A stretch of DNA of 64,000 bases from Nitrospirota bacterium (GCA_963818475.1 CAWFSF010000006.1:1472001-1536000); one strand, 5' to 3'; numbered from the stretch's first letter, positions 1 through 64,000 are shown. Made by a program: numbers and translations. Notes: a model not told the origin generated them from the letters alone.

Positions 1-71
1 GTTCCCCCCTTAGAGAAGTGCAGAATCAGTCAAACAGGAAAGGTATGTTTCTTTACCGGAAGCAGGTATTG

Positions 72-100
72 AGTATTTCATACATAGGCAACAATGTCAA
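72..100 (-). promoter_or_regulatory. sigma70-like promoter for a gene leaving the window to the left
   Basis: Minus strand TTGACA (100-95)-17 bp-AATACT (77-72); purine-rich RBS-like run at 1-12 on minus strand. Confidence 0.45.
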
Positions 101-187
101 TAAAACACTGTTTGTCTGGTGGGTAAAAGAAAGCGGTTTTTTCCAGAAAAGCCGGCAGGTCCGACAACAAATTTTTACCGGGTTCAG

Positions 188-352
188 TCAGCTACGTTCA
201 ACAACACATCCATCGCAGGAAAAATCATTCAGCGCAATAAGTTCCTGCCTTCTTAAGGCACAGAGATGCGATGTCACCATATCCCCGAATAATTTACAGG
301 GGAACGTATCTTTCAACTCTGGGGACTCGGAACTTTCAAATCCAGAGCTCAT
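188..352 (-). CDS. small Cys-rich hypothetical protein (54 aa)
   Basis: ATG preceded by GAAGGGAAGG; MSSGFES...CKLFG...HLC...CDGC, four Cys. Confidence 0.45.
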   Translation of the reverse strand: MSSGFESSESPELKDTFPCKLFGDMVTSHLCALRRQELIALNDFSCDGCVVERS

Positions 353-776
353 ACCCACTAACCTTCCCTTCTTCGAATAAGTCTGTGACACGAGAATTCG
401 CACTCATGTCACAGTGAACTACTCTTATTTCGTTGGGGCTATAATTCCTACAGACGCTGATAGCAAAATAAATGCAAATAATGTTCTTTTAGATTTAATC
501 TTTTTATTTTCAATTAGTTACAAACGTTGCAGATTTACACTGTGAGCACAAGTGCGCACATGAGTAATAAATTTCGCTCATAATGATCATATTTCATCAA
601 TACTGACTTCTATGATTAGAATGTTTTTCGCTTGCATTTTCCGGAAAATTTGCTAAACTTTTCAGGTTGTTAGACATAACGAAAATGAATCCTTCTTCTA
701 CCACGCATGCGGTCTGTCATTTAGCAGTTTTCTGAGCAGATATCTATTCCTGTAAACAATACGGAGGAAGCTGACC

Positions 777-1355
777 ATGCCGAAAAAAAAGATCAAGAAA
801 AAAGCCAAAAAAACCGCTCTTCGCAAGACTGCCGCAAAATCCGTAAAGAAAACTGCGAAAAAAAAGGCGCTCAAAAAATCGGTCATAAAAAAAGCGGCTA
901 AAAAGAAGGTGATCAAAAAAAAGGTCGCGAAGAAAAAATCCGTCACCGCAAAGAAACCGGCTAGAAAGCGGGCTGCGCCGAAAAAACCGTCAATGCCCGG
1001 CTTGCGGAAAAAGGCGGTGATGGTGACACCCGGCCCTCAGCCAACAGGTATTCCACCGGTAGAGGAACCATCAACGAACGAAGAAGCGCTCGGCGTGGTA
1101 ACCCATTACTACAGCCATCTCGGCGTTGCTGTGATCCAGTTGAACAAAGGGACGCTCAGGGTAGGCAATACGATTCACGTGAAAGGCCATAGCACGGACT
1201 TTTCCCAGGCGATTGAATCCATGGAGTATGAACACCAGCATATTAACGAGGCCTCGGCAGGCCAAAGCGTCGGACTCAAGGTAAATGATCATGTCCGTGA
1301 ACACGACATTGTGTATCTTCGTAAAATAACGGCATGCACATCATTGACAGGATAA
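777..1355 (+). CDS. Lys/Ala-rich histone-H1-like tail fused to translation-elongation-factor-like beta-barrel
   Basis: GGAGG RBS; ~70 aa KKAAKK-type low complexity; C-terminus LGVVTHYYSHLGVAVIQL...LRVGNTIHVKGHSTDFSQAIESMEYEH...VGLKV..VREHD. Confidence 0.75.
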   Translation: MPKKKIKKKAKKTALRKTAAKSVKKTAKKKALKKSVIKKAAKKKVIKKKVAKKKSVTAKKPARKRAAPKKPSMPGLRKKAVMVTPGPQPTGIPPVEEPSTNEEALGVVTHYYSHLGVAVIQLNKGTLRVGNTIHVKGHSTDFSQAIESMEYEHQHINEASAGQSVGLKVNDHVREHDIVYLRKITACTSLTG

Positions 1356-1400
1356 CGGATCATGGCCGGTCCTGAAAACCGTGCAATGCGGATTGCAACC

Positions 1401-1437
1401 GTTAGCGCAGATTCTCGTATCTGCGCTAACTTATTTT
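1401..1437 (+). terminator. intrinsic terminator
   Basis: 12-bp stem GTTAGCGCAGAT/ATCTGCGCTAAC followed by TTATTTT. Confidence 0.75.
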
Positions 1438-1462
1438 CATATCAGCACCCGTGTGGTACAAT
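1434..1462 (+). promoter_or_regulatory. hflX promoter, extended -10
   Basis: TG-G-TACAAT at 1454-1462; TTTTCA 17 bp upstream. Confidence 0.55.
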
Positions 1463-1498
1463 AGAGCGGTATTGCATGCTGTTGCCAAAGGAGCCGCC

Positions 1499-3155
1499 AT
1501 CTCAACCGTTCATGGAAACATAGCCGGGCTTAAACCCGCGGAAATCAAGACACTGGAACGGCTTTATCGGAGAAAGAACCCTCCAAACACGCTGATCACG
1601 CCTGAAGCAGGCCGTGCGCTGACCGAAGCGTCATCGGCGATCAACAGACAGGTCGGTCTTATCATTGACCGCTCCGGCGCCGTCAAAGACGTGCTGGTCG
1701 GTTCCGACCGCGACATTCTCATTCCCGATCTTTCCGCATACCGGCTCGGCACGCGCCGCCTTCGCGGGGTCCGGTTCATTCATACCCATCTGCGAGACCA
1801 GCCGCTGAACCAGGAGGACCTCACCGACCTGGCGCTCCTCCGGCTCGACATGATCGCCGCGCTTACGGTCCGGCCTGACGGCCTGCCCGGCGCCATCTCC
1901 GTTGCCCATCTGGTGCCGCCGAACCAGGACCAGAAGCTCTACGAGATCCTCCCGCCCCGATCCATTCACGAGCTTGACCTCGATGCAGCCAACTTTATTG
2001 CCGAGATCGAACGTGAGATGGAGCGTGCCCAGACTGCGGTCGCAGTCGGAAAAAAGGACCGTGCCATACTGGTCAGCGTCTCTAAAAAAGGCCGGTCCGA
2101 GCAGGAAGAATCGATCGAAGAGCTCAAGGAACTCGCCCGGACGGACAACATCCAGGTGCTGGATGCCGTGATCCAGCGGCCCCATGACATCAATCCCCGG
2201 TTCCTGCTCGGCGAGGGGAAGCTCAAGGAGCTCATCATCCGCTCGCAGCAGCTCGGCGCCGACCTTATTGTCTTCGACCAGAACCTGACCCCGGCCCAGG
2301 TGAGGTCCATCGGCGATATGACCGAGATGCGCGTCATCGATCGCACGCAGCTCATCCTCGATATCTTTGCGCGCCGTGCACACAGCGGCGACGGCAAGGT
2401 CCAGGTCGAGCTTGCACAGCTCAAGTACCGCATCCCCCGCTTGTCGGAGCGTTCGACCGCGCTTTCGCGCCTCACCGGAGGCATTGGAGGCAGGGGCCCC
2501 GGCGAGACCCGCCTCGAGATCGATATGCGGCGGGCGACGGGACAAGCTGCGAAGGCTTGAAAAGCAGCTCGAAGCACTCGGCAAGGCGCGTCACCAGCGC
2601 CGGGAGCGGCGTGTCCGGAGCGCCATTCCCATCGTTTCGATCGCCGGGTACACCAATGCCGGCAAATCCACCCTTTTCAACACGCTGACAAGGTCCGCTG
2701 TTACGTCCGAGGACCTGCTCTTTGCGACGCTCGACACCGCAACGCGGAGGCTCCGTTTTCCGCGTGACCGCGAGGTGGTCATTACCGACACCGTCGGATT
2801 CATCAAGGACCTGCCGAAGGACCTGCTGGGTGCATTCCGCGCCACGCTCGACGAGATGCAGGATGCGGACCTGATCGTGCATGTCGTGGACATCAGCAAT
2901 CCCCGGTTCGAGCATCAGATGGAGTCGGTGGACAAATTGATCCTCGAACTCGGCCTTGACCATATCCCGCGGCTGGTCGTTTTCAACAAGGTCGATCTCG
3001 TGAATCCCCTCTGGGCGAAGGTCATCGCAGCTCGTTTTAACGGCGTCGTCTGCTCGGCGATACATCCGGAGACCTTCGGAGCTTTACTGGGGGCTATTGA
3101 GAAGAGGCTTTGGGGGGAAGAGAGTTCGGGGTCAGGAGTTCAAAGTTCGGAGTAA
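1499..3155 (+). CDS. hflX: GTPase HflX, long form with N-terminal extension; frameshift near 2540 (probable sequencing error); probable ATC start
   Basis: [48 protein letters not shown] motifs split across ORFs 1451-2560 and 2367-3155. Confidence 0.93.
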
Positions 3156-3224
3156 TCCGTGTGATTCAATGAGGCTAGAAGTTTTCCGCTTTTATTCCGC
3201 AATCCGAAATCCGAAATCCGAAAT
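3123..3224. repeat. 7-bp-period repeat between convergent hflX and pmbA ends
   Basis: GTTCGGGGTCAGGAGTTCAAAGTTCGGAGT ... TTCCGCAATCCGAAATCCGAAATCCGAAAT. Confidence 0.65.
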
Positions 3225-3243
3225 GGATCATTCCGCATTAAAA

Positions 3244-4588
3244 TCACTTCCCGCCGATCGACAGTTCCCTCACGCGAAGCGACGGGCAGTTGATCCTGCC
3301 GGTGAACCTGAGGTCACTGCCCACAGCATCGATGTTTTTCATAAGATCAAGGATGTTGCCCGCAATCGTGATCTCGCGCACGGGATAGGCCTTTCTCCCG
3401 TTCTCGATCCAAAACCCGGTGGCGCCCACGGAAAAATCTCCCGATATGGGATTGGCGGTATGGATCCCCATCACCTCGGTGACATAGAGGCCGCTGCTGG
3501 TGGCGCTGATAAGCTCGTTCAGCGAGTAAGGGCCCGGCTCGACATAGAGGTTCGTCACGCCGACCATCGGCACTCCCTTAAACCCGCCGCGCATGCCGTT
3601 CCCGGTAGAGAGCGTCCTGTCCTTGTTGGCAGAATAGGTATTATAGAGGAACAGGGTGAGCCTGCCCTTGTCGATGACCGTTTTTTTCTTCGTGGGAACG
3701 CATTCATCATCGGACGGTGCAGTGCCGAGACCGCCCTCGAGCAGGCCGTCGTCGTACACCGTGATGAGCGGTGAAACGACCTCCTGACCCAGTTTCCCGA
3801 TGAACAGGGACTTTTTCTTTTGCACGTTCTCCGCCGAGAAACCGCTGGCCATGATCGCCAGGAATTCCTCGGCCACCAGGGCATCAAGGATCACCGGCGC
3901 CTTGACCGAACCAATCGTTTTCGCGCCGAGCAGATCGAGCGCCCTGCGCGCGGCGCGCCGTCCCACCTCTTCGATCCCGAGCTTGCGGTAAAACCTGTTC
4001 ACATCGAAGTCCGAACCGGCCTGCGATTCTCCCTGGTCCTCGGCAACCACTTCAATGCTCGACGAGGCTGCCGTGCCCTGGTACGAAACCAGCGCTCCGT
4101 GGGTATTGGCGATGATCGTCTCTGAAGACGAGAAGCTCGCCGATGCTTTTCGCATGCGCTTGATCCGCGGGTCGACGGCAAATGCCTCGCGTTCCATGGC
4201 CATAACGCGTTCGATCTTCTCTTTTTCGGATAATTGCGGTATCTCAGGATCGAACATGGCCACTGACCGGTAGGGCATCGACGGCTTTTCAGGAATGGCG
4301 TGGAAGGGATCGGGTTCGGTTGTGCGGGCGTTCGTAACGGCAGCTTCGGCCAGGACCGCGAGGGCGCTTGTCCGATAGATCGGTCGTAAAGGCAAAACCC
4401 ATGTGCCCGTTCACCAGCACACGCAGGCCCGCCCCGATATCATGAGCGCGGTCGAAGGCATCGACCTTCTGTTCTTTTACTTCAATGGATGTGGCACGAT
4501 AAGAACGGAGATAGACCTCTGCGGCATCAGCATGAAGGGACGAAGCTAGCGTGAGGATCTTATCGGCGGTCTGCGGGGTGATAACCAT
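3244..4588 (-). CDS. pmbA: TldD/PmbA family protein (PmbA/TldE type); frameshift near 4370
   Basis: AEVYL...GAGLRVLVNGHMGFAFTTD in ORF 4289-4624; DDECVP, STGNG, NPISGDFSVG..G.WIENG, EITIAGN in ORF 3244-4395. Confidence 0.88.
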
Positions 4589-4703
4589 AGTAAATACCGT
4601 TGGACCAATGTGCTCCGTCCGCAATGACAGGACAAACCATATTCTTTGATGATCCGGCTGGATTCGACGTCATGCACCGCCGCAGTGCTGCGGCCATGAC
4701 CAT

Positions 4704-5072
4704 TTAGTCGAAGTAGCTGGCCGACGCAGTATCGGACTCCCATACCGTGACGCTCGCGACTTCGAGATCGTCGCCGTTGAGCTTCTTCGCCATGGTGTCG
4801 TAGATCCACTTGGCAAGGTTCTCCGACGAGGGATTGATCTGCGTGAACGGAAAGATATCGTTGAGGAATGTGTGCTCCAGCTGATCGAGCACCTCACGCA
4901 GGGACTTTTTGAGATCGTGAAAATCGACGGCAAGACCGATATCGTTCAGACGCTCGGCCGTCACCGCGATCGTAACGCGCCAGTTATGGCCATGCAATTT
5001 CTCGCATTTTCCCTGGTAACCGCGCAACTGATGTGCAGCGGCAAATTTAGATTCTATCATAAGTTCGTACAT
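4704..5072 (-). CDS. queD: 6-carboxytetrahydropterin synthase
   Basis: FAAAHQL, KCEKLHGHNW, LEHTFLND, NPSSENLA, VWES motifs. Confidence 0.93.
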   Translation of the reverse strand: MYELMIESKFAAAHQLRGYQGKCEKLHGHNWRVTIAVTAERLNDIGLAVDFHDLKKSLREVLDQLEHTFLNDIFPFTQINPSSENLAKWIYDTMAKKLNGDDLEVASVTVWESDTASASYFD

Positions 5073-5079
5073 GCCGAAA

Positions 5080-5108
5080 ATAATAAGTGATATACGATCA
5101 AATGTCAA
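5080..5108 (-). promoter_or_regulatory. queD sigma70 promoter (leaderless geometry)
   Basis: TTGACA-17-TATTAT, 7 nt before ATG, no SD. Confidence 0.7.
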
Positions 5109-5161
5109 CACTAAACAGCCGGACGTGTTCCGGGTCCGGGCGTCATGGGAAGAAATATTTC

Positions 5162-5190
5162 TTGCAAATGAAGCTGAATTCAGATATCAT
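5162..5190 (+). promoter_or_regulatory. sigma70 promoter of hfq cluster
   Basis: TTGCAA-17-TATCAT, 7 nt before ATG 5198. Confidence 0.6.
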
Positions 5191-5197
5191 TTTTTTA

Positions 5198-5669
5198 ATG
5201 GAAGTGATGAAAGAAGAGTCGCGGCACACGATCGAACCACAGTTCCTGTCCCAGGCGCAAACAACCGGTGTCAGGGTTCGTATCGGCTTGATGAACAAGA
5301 CGGAACACGAAGGGATCATCCGCGATATCGGACGCTACGAGCTTAATCTCGAAGAAAACGGCAGAACGGTCACGCTGTTGAAGCAGGAAATTTCCTTTGT
5401 GGCCGCCCCCCACGCACTCATTGCCTCTCCTTCAGCTGCTACGCCGCAGGAACTGCCCGCTGCTGGAGTCTCCGGCAGGGAGACCAAATATCCAGCAGGA
5501 ATTTCTGGACAAAGCCATGGCCGAGAACCAGGTCCTTACCCTTTTTCTTATCAACGGCCAGCGGATCAAGGCGAACATCGAGGCATACGATAATTTCACG
5601 GTCCTGCTCAATGAAGGGGGCAGGCAGCACCTCTACTATAAACATGCGATCACCACGATCAATCGCTGA
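5198..5669 (+). CDS. hfq: tandem two-domain Hfq/Sm-like RNA chaperone; frameshift in linker near 5480
   Basis: Domain 1 IEPQFL...VRIGLMN...GIIRDIGRYEL...LLKQEISFV; domain 2 NIQQEFL...LFLINGQRIKANIEAYDNFTVLL...HLYYKHAITTI. Confidence 0.75.
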
Positions 5670-5814
5670 CGCAGTATCCCTCTGAAAGTGTATCAGGTCA
5701 ATGATGGACAGGAAGATCGAACAGGCCAACAGAACCGCATCCAGGATCCCGCCTCAGTGCGCCGTCGTGCTGTTCCGATGTTCATCTGCAATCCTTCCCC
5801 GGTGAGGTACCCCC

Positions 5815-6219
5815 ATGGAAACGAATCTCCTCGATAGAATGCTGAGCTCCTACATGGCCGAACAGTCATCAGTGACGGTCACGCTTCAGAACAAGATCAA
5901 GATCTCGGGAAAGATCAAGGCTTTTGACAGTTACGTCATCATGATGGAGAAACCGAAGCGCGAGATCCTGTACCGGCATGCCATCTCAAGCATCGCGCTC
6001 CACCTGCAGGAAGAGATAAAGCATGCCCCGGCAGCGCCCAGACCGGCATTGACCAACAAGCCGTCACCGGTGAAGACGCCGGCCAGATCAACCAGACCTG
6101 CAGCACCGAAACCCCGTCCCCAGCAGCCAGCCACGCCTGCCGCAGCGGATCAGAACGTCAGCAACAGCATGAAAGAAGGGCTGCTCCGCTGGATGCAGGA
6201 ACAAAAGGCGGCAAAATAG
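5815..6219 (+). CDS. divergent Hfq-family protein with Pro/Ala-rich C-terminal tail
   Basis: NLLDRML...VTVTLQNKIKISGKIKAFDSYVIMM...ILYRHAISSI. Confidence 0.8.
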   Translation: METNLLDRMLSSYMAEQSSVTVTLQNKIKISGKIKAFDSYVIMMEKPKREILYRHAISSIALHLQEEIKHAPAAPRPALTNKPSPVKTPARSTRPAAPKPRPQQPATPAAADQNVSNSMKEGLLRWMQEQKAAK

Positions 6220-6220
6220 C

Positions 6221-7757
6221 ATGAACCTCCGCACTGCGGCGCTGGCAGCCGTCTCAGGCCTGCTGTTGGCGGCTTCTTTTCCGACCATCCAGCTTCACCT
6301 TCTTGCCTGGTTCGCCCTGGTCCCCCTGTTCATCGCGCTCAAAGGCAGCTCCGTCAGGAACGGCTTCTGGACCGGGGGCATCACCGGCCTTGTCTATTTT
6401 GCCGGCACTGTGCATTGGGTCACCAATTCCGTCCATTTCTACGGCGGCGTACCGCTCATACCGGCTTCGCTGATCACCCTCCTGCTCTGCGCCTATCTTG
6501 CGCTCTACCCTGCCTTGTTCAGCGCGGCCCTGATACATATCAGAAAAAACCATCCGTCCCTGGCCTTCCTTGCGGCTCCTGCGCTCTGGACCGCACTTGA
6601 ACTGGCACGAACCTATGTGTTCAGCGGTTTCCCCTGGTCCCTGCTCGGGTATACGCAGTACACGGCGCTTCCCGTCATACAGATTGCCGACATCACCGGT
6701 GTCTATGGCATATCGTTCCTGATCGTGCTGGTGAATGCTGCCCTGGCCGAGCTGATTTTTGACCGCAAACGGTTCATTCCGCTGGTTGCGACGGGATTGG
6801 TCCTTGCGCTGGTACTTTCCTACGGTGTTCTGCAGCTCCGCACGCCCGAAGCAGAAGGAACCTTCAAGGTCGCGGTCATCCAGGGAAACATCGAGCAGGA
6901 CCAGAAGTGGGACCCTGCCTACCAGAAGCAGGTCACCAGCGTGTATGAACGGCTGACGCTCAAGGCCGCGAAGCTGCGTCCGGATCTTATCCTCTGGCCT
7001 GAGACCGCAACTCCTTTTTACTTTAACAGCCCGGGGAAGGCCGACCAGGAACAGACCGTCGACCTGGAGCGCTTCGTGAAAAGCAATCATGTTCCGATCC
7101 TGTTCGGAAGTCCCGACCTACGAGGTCCTTCCCGGAAGGGTGGTCCATCTCAGGAACTCGGCATTCCTGCTCTCCCCGGAAGGCGCGGCCCTGGCCGAAT
7201 ACCACAAGTTCCACCTCGTACCATTTGGCGAGTATGTTCCGCTCAAGAGTGTGCTTTTTTTCGTTGATAAAATGGTCCAGGCGATCGGCGACTTCCAGGC
7301 GGGCAGCGAATACACGGTCATGGCCGTTCCGGTCCCGGGTCAACAGGACGTGAAGGTCAGCACGGTCATCTGCTACGAGATCATCTTTCCGGACCTGGTC
7401 AGACGGTTTGTGAACAAGGGCGCCACGGTGATCACGACCATCACGAACGATGCCTGGTTCGGCCGCACGGCCGCTCCGTACCAGCATTTTTCCATGGCCG
7501 TGTTCCGCGCTGTTGAAAACCGCGTACCCGTGGCCCGCGCGGCCAATACCGGCATCTCGGGGTTCATCGACGCAAAAGGCAAGATTCTGCAGACATCCGG
7601 CATCTTTGTTGAGGCTGATCTCATGCAGGCGCTGGCCCCGGGCACCGTACGAACCTTGTATACCCGCTACGGGGATGTATTTTCGTACCTCTGCGTCATC
7701 TTCACGTTGACCGTACTTTCTGGATACCCTAAAAAGCCGCAGAGCAAAAAACGCTGA
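6221..7757 (+). CDS. lnt: apolipoprotein N-acyltransferase; frameshift near 7110
   Basis: GFPW..LGY, QGNI.Q..KW, WPETA, KFHLVPFGEY, ICYE, TNDAWFG, RAVEN, ANTGIS. Confidence 0.94.
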
Positions 7758-7763
7758 CCCTTT

Positions 7764-7900
7764 AAAAAGCATTTGGACACGGATAAAATCGGATAAGAGC
7801 CGGATAACGGCGGATCCCTCTTGGGTAAAAGGTAAATGCTTTAGAATGTATCCGCTTTAATCAGATGTTCATCCGCCCCTTCCGTGTCCACATTTTTTTT
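7764..7900 (+). repeat. ~135-bp element with inverted ends and 9-bp-period CGGATAA subunits, copy 1
   Basis: AAAAAGCATTTGGACACGGAT...TCCGTGTCCACAT; aligns to reverse complement of 8741-8890. Confidence 0.85.
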
Positions 7901-7916
7901 GCTTACCCCTCTTTTC

Positions 7917-7947
7917 AATCCGCAATCCGAAATCCGCAATCCGAAAT
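7917..7947. repeat. 7-bp tandem repeat AATCCGM
   Basis: AATCCGC AATCCGA AATCCGC AATCCGA AAT; same unit as 3195-3224. Confidence 0.7.
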
Positions 7948-8699
7948 TAGATACTGCAGACCGTCCTGAGGAATTCCGTGGATTTGAGCCGCTTGCCGAG
8001 GATGTGAAAGGTGTGGGCCGAGAAGGTCCGGTCGAGTTCCTGCATGATCGCGGCCGAAGGTTTGAGCCGGCAGATCTTGTCCATGTCCATCCTGAGCGCC
8101 TGGTAGTAGAACCCGATCGCACCCGGTGAAATACGCACCTGAGGGTCGCCTGAAGAGACCATGCAGTCAGGGCAGATGACGCCGCCCTTCATGCTGTGAA
8201 AGACCATCTCCCCTGCAGATTGCCTGCCGCAGGAAAGGCAGTGATCGAGCTTGGGTTGATACCCGAGAAGCGACAGGAACCTGATCTCGAAGATACGGAG
8301 CAGAAAGGTGGGGTCCTCGCCCCCATTCAACAGATGGAGCACGTGGGTAAGCAGGAGAAATGCGGTTGCATTGCGTTCACCCGGAGGGGCCAGCTCCCGT
8401 ACCAGTTCCAGGATGACCGCCCCGACCGCGGCGCGCTGCAGGTCTTCGCAGATCGCGGACGCCTGGGTCAGGATGTCGGCAGACTCGATGCGCAGAAGGT
8501 CCTGATGCTCCCGTTCGTGGAGATGGAGCCGGCAATAGGTGAACGATTCGAGCCCTGCGCCGAAGCGCCGGAAGGACTTGCGGGCGTTCTTGGCAACGCC
8601 CTTCTGCATGCCCCGGTCGAGGGAAAAGAACGTGACCAGCTTGTCAGCCTCGCCCAGGTTCATGCTGCTGATGATTATTGCTTCGGTTTTGGATCTCAT
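7947..8699 (-). CDS. recO: DNA repair protein RecO
   Basis: GEADKLVTFFS..RG...GVAKNARKS..RFG; FE.R.L..LGY.P.L..C..CG...GG..C..C. Confidence 0.93.
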   Translation of the reverse strand: MRSKTEAIIISSMNLGEADKLVTFFSLDRGMQKGVAKNARKSFRRFGAGLESFTYCRLHLHEREHQDLLRIESADILTQASAICEDLQRAAVGAVILELVRELAPPGERNATAFLLLTHVLHLLNGGEDPTFLLRIFEIRFLSLLGYQPKLDHCLSCGRQSAGEMVFHSMKGGVICPDCMVSSGDPQVRISPGAIGFYYQALRMDMDKICRLKPSAAIMQELDRTFSAHTFHILGKRLKSTEFLRTVCSI

Positions 8700-8740
8700 G
8701 GATTACCTGAATTTACGACGAGCGCATTATCCTAAAAACG

Positions 8741-8890
8741 GCATTTGGACACGGAAGAATCGGAAACATCTGATTAACGCGGATAAATTCTAAAGCAAAG
8801 CATTCACCTGTTGGGTGAACCTCTTATAAAAGAAATAATCCGCCGTTATCCGGCTCTTATCCGTGTTAATCCGTGTCCAAATGCTTTTTT
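8741..8890 (-). repeat. ~150-bp element, copy 2, inverted relative to 7764-7900
   Basis: GCATTTGGACACGGA...ATCCGCCGTTATCCGGCTCTTATCCGTGTTAATCCGTGTCCAAATGCTTTTTT. Confidence 0.85.
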
Positions 8891-8949
8891 AAGGATTATA
8901 CACTGGCGAGGGGAAAGAAATAAAGAAGGAATAAGAGGACATCCGGGCA

Positions 8950-11328
8950 TTACTCAACCATGTTTGTCACAACATCCCTCACTGCTGATCGGCCGTGGTC
9001 GTCCACAGCGCGCACCACGAACCTCCCCGGCTCCGGCTTCCAGAAGAATACCTTACCGCTCTCTGAACTGCCGAGATATTTCTCGCTCATAAACCAGTGA
9101 ATGGTCTTCGAGTCTGCATCGGTGACTGCCGTTAATGGCACGCGCTCGTCTTTGAACGACCCTGCCCTAAGACTGTATACAACTCCGTCCCGTGGAGAGG
9201 TGATCTGCGGTCCTGTTCCTCTGGATGACATCACTTCGTTGCTGCATCCCGGCTCGTAAGGAGGCGGCACGCGGCGCGGGACGCCGGCCTGCCGGAATAT
9301 CGCTATAAGATCGGACGGCCAGAACTCGTATACTTCGGATCTCGTCCTGGGGCCGCCATCAATGCAGGAGCGCAGGCCCGTCCGGCTGTTTATGGATATC
9401 CTTCGGTGAACGTCGCATTTCGCAATCGGTGACGTGCCGGGAATGAACCAGGTGGATGCCCGCTGTGTGCAATCGGGACCCGGAAGCCCGCCTGACAGGG
9501 CGCAGACCTCGACCTTGGTCAGGTTCAGTTCCGCCAGTCCCTTTCCGCTAAACTCATCGATCTCCGAATCCTCGGACTTAAGCGAGTCTATGATCTCGAA
9601 GAAAAGCGGCGCTGCCGCTTCCCGGCCAACAAAGGCGGGATTGCCTTCTCCGTCGAAGTTCCCGATCCAGACCGCCAGCACGTAAGGCCCGACAACCCCC
9701 ACCGACCATGCATCACGAAACCCGAAGGAAGTGCCGGTCTTCCAGGAAACAGGTAAATGGTCCCGGATCCATTCCGGGCGAAATCCCTGAAGCGGATTGG
9801 GATTAGCTGAAAGCATATCGAGCACCAGGTAGCTCGCCTCTTTGCTTAAAAGCCGCGCCCCCTCTTCTTCCTTTTGGGACTTAAGGAACTTGAATCCTTT
9901 CAGCTCGCCCCCGTTCGCGAGCATCGCGTAGAGCTGCGCCAGCTCTTCCATAGAAACCTCCGCACTCCCCAGGGCCAGGGACATGCCGTAAAAGGACTCA
10001 TCGCGCATGCGCGTGATCCCGGCCTTGAGCAGAAACCCGTGCAGCCCCGGTGAAGCGAGACGCGATGTAATCTCAACAGCCGGCACGTTCCTGCTCTTCA
10101 CCAGCGCGTCCTTCGCCTTGATCGGTCCAACGAAATCGTTGTCGAAATTCTCGGGATTGTAAGAGCCGAAGCTCATGGGCGCATCCTTGAGCATGGTCAT
10201 GGGATGGATAAGCCCCTGGTCGATCCCAAGGCCATAGATGAAGGGTTTCAGGGCCGATCCCGGAGAACGCTTCGCCCGTGCCCCGTTCACCTGGCCGTCG
10301 ATCTTTTGATCAAAGAAGTCAGCAGAACCTACCAGTGATTTTACTTCAAGGGTCCGATGGTCAACCAGAAGGACTACGGCGTTATTGACCCCCTTCGGCC
10401 TGTTCGCTTCGACATAGCTTTTCACATGCCGTTCGATGAGTTTTTGGAGCCTGAGATCGAGCGTGGTGTGGAGCACCGGATCAAAGGGATCAAGCTCGCG
10501 TACTTCGTTCGCAAAATGCGGAGCCAGGAACGGCAGGTCAGACGGTCGTTTGAGAACGATAGGCGCGTCCACGAAAGACTTCTGGTCCTTGTCTTTCGGA
10601 TACTTCCCGACCCATTTGGCGAAAAGTACCTTACGCGCCTGTTCGAGACTCTGGTACGCAGGCATCCCATCCTCCCCCCTATTCCCCATCCGCTTCGCCG
10701 GGCTTTGCGGTATCACGCTCAAAGTAAGCGCATCGGTGAGCGTGAGCTTGTCAGCGTTTTTATGAAAGTAGATAAGACTCGCAGCGCCGGCACCTTCGAT
10801 GTTCAGGCCATAGGGTACGAGGTTGAGATAGGCTTCGAGGATATCGTTCTTGGAATAAAGCAGTTCCAGCCAGAAAGCTGCAAGGATCTGCGTTGTTTTG
10901 CCGGAGATCGTGCGGGAGTTGATGTCGTATTTGATACGCGCAAGCTGCATGGTGATCGTGGACCCGCCGATCTTCCGGTCCTTCTTGATATAGGTGTGCC
11001 ATATCGCGCGGCCAAGTGACGCCGGGCTCACTCCCGGATGAAACCGGAACCACTTGTCCTCGTGCAGGAGCGTGGCATTGATCAGGACCGGCGAAATGGC
11101 TTTGAGCGGCAGCCAGAGGCGATATTTATCGTCCCGCGAAAGCGTTAAGCGAATGAGATTCCCGCTTCGGTCATAGATCGCCTGGGAGAAGCTGACGTCG
11201 GATCTGAGAGCGGGGGAAAAGAGGCGGAGAAGGATGAGAATGGTTAATAATGCAACTGCTATACGGGCGAAGCGCATCACTAAATGCGCCACTGCGAGCA
11301 GTTTGTATCGCGGGGCCGATCCGGTCAA
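8950..11328 (-). CDS. pbpC: penicillin-binding protein 1C
   Basis: EDKWFRFHPGV, GGSTITMQLAR, RSPGSALKPF (SxxK), SRN, KTGTSFGFRDAW, BiPBP_C-type C-terminus. Confidence 0.94.
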   Translation of the reverse strand: MTGSAPRYKLLAVAHLVMRFARIAVALLTILILLRLFSPALRSDVSFSQAIYDRSGNLIRLTLSRDDKYRLWLPLKAISPVLINATLLHEDKWFRFHPGVSPASLGRAIWHTYIKKDRKIGGSTITMQLARIKYDINSRTISGKTTQILAAFWLELLYSKNDILEAYLNLVPYGLNIEGAGAASLIYFHKNADKLTLTDALTLSVIPQSPAKRMGNRGEDGMPAYQSLEQARKVLFAKWVGKYPKDKDQKSFVDAPIVLKRPSDLPFLAPHFANEVRELDPFDPVLHTTLDLRLQKLIERHVKSYVEANRPKGVNNAVVLLVDHRTLEVKSLVGSADFFDQKIDGQVNGARAKRSPGSALKPFIYGLGIDQGLIHPMTMLKDAPMSFGSYNPENFDNDFVGPIKAKDALVKSRNVPAVEITSRLASPGLHGFLLKAGITRMRDESFYGMSLALGSAEVSMEELAQLYAMLANGGELKGFKFLKSQKEEEGARLLSKEASYLVLDMLSANPNPLQGFRPEWIRDHLPVSWKTGTSFGFRDAWSVGVVGPYVLAVWIGNFDGEGNPAFVGREAAAPLFFEIIDSLKSEDSEIDEFSGKGLAELNLTKVEVCALSGGLPGPDCTQRASTWFIPGTSPIAKCDVHRRISINSRTGLRSCIDGGPRTRSEVYEFWPSDLIAIFRQAGVPRRVPPPYEPGCSNEVMSSRGTGPQITSPRDGVVYSLRAGSFKDERVPLTAVTDADSKTIHWFMSEKYLGSSESGKVFFWKPEPGRFVVRAVDDHGRSAVRDVVTNMVE

Positions 11329-13826
11329 GAGGTTCTCTCGATCTGCCGGAGGATCGTTTCGTCCTTGATCTGGCGGTCCTGTGCAAGAAGGAATGCCTTG
11401 CTCAGAATGATCGCGAACATCTGGTCCCCTTCGAAGGGCAGGAAGACCTTTTCAGCCTTCCCCTTTCCCGTGCTCCGGTCCGGCACAATGCAGAGGTACT
11501 GGTCATTCGGCTCCATGAGGATATTGCCGCTCCCCAGGTGGATCTTGTAAGTCCGCAGATCGCCCCTCACCTTGAGGAACTTGCCGTCGATAGCGCATTG
11601 ACCGGCAATGGCAAGCCGCGGCAGGAGGCGCATCATCACGTCCTTCCTGGTCTCGGCCTGCGCCGAGAGATCGCCGAAGGAATAGCGCTGCCAGTAATCG
11701 GTTCCGCCGTCCCGGGCCGCGCCCTGGTCCTGCCACTGAGGATCGTTGCCCACGCTGCAAACGCCCACGAAGAGATCGATGTCGCGCATGATCTCGGTAA
11801 AGGCAAGGGCGGGTACATCCGACAGCGGCAGCTGCCCGCCCTGCAGGTTCGTAAAACGCACCTGGTCGGTCGACACATAGAGATAAATGCCGGATTCCGA
11901 TTGCTGATCATCGGCAGGCACGGACTCCACCCAGAATTCGGCCCGCAGTTCCCACTGGGGTAGTTCGATCACCGGCGTATTAGCGGAATCCCAGCCTCCC
12001 TGCAGCTGGTACTTCCATCCGCGCTGCTTGCAGAGGGCGCTGAACTGGTGTTGTTTCAGGATATGGGCGGCGAAGCGGTTCGAGTAGGTCCCTGTTGCGA
12101 GCTCGGCGTCCGTCAGGAGGTAGAGTTCCCGGTGAGCCTGCTTGAAGGGCTGGGAGATACCGTGCCGTTCGAGCCATAAACGCCATTCCTGCACGGTGGT
12201 AACGTCGAACCCGACCGGATGCCACAGCCGGACGACGGTGTCGCTGCCCTCCCACTCCTCGGTCCTGTCCTGCGCATCCACCAGCCGGTCTTCTCTCAGG
12301 GCCGCCAGGCCCGATCTGCCCTGTCGTTCAAAGTGCCAGATAAGTCTCCGGGAGAGCTGGGCAAGGAGTGGATGGTCCAGGTAACGCTCGCGCCAGAGGG
12401 GGTATGACAGGCTTCTCTGCGACAAAAAGAGCCGTTCGATGCGGTCGCGCTGGGCGGGCAGCATGTTCTCGATGTCCTTGACCGTGCGTTTAAGCGAGGC
12501 AAGCTCTTCGCCAAACTCCTCCCGGACCGCGGCAGGAACTGACTTCTGGGTCTTGCCGTCCTTCTTTATCCAGATGAGCTCGGCATCCGCCGTACCGGTG
12601 ACGCGGACCTCCGCCGCATGCTCGCCCAGGTCCTCGTGAAGAATGCCCTGTCCTTCCAGCCCGAAGGTCGGGACCGCGATCTCCTCCAGGTCGGCGCGTG
12701 TCATGCCTGCCCGGGCGGCTGTCTCTTCAAGCGCAGTATTGATCAGTGAATGGACCTTGGAATACTTCACCTTGAGCTGCAGGCGGGAGAGCTGGGCCAC
12801 CGGTTCCAGGCCGGGGAGCCTGCTCAGGACATAGATGCAGGCATTGCCGACCTTCACGGAACGGGGGCCGATACCGGGGATCTTCTTGAACACAGCGAGT
12901 GCAACGTCGCAAATGGCCTGGCACGATGATGCATCAGAGGTGGCCGCACAGTACCAGATCAAACCCTTGAGAAGGTCGGCCTTGGCTTCGGTCATGGGTT
13001 CGCCGGTCCCCTTCTCCGCCGTCGCGAACCATCCGGTTACCCGTTCCTTGAAAGTCTCGGCCCCCGCTGCTTCGAGTCTGCCGCGCGCTTCCTCCATCCA
13101 TTTTCCCGAAGCCTCGGAAGACCTGATGGCAAAGGCATGTTCGATGAGCCGCTGCCACGCAGCCGCGTTGGCCTCATCCATCGCTGACAGGTCCGCGAGC
13201 ATCATGTCCGTCCAGGGTTCGCCCGGCTCGATAACATTCTTGCGCACATCCCCGAGCAGCAACCCGATACGCTTGGCAAGCTTCCGCAGGTCCGCGCAAT
13301 CCGGTGTCGCAAGATGCTTTTTCTTCAGGTCATCGAGACCCCGATGCAGGTCCTCGGACAGGCCGGCGCGCGTCGCATGGCGCTCGATCTGGGTCACTAT
13401 GGGACGCAAGGTCGATTCCAGATACAGGACCTGCCGCTGCTCCTTGAGACCGTCTACGATGTATCTAAGGTCCTGTTCCGAAAAAGGAAGACGGGAATGC
13501 AACAGGGCCGAAAAAACCTGCAGATTGATATCGGTGACGTAATAAGGGTTGTCCTGGGTGGACTGAAAGGCCATGCGGTCGAGCAAAGCCAGCACGATCC
13601 GGACCTTGACCTCCGGGGACGCAGACAGCAGTAGACGGCCGGTTTCGTGCGCCTTGGGGTCCCTGTTCCAGTGGTACGGCTCTTCCTGCGTGATCACCTG
13701 GCCGAGGTAAGCGTTGATGGCGAGATGCTCCTCCCGGCGGGGATCGTCCGGCATGAGCGGATACCCGTCAGGACCCACGGCTTCCGGCTTGTCCTGCTGC
13801 TTGAAGATATCGAAGAACCCTTTCAT
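11325..13826 (-). CDS. DUF4132 domain-containing protein (833 aa)
   Basis: Helical N-half, then YLDHPLL..L.RRLIW, LWHP, QPFKQAHRELY, YSNRFAAH, F.EIMRDIDLFV, YKIHLGSGNILM, LPFEGD. Confidence 0.85.
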   Translation of the reverse strand: MKGFFDIFKQQDKPEAVGPDGYPLMPDDPRREEHLAINAYLGQVITQEEPYHWNRDPKAHETGRLLLSASPEVKVRIVLALLDRMAFQSTQDNPYYVTDINLQVFSALLHSRLPFSEQDLRYIVDGLKEQRQVLYLESTLRPIVTQIERHATRAGLSEDLHRGLDDLKKKHLATPDCADLRKLAKRIGLLLGDVRKNVIEPGEPWTDMMLADLSAMDEANAAAWQRLIEHAFAIRSSEASGKWMEEARGRLEAAGAETFKERVTGWFATAEKGTGEPMTEAKADLLKGLIWYCAATSDASSCQAICDVALAVFKKIPGIGPRSVKVGNACIYVLSRLPGLEPVAQLSRLQLKVKYSKVHSLINTALEETAARAGMTRADLEEIAVPTFGLEGQGILHEDLGEHAAEVRVTGTADAELIWIKKDGKTQKSVPAAVREEFGEELASLKRTVKDIENMLPAQRDRIERLFLSQRSLSYPLWRERYLDHPLLAQLSRRLIWHFERQGRSGLAALREDRLVDAQDRTEEWEGSDTVVRLWHPVGFDVTTVQEWRLWLERHGISQPFKQAHRELYLLTDAELATGTYSNRFAAHILKQHQFSALCKQRGWKYQLQGGWDSANTPVIELPQWELRAEFWVESVPADDQQSESGIYLYVSTDQVRFTNLQGGQLPLSDVPALAFTEIMRDIDLFVGVCSVGNDPQWQDQGAARDGGTDYWQRYSFGDLSAQAETRKDVMMRLLPRLAIAGQCAIDGKFLKVRGDLRTYKIHLGSGNILMEPNDQYLCIVPDRSTGKGKAEKVFLPFEGDQMFAIILSKAFLLAQDRQIKDETILRQIERTS

Positions 13827-13836
13827 GTGCGCCCCC

Positions 13837-14229
13837 TCATCCTCCCACCAGTGGGACGAGCTTCAGAAAGCTCACCTGCGTTCCCGGCTTCAGCTCCACA
13901 ACGTGCTCGAGGTCTTCGACCTGGCGGTCATCCACGAGGACGAGAAAACTGTTCTTCTGGAATGCCTCAAGAGCGACCTCGTACTGCTGCTGCCAGTCTA
14001 TGGCGCGTTTCTCGCGAAGTTTGTACCCGTTCAGGACGGCTTCTGCATCGGAAGGTTGGATGAGCCCTTTGAAGCAGCCCGGCTTGCTGAAGTTGAACAG
14101 GCGCACTTCTTCGTACACCCTGCTCCGTATCAGCTCACGGACAGATACGGTCTCCTCCAGGAAGTCGAGTGAAATCTCGTTCACCACCTGCCCGTTCGAA
14201 AGTTCGTCACGTATCAAGAGAGTTGTCAT
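13837..14229 (-). CDS. ubiquitin-like (putative beta-grasp) protein ending in LVPLVGG (130 aa)
   Basis: GGAAGGAG RBS; SVRELIRSRV...FLVLVDDRQV.DL....L..GTQVSFLKLVPLVGG resembles the C-terminus of MoaD/ThiS/Ubl proteins. Confidence 0.75.
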   Translation of the reverse strand: MTTLLIRDELSNGQVVNEISLDFLEETVSVRELIRSRVYEEVRLFNFSKPGCFKGLIQPSDAEAVLNGYKLREKRAIDWQQQYEVALEAFQKNSFLVLVDDRQVEDLEHVVELKPGTQVSFLKLVPLVGG

Positions 14230-14354
14230 CGTATCGCTCCTTCCCATGATGATTCTGATTTCATACGAAGCACGGAAAGAACTCCTTTATCGTTTCCGCG
14301 AACAACGAGGTCGTCAGTATGGGACTGTATGGGGTATCAGCTATCAGAAATCTA

Positions 14355-15074
14355 CTACCGGTCAACCTTCTTCACCGTCAGTGTCTTCTGTAAGAACCCG
14401 TCGGTCGTGATCTTTTTGATCTTGTATATATAAAGCTCCGAACCTACAAAGGCGAGTAAATAGTTCCCTGACCCGTCATCCTTCGCCGCCACTTGCAGTA
14501 CATCCACAGTCGAGAACTCGAAGGTCTCGCACGTGGCATCCTTGGGTGCTTTAAGGTGGCTCATGTCGATATAAATGGGGGCCTTTCCCGTGCGGCCATC
14601 GGAGTGGATGAAGTTCGAGTACTCGACCACGCCGCCCATTTCCTTCAGCGCGATGGCCACGACTTGCTTTCGCTTCTTTGGATCATTCTCGGCTCCCTGG
14701 GCGGTGAGGTCTGCGGCCATGCCCAGTGTATGGCTGTCCAGGTAGTCTCCACTGACCGGGACGAGCGGTCCCGGAGCGAGTCCCTCGACAACGCGTTTCA
14801 CCTTCAAGTCCTTCGAGACCTTGAAGAGGACGATGGTGGGCGATTGGCGGTAATGCGGTTTTACGAGCAATACCACCTCGCTGATTCCGTCATCATCAAC
14901 ATCGGCGACAATGGCATCCTCGACCTTTATCCGATAGTGCTTATCGCCGAACACCTCCGGGTACTCCTGCTCAAGAAGATACTTCTGGACCGCCGCTACC
15001 TTGGGCGGCGAATCTGCGGCCGCAGCGGTCGCAGCCAGCAAGCCCAGGACCAATGCGAAGAGTCTAGCGTGCAT
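14355..15074 (-). CDS. secreted hypothetical protein
   Basis: GGAGG RBS; signal peptide LFALVLGLLAATAAAA; DVDDDG Ca-loop-like motif. Confidence 0.7.
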   Translation of the reverse strand: MHARLFALVLGLLAATAAAADSPPKVAAVQKYLLEQEYPEVFGDKHYRIKVEDAIVADVDDDGISEVVLLVKPHYRQSPTIVLFKVSKDLKVKRVVEGLAPGPLVPVSGDYLDSHTLGMAADLTAQGAENDPKKRKQVVAIALKEMGGVVEYSNFIHSDGRTGKAPIYIDMSHLKAPKDATCETFEFSTVDVLQVAAKDDGSGNYLLAFVGSELYIYKIKKITTDGFLQKTLTVKKVDR

Positions 15075-15170
15075 GATCACCTCCAGCGTGTTTCCTCAGC
15101 TCTCAAACATAACGGGGTTTGCGGGCCGAAACTCAGCGCCATGGACATACTTTCAACGGAACGCGCCTCT

Positions 15171-15872
15171 CTATTCCAGTTCGAACTCGACCATCACTCT
15201 GGCGGTGATCTTTATGGTCCCGTAGCTCGACTGGCCGCCGCTCGATTCGCGTTTTTCCAGGACATTCGCCGACACTTTGGTTTCAAACCAGTTATCCCCG
15301 GCCACTTCCTGGATCGAGTGGACCTTCCCGATCTTGGCGGCGAGCGCCTGGGCCATGAATTCGGCCTTTTTCTTCGCTGCTAGGAGCGCCTTCTCGTACT
15401 CGGCTTTTCTAAGATCGAACTCATCGTTACGCTTGAAATCCGTGCTTCCAATGGTAATATTCTTATGCCCCGCCAGTGTCCGGTATACATCGGCCATTTT
15501 CGTGATATCGTTCACGGTCACGTCCACGTAGCATTCGGCATAGTATCCCTTCAGGACGTTCGACTCCTTTTCCCAGTTGTATTCCGCGCCCTGCAGGACC
15601 AGGGACCTTTTGATGTCCTTGTCCGGGATGCCGATGACATTCAGCTCCTTGGACAATTTGGAGAGCTCGCCCGTAAGCGCCGCATGGCTCTGGCTCATTT
15701 CCTTCTTCACGAGCTTTACCGACAGGCTGATCTCCGCCCGCTGTGCCTCGACCGTGTTCTCGGCCTTTCCTGAGACCGTTATCTTCCTGATGTCTTTTGA
15801 TTCTTCGGCAAAAGAAGTGGAGACCGGAAGCATGAGCATGAATACAGCAAACGCCAAGCCAAAAATTCGCAT
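15171..15872 (-). CDS. SIMPL (DUF541) domain periplasmic protein
   Basis: Signal peptide; ITVSGKAE, AL.AAKKKAE.MA.AL..KIGKV.SIQE, G.IKITA.V.V.FEL. Confidence 0.85.
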   Translation of the reverse strand: MRIFGLAFAVFMLMLPVSTSFAEESKDIRKITVSGKAENTVEAQRAEISLSVKLVKKEMSQSHAALTGELSKLSKELNVIGIPDKDIKRSLVLQGAEYNWEKESNVLKGYYAECYVDVTVNDITKMADVYRTLAGHKNITIGSTDFKRNDEFDLRKAEYEKALLAAKKKAEFMAQALAAKIGKVHSIQEVAGDNWFETKVSANVLEKRESSGGQSSYGTIKITARVMVEFELE

Positions 15873-15906
15873 ATTTCCTCCAAACTGCTTGGATTCTATT
15901 TTGGTT

Positions 15907-16794
15907 CTACCCCGCCTTCAGCGGACGGACTTCCTTTTCCACGGGGATGAATTCCTTCACGTAGTGCTTTGCGTGGTACATGGAATAGAGTTTCTCCAGC
16001 CCCAGGATGATCCCGAAGAAAATGAACTGGAACAGGCCAACGGCTTTTTCAGGAACGCCGGTCAGCATGTTCACGAGCCCCGTGAGCACCATGAAGATCA
16101 GGAACGTTTCTACCACGGCGTCGCCGGCACCCAGAAATGGATGGTCGGTGTAGAAGTAGCCTCCCCCGGGATAGATGATCGAGAGCTTCCTCGCCCGCTC
16201 TTCGTTCTTGAATTCCAGCCTGCAGGAGGAGCAGACGTAGACGCCCGCGGCCAGTACCGCGTTGCACTTGGGACAGAGGTGGTGGCGTTTACCGATAGTC
16301 GTGGGCTGCTGGCTTGCCAGCCGGAGGTCAGGAAGGAGAGATTTGAGCTTGCCACTCTCCTTCACATACAAGAATGTCTCCTTAGATCCATTTTTGTATT
16401 TTACGGTAAACCTGCTCAGAAACCCGGAGGGCTTGATCTCTTCCACGTCTCCGTAGCGGACCTGGGCGATGGAGTGCCGGGGCGAAAAGTCCTTCTTCGC
16501 GGGGAAGTGCAGTATCCGCCGGTTCGTCACCACCAGGGTGCAGCGCTTGATGTAGTAGATCAACGAACCAGTGGTGAACTGCTCCATGAACGACATGGGC
16601 GAGCACCCGCGCATGAGAAGCAGGACCTCCTCGTCCGGCTCGAGGAACTGCTTCAGGAGCGGGACATAATCCTTCAGCATCTTGAGCTGCTGCTTCTTGA
16701 TTTTCTCCTTGAAGTTCCCCTTCTTGTCGGAAAAAGCCGTTGTCTGGTTGATCGGTAGACCAAAGGTTTCTGCTGCTGATGCCGTGGTGATCAT
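15907..16794 (-). CDS. hypothetical membrane protein (PH-like N-region, Zn ribbon, C-terminal TMs)
   Basis: GGAGG RBS; LVVTNRRILHF; CPKC-x9-CSSC; SIIYPGGGYFY followed by hydrophobic helices. Confidence 0.7.
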   Translation of the reverse strand: MITTASAAETFGLPINQTTAFSDKKGNFKEKIKKQQLKMLKDYVPLLKQFLEPDEEVLLLMRGCSPMSFMEQFTTGSLIYYIKRCTLVVTNRRILHFPAKKDFSPRHSIAQVRYGDVEEIKPSGFLSRFTVKYKNGSKETFLYVKESGKLKSLLPDLRLASQQPTTIGKRHHLCPKCNAVLAAGVYVCSSCRLEFKNEERARKLSIIYPGGGYFYTDHPFLGAGDAVVETFLIFMVLTGLVNMLTGVPEKAVGLFQFIFFGIILGLEKLYSMYHAKHYVKEFIPVEKEVRPLKAG

Positions 16795-16933
16795 AGATGC
16801 CTCCTGGATAGGTGAGATGTTTCTGATCTTATAATATTTTACGGGCTGATAACTCTAGATTCATGTCTGTCCCGCACCTGAAATTGTCAATCATACTAAG
16901 GGGTAAGACGCAGTACTATTATCCCTTCGTCAA

Positions 16934-17981
16934 TTACTTCTTAAGAGAGTGAACAATCCACTGCTCAATTTCAGGCAAGTACTTCGGACTCACTAACATG
17001 ATCTCCAAAATGGCCATATATTGGTCGGGTCCATATAAGTGTATCCTCATCTGGGATAGTCTTTAAAACATCATAGGCTTGCGGAGATAGAAGTAAAAGC
17101 GTCAAGTTATCATTCACTTGCCTCCCTTTAAGAAGACTGGTTAGCGCGTCATAGTCGTGGAAGGAGTATCCGACAGCAAGCACGATTTTGGCATGCTCGC
17201 AACATCTGGAGAAATAGTGATAGGCGGTCAAATAAGGTTCCGCTGTGGTCACTTTGTTACCAGCTGGATAAATAACTGTATTCTGGTACGCATCTGAGTC
17301 AACAACATCATACATTGGCAGAGATTGGACAATCCTCCCACTAGATGTTATTTTCAACCAATTCACCGATCCGTGAAGCTTGTGAAGGACAATGTGACGA
17401 ACCGGACGGGTGATATTAAACAACTCAAAGTTTCTTGGATTCCAGAAATGTTCTCGCAGAAAGGGGTCATCTTCCATACCATCAACAAAGTCATATTTGG
17501 AGTATTGTTCATTGCAAAAATTTTCAATTGCCAGATCATAGTTCGTAGTGAAGATAGGTAAGCACTGAGTAGCCGAATCGATATGGGAGAAGATGACATC
17601 AAGCAAAGGCTGATAAACCTCAATAGCCCTTTTAATATCAACAGCTCGGTACTCTCGAATAATTGAATGACGAATAAGAGAGCGTAAGCTTGCTGCGTCA
17701 CTTCTTTTGACTTCGTACGCAGGCTGATTTTCGACATCTAAAACGAAAGACGACACATACTGTAAATTTAAGAAAGTCTCGAGGTCTCCCATAATAGACT
17801 CCAAGTCATACCCCCTGGCTAATATGAGTGCTGAAAGAAGAGATGCCTCGTTGTCAGACGTAATCTCAGTGGCGAGCTTCTTTACAAATTGTTCCATTGT
17901 AGGCTTGCCGAGAGGTACGGAAGCCCCGGCACCGAGAAATAGAATGATAGGTGATTGAGTAATGGTTGGGTTTAATGGCAT
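16934..17981 (-). CDS. SIR2-family (SIR2_2-like) protein; last ~15 codons probably frameshifted (called ORF stops at 16971)
   Basis: ILFLGAGAS, IFTTNYD, KLHGSVNW, VIYP..NK, VGYSFHD; alternative frame KYLPEIEQWIVHSLKK* ends 16934. Confidence 0.88.
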
Positions 17982-18044
17982 AATTATTGTGCGTGAACTT
18001 CCATATCTCGATTATTTTTCTATATTGTTTTTTAGGAAGGGATT

Positions 18045-20397
18045 TTATGCCTTCCCGTATCTCCAACGCAATGACCGCATTGGCACTGGACGAGTTCTGC
18101 GCCTGTGTCATCAAGCTTATAAACGGGTTTTTTGCAGTTCGGGCAGCTAAAAAACTCCAATGCCCTCTCACACACTTCAATGAGCTTGGCCTCCTTCTTC
18201 ACTACGTCAAAAGAATGAGTGGCCTTGTTTCCCCACGAGAGCAATAGCTTATCTGCATCGCGTAATGCATCAATCGCCTCGGCGTAAGGTTCATGCTCTT
18301 TCGTGCCTAACTTCATGAAGCACTTTTTACTATCTGAAATGAACTGGAGGAGGAAGTCGTGTGCTGTTCGACGATCGTTCTTCTCGCGGTAAAGGTAGGG
18401 CAGCCTGACCTTGACTCGCTCGGCCACTATGGCGAGTTCTATGTCCATGATCTTGCGCGCTGTGTTTCCAGCGGAGTCTGGTGAAACCTTTAATTGCGCT
18501 CGTGCATCGTCGAACGTTGATGTCTTAGCGGACAAACGGATACCGACTTCAGGCTTCTCGTAGGGCATGAGAGCGTTAAAAATCCAGTTTCCACCGTCGA
18601 GCTGCTGTCTGAGTTCCGTGTACCACTCTCGGTCGTGAGTTAATATGACCACCTGCCGACCGTTGAACTCTTTTTCCAAGAGATCAACGATCATTCCACG
18701 ATGGTTCCGGTCAAGACTGATGACCACATCATCCAGAAACAGCGGCCGGTCCGTGTCCGCTTCGCGCTTCGCCATTGCAAGGAAAATACAGAGACCAAGG
18801 CTATTTCTATAGCCCTCCGAAAGCGTGAGTCTTGGTGAGTCCTGTTCAATTCCATAGAATTTAAGTCCGATGTCGATGGCCTTGTCGGCGTCACTGGGGA
18901 GATAAAGGCGCACATGCGCAATTGCCTCGCCCGGGTGCAGGATTGCCCACATTTTCTGAATGTCGGAGGAAATTTCACCGATCACATTCTTAGACTGCTG
19001 TCTGATTTCCTCTCGGACGCCTTGCTCAAGTAAATTTAGGAATGAAATCAGGGCTCGAGCGCGTGTCGCGTCGTCGGCCAGCATCTTCGACTCAATTACG
19101 GCTTTGGCAGCCTCAACAATCTGTTTATCGGTTGAAAACTGCTGGACGTCAGGCGGGGCGATACCTGCGGATGAAGACGCTGCGGCTATCAGAGTCAACA
19201 GATTATTCTCAATGCCCACCAGATCGTTTTCGCCGCAAGAGGCACGGAGCGACTCAACATGAGCCCATCAATGTACGCGAAGTTATCGGAGAAGGCCTTC
19301 TTGTTGAGTCCGTCTCGCCATGACTTCACATCAGATTTGCTCAGATTAGACCTTAGAGACGTGAGGATGTCGCAAAGAGATCCGATAGCGGCCTTGCGAT
19401 TGTTGAAGATGTTAATGATCTCTTGAAGGCGCTCTTTCTCAGACTTGACGTGTGTCTTAAAATCATCGACTGAGATTGCTCGTCCACAGGCTGGACATTT
19501 TACAGCTTTTTCTTCTTTTAGTTTGTCCACAAAGATGCCTGCGGATTGGAGCACCTCCAGCTTTTCAGCGATCAGCGGCTCCATTGTACTGGATAACTTG
19601 TGACTTTCGGAGCGCACTTCATCGACGTGACTCTTGAGGTTTAGACCAGAGATAGCCTGCAAAGTAAGGTGTCTCCTCTGCTCAGCGGAAGAATGAATGA
19701 TCCGTTCTTTGAGTGCGGCTTCAAACTCTTTGCAGTGAGAAAGTGGGTCCGTCGTGGTCCCTTTGCCCTCGCAGTACTTTGCATGAAGGTCTGCGATCAT
19801 CTTATAAATTTGTTCGTCGGTGGCCGCACCAAAGGTAGTACTCCTTTTTGACGCGACCTCCCTAAGAGCAGCCGTTGCCTGCCAGAGCTTTGATTCTTGC
19901 TCTACGGACTTTGAGAGCTGCCGTAAATTCTCAGCTGCCACTTCCATGTGGTGAAGACCGAGAAGTGGCAGAAGTGTCGAGTATTTTTCTCCCTTGGTAT
20001 CTTGGATGAAAGACGCGACCTCATCTTGCCTCAAGATTGTGCGCTGATAGTCCCACGTGGCCATCGAGGCAGTTTCTGATCCGGACCTCGTGAAGGATCC
20101 ATCTCGCTTGATCTCCCAAAGGAGTTCTGACGCATCTTTGAACTTAATACGCAGTCTTGTTTTCCTGCCCGCGGGTGTGTGCGTGTTGATGAGCGCCTTC
20201 TCTTGATGCTTCCCACTATACTCGTGTGATAGATGCCGAATCTTGCCGTTTTTGAGTACGAATTCAAGCGCGTCTACAAAAGAGGATTTACCAGACCCAT
20301 TCTCCCCGTAGAGAACCATCGACTTGGATTCGGGGACAAGAGAAACCGCTTCGGCTGCTCCACGGAACCATTCGATCTCAATGGCCTTAATCCTCAT
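18045..20397 (-). CDS. Rad50/SMC-like ABC ATPase with Zn hook and C-terminal extension; frameshifts near 19260 and 18075
   Basis: Walker A GENGSGKS, Q-loop ILRQ, coiled coil with CPACG, signature LSEGY, Walker B LFLDDVVISLD, ILTHD, terminal CPNC...CQCG. Confidence 0.85.
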
Positions 20398-20609
20398 TCT
20401 CTGCCCCCATTTTTTGCGGGTCCAGCGTGGACATATCGGCAATCAGCGCCTTGGCTGCGGTTGTCAGGTTCAGGCGAGCGGAGCTGCCGCTCGCTGAGTT
20501 GGCCTCTCAGTAGCTGTTTTATTCGGGTCGCGGTTGCGACTGTTATGGAAGCATGCGTCTTTTGAGCTTCTTCAACTCGTTTTGAGATCCAATCATCACT
20601 ATTAGACAT
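20394..20609 (-). CDS. small helical hypothetical protein coupled to ATPase
   Basis: AAGGTG RBS; MSNSDDWISKRVEEAQK...; stop overlaps ATPase start (ATGA). Confidence 0.6.
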   Translation of the reverse strand: MSNSDDWISKRVEEAQKTHASITVATATRIKQLLRGQLSERQLRSPEPDNRSQGADCRYVHAGPAKNGGRE

Positions 20610-20922
20610 TGGTTCACCTTGATTGCACGGAATTACTGATAATAAATTGTCTTGGGTACAGTACTGGTCAGACATCAGAAAGTAACTTATTGTTAATCCC
20701 ATCTACCCCTGTCCCTGTAGGGTCAGACCTACTTTGTTGCCATTCAACCTTGTTTCTGGAATCCACCAGGGTCAGATCCCTTGACATGGTAACTGCCACG
20801 GTCACGCTGGATATCGTCTACTTCTCGATAAAGTCAGTTAAAAATTAGTATGAACTTATGGATTTACCTTGTCAAACAGAATGTCTTTTGGGCTGTTGGT
20901 TTGCTACCCAGCATTTTTAACC

Positions 20923-21081
20923 TTACATCAACATGATCTCCGGGGAAAACGCGTATGGCGGGAGGATCATTTTCCACTGCAACTCACACACAGGCAGTCT
21001 CTGGGATTTCAGAATATCGACTGCAAGGACCACATTCACGGACGGCGGGACGTAATCCATGGACAACTGGTAGGTCGAGTA
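20923..21081 (-). repeat. 159-bp direct repeat (copy of 3' end of the lipoprotein gene, 21950-22108)
   Basis: Ungapped alignment with roughly a dozen substitutions; both encode YSTY..SMDYVPPSVNVVLAVD.LK.QRLPV.ELQWKMILPPYAF.PEIML. Confidence 0.92.
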
Positions 21082-21172
21082 TCCCGAGTGGATGTTGCAC
21101 CCGTTGCGCTGCATCCCTGCATTCTTTCCACCGCTATTTTCAGGCTCGCCCCACGCTATTCATCTGGTGTCT

Positions 21173-21607
21173 TCACGGCGCAACGATGCGATCCGCCCCT
21201 TCCGGCCATACGCGCTTAAAGTCGTTCATATTGAAGGTCACAATGCGGTCAGCCCCGCACTTCTGAGCGGCCTTCGCGATAAGGGCGTCGTACACAGCGC
21301 CCCCGGAAAGCCCCATATCGCTCATATGTTTTATCGTTGCAAGATAATCGGAGGAGGAAAGCGGCACAATGGACACCCTCGGCTCAACACTTTCGTGGAT
21401 AAGCCGCCATGCGAGGCCCGGCGATATTCTTGGACTGACCGGCAGCGTCGAGAGCACGGCGTAGAGCTCCGCAATGCTGTGCGACGATATCACCAATTCG
21501 GTCGTACGGGACTTTCCTTTTGCAAACCAGGGCAGGGCGCGCAGATGCTCCGGGTGCGGCTCCACGAGCGCGGCCACGAGCACCGACGTATCGAGCAGCA
21601 CCTTCAT
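21173..21607 (-). CDS. vapC: PIN-domain toxin (VapC family)
   Basis: VLLDTSVLVAAL, AELY, YDALIA..A, IVTFN..DF. Confidence 0.9.
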   Translation of the reverse strand: MKVLLDTSVLVAALVEPHPEHLRALPWFAKGKSRTTELVISSHSIAELYAVLSTLPVSPRISPGLAWRLIHESVEPRVSIVPLSSSDYLATIKHMSDMGLSGGAVYDALIAKAAQKCGADRIVTFNMNDFKRVWPEGADRIVAP

Positions 21608-21867
21608 GATCTCTTCCCGGACACGACTTTGTGAAGCCGCTCGTCACGGTGCGCCCGGACAGCCCCCCTGAGGTCCCCGGTCGCTTTCCCGGAATAAACA
21701 AGGAGGCCCTCTTTCACCATGAGCGAGGGTTCGTGATCAACGAGCTTCAGCACGACCTCATTCTCTTTTTCGTCTATCTCGATCTCCACCCCCGGCCGCA
21801 GTCCCAGCCGATCCCTGATGTCCTTGGGTACCACCACTCTTCCAAAACGGTCCACCGTTGTTTTCAT
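21604..21867 (-). CDS. vapB: AbrB/MazE/SpoVT-family antitoxin
   Basis: TTVDRFGRVVVPKDIRDRLGLRPG; ATGA overlap with toxin. Confidence 0.9.
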   Translation of the reverse strand: MKTTVDRFGRVVVPKDIRDRLGLRPGVEIEIDEKENEVVLKLVDHEPSLMVKEGLLVYSGKATGDLRGAVRAHRDERLHKVVSGKRS

Positions 21868-21877
21868 AGCAACCTCC

Positions 21878-21917
21878 TGATAATTGCCATTATATCACTC
21901 CAATTGGCAATTATCAA
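21878..21917 (-). promoter_or_regulatory. vapBC promoter with autoregulatory operator
   Basis: TTGATA-17-TATAAT overlapped by perfect 12-bp inverted repeat TGATAATTGCCA/TGGCAATTATCA. Confidence 0.8.
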
Positions 21918-21949
21918 TAGCAATACCTGATCGCGGGTATCGACTGACA

Positions 21950-23544
21950 TCACAGCAACATGATCTCCGGGAAAAACGCGTACGGCGGGAGGATCATTTT
22001 CCACTGCAACTCACGCACAGGCAGTCTCTGGTGTTTCAGCACATCGACTGCAAGGACCACATTCACGGACGGCGGGACGTAATCCATGGACCACCGGTAG
22101 GTCGAGTAGACCAACGGCCCGCCCTCGATCCTGGCCATGGACAACAGCATATTGATCGATGTCACCTCGATTGAGACGTTTCCATTCGGCGTCACGCGGT
22201 AGATGCGGCCTGCGAAAAGTGAACCCCAGACGCCCTTGACGAAGGTCCAGGCCCCCTGGAGTGAAAGGCCTGATTTCGCGAACGTCTCCTTTTCATAGGC
22301 CACGGCGCTGACCAGCACGTCGCCGTTGGCCTCGATCATCAGTCCCAGGGGCATTGCGCCTTCAGGGAGGTCCACGGGACCATCGGCGACCAGGGTATTT
22401 TGCTTCAACTCCATCCTGACGAGCCCTGCCCGCGTCGTGATCGGGTTGGCCGGTTTGTCAGACCACATATCTGATAACGCGTTGACGCACCTGCTGTGTA
22501 TTGAGGCCCGTCAGGACCCAAAGCGCATCGACATTGCGCGGGTCCGCTGCGATCGCGATGCTGTACGACGCGGCGGCAGGCGGCCCTGTGGGGAAAGCCC
22601 CCGATACTGCGGGCGAGGACGGGACGGACAGATCGATCAACAGGACCCGGTTATTCGGCTCATCCAGGACCGCGGCTGCGCTCCCGCCAGCCAGAAGGAC
22701 CAGATTCCCGTAACCCGGAGCAGCGTCCTTGGACAAAACCGGCAGGTCCTGCTTGGCGACGAATTTCGGGTGTTCCTGATCGGACAAGTCGAATACCGCA
22801 AGCTCCCCCTTGGTGAGAAGAAAGCCGTGAGAGCCCCCTTTTGCAACTGCAAGAGAGATCGGCGGGTATCTGGTTTCGAATCCCGTTGAAGCCACTTCTT
22901 TGGAAACGTTTTTCGAACCAAGGTGAACGGTCTTCAGCTCGAACCGTGAGAGCCCTTCATGCTCCGCCTTGCCCCCGCTTGCCACAACGTAAAGAACGCC
23001 GCCCTCGGGAGAATGGGCAAAGGGACCCACCCCGGGACATGCAAGCGGATCGGGAGTCCTTATCGAAGACTGTCTTTTCCTCAGGCGATGTCCGCCAAAC
23101 AAGGAGCCTGTTGCCCTTTGGATCGCCCATAACAAGAAGGTTTGTTACCGGGAGGGTGATCTCATCAGCTCCCGAGGGGGTCTCCACCCTCACCGTGTAT
23201 GCATGACGGAACTTGACGTCGCGTGGCAGGCGAAAGAGCAGACCGCCTCCTTGAATGCCTGCCGCGACAGGGACCTCCCTGCTGTCGAGAAACAACTTTG
23301 CCTGGTCCGTGTTCAGCCCCGTGCCTACCATTGCAACCCATTCGCCGGCCACGAACATCCCGTCGCTCTCTGTCTGGTCAAGCTCCCCTTCGCGCGGGAC
23401 ATGCAGGCTCCCGAGGTCCACGAGCTTTTCGATCTTCGGCTTCTCCGCAGGCGGTCCACCGAGCGATACCCGAACGAGTTTTGCACCCTGGCTGCACGAC
23501 AAGAGCAGGACGGAAGAGACCGCGATAAGCGCCAGACGTTTCAT
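21950..23544 (-). CDS. lipoprotein with Ig/IPT-like and beta-propeller-like regions; two frameshifts (near 23050 and 22470)
   Basis: MKRLALIAVSSVLLLSC lipobox; three consecutive ORFs 22957-23544, 22458-23135, 21950-22468. Confidence 0.65.
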
Positions 23545-23601
23545 TGCTTTTCTCCTTTTAACATTATGCGTATGGTCACAGAGCGATTCTCCGCCTTTTC
23601 C

Positions 23602-25061
23602 TCACCCCTGGCAAAGCGGCATGTCCGCAATACCCGTTTCGACACATTGACGCTGCCAGTCTTCCTTCTTCATCGATCCGTCAGCAAGCTGTCGGACGAC
23701 CGCAAAGGGCTGCACCGAAGCTTTACCTCCCGGGCGCTCCAACAACACTTCTTCCCCCGGCATTACGTGCATGGACCAGCTCAGCTTGTGCAGGGTCACT
23801 GCCAGCGCAGCGCCGAGCAGACCAGCGGCCGCCCATTTGCGTTCGTCCCCGCTCGTTAGTGGTTCGCCTCGCTGAACGAGGGCAAATCGGCTGCCGCCTC
23901 GGCAAGCGCTCCTGCTGTCATGGTTTGCATGACGGCAGCGTGTTTCTTTACCTGATTTTCCCAGAGCGGAAGGTAAATATCGCTCCCCACCTCGCCCCAG
24001 TGGATCGGCTTCAGGTCAGCCGCGTTTCCCTCACCAGCCAGGTGCGACAGCATCTCGGCTTCGAGCTCCGGGACATCGCGCATCAGCTCCATGGCCGGCG
24101 GGTCGCCCTTCGGCTGCGGAGGACGTGCGGGCAGGGAGTTGAGTGCCTCAATGCGGTCCACGAGGCTCGGATGTGTTTGGTAGGGGTCCGCTTCCCGCCC
24201 TTTCAGCTCCTCATCCAGAGAGGCCGAGAAAGCCGCTGCAATCATCGGGGCTGCCACAAAACGATGAAACCCTTCGGCCAAAGGCGGCTTGCGCCCGGCG
24301 TTCAGCACCGGAGCGACCTCATTGTACCAGTATCGCTGAAATGAAGCCGAATGGCCGTACACGGCCTTCAGCCCCCCAATTGCTGCATCGCGCCCGTAGA
24401 TTCTTGCTGACAGGCGGTCGGCATTGTACTCCTGCCGGCGGGATATGGCGTGTGTGATGCGAAGGAACAGGTTCCCATACCACATGAACGGCTTTTGGAG
24501 CCATGCGCCGTCCCCGAGGTTCTCCAGCGTTCGGCCGATGGCCTGCCGGGTCTTATAGATCCACGGTCCGAGGCTCGTGTCGCCGCCGTCGTAGTGGCCG
24601 AACTCATGGGCAAGGATCGCCTTGAACTGCGAGGTCGTCGTGACCTGCAGAAGCGGCAGGCCGAGCCCCATGATCCTGCTGCTGCCGATGCCCATGAGGC
24701 CGCCGCGCTGCGCCACCCAGGCGTTCATCTCCGGAACGATATAGACCGACGCTGGAGGGGCTTGTTTGGTGCGCTCGGCGATTTCGCGGATCGCCTTGAA
24801 CATCTCGGGATGGCGGTCCGGCGTCAGCTCCGGTCCCGGCGGGACGAACCGGTCGACCCGGGGGATAATGGACCAAAGAATGATGACAGCTGCCGCAATG
24901 CAGCCGAACGCCAGTCTGAAATGCAAACGGTGGGCATAGTTCCATTCCGCGTAGGGAATGTATGCAAGCGCGGCCGCGAGCGCGAGCGCTAGAACGTAGA
25001 ATCCGACCAATAGAGCGACGGCGATTAATGCGCGAACTGCGAGAGATTGTGACTTGTCCAT
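23602..25061 (-). CDS. M48 family (HtpX-like) membrane zinc metalloprotease; frameshift near 23860
   Basis: Two N-terminal TMs, MNAWV, AILAHEFGHY, SRRQEYNAD, THPSL.DRI. Confidence 0.88.
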
Positions 25062-25120
25062 GACATTCTCCCTTCTTAGATCCCAGCGATAGTTCAAAGT
25101 TCAATAACGGCGGTACAATA

Positions 25121-25268
25121 TTAATGGTTTCGTAAAAAGTCCCTTTAGCCGTCATTGCGAGGAGCGAAGCGAAGCGGCAATCTCTATTTTACAGGTACTT
25201 ATGAACTTACGAGATTGCTTCGCTACGCTCGCAAAGACGGCTTTGAGCACTTTTTACGACTGCATCAA
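25121..25268. repeat. nested palindromic MITE-like element
   Basis: Outer TTAATGGTTTCGTAAAAAGT/ACTTTTTACGACTGCATCAA enclosing GCCGTCATTGCGAGGAGCGAAGC..GCAATCTC/GAGATTGCTTCGCTACGCTCGCAAAGACGGC. Confidence 0.8.
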
Positions 25269-25336
25269 TAGTATAAAGTACAATAGCTGTTCTGAACTCA
25301 GTGTTCAGGGCGAGGGGTCGGAGTCAGACGCCAGCA

Positions 25337-26110
25337 TCAGTAGGCTGTCACCTTTTCGGACAAAGCTTCGTTCATCTCTTTGCCGGCTTTACGATATCCC
25401 TCAGCCAGTTCATTGTTTTTTTCCTTCGGCATTTTATCCTCGCGGGTCTTGATCTCCTGTTTGAGCAAGGAGAACATCACTTCCTCTCCTTCCCGGGTCA
25501 GGAGCGGCGAGATGGCGATGGTGTCGCTTATCCGCACCACGACCGGGACGACGAACGGTTCCGAATTAAAGTCTTCCTGGTACGGCAGGCTGATGCGCCG
25601 GTTTCCGAGGATCGTGAGCCCCCCGGCCGCTGACCGGTTTATTTCGGACAGCGAAATGACGTCGCGCACACTCATCGTGGTATCCGCGGCTTTGAGGAAC
25701 CAGATATGGCTGTCCGAGTCGCCATCGCCATCCGCAGATGAGCTGTACAGAACGATGCCAAGCTCATTCCCGCGGAGCGGCACGAACGATGCGTCGTTGA
25801 TATTGACGTACTCGAATTGATACTTTTGTATCGGGAGGTGATAGTTCTTGACCAGGGTCGAGCCGTCCTTGATCACGGTGATGAGATACTCCGACGGCCC
25901 CTCCGTTTCCCTGCTTTTGACCACCAGTTTATATCCGCCTTCTTTTTTTTCAAAGGCCACTTCTTCGGCAGGAGCCTTCGATGCCAGCCATGTATCCCTT
26001 TTAAAGAGCGGCGGAACGAACGTCGTGATCAGCCCGTACGCTATCAGCGCAAGAGTAAGCGCGCCCCAGCTGAAGACGACCACCTTGACTACTTTCCAGA
26101 ATTTCGGCAT
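25337..26110 (-). CDS. hypothetical protein with N-terminal membrane anchor
   Basis: GAGGAGG RBS; single hydrophobic helix, then soluble domain. Confidence 0.7.
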   Translation of the reverse strand: MPKFWKVVKVVVFSWGALTLALIAYGLITTFVPPLFKRDTWLASKAPAEEVAFEKKEGGYKLVVKSRETEGPSEYLITVIKDGSTLVKNYHLPIQKYQFEYVNINDASFVPLRGNELGIVLYSSSADGDGDSDSHIWFLKAADTTMSVRDVISLSEINRSAAGGLTILGNRRISLPYQEDFNSEPFVVPVVVRISDTIAISPLLTREGEEVMFSLLKQEIKTREDKMPKEKNNELAEGYRKAGKEMNEALSEKVTAY

Positions 26111-26183
26111 ATCCCCCTCCTCACAGAATATATCTTCATCGCAAAGGCGCAAAGAGCGCGCCCCTGCGGATAATCCTCTATTT

Positions 26184-29100
26184 TTACTTCTCTTTCTTTT
26201 CCTTCTTTATTTCCTTCGCTTCCTCCACCACCATCGTCCCCGGCAACGTCCTTGCCCGGACCGTCCGGTCATACATGGACTCGGCAAACGCCGGCGGGAT
26301 CACGTACTTGCCTTTGTTCGTCGCTTTGATCCGGTATACGAATTCCTGGGCAGAGTCGCCGACGCTGCCGAAGAGCACCACCCGGTCTTCCCGGATGTCC
26401 ACGAAGTCCGGCTGCCAGGTGGACGCGTCCGTTCCGATGGGAGAATCCCATTGTTTCCGGGTTTCCTGCTCCCCGGACCGTTCTTCTCCGCCTTCGCCCT
26501 CACTGTCGCCTTCTTCTTCGCTTCTCTGCTCCTGAACCTGTGCGGGCTCTGATGCAGGACGTGATTTTTCGATCACCACGTCGAACCCACCGGGCAGCAG
26601 GTCCACGATCGCCACGTTGCTGTGGTATCCGGACTTGACAGACCGCATCTTAAAGTGGACCTCTATCTCCGAGCCAAGGGCTGTTGACGTGATCACGTTC
26701 CCTTTGAGGTCCCGGTACTCGCGCTGGACCTCGATGCCTTCCTTGATCTCCTTTTGGGGGAGGGATTTGTCGAAGCCCGCCATCGTAACCTGATAGAACG
26801 TGGGAAAACCGCTCTTGCTCTCGATCCGCACCTTCTTAGCTTCACCTGAGAAAGCTGCCTTGGGGAAGAGTCCCTTCGGCAAGACAAGGTCCTTCATCCC
26901 CTTTTCAAGGATCTCCCTGATCTTGATCTCGGCAACGGCCTTCTCGCCTACTGCTTCAGCATAGGAGTCCATGGCAAGGATCGCATAAGCTGACGTTATG
27001 GTATTGAAACTGCCGCTCGATATGCCGTTCACGATGCACTCCATGCACAGCATGTCCCCTTCGGAGAACTTCTTGAACCGCTCGGGGAAGTGTTTTCCAA
27101 GAATATAAAGATGCTGAGAGTCATGGGCCAGGCTGTCGTAGAAATTGTCATAATCCGGGTCAACAGGTTGACCCATCTTCATTCCCGAGATGAGGTCATC
27201 AGCCTTTGAATCGAGTTTGAGCAGTTTATAGGTCGCAGCGAGATAAGACGCTGTAAGGTCCTTCTTCCACTTTTTCGTTTCCTTGGCCTTATCAAGCTGC
27301 TCGCGCATGGCATTCACATAGTCCGTGGTAACGACGCCGTTCCTGGTCAGGAGGTAGACCGCGTATGCGCCGGCGCGCGCCTTGGCAAGGGAATCGCTCC
27401 CAGTCATGCCCTTTTTGCCGATAGCGGCAAGATAGGCGAGACCGCGATCCATGAGCTCCTGCGGTACAACAAAACCACGTTCTTTCGCCTCGGTCAGGAA
27501 ATGCATGGCATAGATGCTTGCGTACTCCGAGACATGAGAGTTTGCTGCCCAGAACCCGAAAGCGCCATCCGCATTCTGGCGTGAACGCAGCACGCTGATC
27601 GTCTTCTCCAGGTTCTCCGCTGCCTTCTTGTGCGTGTACCCGAACTCCGGCCGGCTTTTGAGCACAATTGCCGGAAAGGCCATGCTCACGAGCTGCTCCG
27701 TGCAGAGATAGGGGAATTTATCCAGATATGCCACCAGGCCATGGGCCAAGCTGAGCGGTACGGGTGAGGCAGTGGCGTCCAGGGTCCTGAACTCGGGATG
27801 CATCCTCCGTTTCACCTCTACGTCCACTTTCCCGGATTTGAAAGATCCGCTCTTTACATCCGTCATGTACGGGATAGGAGGCCTCACGCTTGTCTCGATG
27901 GAATAAGCGGTCTTCTTACCTCCGACCGAAGCGGTAAAGGTGAAACGCGCCGACCCCAGGACCTCTTTCGCTTTGACCTTGAAGGATGCGCTCTCTTCCC
28001 TGCCTTCGACAATCTTGAGGATACGCTGCCCCTTGTCCAGTATCTCCAGATGCTCCGATGTAGAACAATCGAGATTTACTGCCGCGTCCTTGCCGGATCC
28101 CACTACATTATTGGCAACACTAACGGTAACAATGAACTCGTCACCCGGCGCTACAAAGGTCGGCACATTCGGACTCAGCACAAAATGGCCGCGCACAGCA
28201 GACCTTTTCTGGTTTGCGCCGATAGCGTCAGGAGCGACTGCCACTGCCATGACCCGGATCGTGCCGTTGAAGTAATCAGGCACGCGGTAGACCAGCTCCC
28301 GCATGGTAGGATCGATATTCACGATGCCTGACCAGTAGACCACGGGCTTGTCGCGCTTGCGTTTGAAGGGATTCAGGTTCTGGCCGAGCGCCTTGCCCTC
28401 TTCGTCCCCTCCCGCAGCCGAAAGCATCCGTACGATGGAGTTCTCGGGCATGATCAGGTCCAGGATCTGGGCTGTCTTCACCTCCAGCGCGCGCTTGCGG
28501 AAGAAATGCTCAAGCGGGTCAGGCGTCGTGTACCGGGCCACCTGGAGGATGCCCTCATCCACGGCATAGACAACGGCCTTGCCCGCCTTGTTCCCCTTGT
28601 AGCGTATTTTGAAGAGTTCCCCCGGCCGTGCGAGCTCGGGCGTATCGATGTCGATCCTGATAGTCCTTTTCCCGCGGCTCACCGAGAACGGCATCACGCC
28701 GTAGCTCAAGGGACTCATGAAAATTTCCTTTGAGTCGATGCCACGGACAAAAGAGACGTTCACGTACCCGTTCCCTTCGAAGGTGGAGGGAACGCGAATT
28801 TTCTGGACAGAGTTCGTTGCAGTCGTTTTAAACCACCTTGTCGCGTATACCTTGTCCCGCTCGATGGTGATGAGCCCGGCCCCGGTGTAGGGGGCGCGGA
28901 TCTGGAGCTCGATCTCCTCGCCGGGCGCGTAGTCGGACTTGTTCAGCTTGATCAACAGCTCGGCGTTCTTCTCCAGGCTCCGGGTGAGGTTCCCCATGCC
29001 GGCAACGCTGAAGGCAATGCGGCTGAGTTCTGCCTTCTTGTCATCCTGCACGATCAGGAGAAAATCTCCCGGGTTTGTTGTCGGCAGACGAAACTTCGTG

Positions 29101-32100
29101 CCTTGTTCGGAGAGCGACAGGTCTGTTGTACTGACAGGGATTTCCCTCTTGACCGATTGATACTTGTAAACGCCGCTGGACTGTTTGGTCAGCACCGAGA
29201 CATAGCGCTCCTCGATGATCTGAGCCTTAAGACCCGTGATCCCGATCTTCCTGAGCGACGGGTCGATCGCTATCAGATCCACGGTCCTGCTGCTGCCCTT
29301 GTGGATGTACGCAAGGTCTCCGTCGGGTTTGTAGCCCACGAGATAAGCGAGCGGCGACACAAGGACCGCGCTCGTTGAGCCGACGCTTCTGCCCCCTTCA
29401 AGCTCGTAGCCTTCCGCCGCGAAGGTGAGCCGATAGGTGGCCTTGTCAAAACGTCCCAGGCTGAGATCAATTTCCGCATCACCTTTTTCGTTCGTGATTG
29501 CGTCGGGAAGCTGCTCAACAAAGCTCTTTTCCGCTTTCGCCGGATCGAAGAAGGTGTAGTCTTCGTATTGTTTGAAGACGGTGATGCAGGCACGAGCGTC
29601 ACCTCGGCTGCAATGCGGTGATTGACCGCCGGTGTACCGTAAAGATTCTTGAGATTAACCATGCCTTTGAGGCCCGCAGGCGAGACCCAGCCTTCCCTTC
29701 GCTCCTGGGAAAGCTTGGTCGATATTTTCAAGCGGTCCGGCAGGAACTCCTCAACGCGCACCGATGCCGATCCCAGAAGCGCGCCCCGTTTATTGTCTTT
29801 CACGATGTAGAGGTTCGTCGTGTACTTGCCCGTGGGCGACGTGTCCTCGGTCTGGTATTTGACTTCCTCGAATCCCGAGGCCGTAAGGCTTATTTTCTGC
29901 CTTTTTACCTCCAGACCCCGGGAGTCCATGATCGACGCTTCGAGTGGGATGCCGGCGAGCGGCCGCCTCCAGTTCGCGGCCTTGACAATGATGCCGACAT
30001 GGAATTCATCTCCAGGCCGGTAGATGCCCCGGTCCGAGAAAAGGTACGCATCAAGCCGGTCTGCAGCTCCCTCGGTCACCACGCCGCCGATATCGAAACG
30101 TGAGAAGTTGAGGTTTCGTTCGCTCCGCTCATAGGGCAAAAAAGAAATATCGCTCCCCTTCCGAACGAGGTAGACTGCTGGTGCCTTTTCATGTTCGAAA
30201 TCAGCCAGCTTCGGGAACTGCGCCCGGCCTTCCGCATCGGTATACGCTCCAAACACGGACACGCCATTTTTCCCCAGAACATCAACCCGGGCCCCGGACA
30301 CGGGGTGCCCGGTCTGAATCGACTGGACAAAGACGTCATGGGTCTGGTCGGCGTTGTCTTTCACCAGGACGCCCAGATCCGTGATCAGGATCAGACGTTG
30401 CTCACGTTTCCCGGTGGTTTTTTTGTTCTTCGGGTCCCAGCTTTCCACCCTCAGGAAGAACATCCCCCGGTTCGTCTCTTTGTCGATCTTGAGATACCGG
30501 GAAAAATCGAAAGTAGTATATTGAGCCTTGCCCTGTTCCCTCTGACCCAAAACGCGGATTTCAGTAAAACGCTCGGAGATGTTTTCCTCGTTAAACTCGT
30601 AGTTCAGGAATTCAGGATTTTTTATATCTCCACGGGTCTGGGTTACGAGGTGATTGATGTCCTCAGGGACCACACGGCCGATCTGAAACCGGACGGCCTC
30701 GATGTCCCGGGCAAACACGGACAGTCGCTTTTCGCCGCGAAGGCTTAGGATCGACCCACTGGCCATGATGCCCAGTTCCTGCGGGAAGTCGGGCACACGC
30801 TGGATCGTATCAAACTCCTTTGCCAGCAGGTATCCACCGAAGGATTTGATGTCCTTGTTCAGTTTAATGAAGAGGTATCGACCCGGCGGTATTGAGTATT
30901 TAAAACTGTGAAGCTCTGCATACTCCCGATCCCGGGGCAAGGGCTTCAGCTTGACCGGTGTTGAGAGCTCCAGGACCTCCGGTCCGATCTTGGAAGGATC
31001 TGACCATTCAGACCACTGATAGTCCTTCTTGCCCTCCTGCTTCTGGATCGGTGGAAGGTCCTTCGGCAGGAGAAAGACGGACAGGTTTTTCACCATCTCC
31101 GCTTCCGACACTCCCGCTGTAGTAGCCACCACCAATACCTGTTCAGGCTCGTACCGTTCGTTCCGCACAAGGGACAACTCGACTGAATCGATCCGGAGCA
31201 AGGTGTATTTGCCTGGTATCGTTACCTTTCTCTCAATGGCATCGGCAGTACTCGGTCCGCCGCGATCGGCGCGCACGCCTGAGTCGATGAGAACTGACAT
31301 CGTGGCGTCCTTATCAGGGATATCCAGAGGCTTGGACTGGATGTATGCCTCGCCCTTGTACTTGTCATAGGACACGGTGAAGGGATAGCCTTTTCCGCCG
31401 ATGCCGAGGATCCCTGTCTTCTGGTCGGCCCGCTCCAGCTTGATCCGCTTCTCGAAATCAGCGGAGTCCACGGGATGGGTGAACTTGATCGTAGCGATGA
31501 CCCTCTTTATTTTCGGGTCCTCGGGGTCCTGGTAGAACTCGGCATTCGTCAGCTCTGCCCCGAAGCGGGGCGTTTTAAAAGAGTAGGAATACGTGGAAAG
31601 CTTGACATGGTCCGGGAAAAGCGACTTGTCCATGTGTACGGTGTATCCAATGCCGGGCTGCCAGTCCGTTTTCGGTTTGAAGAGAAGTGCATTGTCCTTG
31701 ACCCAGGTCCACTCACCGTCAATGGCGGGAGATATCGAAACGCCTTGCGTAATGGTCTTGCCGATCAGGTCGAGACGGGCCGAGGAACCGCTGAACAGAA
31801 CGCGGATCGGATCGGGTCTTAAGACGTCCTCAAGCTTGGTCAGTTCCGGCACGGTGCCGGAGACCTCGATCAACCCCCTGCGATGCGCGGCATACACCAT
31901 GACCAAAGCGAAGACGACGAAAATGACAGCGAGAATACCGCCGAGCCGCTTGAAGTTGATGCCGCGCGGCTTGTCTTCGGCAGGCTTGGCCTTGCTATCC
32001 GATGTTCGTGGCATTTTGATGAGTGAGCGGGCGGCGTTGGTGAAGCGCGAGGCAATGGATTTTATATTGGAGAAAAAATTCTTGAGAAAATCTAACCACG

Positions 32101-32188
32101 GCGGAGGTGACCAGGAAAATGAACCGAAGAACTTCGAAAGTATGCCGAGCACTGCCTTGAACAAAGCGCTGATGAACTTCACTATCAA
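26184..32188 (-). CDS. bacterial alpha-2-macroglobulin (YfhM/MG2 family); frameshift near 29585
   Basis: LFSDRGIYRPGD, VEEFLPDR, AVDEGILQ, PDYFNGTIRVMAVA, thioester motif PYLCTEQ, IVDLLPGG, DIREDRV. Confidence 0.92.
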
Positions 32189-32244
32189 CCTCCCGATGGT
32201 TTGATCCGACTAATACAAACGCATTTAGATTCGTTACTGATTTG

Positions 32245-32295
32245 CCCCTCACCTTTGTCCTCTCCCCGGCGGGGAGAGGGTAGGGCGAGGGGGGG
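32245..32295. repeat. CCCTCACC/GGGGAGAGGG palindromic element, copy 1
   Basis: CCCCTCACCTTTGTCCTCTCCCCGGCGGGGAGAGGGTAGGGCGAGGGG; second copy at 50910. Confidence 0.75.
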
Positions 32296-32331
32296 ACTTT
32301 CCTGGATGTAACAATATTTAATTCGTTTGGA

Positions 32332-33012
32332 TTAATACCCCGTCAGCGAAAAATGCATGAAATCCTTCTGTTTGCCCGCGATCTCGCCGCCCCATTTGAA
32401 ACCAGCCTGCGTGAGCAGGTTGACGACATCGCTGTTCTTATCAAGCGTTCCCCACACACCGGGTCTCCATTCACCGCCCCGGATCAGCCGGCACTCAGGT
32501 CCGAACGTGATGCAGTTATCGTACAGCCCATTCTGCTCAGGGTTAATATCTATGGCCGTTCCGAAGGAATGATTACTGAAGACGGTGCGGTTGCCGTTCC
32601 CGTCAACCGGGCCGCGCGACTTGATCACGTGGTATCCCACGACCGTATTGATCGGTGCTCCCTTACTGACAATATTCCTGAGAATGGAGAGCACCTTCGG
32701 CGCAATCTTGAAACAAACAGAAAACGACTGCAGCGGCGGTATATCGATACGTTCCTGATCTTCACTGCAAACAGTGCATCCGGTTTCCGGGTCTCGCTCA
32801 TTGTCCGCGATCTCAGCGTAGGAATGACTGACCTTCTTGGTACTTGAACTGCTTTTCTGGTTCACATTCCATACCTGCATCTCATACGAACAATAGGACG
32901 GTTCTGGACGGGCTGCTGCCTCGGACCAGGCCGGCAATGAAACAACAAGGATCGCTATAACAGCTGTTGCAGACAGGCGGCGCATTATCCCGACTCCGAT
33001 GCAACTATTCAT
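32332..33012 (-). CDS. M15 family Zn peptidoglycan peptidase
   Basis: Signal peptide; SNHSFGTAIDIN, GFKWGG, DFMHFS. Confidence 0.85.
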   Translation of the reverse strand: MNSCIGVGIMRRLSATAVIAILVVSLPAWSEAAARPEPSYCSYEMQVWNVNQKSSSSTKKVSHSYAEIADNERDPETGCTVCSEDQERIDIPPLQSFSVCFKIAPKVLSILRNIVSKGAPINTVVGYHVIKSRGPVDGNGNRTVFSNHSFGTAIDINPEQNGLYDNCITFGPECRLIRGGEWRPGVWGTLDKNSDVVNLLTQAGFKWGGEIAGKQKDFMHFSLTGY

Positions 33013-33126
33013 GCCATCTCCACCAAGTCGCCGATCCGAAAACATCACAGCGGTGATGCGAAATCTTAACTCTTCCATGGTTTTAAAATATTTGGATTCT
33101 GCCCCATGTTCTCCGACAAAACAATC

Positions 33127-34338
33127 CTACTGCGCCTTGTTCTCGCTCGCCTGGAGGATCCGGAGATTTCCCTTGTCCACGTCGGTAAGCAGGCTGTCGG
33201 TATAGCTCGGGTTTTGGCTGTACCAGGGCTTCGTGGTGAAATAGTCGTGCAGGTCAGGTGATTGGAAGACCCTGCCGTGGCGGGCGTAGACCTCGTTCCG
33301 CATGACACGAAGCTCGGCCTTGCTCCGCCCCTGGAGGTCGGTCTCGGTAACGATCCGGTCCGCCGGCGTGAGATAGCTATCGACGGATTTAAGGTTATCC
33401 GGGATTCCGAGTGCTTCTTCAGGTTTCTCCTGAGGGGCCGGCGCAGCGGGCGCGAGCGACTGATAGGTGAGCTCCAGTTTGATCCGGTCGCGTTCTTTTT
33501 TCGCTTCCGTGTTTTCCGCGTTGAGCTTCACTGCGTCGTCAAGGAGCGTCTTTGCCTGTTTAAAGTCTTTCGCGGCTGCTTTGAGCATGGCGTGCTGGTA
33601 CAGGATATCGGAGGCTTCCTTGCGCTTGCCCATCTTGCGGTAAATAGCTGCTATCTCGGCCATGATTTCCTCGCGGCCATCCTTTATCCGGTTCAGCAGG
33701 GACACATAGGTGTCTTCCTCGAGAAAGCCGGCAGGAGGAGTGACGGTCTCCTTGTAGTAAGAAAGCGTATAGAGTTTCAGAAAATCGCCTTCGGCGAAAT
33801 CGGTGCGCGGGCGGTACCCAAGAAGGATGTTGCCCGCATATTCCGGTGCCCGGACCTTCATGTCGGATCTTTGTGCCTTGACCCATTGTACGGCAAGCTG
33901 CGCGTCACGCCGGATTTCCGGGGAGTTCTTCGGCAGGAGTTTTATACGAACGAGCAGCGCTGCCAAAAGATGGGGACTTTTTTCGTTGGCTTTGAGGAGC
34001 CCGAGCCAGTAGTCGGGCTCGGCTGTGCCGGACTTCGAGACAGCTATCGACCGGACGAACATATAATACAAAAAGGAATCCATGTATTTGCTCTGGCCCA
34101 GGGCAGGCATAGCCGCTATCCTTTTTGCCTCGTCATAGACCTCCGCGTCCTTCTTCGTCTTTTCGGTCAGATCGAGCACTTCGAGAAACTTCCGGTCGAT
34201 CTCCTTGTCGACCTGGTAGTCAGGCGCCACGCGCTCCAACCGCTTCACGTTCTTCACGAGGTTCCAATCCCCTGCATAGGAAATACCTGCAATCATTACC
34301 GAGAGTACGACGAGCAGTGCGAGCGAAACTTTCTTCAT
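33127..34338 (-). CDS. exported TPR-like protein with C-terminal YARHG domain
   Basis: Signal peptide; ELRVMRNEVYARHGRVF....L..YF..KPWY. Confidence 0.88.
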   Translation of the reverse strand: MKKVSLALLVVLSVMIAGISYAGDWNLVKNVKRLERVAPDYQVDKEIDRKFLEVLDLTEKTKKDAEVYDEAKRIAAMPALGQSKYMDSFLYYMFVRSIAVSKSGTAEPDYWLGLLKANEKSPHLLAALLVRIKLLPKNSPEIRRDAQLAVQWVKAQRSDMKVRAPEYAGNILLGYRPRTDFAEGDFLKLYTLSYYKETVTPPAGFLEEDTYVSLLNRIKDGREEIMAEIAAIYRKMGKRKEASDILYQHAMLKAAAKDFKQAKTLLDDAVKLNAENTEAKKERDRIKLELTYQSLAPAAPAPQEKPEEALGIPDNLKSVDSYLTPADRIVTETDLQGRSKAELRVMRNEVYARHGRVFQSPDLHDYFTTKPWYSQNPSYTDSLLTDVDKGNLRILQASENKAQ

Positions 34339-34674
34339 GGAGCCCCCCCTTTTGGATGTTTCCTGATGTATCGACGTAATGCCCTAGTTATTTTCTTTGA
34401 TCACGATATGCCCTTGCGGCATGTAAACGACCCGATCAGGGCCGTACCAGAACCGCCTCTCAACACGTCCGTCCATGCCATACCCCTTCTGAGAAGAAAG
34501 ACCGTTGTGCATTATGCGTATGAGTATAGAGACAGCCGGAAAAATGGTCAAGAAGATATATGGGGTACAGGCGGGGTATTGACAATTAGAAAAAAAATTA
34601 CGGCCCGGTAAGGAGAGGGAAGTCTTTTGTAAAGGAGGAAATCCGGTTGTATGTTTTTCCACTGCCGACAGAGA

Positions 34675-37082
34675 TCAAAAAGAAGCGCTCTGATCCCAAA
34701 ACAAAGCCACGTCCTTCAAGATGCTTTCCGAAACCAGTTCATTGACATCGGATCCGAACCAGTCTGTGGGCATGGACCGGGAATAAGCCGGCTGAACGAA
34801 GCGGTTGTCCATCAGCACGATAAGGCCCCGGTCTTTCTCGGAGCGGATCACCCTGCCTGCCGCCTGGACCGCCTTTGCCATGGCAGGGATCGCATAGGCA
34901 TAATCAAAGCCCGCGTGGTATCGCCTCTCGTAATACTCCCGCATCTGTTCCCGTTCAAGATCGAAGTTCGGCAGCGGCGGCCCGATCACGAACGCACCGA
35001 TCGCCATCTCGCCCGGATAGTCCACTCCTTCCGAGAACGTGCCGCCCTGTACGGCAAAGAGGATCTTCGGAACGCTCCCCTCGCGGAGCTGCTCCAATAC
35101 CTCCTCGACCCTGGCCCCTTTCATCTCCCGCTCCTGTTTGAGGATCGTAAAGCCTTCCGGTACCGTGAACAGGCTATGCACCCGTTCCAGGAATTCGAAG
35201 CTCGGGAAGAAGGCAAAGTAATTCCCAAGGCGAAGGGCCGCTACCCGCGCAATGACATCGGCGATCTTCCCATAGTTGCGTTCGCGGTCCGAGTATTTGG
35301 TCGAGACCTGGGGAATGATCAGGAGCTTGCGATGCTCTTTCGGGAACGGGCTCGGGAACTCTGCTGTCTTGACGCTCAGCGGGTCGAGGCCCGACAGCTG
35401 AGCATAGTAATTAAAGGGCTTTAACGTTGCCGAGAACCCGACAACCTGCTCGTAGTCATGGTACCGGTCCTTAAGCATTTCCGATGCGTCGCAGCAGGTG
35501 ATCTTTACAATCCCGCCGTTTCCCTGGGGATGGAAGGTGGCAAAGAACTCCTCCGCAGCCGTCCCTTCCAGGTACTCAAGAGCTTCGGTGAATGCGGACC
35601 AGTAAAAACAGAGCCCCATGATAACGTCCCGGGGCTGAATCACGACGTCGGAATCAAGGTAGCGGGAAAGGAAGGTGCGGAGCTTTGCGTCCTGCTCAAG
35701 GAAGGCGTCAACGGGTGGATCGATCTTCTGCGGCTTCGACGTTCCTGACCGATTGCATGAGGCGATCACCTGGATACAGGAACCGAGCAGCTCTTCTGCC
35801 TCTGGTTGAAAACGGGAAGGCAGACTGTGGATCCCGCTCCTCATCTGTTCGAGCACGCAGGCTTGAAAGCGCGGGAGAATAGTAGTCCATGGCGCGGGAA
35901 GGAAGATTATGGGCCTCGTCGATCACGAGGTTCGGCTTTCCTGTTTGATCGATGGCGGACAGGGTCATGCGTCCGAAGGCCGAGCGCGGCGCAAACACGT
36001 AGTTGTAATCGCAGATCACCACATCCGCTTCCTCTGCCGCGTCGAGCTGCAGTTCGAAGGGGCAGACAGCATGTTCCGCTCCCAGATCGCGGAACACCCG
36101 GGCCGTGAGCTTCCTCTTCTTCGCGAGGATATCGAGGATCCCCTCTGCAGCGACCTTGGTGTAATGGTCCTTTGCATATTCGCAGAAGGCCGGGTCGCAG
36201 AGCGGCTCGTTCTGGAAGCAGATCTTGCTCTTCGCCGTGATCGTGAGCGATTTTATCCTCGAACCGCTTTTCTTGAACCGGTCCACCGCATCCTCGGCAA
36301 CCAGGTGCTGGCTGTTCTTGGGAGTGACATAGACCACTCTCTGGCCGCGGCTTAAGGCCTGCTTCAGAACAGGATAGAGAACGCCGATGGTCTTCCCGAG
36401 CCCCGTGGGCGCCTGGATCAGCATCGGCCGGGTTTCAGCCATCCCCTCTTCGACCAGGCGGATGAGCTCGCTCTGGCCTTGACGGAGGTTTTCATAAGGA
36501 AAGGAGATCGCTGCAGCCAATTTTCTGCGCCGCAGTGCCCGCTTCTCCGCCTGTGCCGCCTCTTTGACCAGCTCATCAAGGCGCAGGTCCAGCCATGCTT
36601 CATAAGCAGGGAGATCAAGCGTGAGGGAGAGGTCCAGGGACTCTCTCGTGCGGGTGGAGACCAGATGGAAGGTAAGCTCGGGAACGACCTTGTGTTCGAG
36701 CCAGAAGATGTAGCCGTAGGTCAGGAGCTGGAGGCAATACGGATGGTCCAGCGGATTCCCGGAGAGCTTGCGGCGGAGTTCATGGAGGTTAAAGCCGGTC
36801 TTGATCTCCTCGATCCTGGGCAGGTCTGCCCGGAAGATCCCGTCCATGCGTCCGTCGATCCGGAACCGGTAGTCCTCCCCGTTCGAACGAACGGCTGACC
36901 GCGACCTCGGCTTCATAGGATGGATCGGACTTTGCCCGCTTCTTCTGCACCCGGACGTGGATCTCCTGTCCTTCAAGAGCCGCCCGCCCAAAGCCCGAAT
37001 GGGCTTCGATGCTTCCGGTCCTGGGAACGGGAAGAGCGAACTCGCTGACTGCAACGGGGATGAGCTTTGATGGGGAGGTCAT
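34675..37082 (-). CDS. Rad3/DinG-family Fe-S DNA helicase with N-terminal PD-(D/E)xK-like nuclease; frameshifts near 36880 and 35860
   Basis: GRMDG...IEEIKTG; QAPTGLGKT; Cys cluster; CPFE; DYNY; IDEAHNL; FSATL; FFPS; FSEGVD; QAAGRVIRS. Confidence 0.9.
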
Positions 37083-37153
37083 AGGTTGCGAAGCGACAGG
37101 GAGACGGTCTGCGATAAATGTTGGTTGTGGAGTATTTTCACGTCACATTTGCA

Positions 37154-37213
37154 CGAGAACATGCGGCTCACGCGCCGCTTCCTGGCGCGTCGTCGTCAAG
37201 GCGCAGGTTGGAA
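37154..37213 (-). mobile_element. attC-like site downstream of parE toxin
   Basis: 60 bp, AAC...GTT ends, imperfect internal inverted repeat; similar to 41980-42036. Confidence 0.6.
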
Positions 37214-37254
37214 TACTTATCAGTTGACTGGTGCTGGCTTGTAATGAGAATGGG

Positions 37255-37548
37255 CTATCGAATGCGATTTTTCCAGTATCCTGGTTCACGGTGGCAGTGC
37301 ATTACAGCCATGATAAGAATGTAATCTGGTTCGATGGAGTAGAGAATGGCATAAGGAAATACGCGCGTCAGATAGCGGCGTACATCCTTTTCAAGGGGTT
37401 TCCATTGTTCAGGTTTTTCGGCAATACGCTGAATTGCGTGTTCAACCGCGTCGATAAAACGCTGCCCCAGACCAAGTTGGCAAGCCTCATAATATCGGGC
37501 CGCATCTTGATATTCTTCCAAAGCATCGGGATGGAATTCACATCTCAT
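37255..37548 (-). CDS. RelE/ParE family toxin
   Basis: FHPDA.EE..DA..YY.....LG.RF, RR....FPY.ILY, I.AVMH..R.PGYW..R. Confidence 0.9.
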   Translation of the reverse strand: MRCEFHPDALEEYQDAARYYEACQLGLGQRFIDAVEHAIQRIAEKPEQWKPLEKDVRRYLTRVFPYAILYSIEPDYILIMAVMHCHREPGYWKNRIR

Positions 37549-37650
37549 TTTTTGATGGCTTGCCTGACTTGCGCCAGAGCGGCATCACCTGGAATTGTTT
37601 TAACGCGGCCACTACGCACATCATCTCGTCGCCGACAAGCTTCACTAATC
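37545..37650 (-). pseudogene. 5'-truncated addiction-module antitoxin
   Basis: ISEACRRRDDVRSGRVKTIPGDAALAQVRQAIKK* with ATGA overlap to toxin; in-frame stop upstream and no start. Confidence 0.65.
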
Positions 37651-37754
37651 GGGGACGTTGTCGTCGATTCATCTGATCGCCTGGATCCAGCTTCTGCACA
37701 AAAGCTTCACTTCGCCATTGCACATGAACGCGGCGCCACCCTGGCGTTACTGTC

Positions 37755-38507
37755 TCAGAATCTCTGCTTCCCTCGTTCCACAGGAATCACGCGCACTTTG
37801 TTCTCCGGATAGCTGGTAACGTAAGCCGCTGCCGGTATGTTTCTATCGTCCTCGTAATAGAAATCGGTCTTCACGATCGACACCCGTGTTTCAGGCTCGT
37901 ACATGGTCATGTGGCTTAGCTGTCCCAGCTCGTTATATTCATACTCGGTGTACGTCACGATCGACTCCTGCGCGCGCAACACGATCTTCTCAGTCTCTGC
38001 CCAGCCCGAAGGTGCGCTTTTCGCCAGTCCGACCACGAACCCGCCCGCGCCGCCGACGACAGTGGACACGGCCGCGGCTCCGGCAGCATTTTTCAAGTCC
38101 CTGGCGCTGGCTTCCGAGGAATCCATCACTGCGCTTATCAGGAGAAATCCGACCAAACCGCCTACCTCGAACCCCTCTCCGGTCCAGTGATATACGATTC
38201 GCAGAGGGACCATGAGATCGCCATGCGTCCGCTTGATTGCGATATCAAACGTCTTGACAGGCATATTGTCACGAAACAGTCCTATCGTAAATTTTTCTCC
38301 AGGATCGTCTGGTCGCTTGTTCAGCGTCTTTATGAACAGGGGCATGCCATTCTGATCATATTCCACTTCCCTCAAGAGGACCGTCCGGAGAGAGCCGCCG
38401 GAGGACTGATCTTCCAGGTTCACATGCTTGGTGCCGCAGGCAGTAAGAACGCTCAGACACCATACGGCGGCAACAAAGATCAGTCGCGTATTATTCCGTA
38501 GAATCAT
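37755..38507 (-). CDS. hypothetical lipoprotein with glycine-zipper-like helices
   Basis: LSVLTAC lipobox; GGLVG..., GAAAVSTVVGGAGGFVVG. Confidence 0.65.
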   Translation of the reverse strand: MILRNNTRLIFVAAVWCLSVLTACGTKHVNLEDQSSGGSLRTVLLREVEYDQNGMPLFIKTLNKRPDDPGEKFTIGLFRDNMPVKTFDIAIKRTHGDLMVPLRIVYHWTGEGFEVGGLVGFLLISAVMDSSEASARDLKNAAGAAAVSTVVGGAGGFVVGLAKSAPSGWAETEKIVLRAQESIVTYTEYEYNELGQLSHMTMYEPETRVSIVKTDFYYEDDRNIPAAAYVTSYPENKVRVIPVERGKQRF

Positions 38508-38586
38508 TTGAGTGTGGCCCCTTTTCTTCTTAAAATGTCCAATCAGGCCCGTGTCTACTTTCATGTCATTCAACTTCTTCGAGTCG

Positions 38587-38711
38587 GCAGGTTGGGTAGA
38601 ACGAAGTGAAAACCCAACGTTTCGCAAAGCCTGACAGTGCTGTCACTTCGATGACGATATTGATCAAATCGATTAAATCTGTCGGGTTTCGCGCCGCTCT
38701 ACCCGACCTAC
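38587..38711. repeat. REP-like inverted doublet (GTAG-type)
   Basis: GCAGGTTGGGTAGAACGAAGTGAAAACCCAAC ... GTCGGGTTTCGCGCCGCTCTACCCGACCTAC. Confidence 0.75.
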
Positions 38712-38789
38712 GAGCTATCATGCGATTTTTTGGGAACAACTTGTTGCGATTCATTCCTACATCTACAAAACTTCACGTGACCTTTGCAC

Positions 38790-38850
38790 ATGAAACGCGC
38801 AGGTGAAACGCGAAGCTTCTCCGAGTCGTTCTCGACCCGCGTAATAAGAC
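38790..38850 (-). mobile_element. degenerate attC-like site downstream of GNAT gene
   Basis: GAAAC-GCGCAG-GTGAAACG...CGTTCTCGAC-CCGCG; one end eroded. Confidence 0.5.
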
Positions 38851-38855
38851 CCTCG

Positions 38856-39348
38856 TCAGATCATCTTTTGCATCCAGACAACATCAAATATTTGTCCGTT
38901 CTTTTTGCCGATCTTCTGGAAACGTCCGCATTCAACAAAACCGCTTTTCTTGTGAAAGCTAATACTGCTGTCGTTCAAAGATGATATGTTGGCCAGTATT
39001 GTTGAAATGCCTTTTGCTTTTGCCTCTTTCACGAGGTGTCCAAGCATCAGGCCGCCTAAGCCCTTGTTTGTGTATCCAGCCTTTACAAAATAGGTGATCT
39101 CAGCTGTCACAGAAAAAGCTGGAAATGGGTTGTAGGGGCGGAGGAGTCCAAAACCGACAACACTACCAGTCTCGTCCTTTGCGACAACGGTTGGATATCC
39201 ATCGCTCATTTTCTGAAGCATATCGAAAGACTTCATAAGGTATTTTTCTTTCAGGATATGCGGCAAAACTATTTTCGATATAGTGATTAAAAATATCAAC
39301 TACGGGTTCACGGACTTCTTTTGTCATAGGTTCAAGCTGAACACTCAC
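38856..39348 (-). CDS. GNAT N-acetyltransferase (phosphinothricin-acetyltransferase-like); frameshift near 39240
   Basis: AGGAGG RBS and GTG; DIFNHYIENSFAAY, KGLGG.ML..L, N..SI.FHKK.GF.ECG, DVVWMQK. Confidence 0.85.
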
Positions 39349-39371
39349 TCTGTCCTCCTTTCTTCAACATA

Positions 39372-39433
39372 GTCTAACGCGCGGGTGTACCGCCGCGGCT
39401 TCTCATCGGACGGAGACGACCCTCATGTTGGTT
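39372..39433 (-). mobile_element. attC-like site whose GTTAGAC core opens the GNAT cassette
   Basis: 62 bp; plus strand GTCTAAC-GCGCGG-GTGTACCG...CGGAGACGAC-CCTCAT-GTTGGTT. Confidence 0.6.
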
Positions 39434-39539
39434 TGATCACTCCAATATTTTTCCATAATTTAGCCTGCAAAACACTCACAGTAGATTTTACAGTTTTAAA
39501 AAATCGAATCATTTCTTTTACGCGTTGTTAGAACCTCTT

Positions 39540-39758
39540 TATCTACATCAATCGCACTATTCGACTGTTTGGCTTTCTCAAAATGGATTTTAATATCCTT
39601 GATCGCAACAATGTTTGTTAAGAGAAAAATCAACTTTGCAATCAAAACGGGTCGTTGAACTTTTTCGGAGATGGAAAATATAATTCGTTATGAGTGAAAA
39701 TACGATAGGTATGGGGATTGATTTTGCGATACTTGTAAAGTTTGTCGGGAAGGCCCAT
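39540..39758 (-). pseudogene. DUF2971-like gene remnant
   Basis: Manual translation MGLPDKLYKYRKINPHTYRIFTHNELYFPSPKKFNDPF(D)CK, then breaks up. Confidence 0.6.
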
Positions 39759-40052
39759 TAGCGATATCCATATGTCTTGAAAATAAGATTCAACCAGTTA
39801 TTGACTATAAGGAACTCAGTTTGTAATATTACAAATCGGTTTATTATATTATAAACTTTCAGGGTTTGTAGTATTATAAACCTGATGTAGAAGCATTTCC
39901 CATGTACTTAGGCTCGATAATATGCTTTATCAGCAGTCGATGTCAAAGATTCCAATGGGGTATTTTAAGAGGATATTGCTGAAGGGTACGGTTTGTAACT
40001 TTATGTATTGCAAAGGATGGAAACATCAACGAGTACAGGAAAAAATGTCTTG

Positions 40053-40163
40053 CTAGAACGCTCGAAGAAACTTCTCTAGGGTTTCAATAAGAATGACGCC
40101 GATAAGAAGCCCCAGAAGGACGATGCCGATATACGTCAAGGCAGACTTCAATCGATCGTTCAT
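40053..40163 (-). CDS. 36-aa single-TM small protein (absent from ORF track)
   Basis: GGAG 5 nt before ATG, 12 bp after dedA stop; MNDRLKSALTYIGIVLLGLLIGVILIETLEKFLRAF. Confidence 0.6.
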   Translation of the reverse strand: MNDRLKSALTYIGIVLLGLLIGVILIETLEKFLRAF

Positions 40164-40175
40164 CAGATCTCCGCC

Positions 40176-40790
40176 CTATTCACCCGGTTCCAGCAGCTTT
40201 TTCCTGCGGTGGTTCCACACATAGACCGCCACGATGGCCACGCTCATGAGCACGGCGCCGATCAGGGCCTGGTGCGAGTACTGCATGATCAGCTCCTGGT
40301 TCGCGCCGATGAAATAGCCGATATAGGTGAGGATCGTGACCCACATGCCCGCGCCCAGGAGCGTATAGAGCGAGAATTTCCAGTGGTTCATGCCTGCGAG
40401 GCCTGCGGGGAGGGAGATAAGGTGGCGCACCACCGGCAGGAGCCTGCCGATAAAGGTCGACACTTCGCCGTGGTCCTTGAAGAACGTCTCGACCTTCGCG
40501 AATTTCTCTTCAGTGATCCAGACATACTTGCCGTACTTTAGAAGCAGCGGCCTGCCGAGATAATGAGCGGCGAAGTAGTTCGCATAGGCGCCCACCAGGC
40601 TGCCCAGCGGTGCCGCAGAGAATGGCGACGAACATGTTCATCTGCCCCTGCTGGGCAAGATACCCTGCCGGCGGCATCACGAGCTCGCTCGGGATTGGAA
40701 TGACCGAGCTCTCCATGGCCATCAGGAGAAAGATGCCGGGATAGCCGAGCGTCCCGATCGTTACAAGCAGCCAGATACCAGTGCATGCAT
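40176..40790 (-). CDS. dedA: DedA family membrane protein; frameshifts near 40775 and 40605
   Basis: GYPGIFLLMAMESSVIPIPSELVMPPAG; GRLLPVVRHLISLPAG. Confidence 0.9.
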
Positions 40791-40875
40791 CTTTACCTCT
40801 ATTAATCCATGTAATTTTAATAAGACACAATACAAGTTCCGACATTCCGTCTTGAATTCCGATATCATTCCGCAT

Positions 40876-41791
40876 TTATGGACGCATTCGACTTTCTTCC
40901 CCAATGATGCCGATGTTCTTCAGCATCCGGTCGTCTTCGCGCCAGCCCTTCTTCACCTTCACCCAGAGCTGCAGGAAGATCTTGGCACCCAGCAGTTTCT
41001 CTGCATCACGCCGCGCAAGCGTGCCGATCTGCTTCAGCATGGCTCCGCCCTTGCCGATCAGGATGCCCTTCTGCGAGTCGCGTTCCACGTAAATAATGGC
41101 CGTGATCCGCGTGATCTCGGGCTCTTCCTTCATTTCTTCGATCACCACGGCGGTGGAGTACGGGATCTCGTCCTTGGTAAGCTCAAAGACCTTTTCCCGG
41201 ATCATCTCGGCCACGACAAAGCGCTCGGGCTGGTCCGTGAGCTGATCATCGGGGAAATACTTCGGCCCCAGCAGGCAGGCGTTTGAGAACATTATCCAAC
41301 AGTTCGCCCAGGTCTTTTTTGAGCGCCGACACGGGGATGATCTCGGCAAACTTATAGAGAGTGCTGTATTCCTGGATGAGCGGCAGGAGCGCGTCCTTTT
41401 TGATGAGGTCCACCTTGTTGATCAGGAGGAATACCGGCGTCTTCACCTGGCTGAGCGTCTCGATGATGAACCGGTCCCCGCCCCCGGGCCTTTCCGTGGC
41501 CTCCACGAGCATCAGGATCACATCCACCTCGCTGTAGGTGGCGAGCGCTGTCTTGACCATGGCCTCGTTCATCTTGTGCATGGGTTTGTGGATGCCGGGA
41601 GTATCCATGAACACGAGCTGCGCATTCTGCTGGTTCACGATCCCGATGATCTTATTACGCGTGGTCTGGGGTTTATCGGAGGTTATGGCGATCTTTTCGC
41701 CGAGCAACGCGTTCAAAAGCGTGGATTTGCCCACATTGGGCCGGCCGACGATGGAAATGAATCCTGATCTGAAGTTTTTATTGTCTGTCAT
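40876..41791 (-). CDS. era: GTPase Era; frameshift near 41280-41320
   Basis: [44 protein letters not shown]. Confidence 0.95.
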
Positions 41792-41798
41792 GGGGGGT

Positions 41799-41827
41799 AG
41801 AATACCCGAAAAGAGCCCTCTGCGCAA
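41799..41827 (-). promoter_or_regulatory. era sigma70 promoter (leaderless geometry)
   Basis: TTGCGC-17-TATTCT, 7 nt before ATG, no SD. Confidence 0.6.
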
Positions 41828-41979
41828 TAGAAAAGCCCGGTTCGTGCAGAAATGAGATGCGGAAAAGCCCATCCTTGTGGCTCTGACGCGACCCCATCGC
41901 ACATTCTCATTCGATTCGAGACTTACTGCCAGCTACCGATCGAACGATCAAAATCATGCCCATTAGGGTTTTCCTACAG

Positions 41980-42036
41980 GTTCAACACGCGCCTGACACG
42001 CCGTCTTTGGCGCGTCGCTGTAGGCGCAGGTTGAGA
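41980..42036 (-). mobile_element. attC-like site downstream of higA
   Basis: 57 bp; minus strand TCTCAAC...GTTGAAC; TCTCAAC pairs 6/7 with GTTGTGA at this cassette's start. Confidence 0.65.
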
Positions 42037-42058
42037 TATTTGCATGGATAGAAACGGC

Positions 42059-42376
42059 TTAGATGTGGGCTAAGGCAGGTAATCTTTTTATCTTCTTTAT
42101 CTCTTTTGCAGTTGATGAGTGGGTTACATGATATAAATCCCACGCCAGCTGCAAATTAAGCCAAAACTGCGCCTCCATGCCGAATAGTTTCTCCAGACGA
42201 AGTGCTGTGTCAGGGGTGATCCCCCGCTTCGCATGAATCAGTTCATTAACACGAGGATATGAAACTCCGAGCTTTTCCGCCGACTCGCTCTGTGTTATTT
42301 TCAGAGGCTTGAGAAACTCCTCCAACAGCATTTCGCCGGGATGCGTCGGCGGACCATATTTAGGTATTCGTACCAT
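42059..42376 (-). CDS. higA: HigA family antitoxin
   Basis: PTHPGEMLLEEFLKPL, RGITPDTALRL..LFG....FWLNLQ..WDL. Confidence 0.92.
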   Translation of the reverse strand: MVRIPKYGPPTHPGEMLLEEFLKPLKITQSESAEKLGVSYPRVNELIHAKRGITPDTALRLEKLFGMEAQFWLNLQLAWDLYHVTHSSTAKEIKKIKRLPALAHI

Positions 42377-42394
42377 CTTCTTCTCCTTCACTCT

Positions 42395-42460
42395 TCAGTG
42401 GTAATCGGTAATTTCCGACGTTTTCAACGCTGTCATCCGTCCACACAAAACAACAGCTAT
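42395..42460 (-). pseudogene. higB: HigB toxin C-terminal remnant
   Basis: Manual translation CFVWTDDSVENV/EITDYH*. Confidence 0.7.
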
Positions 42461-42469
42461 TTGGTGCAG

Positions 42470-42527
42470 TCACAACGCTCCGGTTCAGCGGCGTCAGTAG
42501 GCCGACCGCTGGAACCGGAGGTTAGCG
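42470..42527 (-). mobile_element. attC site (58 bp) downstream of katG
   Basis: Minus strand CGCTAAC-CTCCG-GTTCCAGC..GCTGAAC-CGGAGC-GTTGTGA: 5-bp and 6-bp spacers and extra C in the first L box. Confidence 0.8.
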
Positions 42528-42577
42528 TGCTGCTTTTTCCGCCCAGTCAGAAGTCCATGCAGACCTTTATGCCACGA

Positions 42578-44786
<2,209 letters not shown>

Positions 44787-44805
44787 TTAAGGTTGGTGGT
44801 TGCAA

Positions 44806-44827
44806 GGCTAACGCGGGCATGACCCGC
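44806..44827 (-). mobile_element. core site GTTAGCC with half attC-like arm, 31 bp upstream of katG
   Basis: Plus strand GGCTAAC-GCGGGC-ATGACCCG; GTTAGC complements GCTAAC of the attC at 42521-42526. Confidence 0.55.
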
Positions 44828-45211
44828 TAGATTAAGGATAGCAGATTAAACGCTTTTGGATGAATGCTATTATTGGATAACGAGGCAGGTCGATGCTATT
44901 GGTGGCTCCATCGTTTATTTTTTACTTTCGCAGACGATTTGGAAACCGTATCAGATTTTTTGTCTTTAATTTCACTTTTTAGTTCGGAAATCCAATATGC
45001 TAAAGACAATAATAAACTGGAAATACCAGGCGATATTCTTAGTGGACGTCCCTCGCGTCTTCGCGTTAAAAAATGCATCTCATCGCGCATGCCTCCCGCC
45101 CAAACCCGGGAAAATCGAAACGAATGCCGCCACCTTTAGCACTTGATCGCCCGCTTGCCGGGCAGCCGACGTGTGCTACCCTGTTCTTTAATAGCTCCAA
45201 CTAATTTCCAT

Positions 45212-45241
45212 TTGACAACTCACCGCCATTATCTGTATTAT
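45212..45241 (+). promoter_or_regulatory. nadA promoter
   Basis: TTGACA-18-TATTAT with TG extension. Confidence 0.6.
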
Positions 45242-45251
45242 CACTCTACCT

Positions 45252-46250
45252 ATGACTTCCGAAAAGATTGACATCGCGTCCCTCCGAGATAAGATCCAGA
45301 AGCTGAAAAAAGATCTGAACGCCATCATCCTGGCGCACAATTACCAGCGTCCCGAGGTACAGGACATTGCGGACATCACCGGAGACTCGCTCGAACTGTC
45401 CCGCGCAGCGGCAAAGACCGACTACCGCGTCATCGTCTTCTGCGGCGTCCATTTCATGGCCGAAAGCGCCTCGATCCTGTCGCCGGACAAGACCGTGCTT
45501 CTGCCGGAGATCACCGCCGGCTGCCCCATGGCCGATATGGTCACGGTCAAAGGCCCGCGCAAGACACGGCGCGAGTTCTACACAGACAAGCTCGGCATAG
45601 CCTTTGAATTCGCCGACGAGTTCACGCTCCTGGACATGAAAAAGAAATATCCCGGCGTGCCGGTCGTGGCCTATGTGAACACCTCGGCCGCGGTCAAGGC
45701 CGAAAGCGACATCTGCTGCACATCGTCAAACGTGGTCAAGGTCGTGGAATCCCTCAAGGAAGACACTGTCATCTGCATCCCGGACCGGAATTTGTCCGCC
45801 TATGCCGCAAAAAGAACAAAAAAGAAGATCATCTCCTGGGACGGGTTCTGCAACGTCCACCAGGGGCACCTTGACATCGAGGACGTGAACAGGGCGCGGG
45901 CGGCCCACCCCGATGCCGTGCTCGTGGTCCACCCGGAATGCCCTCCCGCGATCCAGGACATGGCCGACCAGATCGCAAGCACCTCGGGCATGCTCCGGTT
46001 CTGCAAAGAGTCGAACCACAAGGAATTCATCATCGGCACCGAGGAAGGCCTGCTTCACCGCCTCAGGAAAGAAAGTCCGGACAAGAAGTTCTATATCGTC
46101 TCGAACGAGATGGTATGCCCCAACATGAAGCGGACCAGGCTCGAGAGCGTTCTCACCGCAATGGAAAAGATGCAGTACGTGATCAAGGTGCCCGAGGATA
46201 TCCGCATTCCGGCAAAACGGGCGCTGGACCGGATGCTGGAAATACCATAA
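45252..46250 (+). CDS. nadA: quinolinate synthase
   Basis: [43 protein letters not shown]. Confidence 0.95.
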
Positions 46251-46598
46251 CAATGACAGTTTAGTGCTCTTCGTTCTCTGTGTTCTGTGTGAAAACATTG
46301 ATTCAGCCATCATATCAGCTGGTTCTGGATAAGAACTGTGATCTCCTGCCGCATAAATACAGATCGGCTGCGATAAGCATTTGAATGGTCACTTAAAAAC
46401 CCACTTCTCTGTTACCTACTGTGTAATAGTCAAATAATATATTCTATCGGGAAATCCCTCATTTTGGTCTTCGAAAAACCTGAGCCCAACTGCAATTCCT
46501 ATCTGCTATTTCACTCCCACTCAGTGAGCCACAATAATTCCATTAAATCCAACAACATACCAGCGTTACTCAATTTTTAATATTCCGCCATATAGTAT

Positions 46599-46667
46599 CT
46601 TTATACAATTTTAATGTAATTTCCGTCAATTTTAACAGCAATTTTATTATCGCCTGTGCTATACCTG
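46599..46667 (+). promoter_or_regulatory. putative KdpE direct repeats and -10 of kdp operon
   Basis: CTTTATACAATTTTAATG...TTTTAACAGCAATTTTATT then TGCTATACCT; same pattern at 52030-52100. Confidence 0.55.
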
Positions 46668-46689
46668 TCTTATATGAAGGAGGCGCGCG

Positions 46690-46770
46690 ATGGATATAAT
46701 TTATCTCTGCATAACTATAGCGTTGTTCGCAATAAGTTGGTTTTTTCGTAAAACTTATTGAGCGAGTATA
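46690..46770 (+). CDS. small hydrophobic peptide upstream of kdpF (likely one extra T in a T run)
   Basis: AGGAGG RBS; MDIIYLCITIALFAISWF(FVKLIERV*). Confidence 0.6.
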
Positions 46771-46785
46771 GGAAGGAGAAAGGGA

Positions 46786-46878
46786 ATGGAGCTTTTTTAC
46801 TGGATTGGCGGCGCTCTCGCCGCAGTGCTGCTGGTGTACCTGTTGATAGCACTTCTTAAACCGGAGGCCCTCTCATGA
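46786..46878 (+). CDS. kdpF: K+-transporting ATPase subunit F
   Basis: MELFYWIGGALAAVLLVYLLIALLKPEALS*, ATGA overlap with kdpA. Confidence 0.85.
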   Translation: MELFYWIGGALAAVLLVYLLIALLKPEALS

Positions 46879-48677
46879 CGGGCAACGGTATTTTTCAGAT
46901 AGTTATATTTTTTGGCGCTCTGTTGTTGCTCGCAAAACCGCTGGGGGTCTACATGGCGCGGGTTTACGAAGGGAATCCAGCGGGCCTGGACCGCGTTCTT
47001 CGGCCTGTCGAGCGGTTCTTCTACCGGGTTTGCGGAATCAATCCCGACGAGGAAATGGGTTGGAAAAAGTACGCTGTCGCGGTGCTTCTTTTCAGCACAA
47101 TGGGATTGTTTTTCCTTTACGCCCTGCAGCGCTTACAGGGTTTTCTGCCGCTTAACCCGCAGAAGTTACCCGCAGTCTCCCCTGATTCTTCGTTTAATAC
47201 GGCTGTCAGTTTTATCACGAACACCAACTGGCAGGGGTACGGCGGCGAAACAACGATGAGCTACCTCACCCAGATGGCCGGGCTTGGAGTGCAGAATTTT
47301 GTATCAGCCTCGGCAGGTATGGCCGTGCTCGTTGCCCTGATACGCGGGTTTGCCAGGCACTCGGCAGAGACCATCGGGAACTTCTGGGTCGATCTCACCC
47401 GCTCCACGCTTTACATCCTGATGCCGCTTGCGCTGGTTTATTCACTGCTGCTCGTATCTCAGGGAGTTGTTCAGACCTTCAGCGAATATAAGACGGTGCA
47501 GCTCACCCAGGCCATCACCTACGATGCCCCGAAGCTTGATGCTCAGGACAACCCGGTCAAGGATGAAAAGGGCAATCCCGTGACCGGGAAAGTGCAAGTG
47601 AAAGAACAAACCATACCGCTCGGTCCGGCTGCATCGCAGATTGCGATCAAGCAGCTCGGCACGAACGGCGGCGGGTTCTTTAACGCTAACTCGGCCCATC
47701 CTTTGGAAAACCCGACGGCATTCTCCAGTTTTCTCGAAATGCTGGCGATCCTCCTGATTCCGGCCGCGCTCTGCATCACCTTCGGCAAGATGGTAGGAGA
47801 CATGCGGCAGGGGTGGGCGCTGCTTTCCGCCATGGTTCTGGTCCTTCTTACGCTGACGGCTCTCTGCACCTGGAGTGAGCAGGCCGACAATCCGAAATTA
47901 GCGTTCCTGGGCGTTGATCAGGCTGCAAGCGATCAACAGCCGGGCGGAAACATGGAAGGAAAAGAAGCCCGCTTCGGGATCGTGAACTCCGCGATCTGGG
48001 CCACGGCGACTACAGCAGCCTCGAACGGGTCGGTCAATTCCATGCACGACTCTTATACACCCATGGGTGGACTGTACCCGCTGGCGCTGATCCAGCTGGG
48101 AGAAGTCATTTTCGGAGGTGTCGGTTCTGGTCTTTACGGCATGCTGATCATGGCCATTATCACGGTTTTCATAGCAGGTCTCATGGTCGGACGCACGCCG
48201 GAATATCTGGGCAAAAAGATCGAGATGTTCGAGATGAAGATGGCCGTGCTTGTGATCCTGATCGTGAACGCCTTGGTAAAAATCGGCACGGCTGTCGGCG
48301 TTGCGACTGCAGCGGGAGTAGCGGGAGTAGCGAACCCTGGTCCGCATGGATTTTCCGAGATCCTCTACGCGTTCTCATCCGCGGCGAACAACAACGGCAG
48401 CGCCTTTGCGGGTTTAAGCGCCAATACGGTCTTTTATAACACGACCCTCGGCATCTCCATGTTCATCGGCCGGTTCTGGGTGATTATCCCGGTGCTGGCT
48501 ATTGCGGGTTCTTTGGCAAAGAAGAAGCAGGTGCCCGCAAGTCTGGGAACGCTGCCGACCCATACGCCTTTGTTCGTGGCGCTATTGATCGGGGTCATAT
48601 TGATCGTCGGAGCGTTGACGTTCATGCCGGCCTGGGCGCTCGGGCCGATTGCCGAACAGCTGATGGCGGTAAGATAA
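46875..48677 (+). CDS. kdpA: K+-transporting ATPase subunit A
   Basis: TNTNWQGYGGE, LGTNGGG, SNGSVNSMHDS, NNGSAFAG. Confidence 0.97.
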   Translation: MTGNGIFQIVIFFGALLLLAKPLGVYMARVYEGNPAGLDRVLRPVERFFYRVCGINPDEEMGWKKYAVAVLLFSTMGLFFLYALQRLQGFLPLNPQKLPAVSPDSSFNTAVSFITNTNWQGYGGETTMSYLTQMAGLGVQNFVSASAGMAVLVALIRGFARHSAETIGNFWVDLTRSTLYILMPLALVYSLLLVSQGVVQTFSEYKTVQLTQAITYDAPKLDAQDNPVKDEKGNPVTGKVQVKEQTIPLGPAASQIAIKQLGTNGGGFFNANSAHPLENPTAFSSFLEMLAILLIPAALCITFGKMVGDMRQGWALLSAMVLVLLTLTALCTWSEQADNPKLAFLGVDQAASDQQPGGNMEGKEARFGIVNSAIWATATTAASNGSVNSMHDSYTPMGGLYPLALIQLGEVIFGGVGSGLYGMLIMAIITVFIAGLMVGRTPEYLGKKIEMFEMKMAVLVILIVNALVKIGTAVGVATAAGVAGVANPGPHGFSEILYAFSSAANNNGSAFAGLSANTVFYNTTLGISMFIGRFWVIIPVLAIAGSLAKKKQVPASLGTLPTHTPLFVALLIGVILIVGALTFMPAWALGPIAEQLMAVR

Positions 48678-48825
48678 GGCAAGCGCCAAATGACAAGCAT
48701 AAATCACAAATAAGCTCCAGGCATCAAATTCGAAAATTTTAAATCGTTTCGGTCGTGGCCGTTTTGAATTTGGCATTTATTTGGAATGTGTGATTTGAGA
48801 TTTGGTCCATTTAAAGGAGTCTCCT

Positions 48826-50901
48826 ATGAGCAGTAAATCGAAAAAGCGATCGCTCTTTGAACCGGCGATCGCAAAAAAAGCATGCTGGGATTCGTTCAGA
48901 AAATTGAATCCAGTACACCAGATCAAGAACCCGGTCATGTTCGTCGTGGAAATCGGCAGTGTTTTGACATCGCTCCTGTTTTTCCACGCAATCCTGACTG
49001 GAAACGGCGAGGCCTCGCCGTCCTTCATTCTTCAGATATCCGTCTGGCTCTGGATTACCGTGCTTTTCGCCAATTTCGCGGAATCCATGGCAGAGGGGCG
49101 CGGCAAGGCCCAGGCCGAATCCCTCCGCCAAACGCGGCGCGAGGTCAATGCCAAGAAGCTTGCAAATCCGTCGCCTGATGGTTCGGTCACGATGATCGCT
49201 TCGTCACAGCTCAAAAAAGGCGATGTTGTGCTCGTGGAGGCGGGCGACATCATTCCGATGGACGGAGAAGTCATCGAAGGCGTGGCCTCGGTTAATGAAA
49301 GCGCAGTGACCGGAGAAAGCGCGCCGGTAATTCGCGAAAGCGGCGGAGACCGGAGCGCGGTCACGGGCGGGACTACCGTTTTGTCCGACTGGCTCGTGGT
49401 GCGGATCACGACAAGTCCCGGAGAAACGTTTCTCGATCGCATGATCAGCATGGTGGAAGGCGCAAAACGACAGAAGACGCCGAACGAGATCGCACTCGAT
49501 ATTCTGCTCGCGGGTATGACGATCATCTTCCTGCTTGTATGCGTGACGCTGCTTCCCTATTCCCTATTCAGCGTCAAGGCTGCGGGCCAGGGCGCGCCGG
49601 TCACCATCACCGTGCTCGTGGCGCTCCTGGTATGCCTCATCCCGACCACGATCGGCGGTCTGCTCTCGGCCATCGGCATTGCGGGCATGGACCGGATGAT
49701 CCAGGCGAATGTGATCGCCATGTCGGGCCGGGCCGTGGAAGCAGCCGGAGACGTTGATGTGCTGCTCCTGGATAAGACCGGGACGATCACCCTCGGCAAC
49801 CGGCAGGCCACGGAGTTCGTTCCCGCTCCCGGTGTACACGTGGGCGCCCTTGCCGACGCGGCCCAGCTCGCCTCATTAGCGGATGAGACTCCTGAAGGAA
49901 GAAGCATCGTCGTCCTTGCAAAGGAGAAATATGATCTCCGGGCGCGAGATATTCACAGTATCGGCGCACAGTTTGTCCCTTTTACTGCCCAGACCCGCAT
50001 GAGCGGGGTAAACCTCGAGAATCGTGAGATCCGTAAAGGCGCGGCAGACGCAGTTGAAAAGTACGTCCAAACAAGGGGCGGGACATTCCCACCCGATGTT
50101 CGATCGATCGTGGACGATATTGCAAAAAAAGGCGCTACGCCGCTCGTGGTTGCCGAGGGAAGCAAAGTGCTCGGCATCATCCGGTTGAACGATATCGTGA
50201 AAGGCGGGATCAAGGAACGGTTCGCCGAGATGCGGAAGATGGGGATCAAGACAATCATGATCACCGGCGACAATCCCCTGACCGCTGCCGCGGTTGCGGC
50301 GGAAGCAGGGGTCGATGATTTTCTGGCCGAGGCGACGCCCGAAGCAAAGCTTAAGCTCATCCGCGAGTACCAGAAAGGCGGCAGGCTCGTTGCCATGACC
50401 GGCGACGGCACGAACGACGCGCCCGCGCTCGCCCAGGCGGACGTGGCAGTGGCCATGAACTCAGGCACGCAGGCTGCCAAAGAAGCAGGCAATCTCGTGG
50501 ACCTTGATTCGAATCCGACCAAGCTCATCCAGATCGTCGAGATCGGCAAGCAGCTTCTGATGACCCGCGGCACGCTTACGACCTTCAGCATCGCGAACGA
50601 CGTGGCGAAATATTTCGCCATACTGCCAGCCGCGTTTCTTTCAATCTATCCGGCGCTCGGAGCGCTTAATATCATGGGTCTGGCCTCGCCGGAAAGCGCG
50701 GTCCTGTCGGCGGTGATCTTTAACGCGCTGATCATCATTTTCCTCGTGCCCCTGGCGCTGCGCGGCGTGAAATACCGTCCCCTCGGCGCCTCAATAGTTT
50801 TACGAAACAATGCCTTGATTTACGGCGGTGGCGGGCTGATCGTGCCGTTTATCGGCATCAAGCTGATTGATATGCTTATAACGGCGATACATATTGTTTG
50901 A
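48826..50901 (+). CDS. kdpB: K+-transporting ATPase subunit B
   Basis: TGES, CLIPTT, DKTGTIT, KGA, GDGTND. Confidence 0.97.
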
Positions 50902-50909
50902 AGTCCATG

Positions 50910-50957
50910 CCCTCACCTCAATCCTCTCCCCAACGGGGAGAGGGCCAGGGTGAGGGG
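50910..50957. repeat. CCCTCACC/GGGGAGAGGG palindromic element, copy 2, between kdpB and kdpC
   Basis: CCCTCACCTCAATCCTCTCCCCAACGGGGAGAGGGCCAGGGTGAGGGG. Confidence 0.75.
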
Positions 50958-50983
50958 TGGTATCATACTGAAAGGAGAATCTC

Positions 50984-51556
50984 ATGTTCACCATGATTCG
51001 TAACTCGCTCATGTCCCTGTTGCTGTTCACCATACTCACGGGACTCATTTACCCCCTGGCCGTGACCGGGCTTGCGCAAGCGATTTTCCCAAGCCAGGCA
51101 AACGGCAGCATCATCACGAAGAACGGCAAAGCCGTCGGATCGAAGCTGATCGGCCAGCAGTTCGAGGACCCGAAGTACTTCTGGGGAAGGCTCTCGGCAA
51201 CGGGACCCTATCCCTATAATGGCGGTGCTTCGTCCGGATCGAATCTCGGCCAGAACAATCCAGCCCTCATGACGAATGTGCAAGCGCGGATCAAAGCCCT
51301 GCATGCAGCCGATCCGGGCAATGAGGCGAAGATTCCCGTGGATCTGGTCACGGCCTCGGGCAGCGGTCTCGACCCGCACATCAGCCAGGCCGCGGCGGAG
51401 TATCAGGTAAATCGGGTGGCAAAGACCCGGGGTCTCGATCAAACCAGCGTCCGCGCCTTGATCGCAAAGCATACACAGGGACGCTGGCTCGGCGTGATCG
51501 GCGAGCCGGTGGTCAATGTTCTTGAGCTGAACCTGGCGCTCGATGGTCGGCAGTAA
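50984..51556 (+). CDS. kdpC: K+-transporting ATPase subunit C
   Basis: [43 protein letters not shown]. Confidence 0.97.
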
Positions 51557-51569
51557 CAGAGGAGGAAAA

Positions 51570-51962
51570 ATGAAAAAGCACGTATGGATTCTTACGGTCA
51601 TGATGCTCATATCAGCCATAGGTTTCCCATTGCTCGCAGAGGCTGTTTCTTTTTCCCCTGTTCCAGCGGAACATGAAGAGAAAGTGACCAGGGGGATCAT
51701 TGAAAAGGGCGCCATGGTTTGCCTTTTCCAGAGCGGGACAGCGGACGTGAAAAAGGCGATCAGTATCGGTGACCTTCTCGTCGTATTCCGGGAAGGTCCG
51801 AAGCACGAGCTCAGGGAAGTCGGGAAGATCAAGGTGCTCTCTTATGCAGGAGAAGATTATCTGCAAGGTGAGGTTATCGAAGGCGAAATTAAAGCCGGCG
51901 ATATCGCAAAAAAAGACGAAGTTGCGAGCCTTGTGATATCGTCGGGAGAAAAATGCAAATAA
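51570..51962 (+). CDS. small exported hypothetical protein
   Basis: GAGGAGG RBS; signal peptide; VGKIKV...GEVIEGEIKAGD beta-barrel-like. Confidence 0.7.
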   Translation: MKKHVWILTVMMLISAIGFPLLAEAVSFSPVPAEHEEKVTRGIIEKGAMVCLFQSGTADVKKAISIGDLLVVFREGPKHELREVGKIKVLSYAGEDYLQGEVIEGEIKAGDIAKKDEVASLVISSGEKCK

Positions 51963-52029
51963 TTGCAGTACTTAGCCGTTTGTTGAATTCCAGAAGGTGC
52001 ACCAAGACTCACACCCGACCATGAAAAAT

Positions 52030-52100
52030 CCTTATGGAATCTTTATGCTTATCGGCACGGTTTTTAGCAGTAATTTAATGCCGCTTTTGTATACTATGAT
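52030..52100 (+). promoter_or_regulatory. second putative KdpE repeat set upstream of kdpD
   Basis: CCTTATGGAATCTTTATG...TTTTTAGCAGTAATTTAATG then TGTATACT. Confidence 0.5.
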
Positions 52101-52191
52101 AAAAAATATTCACCCGCGACTGCGAAAAATATGCGAAAATATGTATAGGTATGCTTAGGCTGCAGATCAGCAATCAGGAGTCAGCCAACAA

Positions 52192-54887
52192 ATGGAAGAA
52201 CGCAGGCCCGATCCCGATCAGCTTCTTGACAAGGTGCGCAGGGAAACCGAACGAAGCCGAGAAGGCCAGCTGAAGACTCTTCTTCGGCGCTGCACCCGGT
52301 GTGGGGAAAACCTATGCCATGCTCGAAGCGGCGCGCCAGAAGAAACGCGAGGGCGTGGAAATCGTGGTCGGCCTTGTCGAAACCCACGGCCGGGCAGAGA
52401 CCGAAGCGCTCATCGAGGGTCTGGAAGTCCTGCCCCGCAGGAACGTCGAGTATCGCGGCGCCGTGTTGAAGGAGTTCGATCTCGACAGCGCCCTTCGCCG
52501 CAAGCCCGTTATCATGCTTGTTGACGAACTAGCCCACACCAACGCCCCCGGGTCCCGCCACAAGAAACGCTGGCAGGACATCTATGAGCTGCTCGGGGCG
52601 GGCATCTCCGTGTACACCACCGTGAACGTGCAGCATCTTGAAAGCCTGAACGACGTCGTCTCCCAGATCACGGGCATCAATGTCCGGGAAACGGTGCCTG
52701 ATTTTCTTCTGGACCGGGCCGACGAGATCGAGCTCATCGACCTGCCTCCCGACGACCTGCTCCAGCGTTTGCGGGAAGGTAAAGTGTACATGCCGGAACA
52801 GGCCGCCGCGGCCATCGAGAACTTTTTCCGCAAAGGCAACCTGATCGCTCTCCGCGAGCTTGCCCTCAGGCGCACCGCCGACCGCGTTGACGAGCAGATG
52901 CAGCTCTACCGGCAGGACAAGGGAATCACGACTATCTGGCCCGCTGGAGAGCGGATAATGGTCTGCGTGGGCCACAATCCACGCTCTATCCGGCTGATCC
53001 ATGCTGCCAGGAGACTGGCCGCCGGCCTGCGAGCGGAGTGGATCGCCGTACACGTGGAAGCGCCGTCACGGGTCCGGTCCTCGGAAAGCGACATGAAGCG
53101 GCTGGGCGACCACATGCGGCTTGCGGAAAGCCTCGGCGCGGAAACCGTGGTATTAAGCGGCCAGCGGATGAGCGAAGAAGTCATAACCTACGCGCGCAGC
53201 AGGAACGTAAGCAGGATCATTATCGGCAAACCGACCCATGCCCGCTGGAAGGACAAGCTTTTTGGATCCCCTTTGGACGACATCGTGCGGTCCAGCGGTG
53301 ATATCGATGTCTATGTGATCAGCGGCGACGCCCTGGAGCCGCATCTGCACCCAGAGCCGAAAACCCGGACGCGTGTTGCGCGCAAAAGGGAATGGATATG
53401 GAGCGTCCTCGTTGTTTCTCTGTGCACGGGCGTTGCCGCGCTCATGTCCTCCTACTTCGAGTCCGTCGATCTGGTGATGGTATATCTCCTGGGTATCGTC
53501 ATCACCGCGAGCCGCACCAGTACGTGGCCGGCTTTGTTCGCCACGCTCTTCAGCATCGCGGCCTTCGATTTCTTTTTTATCCCTCCTTATAATACGTTTG
53601 CGGTGAACGACATCAGGCATGTCGTCACCTTCATCGTCATGTTCATCATTTCCGTCGTCATCAGCAGGCTTACGCTGCGGGTCCGGCAGCAGGCGGAAGC
53701 AGCGCGCATGCGCGAGCGCAGGACCGCCGCACTCTATAATTTAAGCCGCGACCTCGTCCGCGAGCGGGGAACGGAACGCTTGAGCGAACTTGCGGTAAAA
53801 CATATCGGCGAAGTATTCGACAGCCAGGTCGTGATCCTCGTCCCTGATGAGCAGAACCGTCTGGCTATCTCCGGAAGCGGCCCCTCCAGCTTTACTCCTG
53901 ATCAGCAGGAATTGAGCGTTGCGCAATGGGTTTACGAGCACCGACAGCCTGCCGGGCTGAGCACCGACACTCTGCCCGGAGCAAAAGCTCTGTACCTGCC
54001 GCTGATCGCCTCGGGCGGTCCGGTGGGAGTGGTCGGTATCGAGCCGCGAACGACCGGCGATGCCTTCGAGCCGGAGCAACTGCACTATCTCGAAGGTTTT
54101 GCGAACCAGGCCGCAATCGCACTAGAACGCTCTTTTCTCGCGGCGGCCACGCAAAACGCGCTGCTTAAAAGCGGAAACTGAAAGTCTTCGCAATACGCTT
54201 CTCAGTTCTATTTCACACGATCTCCGCACGCCTCTGTCGGCGATCACCGGCGCCGCAACGACCCTGCTGCAGAATGACATCGCGCTCGACAGGCAGAACC
54301 GCCTGGAACTTTTGCAGACCATCCAGGAAGAGGCCGATCATTTAAACCGGATCATGAAGAACGTACTCGACATGACACGCCTGGAATCCGGCGCCATAAC
54401 CGTGAATAAAGAATGGCAGCCCCTTGAGGAGATCGTGGGCGCGGTGCTGAACCGCCTCGGAGAGCGCCTGAACGATCACCCCGTCAAGGTAAGCCTCCAG
54501 GGAAATCTGCCGCTCATTCCCTTTGACAGCCTGCTCATCGAACAGGTCTTCATGAATTTGTTCGACAACGCCATAAAATATTCCCCCAGGGGAACGCCGC
54601 TGGAGCTGTCGGCATCGGAGTCGTTCTATACCGTGACGGTAGAACTTGCGGACCGCGGTCCCGGCATAGTGCAGGGCGACGAGGAACGCATCTTCGAAAA
54701 ATTCGTGCGCGGCCGCGGCGCGGGTGGCGGCGTGGGACTGGGACTTGCTATTTGCCGCACCATCATCAACGCTCACGGCGGTAAAATATGGGCGGAGAAC
54801 CGCGAAGGCGGCGGTGCGGTGTTTCGTTTCACTCTGTCCGCAGCAGGACTGCCTCCGGCACCGAAAAGGGAAGAGGAAGATGCGTGA
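52192..54887 (+). CDS. kdpD: sensor histidine kinase KdpD; frameshifts near 52280 and 54170
   Basis: RPDPD.LL, GKTYAML, VDELAHTN, TTVNVQHLESLND, four TMs, SHDLRTPL, GLGLAIC. Confidence 0.95.
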
Positions 54888-54970
54888 ATGTGTTTATGCG
54901 TCAAGGAGAATTGCCCTATCCGCATACACGCTTCCCCGCCTCAACACATATTCGCCACTGAGATTTGAAC

Positions 54971-55678
54971 ATGACTGACGATAAAGAACTCATACTCCTG
55001 ATCGAAGACGAGCCGCAGATGCGGCGGTTCCTGCGGATCACGCTCCAAAGCAAGGGATACCGGCTGGTCGAGACGGAAACCGGAAACGACGGCCTGATCC
55101 AGGCCGCGTCGCGCAACCCCGATGTCGTGCTCCTCGATCTGGGTCTGCCTGACATGGATGGACTCGAGGTGACCACGCGACTACGCGAGTGGACTCAAAC
55201 GCCGATCATCATCATCTCGGCGCGGGAACAGGAGCAGGACAAGGTAAAGGCGCTTGATGCGGGCGCCGACGATTATCTGACCAAACCGTTCAACGCCGGT
55301 GAACTTCTTGCCCGGATCCGCGTGGCTCTGCGTCACGCTCTCCGGCAGCGATCGGGTCGGCAGGAGCCGGTCTTCTCGCTGTACAACCTGCGCGTCGATC
55401 TCGCCCAGCGGCAGGTCTTTCTCGACGACAGCGAGGTCCATCTCACTCCCATCGAGTACAAGCTGCTCGCGACCCTGATCCGTCATGCGGGGAAAGTGAT
55501 TACCCACCGGCAACTCTTGACCGAAGTATGGGGTGCCGCGCATGTGAATGAGGTCCAGTATCTGCGCGTGTACATGACGCAGCTCAGGCATAAACTGGAG
55601 GTCGATCCCGCCCGCCCCCGGTTTCTCATGAACGAGCCGGGCATAGGATACCGCCTGAAATACGATACGGAAGGATGA
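54971..55678 (+). CDS. kdpE: response regulator KdpE
   Basis: LDLGLPDMDG, ALDAGADDYLTKPF, YLRVYM.QLR.KLE.DP.RP. Confidence 0.95.
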   Translation: MTDDKELILLIEDEPQMRRFLRITLQSKGYRLVETETGNDGLIQAASRNPDVVLLDLGLPDMDGLEVTTRLREWTQTPIIIISAREQEQDKVKALDAGADDYLTKPFNAGELLARIRVALRHALRQRSGRQEPVFSLYNLRVDLAQRQVFLDDSEVHLTPIEYKLLATLIRHAGKVITHRQLLTEVWGAAHVNEVQYLRVYMTQLRHKLEVDPARPRFLMNEPGIGYRLKYDTEG

Positions 55679-55691
55679 GGAAAACCATTTA

Positions 55692-57692
55692 ATGAAACCG
55701 GAGCAGAAACCAACAGGCATCCAGCGCCTCAAGACCCTGATCATCGGCGGCAAGCATAACATCGAAGATACGTCTATTTTCCACAAGCTCGCCTTGATCG
55801 CGTTCTTTGCCTGGGTCGGTCTCGGAGCGGACGGGCTCTCGTCGTCGTGCTACGGTCCGGAAGAAGCGTTTCTCGCATTCAAGGGCCACGTCTATCTCAG
55901 CGTCTTTGTCGCGCTCATGTCCGGCATCACGGTCTTCATCATCGCGGCGAGTTATTCGCAGATCATCGAGCTTTTCCCCACGGGAGGCGGCGGTTATCTC
56001 GTTGCGAGCAAACTGCTCTCGCCGACCGTCGGCATGATCTCCGGTTCCGCGCTCCTGATCGACTACGTGCTCACGATCACGATCTCCGTGGCGAGCGGCG
56101 CGGACGCCCTGTTCAGCTTTCTTCCCCCCGCCTGGCTGCCGTACAAGCTCACGTTCGCGCTCCTCGGCGTCCTGGCGCTCACGGTCATGAACATGCGCGG
56201 GGTGAAGGAATCGGTCCTGCCCCTCGTGCCCATCTTTCTGACCTTCGTCATAACCCATGCGTTCATCATCGGGTATGCCGTGATCATGAACCTGGGAAAC
56301 CTGGGCGCCGTCGCGTCCGCGACCAGGGCCGACGTGATCCAGACGCAGGCGGAGCTGGGCATCGGCGGGATGCTTTTGCTCATCCTGCGCGCCTACAGCA
56401 TGGGCGCGGGCACCTATACGGGCATCGAGGCGGTGAGCAATGGGCTTCCCATCCTGCGGGAGCCGAAGGTCCGGACCGGCAAGCGCACCATGCGCTACAT
56501 GGCGATATCGCTCGCCATCACCGTCATGGGCCTGATGATCGCCTATCTTCTGTATCGTGTCGTGCCGCAGAGCGGGAAAACGCTGAATGCGGTTCTGTTC
56601 GAGACCATGACGCAGGGACTGGGGCAGATCAGGCACGGTGTTTGTTCTCATTACGCTGCTCTCGGAAGCGGCGCTCCTGTTCATCGCGGCCCAGGCGGGC
56701 TTTCTGGACGGGCCGCGTGTGCTTTCGAACATGGCGCTCGACCGCTGGTTCCCGACCAAGTTCGCCATGCTCTCCGACCGCCTCGTGACCCAGAAAGGCA
56801 TCCTGCTCATGGGCGGCGCGGCGCTCGTCACCATGGTGCTGACCAACGGCTCGGTGAAATATCTCGTCGTCCTTTACAGCATCAACGTGTTCATCACCTT
56901 CTTTCTGTCCCAGCTCGGCATGGTGCGCCACTGGTGGCAGGTCCGCGGCAAGGAGGACCATTGGGAAAAGAAGCTCTTCATCAACGGCGTGGGCATGCGC
57001 TGACCTCGTTCATTCTCGTGTCCGTGATCGTGCTCAAGTTCTACGACGGCGGCTGGATCACGCTCATCCTCACGGGCTCGTTGATCGCGATCGCGCTCCT
57101 CACGAAGCGCCACTACCGGAACACCCATAAGCTTCTGCACCGGCTCGATGAACTGGTGAATGTTGCCGAGTCTTCCTGTCCATCACTGCCCATTGCAGCG
57201 GGAACAGAAAAGGAACTGAAGATCAAATACGATCCCCAGGACAAGACCGCGGTCCTGCTCGTGAACGGGTTCAACGGGCTCGGACTCCACACGCTTTTCA
57301 GCATCATCCGGCTGTTCGGCGGTACATTCAAGAATTTCGTGTTCATCCAGGTCGGCATCGTGGACGCCGGGAACTTCAAGGGTGCGGAAGAGGTTACCCG
57401 TATGAGGACCGATGTCAAGAAGGAGCTGGACCGCTACGTCAATTACATGCGGTGCCATGGCTATTATGCCGCAGCCTATTCGGCGTTCGGCACGGACGTG
57501 GTCGACGAGATCGCGCGCGTCACCCCCGAGATTCTGGAGCGCTTCCCGAACGCGATCCTCTTCGGAGGACAACTGGTGTTCCCGAAGACCACGTTCCTGT
57601 CCGGAGTGTTCCACAATTACACAATTTTCGCAGTTCAAAGGCGATTCTACAGCGAGGGAATTCCCGTTGTGATTCTGCCGATTCGTGTTTAG
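55692..57692 (+). CDS. APC-family permease, KimA/YdaO-like K+ transporter; frameshifts near 56630 and 57000
   Basis: GADGLSSSCYGPEE, GGGGY.VA, LLIDYVLTITISVA.G, TGIEAVSNG. Confidence 0.8.
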   Translation: MKPEQKPTGIQRLKTLIIGGKHNIEDTSIFHKLALIAFFAWVGLGADGLSSSCYGPEEAFLAFKGHVYLSVFVALMSGITVFIIAASYSQIIELFPTGGGGYLVASKLLSPTVGMISGSALLIDYVLTITISVASGADALFSFLPPAWLPYKLTFALLGVLALTVMNMRGVKESVLPLVPIFLTFVITHAFIIGYAVIMNLGNLGAVASATRADVIQTQAELGIGGMLLLILRAYSMGAGTYTGIEAVSNGLPILREPKVRTGKRTMRYMAISLAITVMGLMIAYLLYRVVPQSGKTLNAVLFETMTQGLGQIRHGVCSHYAALGSGAPVHRGPGGLSGRAACAFEHGARPLVPDQVRHALRPPRDPERHPAHGRRGARHHGADQRLGEISRRPLQHQRVHHLLSVPARHGAPLVAGPRQGGPLGKEALHQRRGHALTSFILVSVIVLKFYDGGWITLILTGSLIAIALLTKRHYRNTHKLLHRLDELVNVAESSCPSLPIAAGTEKELKIKYDPQDKTAVLLVNGFNGLGLHTLFSIIRLFGGTFKNFVFIQVGIVDAGNFKGAEEVTRMRTDVKKELDRYVNYMRCHGYYAAAYSAFGTDVVDEIARVTPEILERFPNAILFGGQLVFPKTTFLSGVFHNYTIFAVQRRFYSEGIPVVILPIRV

Positions 57693-57857
57693 AGAAACAA
57701 CCAGCGGAGCAGATCATTAACGATAGTCCGTCTAGCGACTAGTTATACCCCGCACTTTTTCTCATTGCCTCACCGAATTTCAGTTCGAGCGTTTAATTTA
57801 TATTTCCTGCACATTTTGTGATTCAGCTGTTTTTATTATGAAGATTCAGTGTTAATT

Positions 57858-57886
57858 TTGACTTCACTTACTACTGATGCTATAAT
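57858..57886 (+). promoter_or_regulatory. rmuC promoter
   Basis: TTGACT-17-TATAAT with TG extension. Confidence 0.7.
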
Positions 57887-57922
57887 GCCGTCAATTCAGC
57901 TTTCGGATGTAAACTATTTATC

Positions 57923-59057
57923 ATGCAAATCGCCATCCTCATACTCCTCGCCGCCATCGTCCTCATCCTCCTCTGGCTTGTGATCCAGTCGCAGAAGAAG
58001 ACCGTCGACCCGTACAGTCACCCTGATGCAGCAGGAAGTGCAGTCCCTGCGCGGGCAGTTGACCGACGCCATGCTGAAAAACCAGGAGTCGGTGAACCAG
58101 CAGCTCGGCCAGATCACGATGCAGGTGAATACCCAGCTCGGCCAGGCAACGTCACAGATGAACACACGTCTCGGCCAGGTGACGGAGCAGCTCCAGAAAT
58201 CGACGGGCGACCTGAACAGCAGGCTGGACAACGCCGCCCGCGTGGTGCAGGAAGTGAGCAAGGGGCTCGGCAGTCTGAGCGAAGCCACGAAAAAGGTCTT
58301 TGACGTGGGCAAGGACATCGCAAGCCTGCAGGAGATCCTGCGCTCGCCCAAACTGCGCGGGGGGCTGGGCGAACTGTTCCTCGGCGACCTGCTGGCGCAG
58401 ATCTTCCCGCCGGCGCACTACACGCTCCAGCACCGGTTCAAAAGCGGCGAGGCCGTGGACGCAGTGATCAGGGTCGGCCAGAGCCTCGTGCCCGTGGACG
58501 CGAAGTTCCCGCTCGAGAACTTCAAACGCGTCGTCGAGACGGCAACCGAGGAAGAGCGGAAGATCGCCAAGAAGAAGTTCATCGGCGACGTAAAGAAACA
58601 TATCGACGCCATATCCGGGAAATACATCCTGCCCGACGAAGGGACCTTCGATTTCGCGCTCATGTACATCCCTGCCGAGAATGTCTATTACGAGCTGATC
58701 ATCAAGGACGAGGTCGTGGATACGGACAAGGCGCTCCTGAACTACGCTTTTGCAAAGCGGGTGATCCCGGTCTCGCCGAACAGCTTCTATGCCTACCTGC
58801 AGACCATCCTGCTCGGGCTCAAGGGGCTGCATATCGAGGCCCAGGCGCAGGACATCCTGAAAAACCTGGCAAGACTTTCCGGAGATTTCAAAAAGTTTCA
58901 GGATGAATTCGAACTGGTCGGGAAACACCTGACTAATACGAAAACACGCTATGACGAAGCGGACAAACGACTCGAAAAATTCAGTGACAAGCTCCAGTCC
59001 CTGAGCGGTACGGAGCCTCATGAGGTAATCGAAGAGACAAAAAAATTGCCGCTCTGA
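57923..59057 (+). CDS. rmuC: DNA recombination protein RmuC; frameshift near 58020
   Basis: N-terminal TM, coiled coil, PKLRG.LGE, VPVDAKFPL, I..KYI, DFALMYIPAE. Confidence 0.92.
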
Positions 59058-59124
59058 TCTGTGCGGCAATCCTGCGTACATCCTTCTTATTTCTTTCACC
59101 TAACTCGAAAAACCGGAATCAAAA

Positions 59125-59230
59125 TTTGCCACGAAGACTCGAAGTCACGAAGAACGACAAAACCGTTTAAGATAGTGTTTTACTGATTAGATTAAGGCCG
59201 TACTTCGTGTCTTAGTGCCTTCGTGGCAAA
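59125..59230. repeat. 8-bp-period inverted element between convergent genes
   Basis: TTTGCCACGAAGACTCGAAGTCACGAAG ... CTTCGTGTCTTAGTGCCTTCGTGGCAAA. Confidence 0.75.
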
Positions 59231-59311
59231 AGATTCTTGCCATTTTGAGTAGAATTTAATACTTAGTTACTGATAAGACAACCCCGTTTTTTTCATGGCA
59301 TTGTTCACCAT

Positions 59312-60055
59312 CTATCTCCTGCTCCTCATCTTGGAAAGCAATCTCAGGATCTCGATATAGAGCCAGATCAGCGTTACCATGAGGCCGAAGGCTGCATACC
59401 ATTCCATGTACTTCGGCGCACCCTGCTCTGCCCCCTTCTCGATGAAATCGAAGTCGAGCACCAGGTTCAGCGCCGCTACAACGACGACGAAGAGGCTGAA
59501 CCCGATCCCGATGAGGCCGCTCTCGTGAATGTAAGGCATGCGCACGTTAAACAGGCCGAGCACCATCGTGGCGAGATAGACCAGCGCGATCCCGCCGGTT
59601 GCCGCCACCACGCCGAGCTTGAAGTTCTCGGTCGCCTTGATGAGCCCTGACCGGTAGGCGAACAGGAGTCCGAAGAGCGTGCCGAACGTGAGTCCCACGG
59701 CCTGGATCACGATGCCGGGGTAGCGCGCTTCGATGAGCGACGAGATGCCGCCGAGCACCAGCCCTTCCAGCAGCGCATAAAGCGGCGCCGTCACTCCCGC
59801 CCACTGCTTCTTAAATACGGTCACGAGCGCCACAATAAAGCCGCCGATGGCCCCGCCCAGCACCCAGATACCCATGGAATCAGCGGCCGTATAGTACATC
59901 CGCCATGTCCAGGCCGCTGTCAGGAGCACCAGCAGAAGGAGCACGCCGGTTTTGTTCACGGTCCCCTGCACCGTCATGGAATCACCTGCTGCGATCGCGC
60001 GCCCGTGGCTTCTGAACACGCTGTCGTTCAAGGTCGGATTGGATGTTCTCATCAT
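59312..60055 (-). CDS. Bax inhibitor-1/YccA family membrane protein
   Basis: MRTSNP, MT..GT..KT, LVLDFDFIE.G...GAPKYMEWY.AFGL.VTL.WLY.EILRLL. Confidence 0.9.
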   Translation of the reverse strand: MMRTSNPTLNDSVFRSHGRAIAAGDSMTVQGTVNKTGVLLLLVLLTAAWTWRMYYTAADSMGIWVLGGAIGGFIVALVTVFKKQWAGVTAPLYALLEGLVLGGISSLIEARYPGIVIQAVGLTFGTLFGLLFAYRSGLIKATENFKLGVVAATGGIALVYLATMVLGLFNVRMPYIHESGLIGIGFSLFVVVVAALNLVLDFDFIEKGAEQGAPKYMEWYAAFGLMVTLIWLYIEILRLLSKMRSRR

Positions 60056-60114
60056 GGTACTCCTCCATGTCACTGCGGTAATTGGTCTTTACGCTTTCAT
60101 CAAATACTGACGCG

Positions 60115-61770
60115 CTAAGATAAAGGCTCCGTACTTGTCTCGCCGGAGGGCTCCGCCCTGCTCAGCACTACTTTATTCTTCCCTGATCTCTTTGCGCTGT
60201 ACAACGCGTTGTCCGCTTCAACCACAAGGCTCCGGATAGACACCGCATTGGCGGGACAGGACGCCACGCCGATGCTCACGGTCATTGCAACACTTGCTTC
60301 ACCGGCGGAAAAGACCGTATTTTTTATGAGTTCGCGGATCCGTTCAGCCACAAATCTTCCTGCATTCGTATCCGTTGCAGGCAGGATAACGGAGAACTCT
60401 TCACCGCCATACCTGAAAGCAAAGTCCTGGTCCCGTATGGAATGTATAATACAACGCGCAATATCCTGCAGTACGCGGTCTCCTGCCGGGTGGCCATAGG
60501 TATCGTTGATATTTTTAAAATTATCCGCGTCGATCATCAAGAGCGTCAGTTTTTCGCCGTATTGGGCATAAAGGTCGAACTTTTTCTCGATTATCGTGTG
60601 GAAATGCCTCCTCGTATACAATCGCGTAAGCTCGTCGGTGATGGCAATAAGATAGAGCGCCGCATTTTCAAAGGCAGCGGCAATATGCGTGCTCATGGCT
60701 TTGACCAGGTCCAGCCCGAGATCATTTATGCTGCCGTCGGTCTTTTTGATGAGAATAAGCGCAAGCCGGTTGTTTCCTTTTGCCACGGGCATGGACACGG
60801 TTTTCCTGTCGGGTGACACGGTTATTTCGGTGTATTCATCCCGGAGCCAGGCGAGAACGACCTCACGGTCCGGGTCCTCACCCGGAGGCAGGCCGCGCAC
60901 CATTCTATTTTCTTTTTTTCTCCAGATAACGCTGTTATAGTCCCGGCTTTCACGGGGAAGAATGATCGTGATCTCATCAGCGTTGAATATCTCACTGATC
61001 GTCGCCACGATGATACGCTTCAGTTCCTCCATCTCGATGGTTTTGCTCAGGCGCTCCACCATCATGTACAACATGGACAGTTCCGTTGACCGGACGAGGA
61101 TCTCTTTGATATAGGTATCGACCCCGCGGGAAAGCAGTTTCGACAGCAGCGGAACAATAACGATGAGGCACAGCCCTCCCGACAGCGCTATCATGAGCTC
61201 AATATGCGTGATCAGGGCGTAGGTCGGCTGGATGGAACGGTCGATGATCAGTTTGCCGTTGATCCTGTCGGCTGCGGCGTGGCAGACATGGCAGGGTTTG
61301 TCATTAAAGATGATATTGACATTCCTCAGCACATCCTGGCCCTGCAGATTGATGATCATGGTGGTGTCCCGCGGGACGGTCACGGGGCCGGTGTGGCATC
61401 CTTTGCAGGAAGGGTCGAGGAAGCGGTCGATGACCGTGCCGATCTCGTTCTTGCTCGAGGAATAAACGACCTTGCCTGTTTTGTCGACGATGAATGCTTT
61501 AACGATGGTGGAATCGCTTTTACCGATCATCTCAAGGGTTTCCTGGATGCTTTGCGAGTTCCGGACCAGCATCAGGCTGCGCAGGCTCGATTCGATAACC
61601 TCGCTCACTTCAAGCGTATTCGTTTTGCTGTCCGTGAGCAGGTGCGGCCTGAGCGTTTGGGCGATGAAGAACATGGCTAGAACAACCGACAAGGAGATCA
61701 CGCTGATGATCCCGGCAATGATCTTCCTTTTGTAACGATAGAGCCAGACTGACTTATTCATTTCCCGCAT
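60115..61770 (-). CDS. membrane diguanylate cyclase with two periplasmic CxxCH motifs and GAF-like region
   Basis: CKGCH and CHVCH between two TMs; D.LT.LY, D.FK.INDTYGH..GD, RDQD I-site, YGGEEF. Confidence 0.9.
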   Translation of the reverse strand: MREMNKSVWLYRYKRKIIAGIISVISLSVVLAMFFIAQTLRPHLLTDSKTNTLEVSEVIESSLRSLMLVRNSQSIQETLEMIGKSDSTIVKAFIVDKTGKVVYSSSKNEIGTVIDRFLDPSCKGCHTGPVTVPRDTTMIINLQGQDVLRNVNIIFNDKPCHVCHAAADRINGKLIIDRSIQPTYALITHIELMIALSGGLCLIVIVPLLSKLLSRGVDTYIKEILVRSTELSMLYMMVERLSKTIEMEELKRIIVATISEIFNADEITIILPRESRDYNSVIWRKKENRMVRGLPPGEDPDREVVLAWLRDEYTEITVSPDRKTVSMPVAKGNNRLALILIKKTDGSINDLGLDLVKAMSTHIAAAFENAALYLIAITDELTRLYTRRHFHTIIEKKFDLYAQYGEKLTLLMIDADNFKNINDTYGHPAGDRVLQDIARCIIHSIRDQDFAFRYGGEEFSVILPATDTNAGRFVAERIRELIKNTVFSAGEASVAMTVSIGVASCPANAVSIRSLVVEADNALYSAKRSGKNKVVLSRAEPSGETSTEPLS

Positions 61771-61828
61771 GGCTGTTATCCTTTACCGGCCTCGCCTTGC
61801 AGCGTGGCCGCACCAAAGACGTCATGCG

Positions 61829-62155
61829 CTAGTGTGCATGACCCGAATGCCCGCCGGAGACGACATAGACAAGCGGTACCGTGCCTGAATTCCCGGCAAG
61901 GACCGTTTCGTCACCCACCAGGTGCAGCGCCTGCCCCTGCTTCAGCGTTCCGACATGAGCACCGGTCAGGGTCATGTCTCCCTGAAGAGCGAGAATGAGC
62001 TCTTCATGTCCATGGCCCGGCTTGAGCTCCCGTCCGTTCTCCCCCGGCTGCAGGACCCCGTAGATAAGGTAACAAGCATGGCTGCCTGTTTCCTGCGAAC
62101 CGAGAAGGTACTCACCCGTTCCCTGCAGCTTGCCAATTACGTCGAAGATCTTCAT
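61829..62155 (-). CDS. cupin-like protein
   Basis: HACYLIYG.L.PGE, GHGHEEL, GGHSGHAH. Confidence 0.65.
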   Translation of the reverse strand: MKIFDVIGKLQGTGEYLLGSQETGSHACYLIYGVLQPGENGRELKPGHGHEELILALQGDMTLTGAHVGTLKQGQALHLVGDETVLAGNSGTVPLVYVVSGGHSGHAH

Positions 62156-62182
62156 TCCACACTCCCCGTGCCGCATGCGGGA

Positions 62183-64000
62183 CTACATTTCCACGCGTGT
62201 CACGACTCCGTGCAGCTTGTTGGCAGGCAGTTTGTAGAACTGGACAAGATTGGGAGTCAGGCGCTTGATGACCGAAAAGACCTGCCAGACCGGGTTCGTT
62301 GGAATGATGTCCTCGACGCCATAGAAGATCGTCTTTTCGCTGATCCCCGCCTCGCGCAGTATCTCTTCCACGTCCGGCACTTCCATGTACCCTACCTGGA
62401 TCTCGAACCAACGGAGGCCGTCGGCAAGTTGCTCCCTGAAAAAACCTGCAACACCAAAAGGGTCTTCACGTTTGACAATGGAGATAATGACGTTGTCCTG
62501 GTAGATGATGTTGTTCTTGAACATGGTATGGACCATGTACGGAGGTATTTCTTTGGCATCCCTGGCAAAGAACAATGCCGTGCCGCTGATCTTGTTCACA
62601 GCCTTGTATATCTGATTATAGGACAGCAGAAACACATCAAGGGGCAGCGGCTGAAGCGCCCAATAGAGCTTTCGCTGCCCGGTCCGATACAGCATGATGA
62701 TCGAGAACGGAATGGCTGCGATGATGAGGGACCAGTATCCTCCGTGCGGTATCTTGTAGGTGTTCGATACCAGGAACGTAAAAGACACTATGGTCACGAG
62801 CAGCGACAGTGCGGTGCGGCCATGCTTGCGCCTGATATGGAATATCCAGGTCATGAAAATACCGGTGAGGGTCATGGTGCCGGTCACGGCGAGGCCGTAA
62901 GCAGCGGCAAGATTGGCAGACTCCCGGAACTCGACCATGATGAAGATGACCGCCAGGAGGAGGAACCAGTTCACAAAACCGATGTAGATCTGGGACTGGC
63001 GTTCCATGGAAGTGTAATCCACCTTGAACATGGGCATGATCCGCGTGGCGATGCCTTGGTAAACGATCGAGAACATGCCGCTGATCATGGCCTGCGATGC
63101 GATGACCGTCGCCATGATGGACAGGAGCAGGAACGGAACATACAGGAACTGCGCCTGGTGAAATACCATCTCGAAGAGCACGTTCCTGGCGCCGGGATGC
63201 TGGATGAGATACGCCCCCTGGCCCAGGTAGTTCAGCACCAGGGCGAAGAACACAAAGTACCACGATTTGACGATCGGTTCCCTTCCGAGGTGCCCCATAT
63301 CCGCATACAGCGCCTCGCCGCCGGTGGCGCAGAGAATGACCTCGGACAGGACGAAGAACCCGGTGAGACCGTTGTGGTACAGGAACTGGAAGGCATGGAT
63401 CGGATTCACTGCCTTGATCACGGAGGGAACCTGAACAATGGATATGACCCCGAAAACCGTGAGCGCTATGAACCACAGGAGCATCATCGGCCCGAAAGCG
63501 CCGGCAACCTTCTCGGTGCCCTTCTTTTGAAAGGAGAACAGAATGAACGCTATGGCGCTGGCAATGACGATAAGCGAGGTCTGTGCCGTTTTTTCAAATC
63601 CGGGGATCAGGAGGATGCCTTCGACAGCGCTCAGGATACTGATAGCCGGCGTGATGACGCCGTCGCCGATGATAAGCGATATACCGATGAACGACAGGAG
63701 CGTAACGACGGTGATCGATCGGCCCGATTTCAGGAGGGGCACCAGGAGCTCCCGGAGCACGATGGTCCCGCCCTCTCCGCGTTTGCCGAGACTCATGGCG
63801 AGCCAGGCGTACTGCACGGTGACCAGCAGGATAAGCGTCCAGACGATCAGGGACAGGACGCCGATCACACTGTCAGCCGTCCGTACGATTGAGGGAAGCA
63901 GGAAGATAACCGTCAGCGTGTAGATGGGGCTCGTGCCGATATCGCCGAAAACGAGGCCGAGGGATTTGAGGGTTCCTTTGAATGGAGATGCTTTATCAGG
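62183..64000 (-). CDS. kup: KUP/HAK/KT potassium transporter (start lies just beyond window)
   Basis: Frame open to window edge: LGLVFGDIGTSPIYT, GEGG, GDGVITPAISILSAVEG, TGGEALYADMGH. Confidence 0.95.
   Translation of the reverse strand, partial: PDKASPFKGTLKSLGLVFGDIGTSPIYTLTVIFLLPSIVRTADSVIGVLSLIVWTLILLVTVQYAWLAMSLGKRGEGGTIVLRELLVPLLKSGRSITVVTLLSFIGISLIIGDGVITPAISILSAVEGILLIPGFEKTAQTSLIVIASAIAFILFSFQKKGTEKVAGAFGPMMLLWFIALTVFGVISIVQVPSVIKAVNPIHAFQFLYHNGLTGFFVLSEVILCATGGEALYADMGHLGREPIVKSWYFVFFALVLNYLGQGAYLIQHPGARNVLFEMVFHQAQFLYVPFLLLSIMATVIASQAMISGMFSIVYQGIATRIMPMFKVDYTSMERQSQIYIGFVNWFLLLAVIFIMVEFRESANLAAAYGLAVTGTMTLTGIFMTWIFHIRRKHGRTALSLLVTIVSFTFLVSNTYKIPHGGYWSLIIAAIPFSIIMLYRTGQRKLYWALQPLPLDVFLLSYNQIYKAVNKISGTALFFARDAKEIPPYMVHTMFKNNIIYQDNVIISIVKREDPFGVAGFFREQLADGLRWFEIQVGYMEVPDVEEILREAGISEKTIFYGVEDIIPTNPVWQVFSVIKRLTPNLVQFYKLPANKLHGVVTRVEM

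Follow-up and report, generated by a model that had tools for sequence, protein, structure and literature searches.

A small gene whose product ends in a free Gly-Gly and a DUF4132 gene lie side by side in the window (the whole 64,000-nucleotide stretch of DNA analysed here), and the two recur together across bacterial phyla. The small protein is a β-grasp ubiquitin-like protein (Ubl) by structure prediction, its Gly-Gly terminus is exposed and conserved, and the last domain of its partner is probably E2-like. The best reading of the pair, which we hold tentatively and at somewhat less than even confidence, is a DNA-damage-response Ubl/E2-like system that uses an E1 in trans and in which conjugation is putative.

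The gene pair and its distribution

The initial annotation had described a 130-aa ORF ending in VPLVGG, 10 bp upstream of an 833-aa DUF4132 gene, and the ORF listing of the minus strand confirms this arrangement (Table 1). The two genes are proposed to form a self-contained operon. An alternative first ATG at 14247 would give an ORF of 136 aa (13837..14247, ending FLKLVPLVGG). The start at 14229 appears better, because GGAAGGAG lies 7 nt upstream of it and a length of 130-131 aa is shared by 94 of the 120 best homologues.

Table 1. Features of the Ubl and partner genes (positions in the window).
Feature	Position	Strand	Basis
Ubl gene, 130 aa, ends in free VPLVGG; stop codon 13837-13839	13837..14229	-	ORF
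Shine-Dalgarno-like GGAAGGAG, 7 nt 5' of the ATG at 14229	14237..14244	-	sequence read
Conserved insert of the Ubl, residues about 48-78, missing in minimal ThiS/MoaD	13995..14088	-	invariant columns
Spacer between Ubl and partner genes, 10 bp, operon-type spacing	13827..13836	-	ORF coordinates
Partner gene, 833 aa: variable N-terminal half, DUF4132, DUF7737	11325..13826	-	ORF and Pfam
Pfam DUF4132, residues 424-604, with invariant QPFKQAHRE and SNRFAAH	12015..12557	-	Pfam, alignments
Pfam DUF7737, residues 724-829, predicted UBC/E2-like fold	11340..11657	-	Pfam, AF2 model
Codon of Cys779, candidate active-site cysteine, context YLCIV	11490..11492	-	invariance
Codon of His763, in invariant YKIHLGSGN	11538..11540	-	invariance

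Among 80 Ubl loci from other species, which belong to Armatimonadota, Planctomycetota, Verrucomicrobiota, Cyanobacteriota, Actinomycetota, Deinococcota, Bacteroidota, and other phyla, 76 contain a DUF4132 homologue. As read from the locus table, the DUF4132 gene overlaps the Ubl stop codon or begins within about 80 nt of it in 67 of the 80, and no third gene family is found beside the pair in more than 7. The co-occurrence check suggested in the initial annotation thus returned a pairing that is conserved across phyla, with no other gene conserved, and the association of Ubl and DUF4132 is far beyond chance. At the level of whole genomes, all 60 DUF7737-positive Deinococcaceae also carry the Ubl and all 36 Ubl-positive Streptomycetaceae carry DUF7737. 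The Ubl is present in 64 of 125 Deinococcaceae and in 36 of 151 Streptomycetaceae, and DUF7737 was found in none of 20 relatives of the host genome. At least 582 matching stretches occur in a one-genome-per-species collection, and the partner domain forms 2734 clusters. In the literature outside subscription journals, we found no description of the Ubl/DUF4132-DUF7737 pairing, none of DUF5724 or DUF7737, and nothing that links DUF4132 to a Ubl.

The small protein

The fold prediction proposed in the initial annotation gave a β-grasp protein (AF2 model, pLDDT 76.6). In a structural search with this model (VIA), all 50 best rows are β-grasp proteins and 169 chains have Z>=5; the best match is MoaD (Z 8.2, rmsd 3.8, 79 residues aligned), SAMP1 gives Z 7.2, and BubA is among the matches listed. 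The best Foldseek rows are Ub, SUMO, NEDD8, ISG15, Urm1, MoaD, and SAMP1, with E-values of 8.5e-3 or weaker. Searches by sequence assigned the Ubl to no Pfam, NCBIfam, or PADLOC family at E<=0.01, Pfam ThiS, MoaD, ubiquitin, and Prok_Ub included, and its profile found no Ubl among PDB sequences at E<=10.

Database relatives number 2423 at E<=1e-3. Conservation of the tail had also been put forward as a check, and the terminal Gly-Gly is retained in 117 of the 120 best of these relatives, 104 of which have VPLVGG. G129 and G130 are invariant in a 29-sequence alignment, and the stop codon directly follows VPLVGG. A helical insertion had been expected from the length of the protein. The model has one extra helix (residues 79-91); the rest of the additional segment is a conserved loop with a low-confidence prediction (pLDDT <50 at residues 50-53 and 57-73), in which L56, P59, A62, E63, and G68 of the insert are invariant. 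A segment that is conserved yet predicted with low confidence suggests folding on a partner, and the insert may become ordered only upon partner binding. Of 647 longer candidates, 3 are fused forms (P0121-P0123, 230-309 aa), which weakly suggests that the Ubl is a stand-alone protein.

The partner protein and its C-terminal domain

The obligate partner of the Ubl has several domains; Pfam recognizes in it both DUF4132 (E 3.4e-50, 170.9 bits) and DUF7737 (E 2.1e-41, 140.5 bits), each against a cut-off of 27, and its homologues share 36-50% identity along the whole length. The polar motifs quoted in the initial annotation (QPFKQAHRE, SNRFAAH, EIMRDID, and YKIHLGSG) are indeed present in the translation and occupy invariant or nearly invariant columns in alignments of 63 and 41 sequences.

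An AF2 model of partner residues 380-833 has a pLDDT of 87.5. When it was searched with VIA, 20 of the 50 best rows were E2, UEV, RWD, or Atg10-type chains that align with model residues about 340-454; 17 of the 20 are so named in their entry titles, and the FANCL, FTS, and Ltn1 rows, which we take to be E2/UEV/RWD-type, are counted with them. These rows have Z 4.0-5.0, the usual level at rank 50, with rmsd 3.2-4.7 over 75-99 aligned residues. FANCL gives Z 4.8, and the matches listed include a chain from a bacterial E1-E2-Ubl complex. From this model we infer that the last 115 residues of the partner, corresponding to DUF7737, fold like an E2/UBC domain. Cys779 is invariant in 63 of 63 sequences, and in all 150 cluster representatives both the His and the Cys are present, the Cys always 16 residues past the histidine of HLGS. 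In model numbering the cysteine lies after the last strand, between strand 397-399 and helix 423-436, and it may be equivalent to the catalytic cysteine of E2s. The canonical HPN motif, in which the His of E2s stands 7-8 residues before the Cys, is absent; the sequence here is H-L-G-S-G-N with the His at -16, and the Asn of HLGSGN is replaced by Thr in the Deinococcus long-form partner.

Sequence and profile comparisons showed no connection with E2 families. Foldseek with the C-terminal half of the partner returned nothing from the PDB at E<=0.001, and no E2; sequence searches of the PDB with the partner and with DUF7737 gave no match; Pfam at E<=10 found no E2-type family in 63 DUF7737 members, only chance-level extras; the ESM Atlas gave no usable match for the DUF7737 part; and hhalign of DUF7737 against four Cap2-like Prok-E2_B sequences, a thin profile, gave a probability of 0.1%. 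The predicted complex of the full partner with the Ubl reaches ipSAE 0.20 and 0.18, where the mark is 0.32, and counts neither way. The initial annotation had stated that no E2 lies nearby. This is probably wrong, because DUF7737 of the partner itself gives E2/UEV/RWD-fold matches and carries an invariant Cys.

E1, protease, and sulfur-transfer genes

The reported absence of E1, JAB, rhodanese, and sulfur-cofactor genes from the window was borne out by a scan of 59 window ORFs, none of which matches ThiF, an E2 family, JAB, rhodanese, MoaE, or ThiG. BLAST with the ThiF and JAB of the host genome found no E1 in 78 of the 80 loci and no JAB-like protease in the related loci, so that most operons are without these two classical parts. 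Rhodanese, cysteine desulfurase, MoaE, ThiG, and PLP enzymes are likewise not recurrent beside the pair. Three Bacteroidota genomes have a ThiF-type E1 gene immediately after the pair, namely at L078 (a Pedobacter-type locus) and L077, which are among the 80 loci, and at L179. At all three it begins at or overlaps the partner stop codon, and at L078 and L077 it scores 230.6 and 210.1 bits in Pfam, respectively. The sole intact E1 of the host genome is a ThiF encoded 690 kb from the pair (G000:C6:791,994), adjoined by its own ThiS, JAB, PLP enzyme, and TusA. Because a ThiF E1 adjoins the pair in three genomes and also exists in the host genome, the non-canonical chemistry that had been invoked for activation of the Ubl is unnecessary.

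Putative regulation by DNA damage

Promoter motifs of DNA-damage regulators were found upstream of relatives of the window pair. With TTATG-N7-CATAA as the RDRM search pattern (<=2 mismatches), an RDRM-like palindrome lies upstream of the pair in 23 of 27 Deinococcaceae loci, with 10 other sites in about 91 kb; the motif is also upstream in L064 and L021. In L110, the exact published 20-mer site of DRA0165 is situated 82 nt before a 134-aa ORF ending in AGG. The PafBC promoter motif, tGTCgg(N10)tA(N3)T just upstream of the start codon, precedes the Ubl in its strict form in 29 of 41 actinobacterial loci and in a loose form in 34 of 41, and just 31 strict sites occur in the 573,760 nt searched. 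Six Streptomycetaceae loci with the order partner-Ubl have no PafBC motif before either gene. In these relatives, the operon lies behind a DdrO/IrrE motif in Deinococcota and a PafBC motif in Actinomycetota. SOS boxes of known types show no general pattern upstream of the Ubl in the 80 loci; one exact GAAC-N4-GTTC is present (L012), and a similar palindrome was seen by eye in L006.

For the window's own operon, no damage box was found upstream of 14229, and the region before the Ubl lacks TTTCGG-N7-CCGAAA, the palindrome that precedes the host lexA. A double CTGATA motif upstream of the window Ubl is shared with recA and has 6 sites in the genome.

The Deinococcus locus connects the family to published experiments. 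It encodes a 134-aa ORF ending in AGG and, 3 nt later, a 1626-aa DUF5724+DUF4132+DUF7737 protein with HLGSG and FLCIVP, and the DR_A0165-type small ORF matches the Ubl profile at E 2.0e-8. Judged by sequence, drA0165-drA0166 of D. radiodurans (DR_A0165 is SEP068184) is a divergent member of the module; its partner is about 800 residues longer than that of the window, and its tail is LAGG instead of LVGG. In PMC8533742, drA0165-drA0166 is reported to be a damage-induced operon, analysed by ChIP-seq, RNA-seq, and a mitomycin C Western blot, whose products rise after genotoxic stress. According to PMC9650054, DR_A0165 is induced by gamma rays and H2O2, and its knockout survives H2O2 better. The same 157 proteins co-purify with DR_A0165 carrying an N- or a C-terminal tag in that account (PMC9650054), which argues against a need for a free GG end in those interactions. 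Both papers are reported to treat DR_A0165 as Deinococcus-specific and to draw no link to a Ubl/E2-type pair (PMC8533742; PMC9650054).

Proposed mechanism and alternative explanations

In the favoured reading, a ThiF-type E1 would adenylate the Gly-Gly end of the Ubl. A few Bacteroidota have the gene for this E1 within the operon; in most genomes the enzyme would act in trans (in the host, from G000:C6:791,994). The Ubl would then be transferred to Cys779 of the E2-like domain, and target selection or control of the transfer may fall to the DUF4132 core together with the helical N-terminal half. A wider claim seems rather doubtful, namely that bacteria of at least 10 phyla possess a minimal damage-induced Ubl conjugation in which the partner would be both the E2 (DUF7737 with Cys779, a new UBC-like family) and the substrate selector, and a housekeeping ThiF/MoeB E1 would be borrowed from sulfur metabolism.

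The two proteins could instead associate without covalent chemistry. The Ubl would then be an obligate subunit whose GG tail occupies a pocket of the DUF4132 protein, as that of MoaD does in MoaE, nothing would be conjugated, and the E2-like domain would be a non-catalytic UEV/RWD module of a damage-induced scaffold or sensor. This is consistent with MoaD as the best structural match of the Ubl, with UEV and RWD domains among the DUF7737 matches, with the lack of an E1 in 78 of 80 loci and of a recurrent protease in all of them, with an insert that may fold on a partner, and with the many invariant polar residues of DUF4132 that could line such a pocket. However, a Cys and a His kept in 150 of 150 representatives would be unusual for a pure binding module, and the dedicated ThiF E1 that three genomes couple translationally to the pair implies a reaction at the C-terminus of the Ubl; we regard a purely non-covalent pair as unlikely. 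ThiF adjacency is equally typical of sulfur carriers and of conjugation, and the Ubl might be thiocarboxylated by a ThiF/MoeB-type enzyme and supply the sulfur for a reaction that takes place on the DUF4132 protein. Cys779 would then be the persulfide or acceptor site, and the role one in redox or damage repair. The folds closest to the Ubl include MoaD and ThiS-type carriers, the gene immediately upstream in the Deinococcus locus encodes a thioredoxin, and DR_A0165, the knockout of which alters H2O2 survival, is reported to pull down Trx1 (PMC9650054). Against sulfur transfer, none of the sulfur-transfer genes searched for is recurrent beside the pair, the host ThiF already has its own set of neighbours, outside Deinococcus the thioredoxin gene is not a conserved neighbour, and the end of the partner resembles an E2 and no known sulfur-insertion enzyme. 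A sulfur-carrier role is accordingly judged highly improbable.

The initial annotation had also proposed a conflict system, and the pair could be switched on by damage signals, for instance when a prophage is induced or a phage attacks, and tag or disable the invader or the cell. The known bacterial Ubl systems Bil, CBASS Cap2, and Bub are described as linked to defence, and the distribution of the pair is patchy. Genes with PADLOC hits, for a SIR2-like protein and an SMC-like ATPase, are found in the window 3-6 kb from the pair, and the pair of L078 is flanked by an integrase and an AbiEii-like gene. The SIR2/ATPase islet, however, has a GC content of 0.42-0.50, compared with 0.59-0.62 in the pair and its flanks, and therefore looks like a separate insertion. 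Neither the Ubl nor the partner matches any defence family of PADLOC-DB 2.0, the neighbouring genes are not conserved, and the pair is absent from 50,697 phage records and present in 4 of 72,556 plasmid records; these 4 plasmids are large and non-mobilizable. The conflict proposal thus finds little support, the damage-promoter motifs of Deinococcota and Actinomycetota standing in its place, and an anti-phage function seems quite improbable.

Comparison with known systems

Like the Bil (BilABCD), CBASS Cap2/Cap3, and Bub operons, the pair sets a small β-grasp protein with a reactive C-terminal glycine beside a putative E2-type fold, and in three genomes a ThiF-type E1 is present in the operon. 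Unlike them, it is without an E1 in 78 of 80 operons and without a recurrent JAB or serine-protease gene, its E2-like part forms the C-terminal end of a protein of 830-1630 aa and falls outside the known E2 sequence families, and its setting is one of DNA-damage promoter motifs, not of defence islands. The Gly-Gly end and the β-grasp fold are shared with MoaD/MoaE and ThiS/ThiF, and MoaD is the top structural match; the Ubl differs from MoaD and ThiS in its length of 130 aa, its conserved 30-residue insert, and the absence of an adjoining MoaE, ThiG, or sulfur-transfer gene. In the SAMP/UbaA system of Haloferax and the TtuB/TtuC system of Thermus, the E1 of a Ubl is encoded elsewhere and shared with sulfur metabolism, as the E1 of the host pair may be. 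We know of no E2-like protein in these two systems, whereas an E2-like partner would be obligatory for the pair. E. coli MolR/YehI share the DUF4132 domain, with matches in the E. coli control genome, which has no DUF7737 match. By analogy only, Rad6-Rad18/PCNA and FANCL-UBE2T of eukaryotic damage ubiquitylation also combine a Ubl with an E2-type fold after DNA damage; there is no sequence relationship, and no RING/E3 was detected for the pair. For DR_A0165, as for the Ubl with MoaD, the published structural prediction indicated molybdopterin synthase (PMC9650054), and molR is described as a LexA-regulon member in the discussion of PMC8533742.

Implications

All characterised bacterial Ubl conjugation systems (Bil, CBASS Cap2, and Bub) have, to our knowledge, an E1 of their own and a link to phage defence. 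The pair described here is much more widespread, mostly without E1 and protease, and in two phyla it follows promoter motifs that belong to two unrelated DNA-damage regulators; it may represent an undescribed bacterial Ubl stress pathway. Two published statements are corrected, that DR_A0165 is restricted to Deinococcus and that it has no RDRM. If the E2-like reading is true, DUF4132 and DUF7737 would gain a role, the radiation response of D. radiodurans would have an explanation for two of its strongly induced genes that so far lack one, and Ubl tagging in bacterial genome maintenance would become testable in the tractable Deinococcus and Streptomyces. On the wider and rather doubtful claim, damage-induced conjugation with a borrowed E1 would be a prokaryotic counterpart of eukaryotic damage-linked ubiquitylation and a possible intermediate between sulfur carriers and conjugation.

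The Gene Pair in the Window

The small ubiquitin-like protein (Ubl, 130 aa) and its partner, a DUF4132/DUF7737 protein, are encoded by neighboring ORFs 10 bp apart (see the table). The second ATG of the Ubl frame, at 14229, is the likely start, because GGAAGGAG lies 7 nt 5' of it and 94 of the 120 best Ubl homologues are 130-131 aa long. Pfam assigns residues 424-604 of the partner to DUF4132 and residues 724-829 to DUF7737, and places the Ubl in no family; NCBIfam and PADLOC searches matched neither protein. Among the 59 window ORFs scanned, there was no match for ThiF, an E2 family, JAB, rhodanese, MoaE, or ThiG, and the initial annotation was correct in describing a gene pair with no E1, E2, JAB, or rhodanese gene in the window. 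Seven ordinary window genes (HflX-type GTPase, PmbA/TldD, Lnt, SMC-like ATPase, alpha-2-macroglobulin, XPD/DinG-type helicase, and KdpD) are each broken into two overlapping ORFs, suggesting that frameshift errors are common in this assembly (7 contigs, 91% complete). Unlike these, the Ubl and partner genes are unbroken.

Coordinates of the gene pair and of related features in the window, elsewhere in its genome (G000), and at loci of other genomes
Feature	Coordinates	Strand	Remarks
Ubl ORF, longest frame	13837..14247	minus	tail ...FLKLVPLVGG-stop
Partner ORF, 833 aa	11325..13826	minus	adjacent to Ubl ORF
SIR2-like gene	16971-17981	minus	PADLOC Aga_SIR2/SIR2 models, best E 1.2e-25
SMC/AAA_13/AAA_15-type ATPase	18032-20442 (split 18032-19219 + 19195-20442)	minus	weak LmuB/PDC-S06-type PADLOC hits
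Split genes	1451-3155, 3244-4624, 6221-7757, 18032-20442, 26184-32188, 34675-37054, 52301-54887		
Double-CTGATA-related sites	window 14310-14350; G000:C5:62253; G000:C6:816954	minus (window site)	
Sulfur-carrier cluster (L113)	G000:C6:788000-797000		TusA, ThiF, Prok-JAB, PLP enzyme, ThiS-family carrier
Intact ThiF gene	G000:C6:791,994		
Deinococcus long-form partner	L114 (G059:C2) 2885-7765		
Pedobacter integrase, AbiEii-like, and DNA-binding genes	L078 4717-7465		
Pedobacter E1 gene	L078 11002..11712		start overlaps partner stop at 11002
IS66-type transposase gene and Ubl remnant	L179 (G386:C97) 650-2474		

Fold and C-Terminal Tail of the Ubl

The Ubl has a beta-grasp fold and a free C-terminal Gly-Gly that is conserved. 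Its AF2 model (alignment of 29 sequences, pLDDT 76.6) has the topology strand-strand-(strand)-helix, followed by a poorly predicted stretch (residues 48-78), a helix (79-91), and three strands. Foldseek placed ubiquitin, SUMO, NEDD8, ISG15, Urm1, MoaD, and SAMP1 on top, with a best E of only 8.5e-3. The exhaustive structural aligner VIA, which is independent of Foldseek, returned beta-grasp proteins in all 50 of its best rows, headed by human MoaD (Z 8.2, rmsd 3.8, 79 residues aligned) and including SAMP1 (Z 7.2) and bacterial BubA (Z 6.5); 169 chains had Z>=5. There are 2423 relatives at E<=1e-3, and among the best 120 of these, GG is the C terminus of 117, including 104 with VPLVGG. The other three have LV, SR, and GV at the C terminus; two of these (108 and 125 aa) are shorter than the remaining homologues. 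Residues L56, P59, A62, E63, and G68 of the 48-78 insert are invariant despite the low model confidence, implying that this segment may become ordered on a partner. The Ubl appears to be a stand-alone protein, since only three longer proteins (230-309 aa) matched it among 647 candidates.

Conservation of the Pairing

When a single genome of each species was scanned, at least 582 Ubl relatives emerged among at least 600 pattern matches; pairing was counted on the best 80 loci of these, which represent Armatimonadota, Planctomycetota, Verrucomicrobiota, Gemmatimonadota, Cyanobacteriota, Chloroflexota, Acidobacteriota, Bacteroidota, Actinomycetota, and Deinococcota. Of these 80 loci, 76 contain a partner homologue. 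By eye, 67 of the tabulated loci have it on the same strand, overlapping the Ubl or beginning at most ~80 nt downstream; in five it lies directly upstream (in L025 as a 210-aa piece only), in three 0.9-1.3 kb downstream, and one locus (L038) is irregular. Two of the four loci lacking a match have the Ubl at a contig end (L032 and L060); in L052 and L074, no partner match was found in the 2.1-2.7 kb downstream. All-against-all ORF clustering, in which the clusters ranked 2-5 were discounted as shadow frames of the partner gene, revealed no third real gene family in more than 7 of the 80 loci: a sensor kinase family reaches 7, and the remainder are transporters and similar. The Ubl and its partner thus form a widespread two-gene operon. 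A beta-grasp fold, a conserved GG, and a conserved pairing, which the initial annotation had named for checking, were all borne out.

The distribution of the module is patchy. DUF7737 was found in none of 20 relatives of the window's genome. At the level of whole genomes, Ubl and DUF7737 co-occur closely. Among 125 Deinococcaceae genomes, the Ubl was found in 64 and DUF7737 in 60, all 60 of which have the Ubl; the four Ubl-only matches are on contigs with numbers from 208 to 462 in fragmented assemblies. Among 151 Streptomycetaceae genomes, the Ubl was found in 36, every one of which has DUF7737, and DUF7737 in 42; two of the six DUF7737-only cases are small fragments. Three DUF7737 genes without a neighboring Ubl were inspected, and in each case a Ubl is encoded elsewhere in the genome.

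The reversed order, partner then Ubl, occurs in some Planctomycetota, a single Verrucomicrobiota locus (L025, where the partner matches only in part), and some Streptomycetaceae (L009, L025, L029, L035, L056, and L151-L156); L156, a Streptomycetaceae contig, has two tandem partner genes before a single Ubl. Four of the 80 loci (L022, L031, L058, and L073) have genes for a MoxR-type AAA ATPase and DUF58/vWA proteins at most 8 kb from the pair, reminiscent of the MoxR/vWA genes next to the E. coli DUF4132 genes.

A Probable E2-Like Domain in the Partner

Partner homologues are 36-50% identical over the whole length and 43-60% identical over the C-terminal 454 residues, where ~50 positions are invariant. 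The AF2 model of residues 380-833 (pLDDT 87.5) gave no match in Foldseek. With VIA, its start resembles a PH/PTB-like sandwich (Z 4.2-4.7), its middle a TBP/KA1-like domain (best 2pww, Z 7.0), and its residues ~340-454 (719-833 of the full-length protein, DUF7737) a series of E2-type folds: UBE2J2 (Z 5.0), FANCL (4.8), E2S, E2E1, and Pex4 (4.6), Ube2K, Atg10, and a chain of a bacterial E1-E2-Ubl complex (4.5), as well as UbcH5, UbcH10, Ubc9, Ubc13, the GCN2 RWD domain, and the Tsg101 UEV domain. Twenty of the 50 rows are E2-type entries, all among the 23 that cover the DUF7737 part; 17 are so named in their titles and three, FANCL among them, we take to be E2-type. Because every one of these Z scores falls within the band that the aligner calls common, the likeness lies in the enrichment for one fold and not in single scores. 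The elements of the modeled domain (helix, four short strands, loop, helices) follow the UBC order. The PDB sequence, Pfam, and hhalign comparisons gave no sequence or profile link between DUF7737 and E2 families, and the HPN motif of E2 enzymes is absent. On the model, DUF7737 probably adopts a UBC-like fold. The initial annotation's remark that no E2 lies nearby holds for recognizable E2 families in the window, but the partner itself probably carries an E2-like domain.

The partner is obligate and has an invariant His and an invariant Cys in its last domain. Cys779 (YLCIV) follows the last strand and precedes the next helix of the model, a place that would match that of the active cysteine in E2 enzymes. 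His763 (YKIHLGSGN) lies 16 residues N-terminal to it, and this pair and spacing occur in all 150 cluster representatives of the 2734-cluster family. A catalytic role for Cys779 is conceivable, if somewhat doubtful. Both residues are retained in the 1626-aa long-form partner of Deinococcus, in which a 1140-residue DUF5724 region precedes DUF4132 and DUF7737. The same long form (open frames of ~1670-1720 aa) occurs in 6 of 11 Bacteroidota loci.

E1 Genes and a Proposed Mechanism

A BLAST search with the ThiF of the window's genome against all ORFs of the 80 loci gave matches in two, L078 and L077 (Pfam ThiF, 230.6 and 210.1 bits). Among 401 Bacteroidota genomes sampled, there are 11 real DUF7737 loci, and an E1 gene lies directly 3' of the partner in two, the L078 genome itself and G386, where the E1 and partner genes share 4 nt. 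Three genomes thus have the arrangement Ubl, E2-like partner, E1, which is the best argument for adenylation of the Gly-Gly end. In G386, the Ubl is a remnant without residues 1-49, and the end of an IS66-type transposase gene lies 38 nt upstream of it; the partner and E1 genes downstream are intact. The window's genome has two ThiF loci, of which the intact one, ~690 kb from the pair, lies in a cluster that by its gene content is a protein-thiocarboxylate type sulfur-carrier pathway. With 36% identity to the L078 E1, this ThiF could in principle act in trans on the Ubl. The Ubl would be charged by an E1 and passed to Cys779 of the partner, after which targets would be modified.

Promoter Motifs of DNA-Damage Regulons

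In passages on the D. radiodurans DdrO regulon (PMC8533742), the DUF4132 gene DRA0166 is described as forming an operon with drA0165 that is strongly induced upon DdrO depletion and has an RDRM (DdrO/IrrE damage motif) site at -83; tagged DRA0166 increased after mitomycin C in the wild type and not in an irrE mutant. The exact published 20-nt site occurs once in a Deinococcaceae locus (L110, genome G059), 82 nt 5' of a 134-aa ORF ending in LTALAGG, with a thioredoxin gene upstream and the 1626-aa DUF5724/DUF4132/DUF7737 gene beginning 3 nt after it. Against the Ubl profile, this ORF scores E 2.0e-8, and its nearest relatives from other genomes reach 1e-12 (residues 17-131). The site and the profile match together identify DR_A0165, as judged from sequence, as a divergent Ubl family member. 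Passages of PMC9650054 on this protein, there named SEP068184, report induction by gamma rays and H2O2, better H2O2 survival of the knockout, pull-down of Trx1, and a predicted resemblance to molybdopterin synthase. They also state that it lacks an RDRM and is confined to Deinococcus; both statements are contradicted by the site in L110 and the profile matches. A search for TTATG-N7-CATAA (at most two mismatches, at most 200 nt upstream of the Ubl) found an RDRM-like palindrome in 23 of 27 Deinococcaceae loci, in short and long partner forms alike; elsewhere in these loci (~91 kb), the palindrome occurs just 10 times. It is also present in L064 and, without mismatch, at a Meiothermus locus.

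In Actinomycetota, TGTC(A/G)G-N10-TA-N3-T lies 5' of the Ubl start in 29 of 41 loci (a set in which at least one genome appears twice, as L079 and L120), and the looser GTC-N12-TANNNT in 34; the strict form has 31 sites in 573,760 nt (both strands), 29 of them upstream of the Ubl. This sequence corresponds to the PafBC motif, given as tGTCgg(N10)tA(N3)T with a strictly conserved GTC in the motif description of PMC8635444 and named RecA-NDp in that of PMC6789036. Six of the seven motif-free loci have the reversed gene order and also lack the motif before the partner gene, so that the link is frequent but not universal. Ubl-partner operons thus lie behind DNA-damage-regulon promoter motifs in two phyla, Deinococcota and Actinomycetota. 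The discussion of PMC8533742 places E. coli molR, a DUF4132 gene, in the LexA regulon.

An exact GAAC-N4-GTTC box is present at one Chloroflexota locus. In four Rubrobacter loci (L037, L043, L061, and L075), two CGTACG-like words 5 nt apart lie ~40-60 nt upstream of the Ubl, which may reflect shared ancestry only, the genomes being close relatives. Upstream of the window's Ubl, no recognizable damage box was found. A double CTGATA (two words at most 5 nt apart) has six sites in the 4.66-Mb genome, one 5' of the Ubl and one 5' of recA, and may represent either a repeat or a regulatory element. Upstream of a 170-aa ORF, which may encode a Mut7-C-type domain, there is a sequence nearly identical to the recA site.

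Defense Function and Relation to Known Systems

The initial annotation regarded the pair as a tagging or conflict system. Its patchy distribution would suit a role in conflict or defense, as would the tyrosine integrase, AbiEii-like nucleotidyltransferase, and small DNA-binding protein genes just upstream of the Ubl-partner-E1 operon in Pedobacter (L078), where the module may be on an integrated element. However, neither protein matches PADLOC models, and tblastn with the Ubl gave no match in 50,697 phage records and four in 72,556 plasmid records, all large non-mobilizable replicons. The SIR2-like and ATPase genes of the window do not recur at other loci; with a GC content of 0.42-0.50, compared with 0.59-0.62 in the pair and its flanks, they look like a separate defense islet. 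A conflict system is possible but is not the best-supported reading.

In the openly searchable literature, we found no description of the Ubl-partner pairing. The pair would belong with the bacterial Ubl/E2 systems, DUF7737 being the candidate E2-like component.
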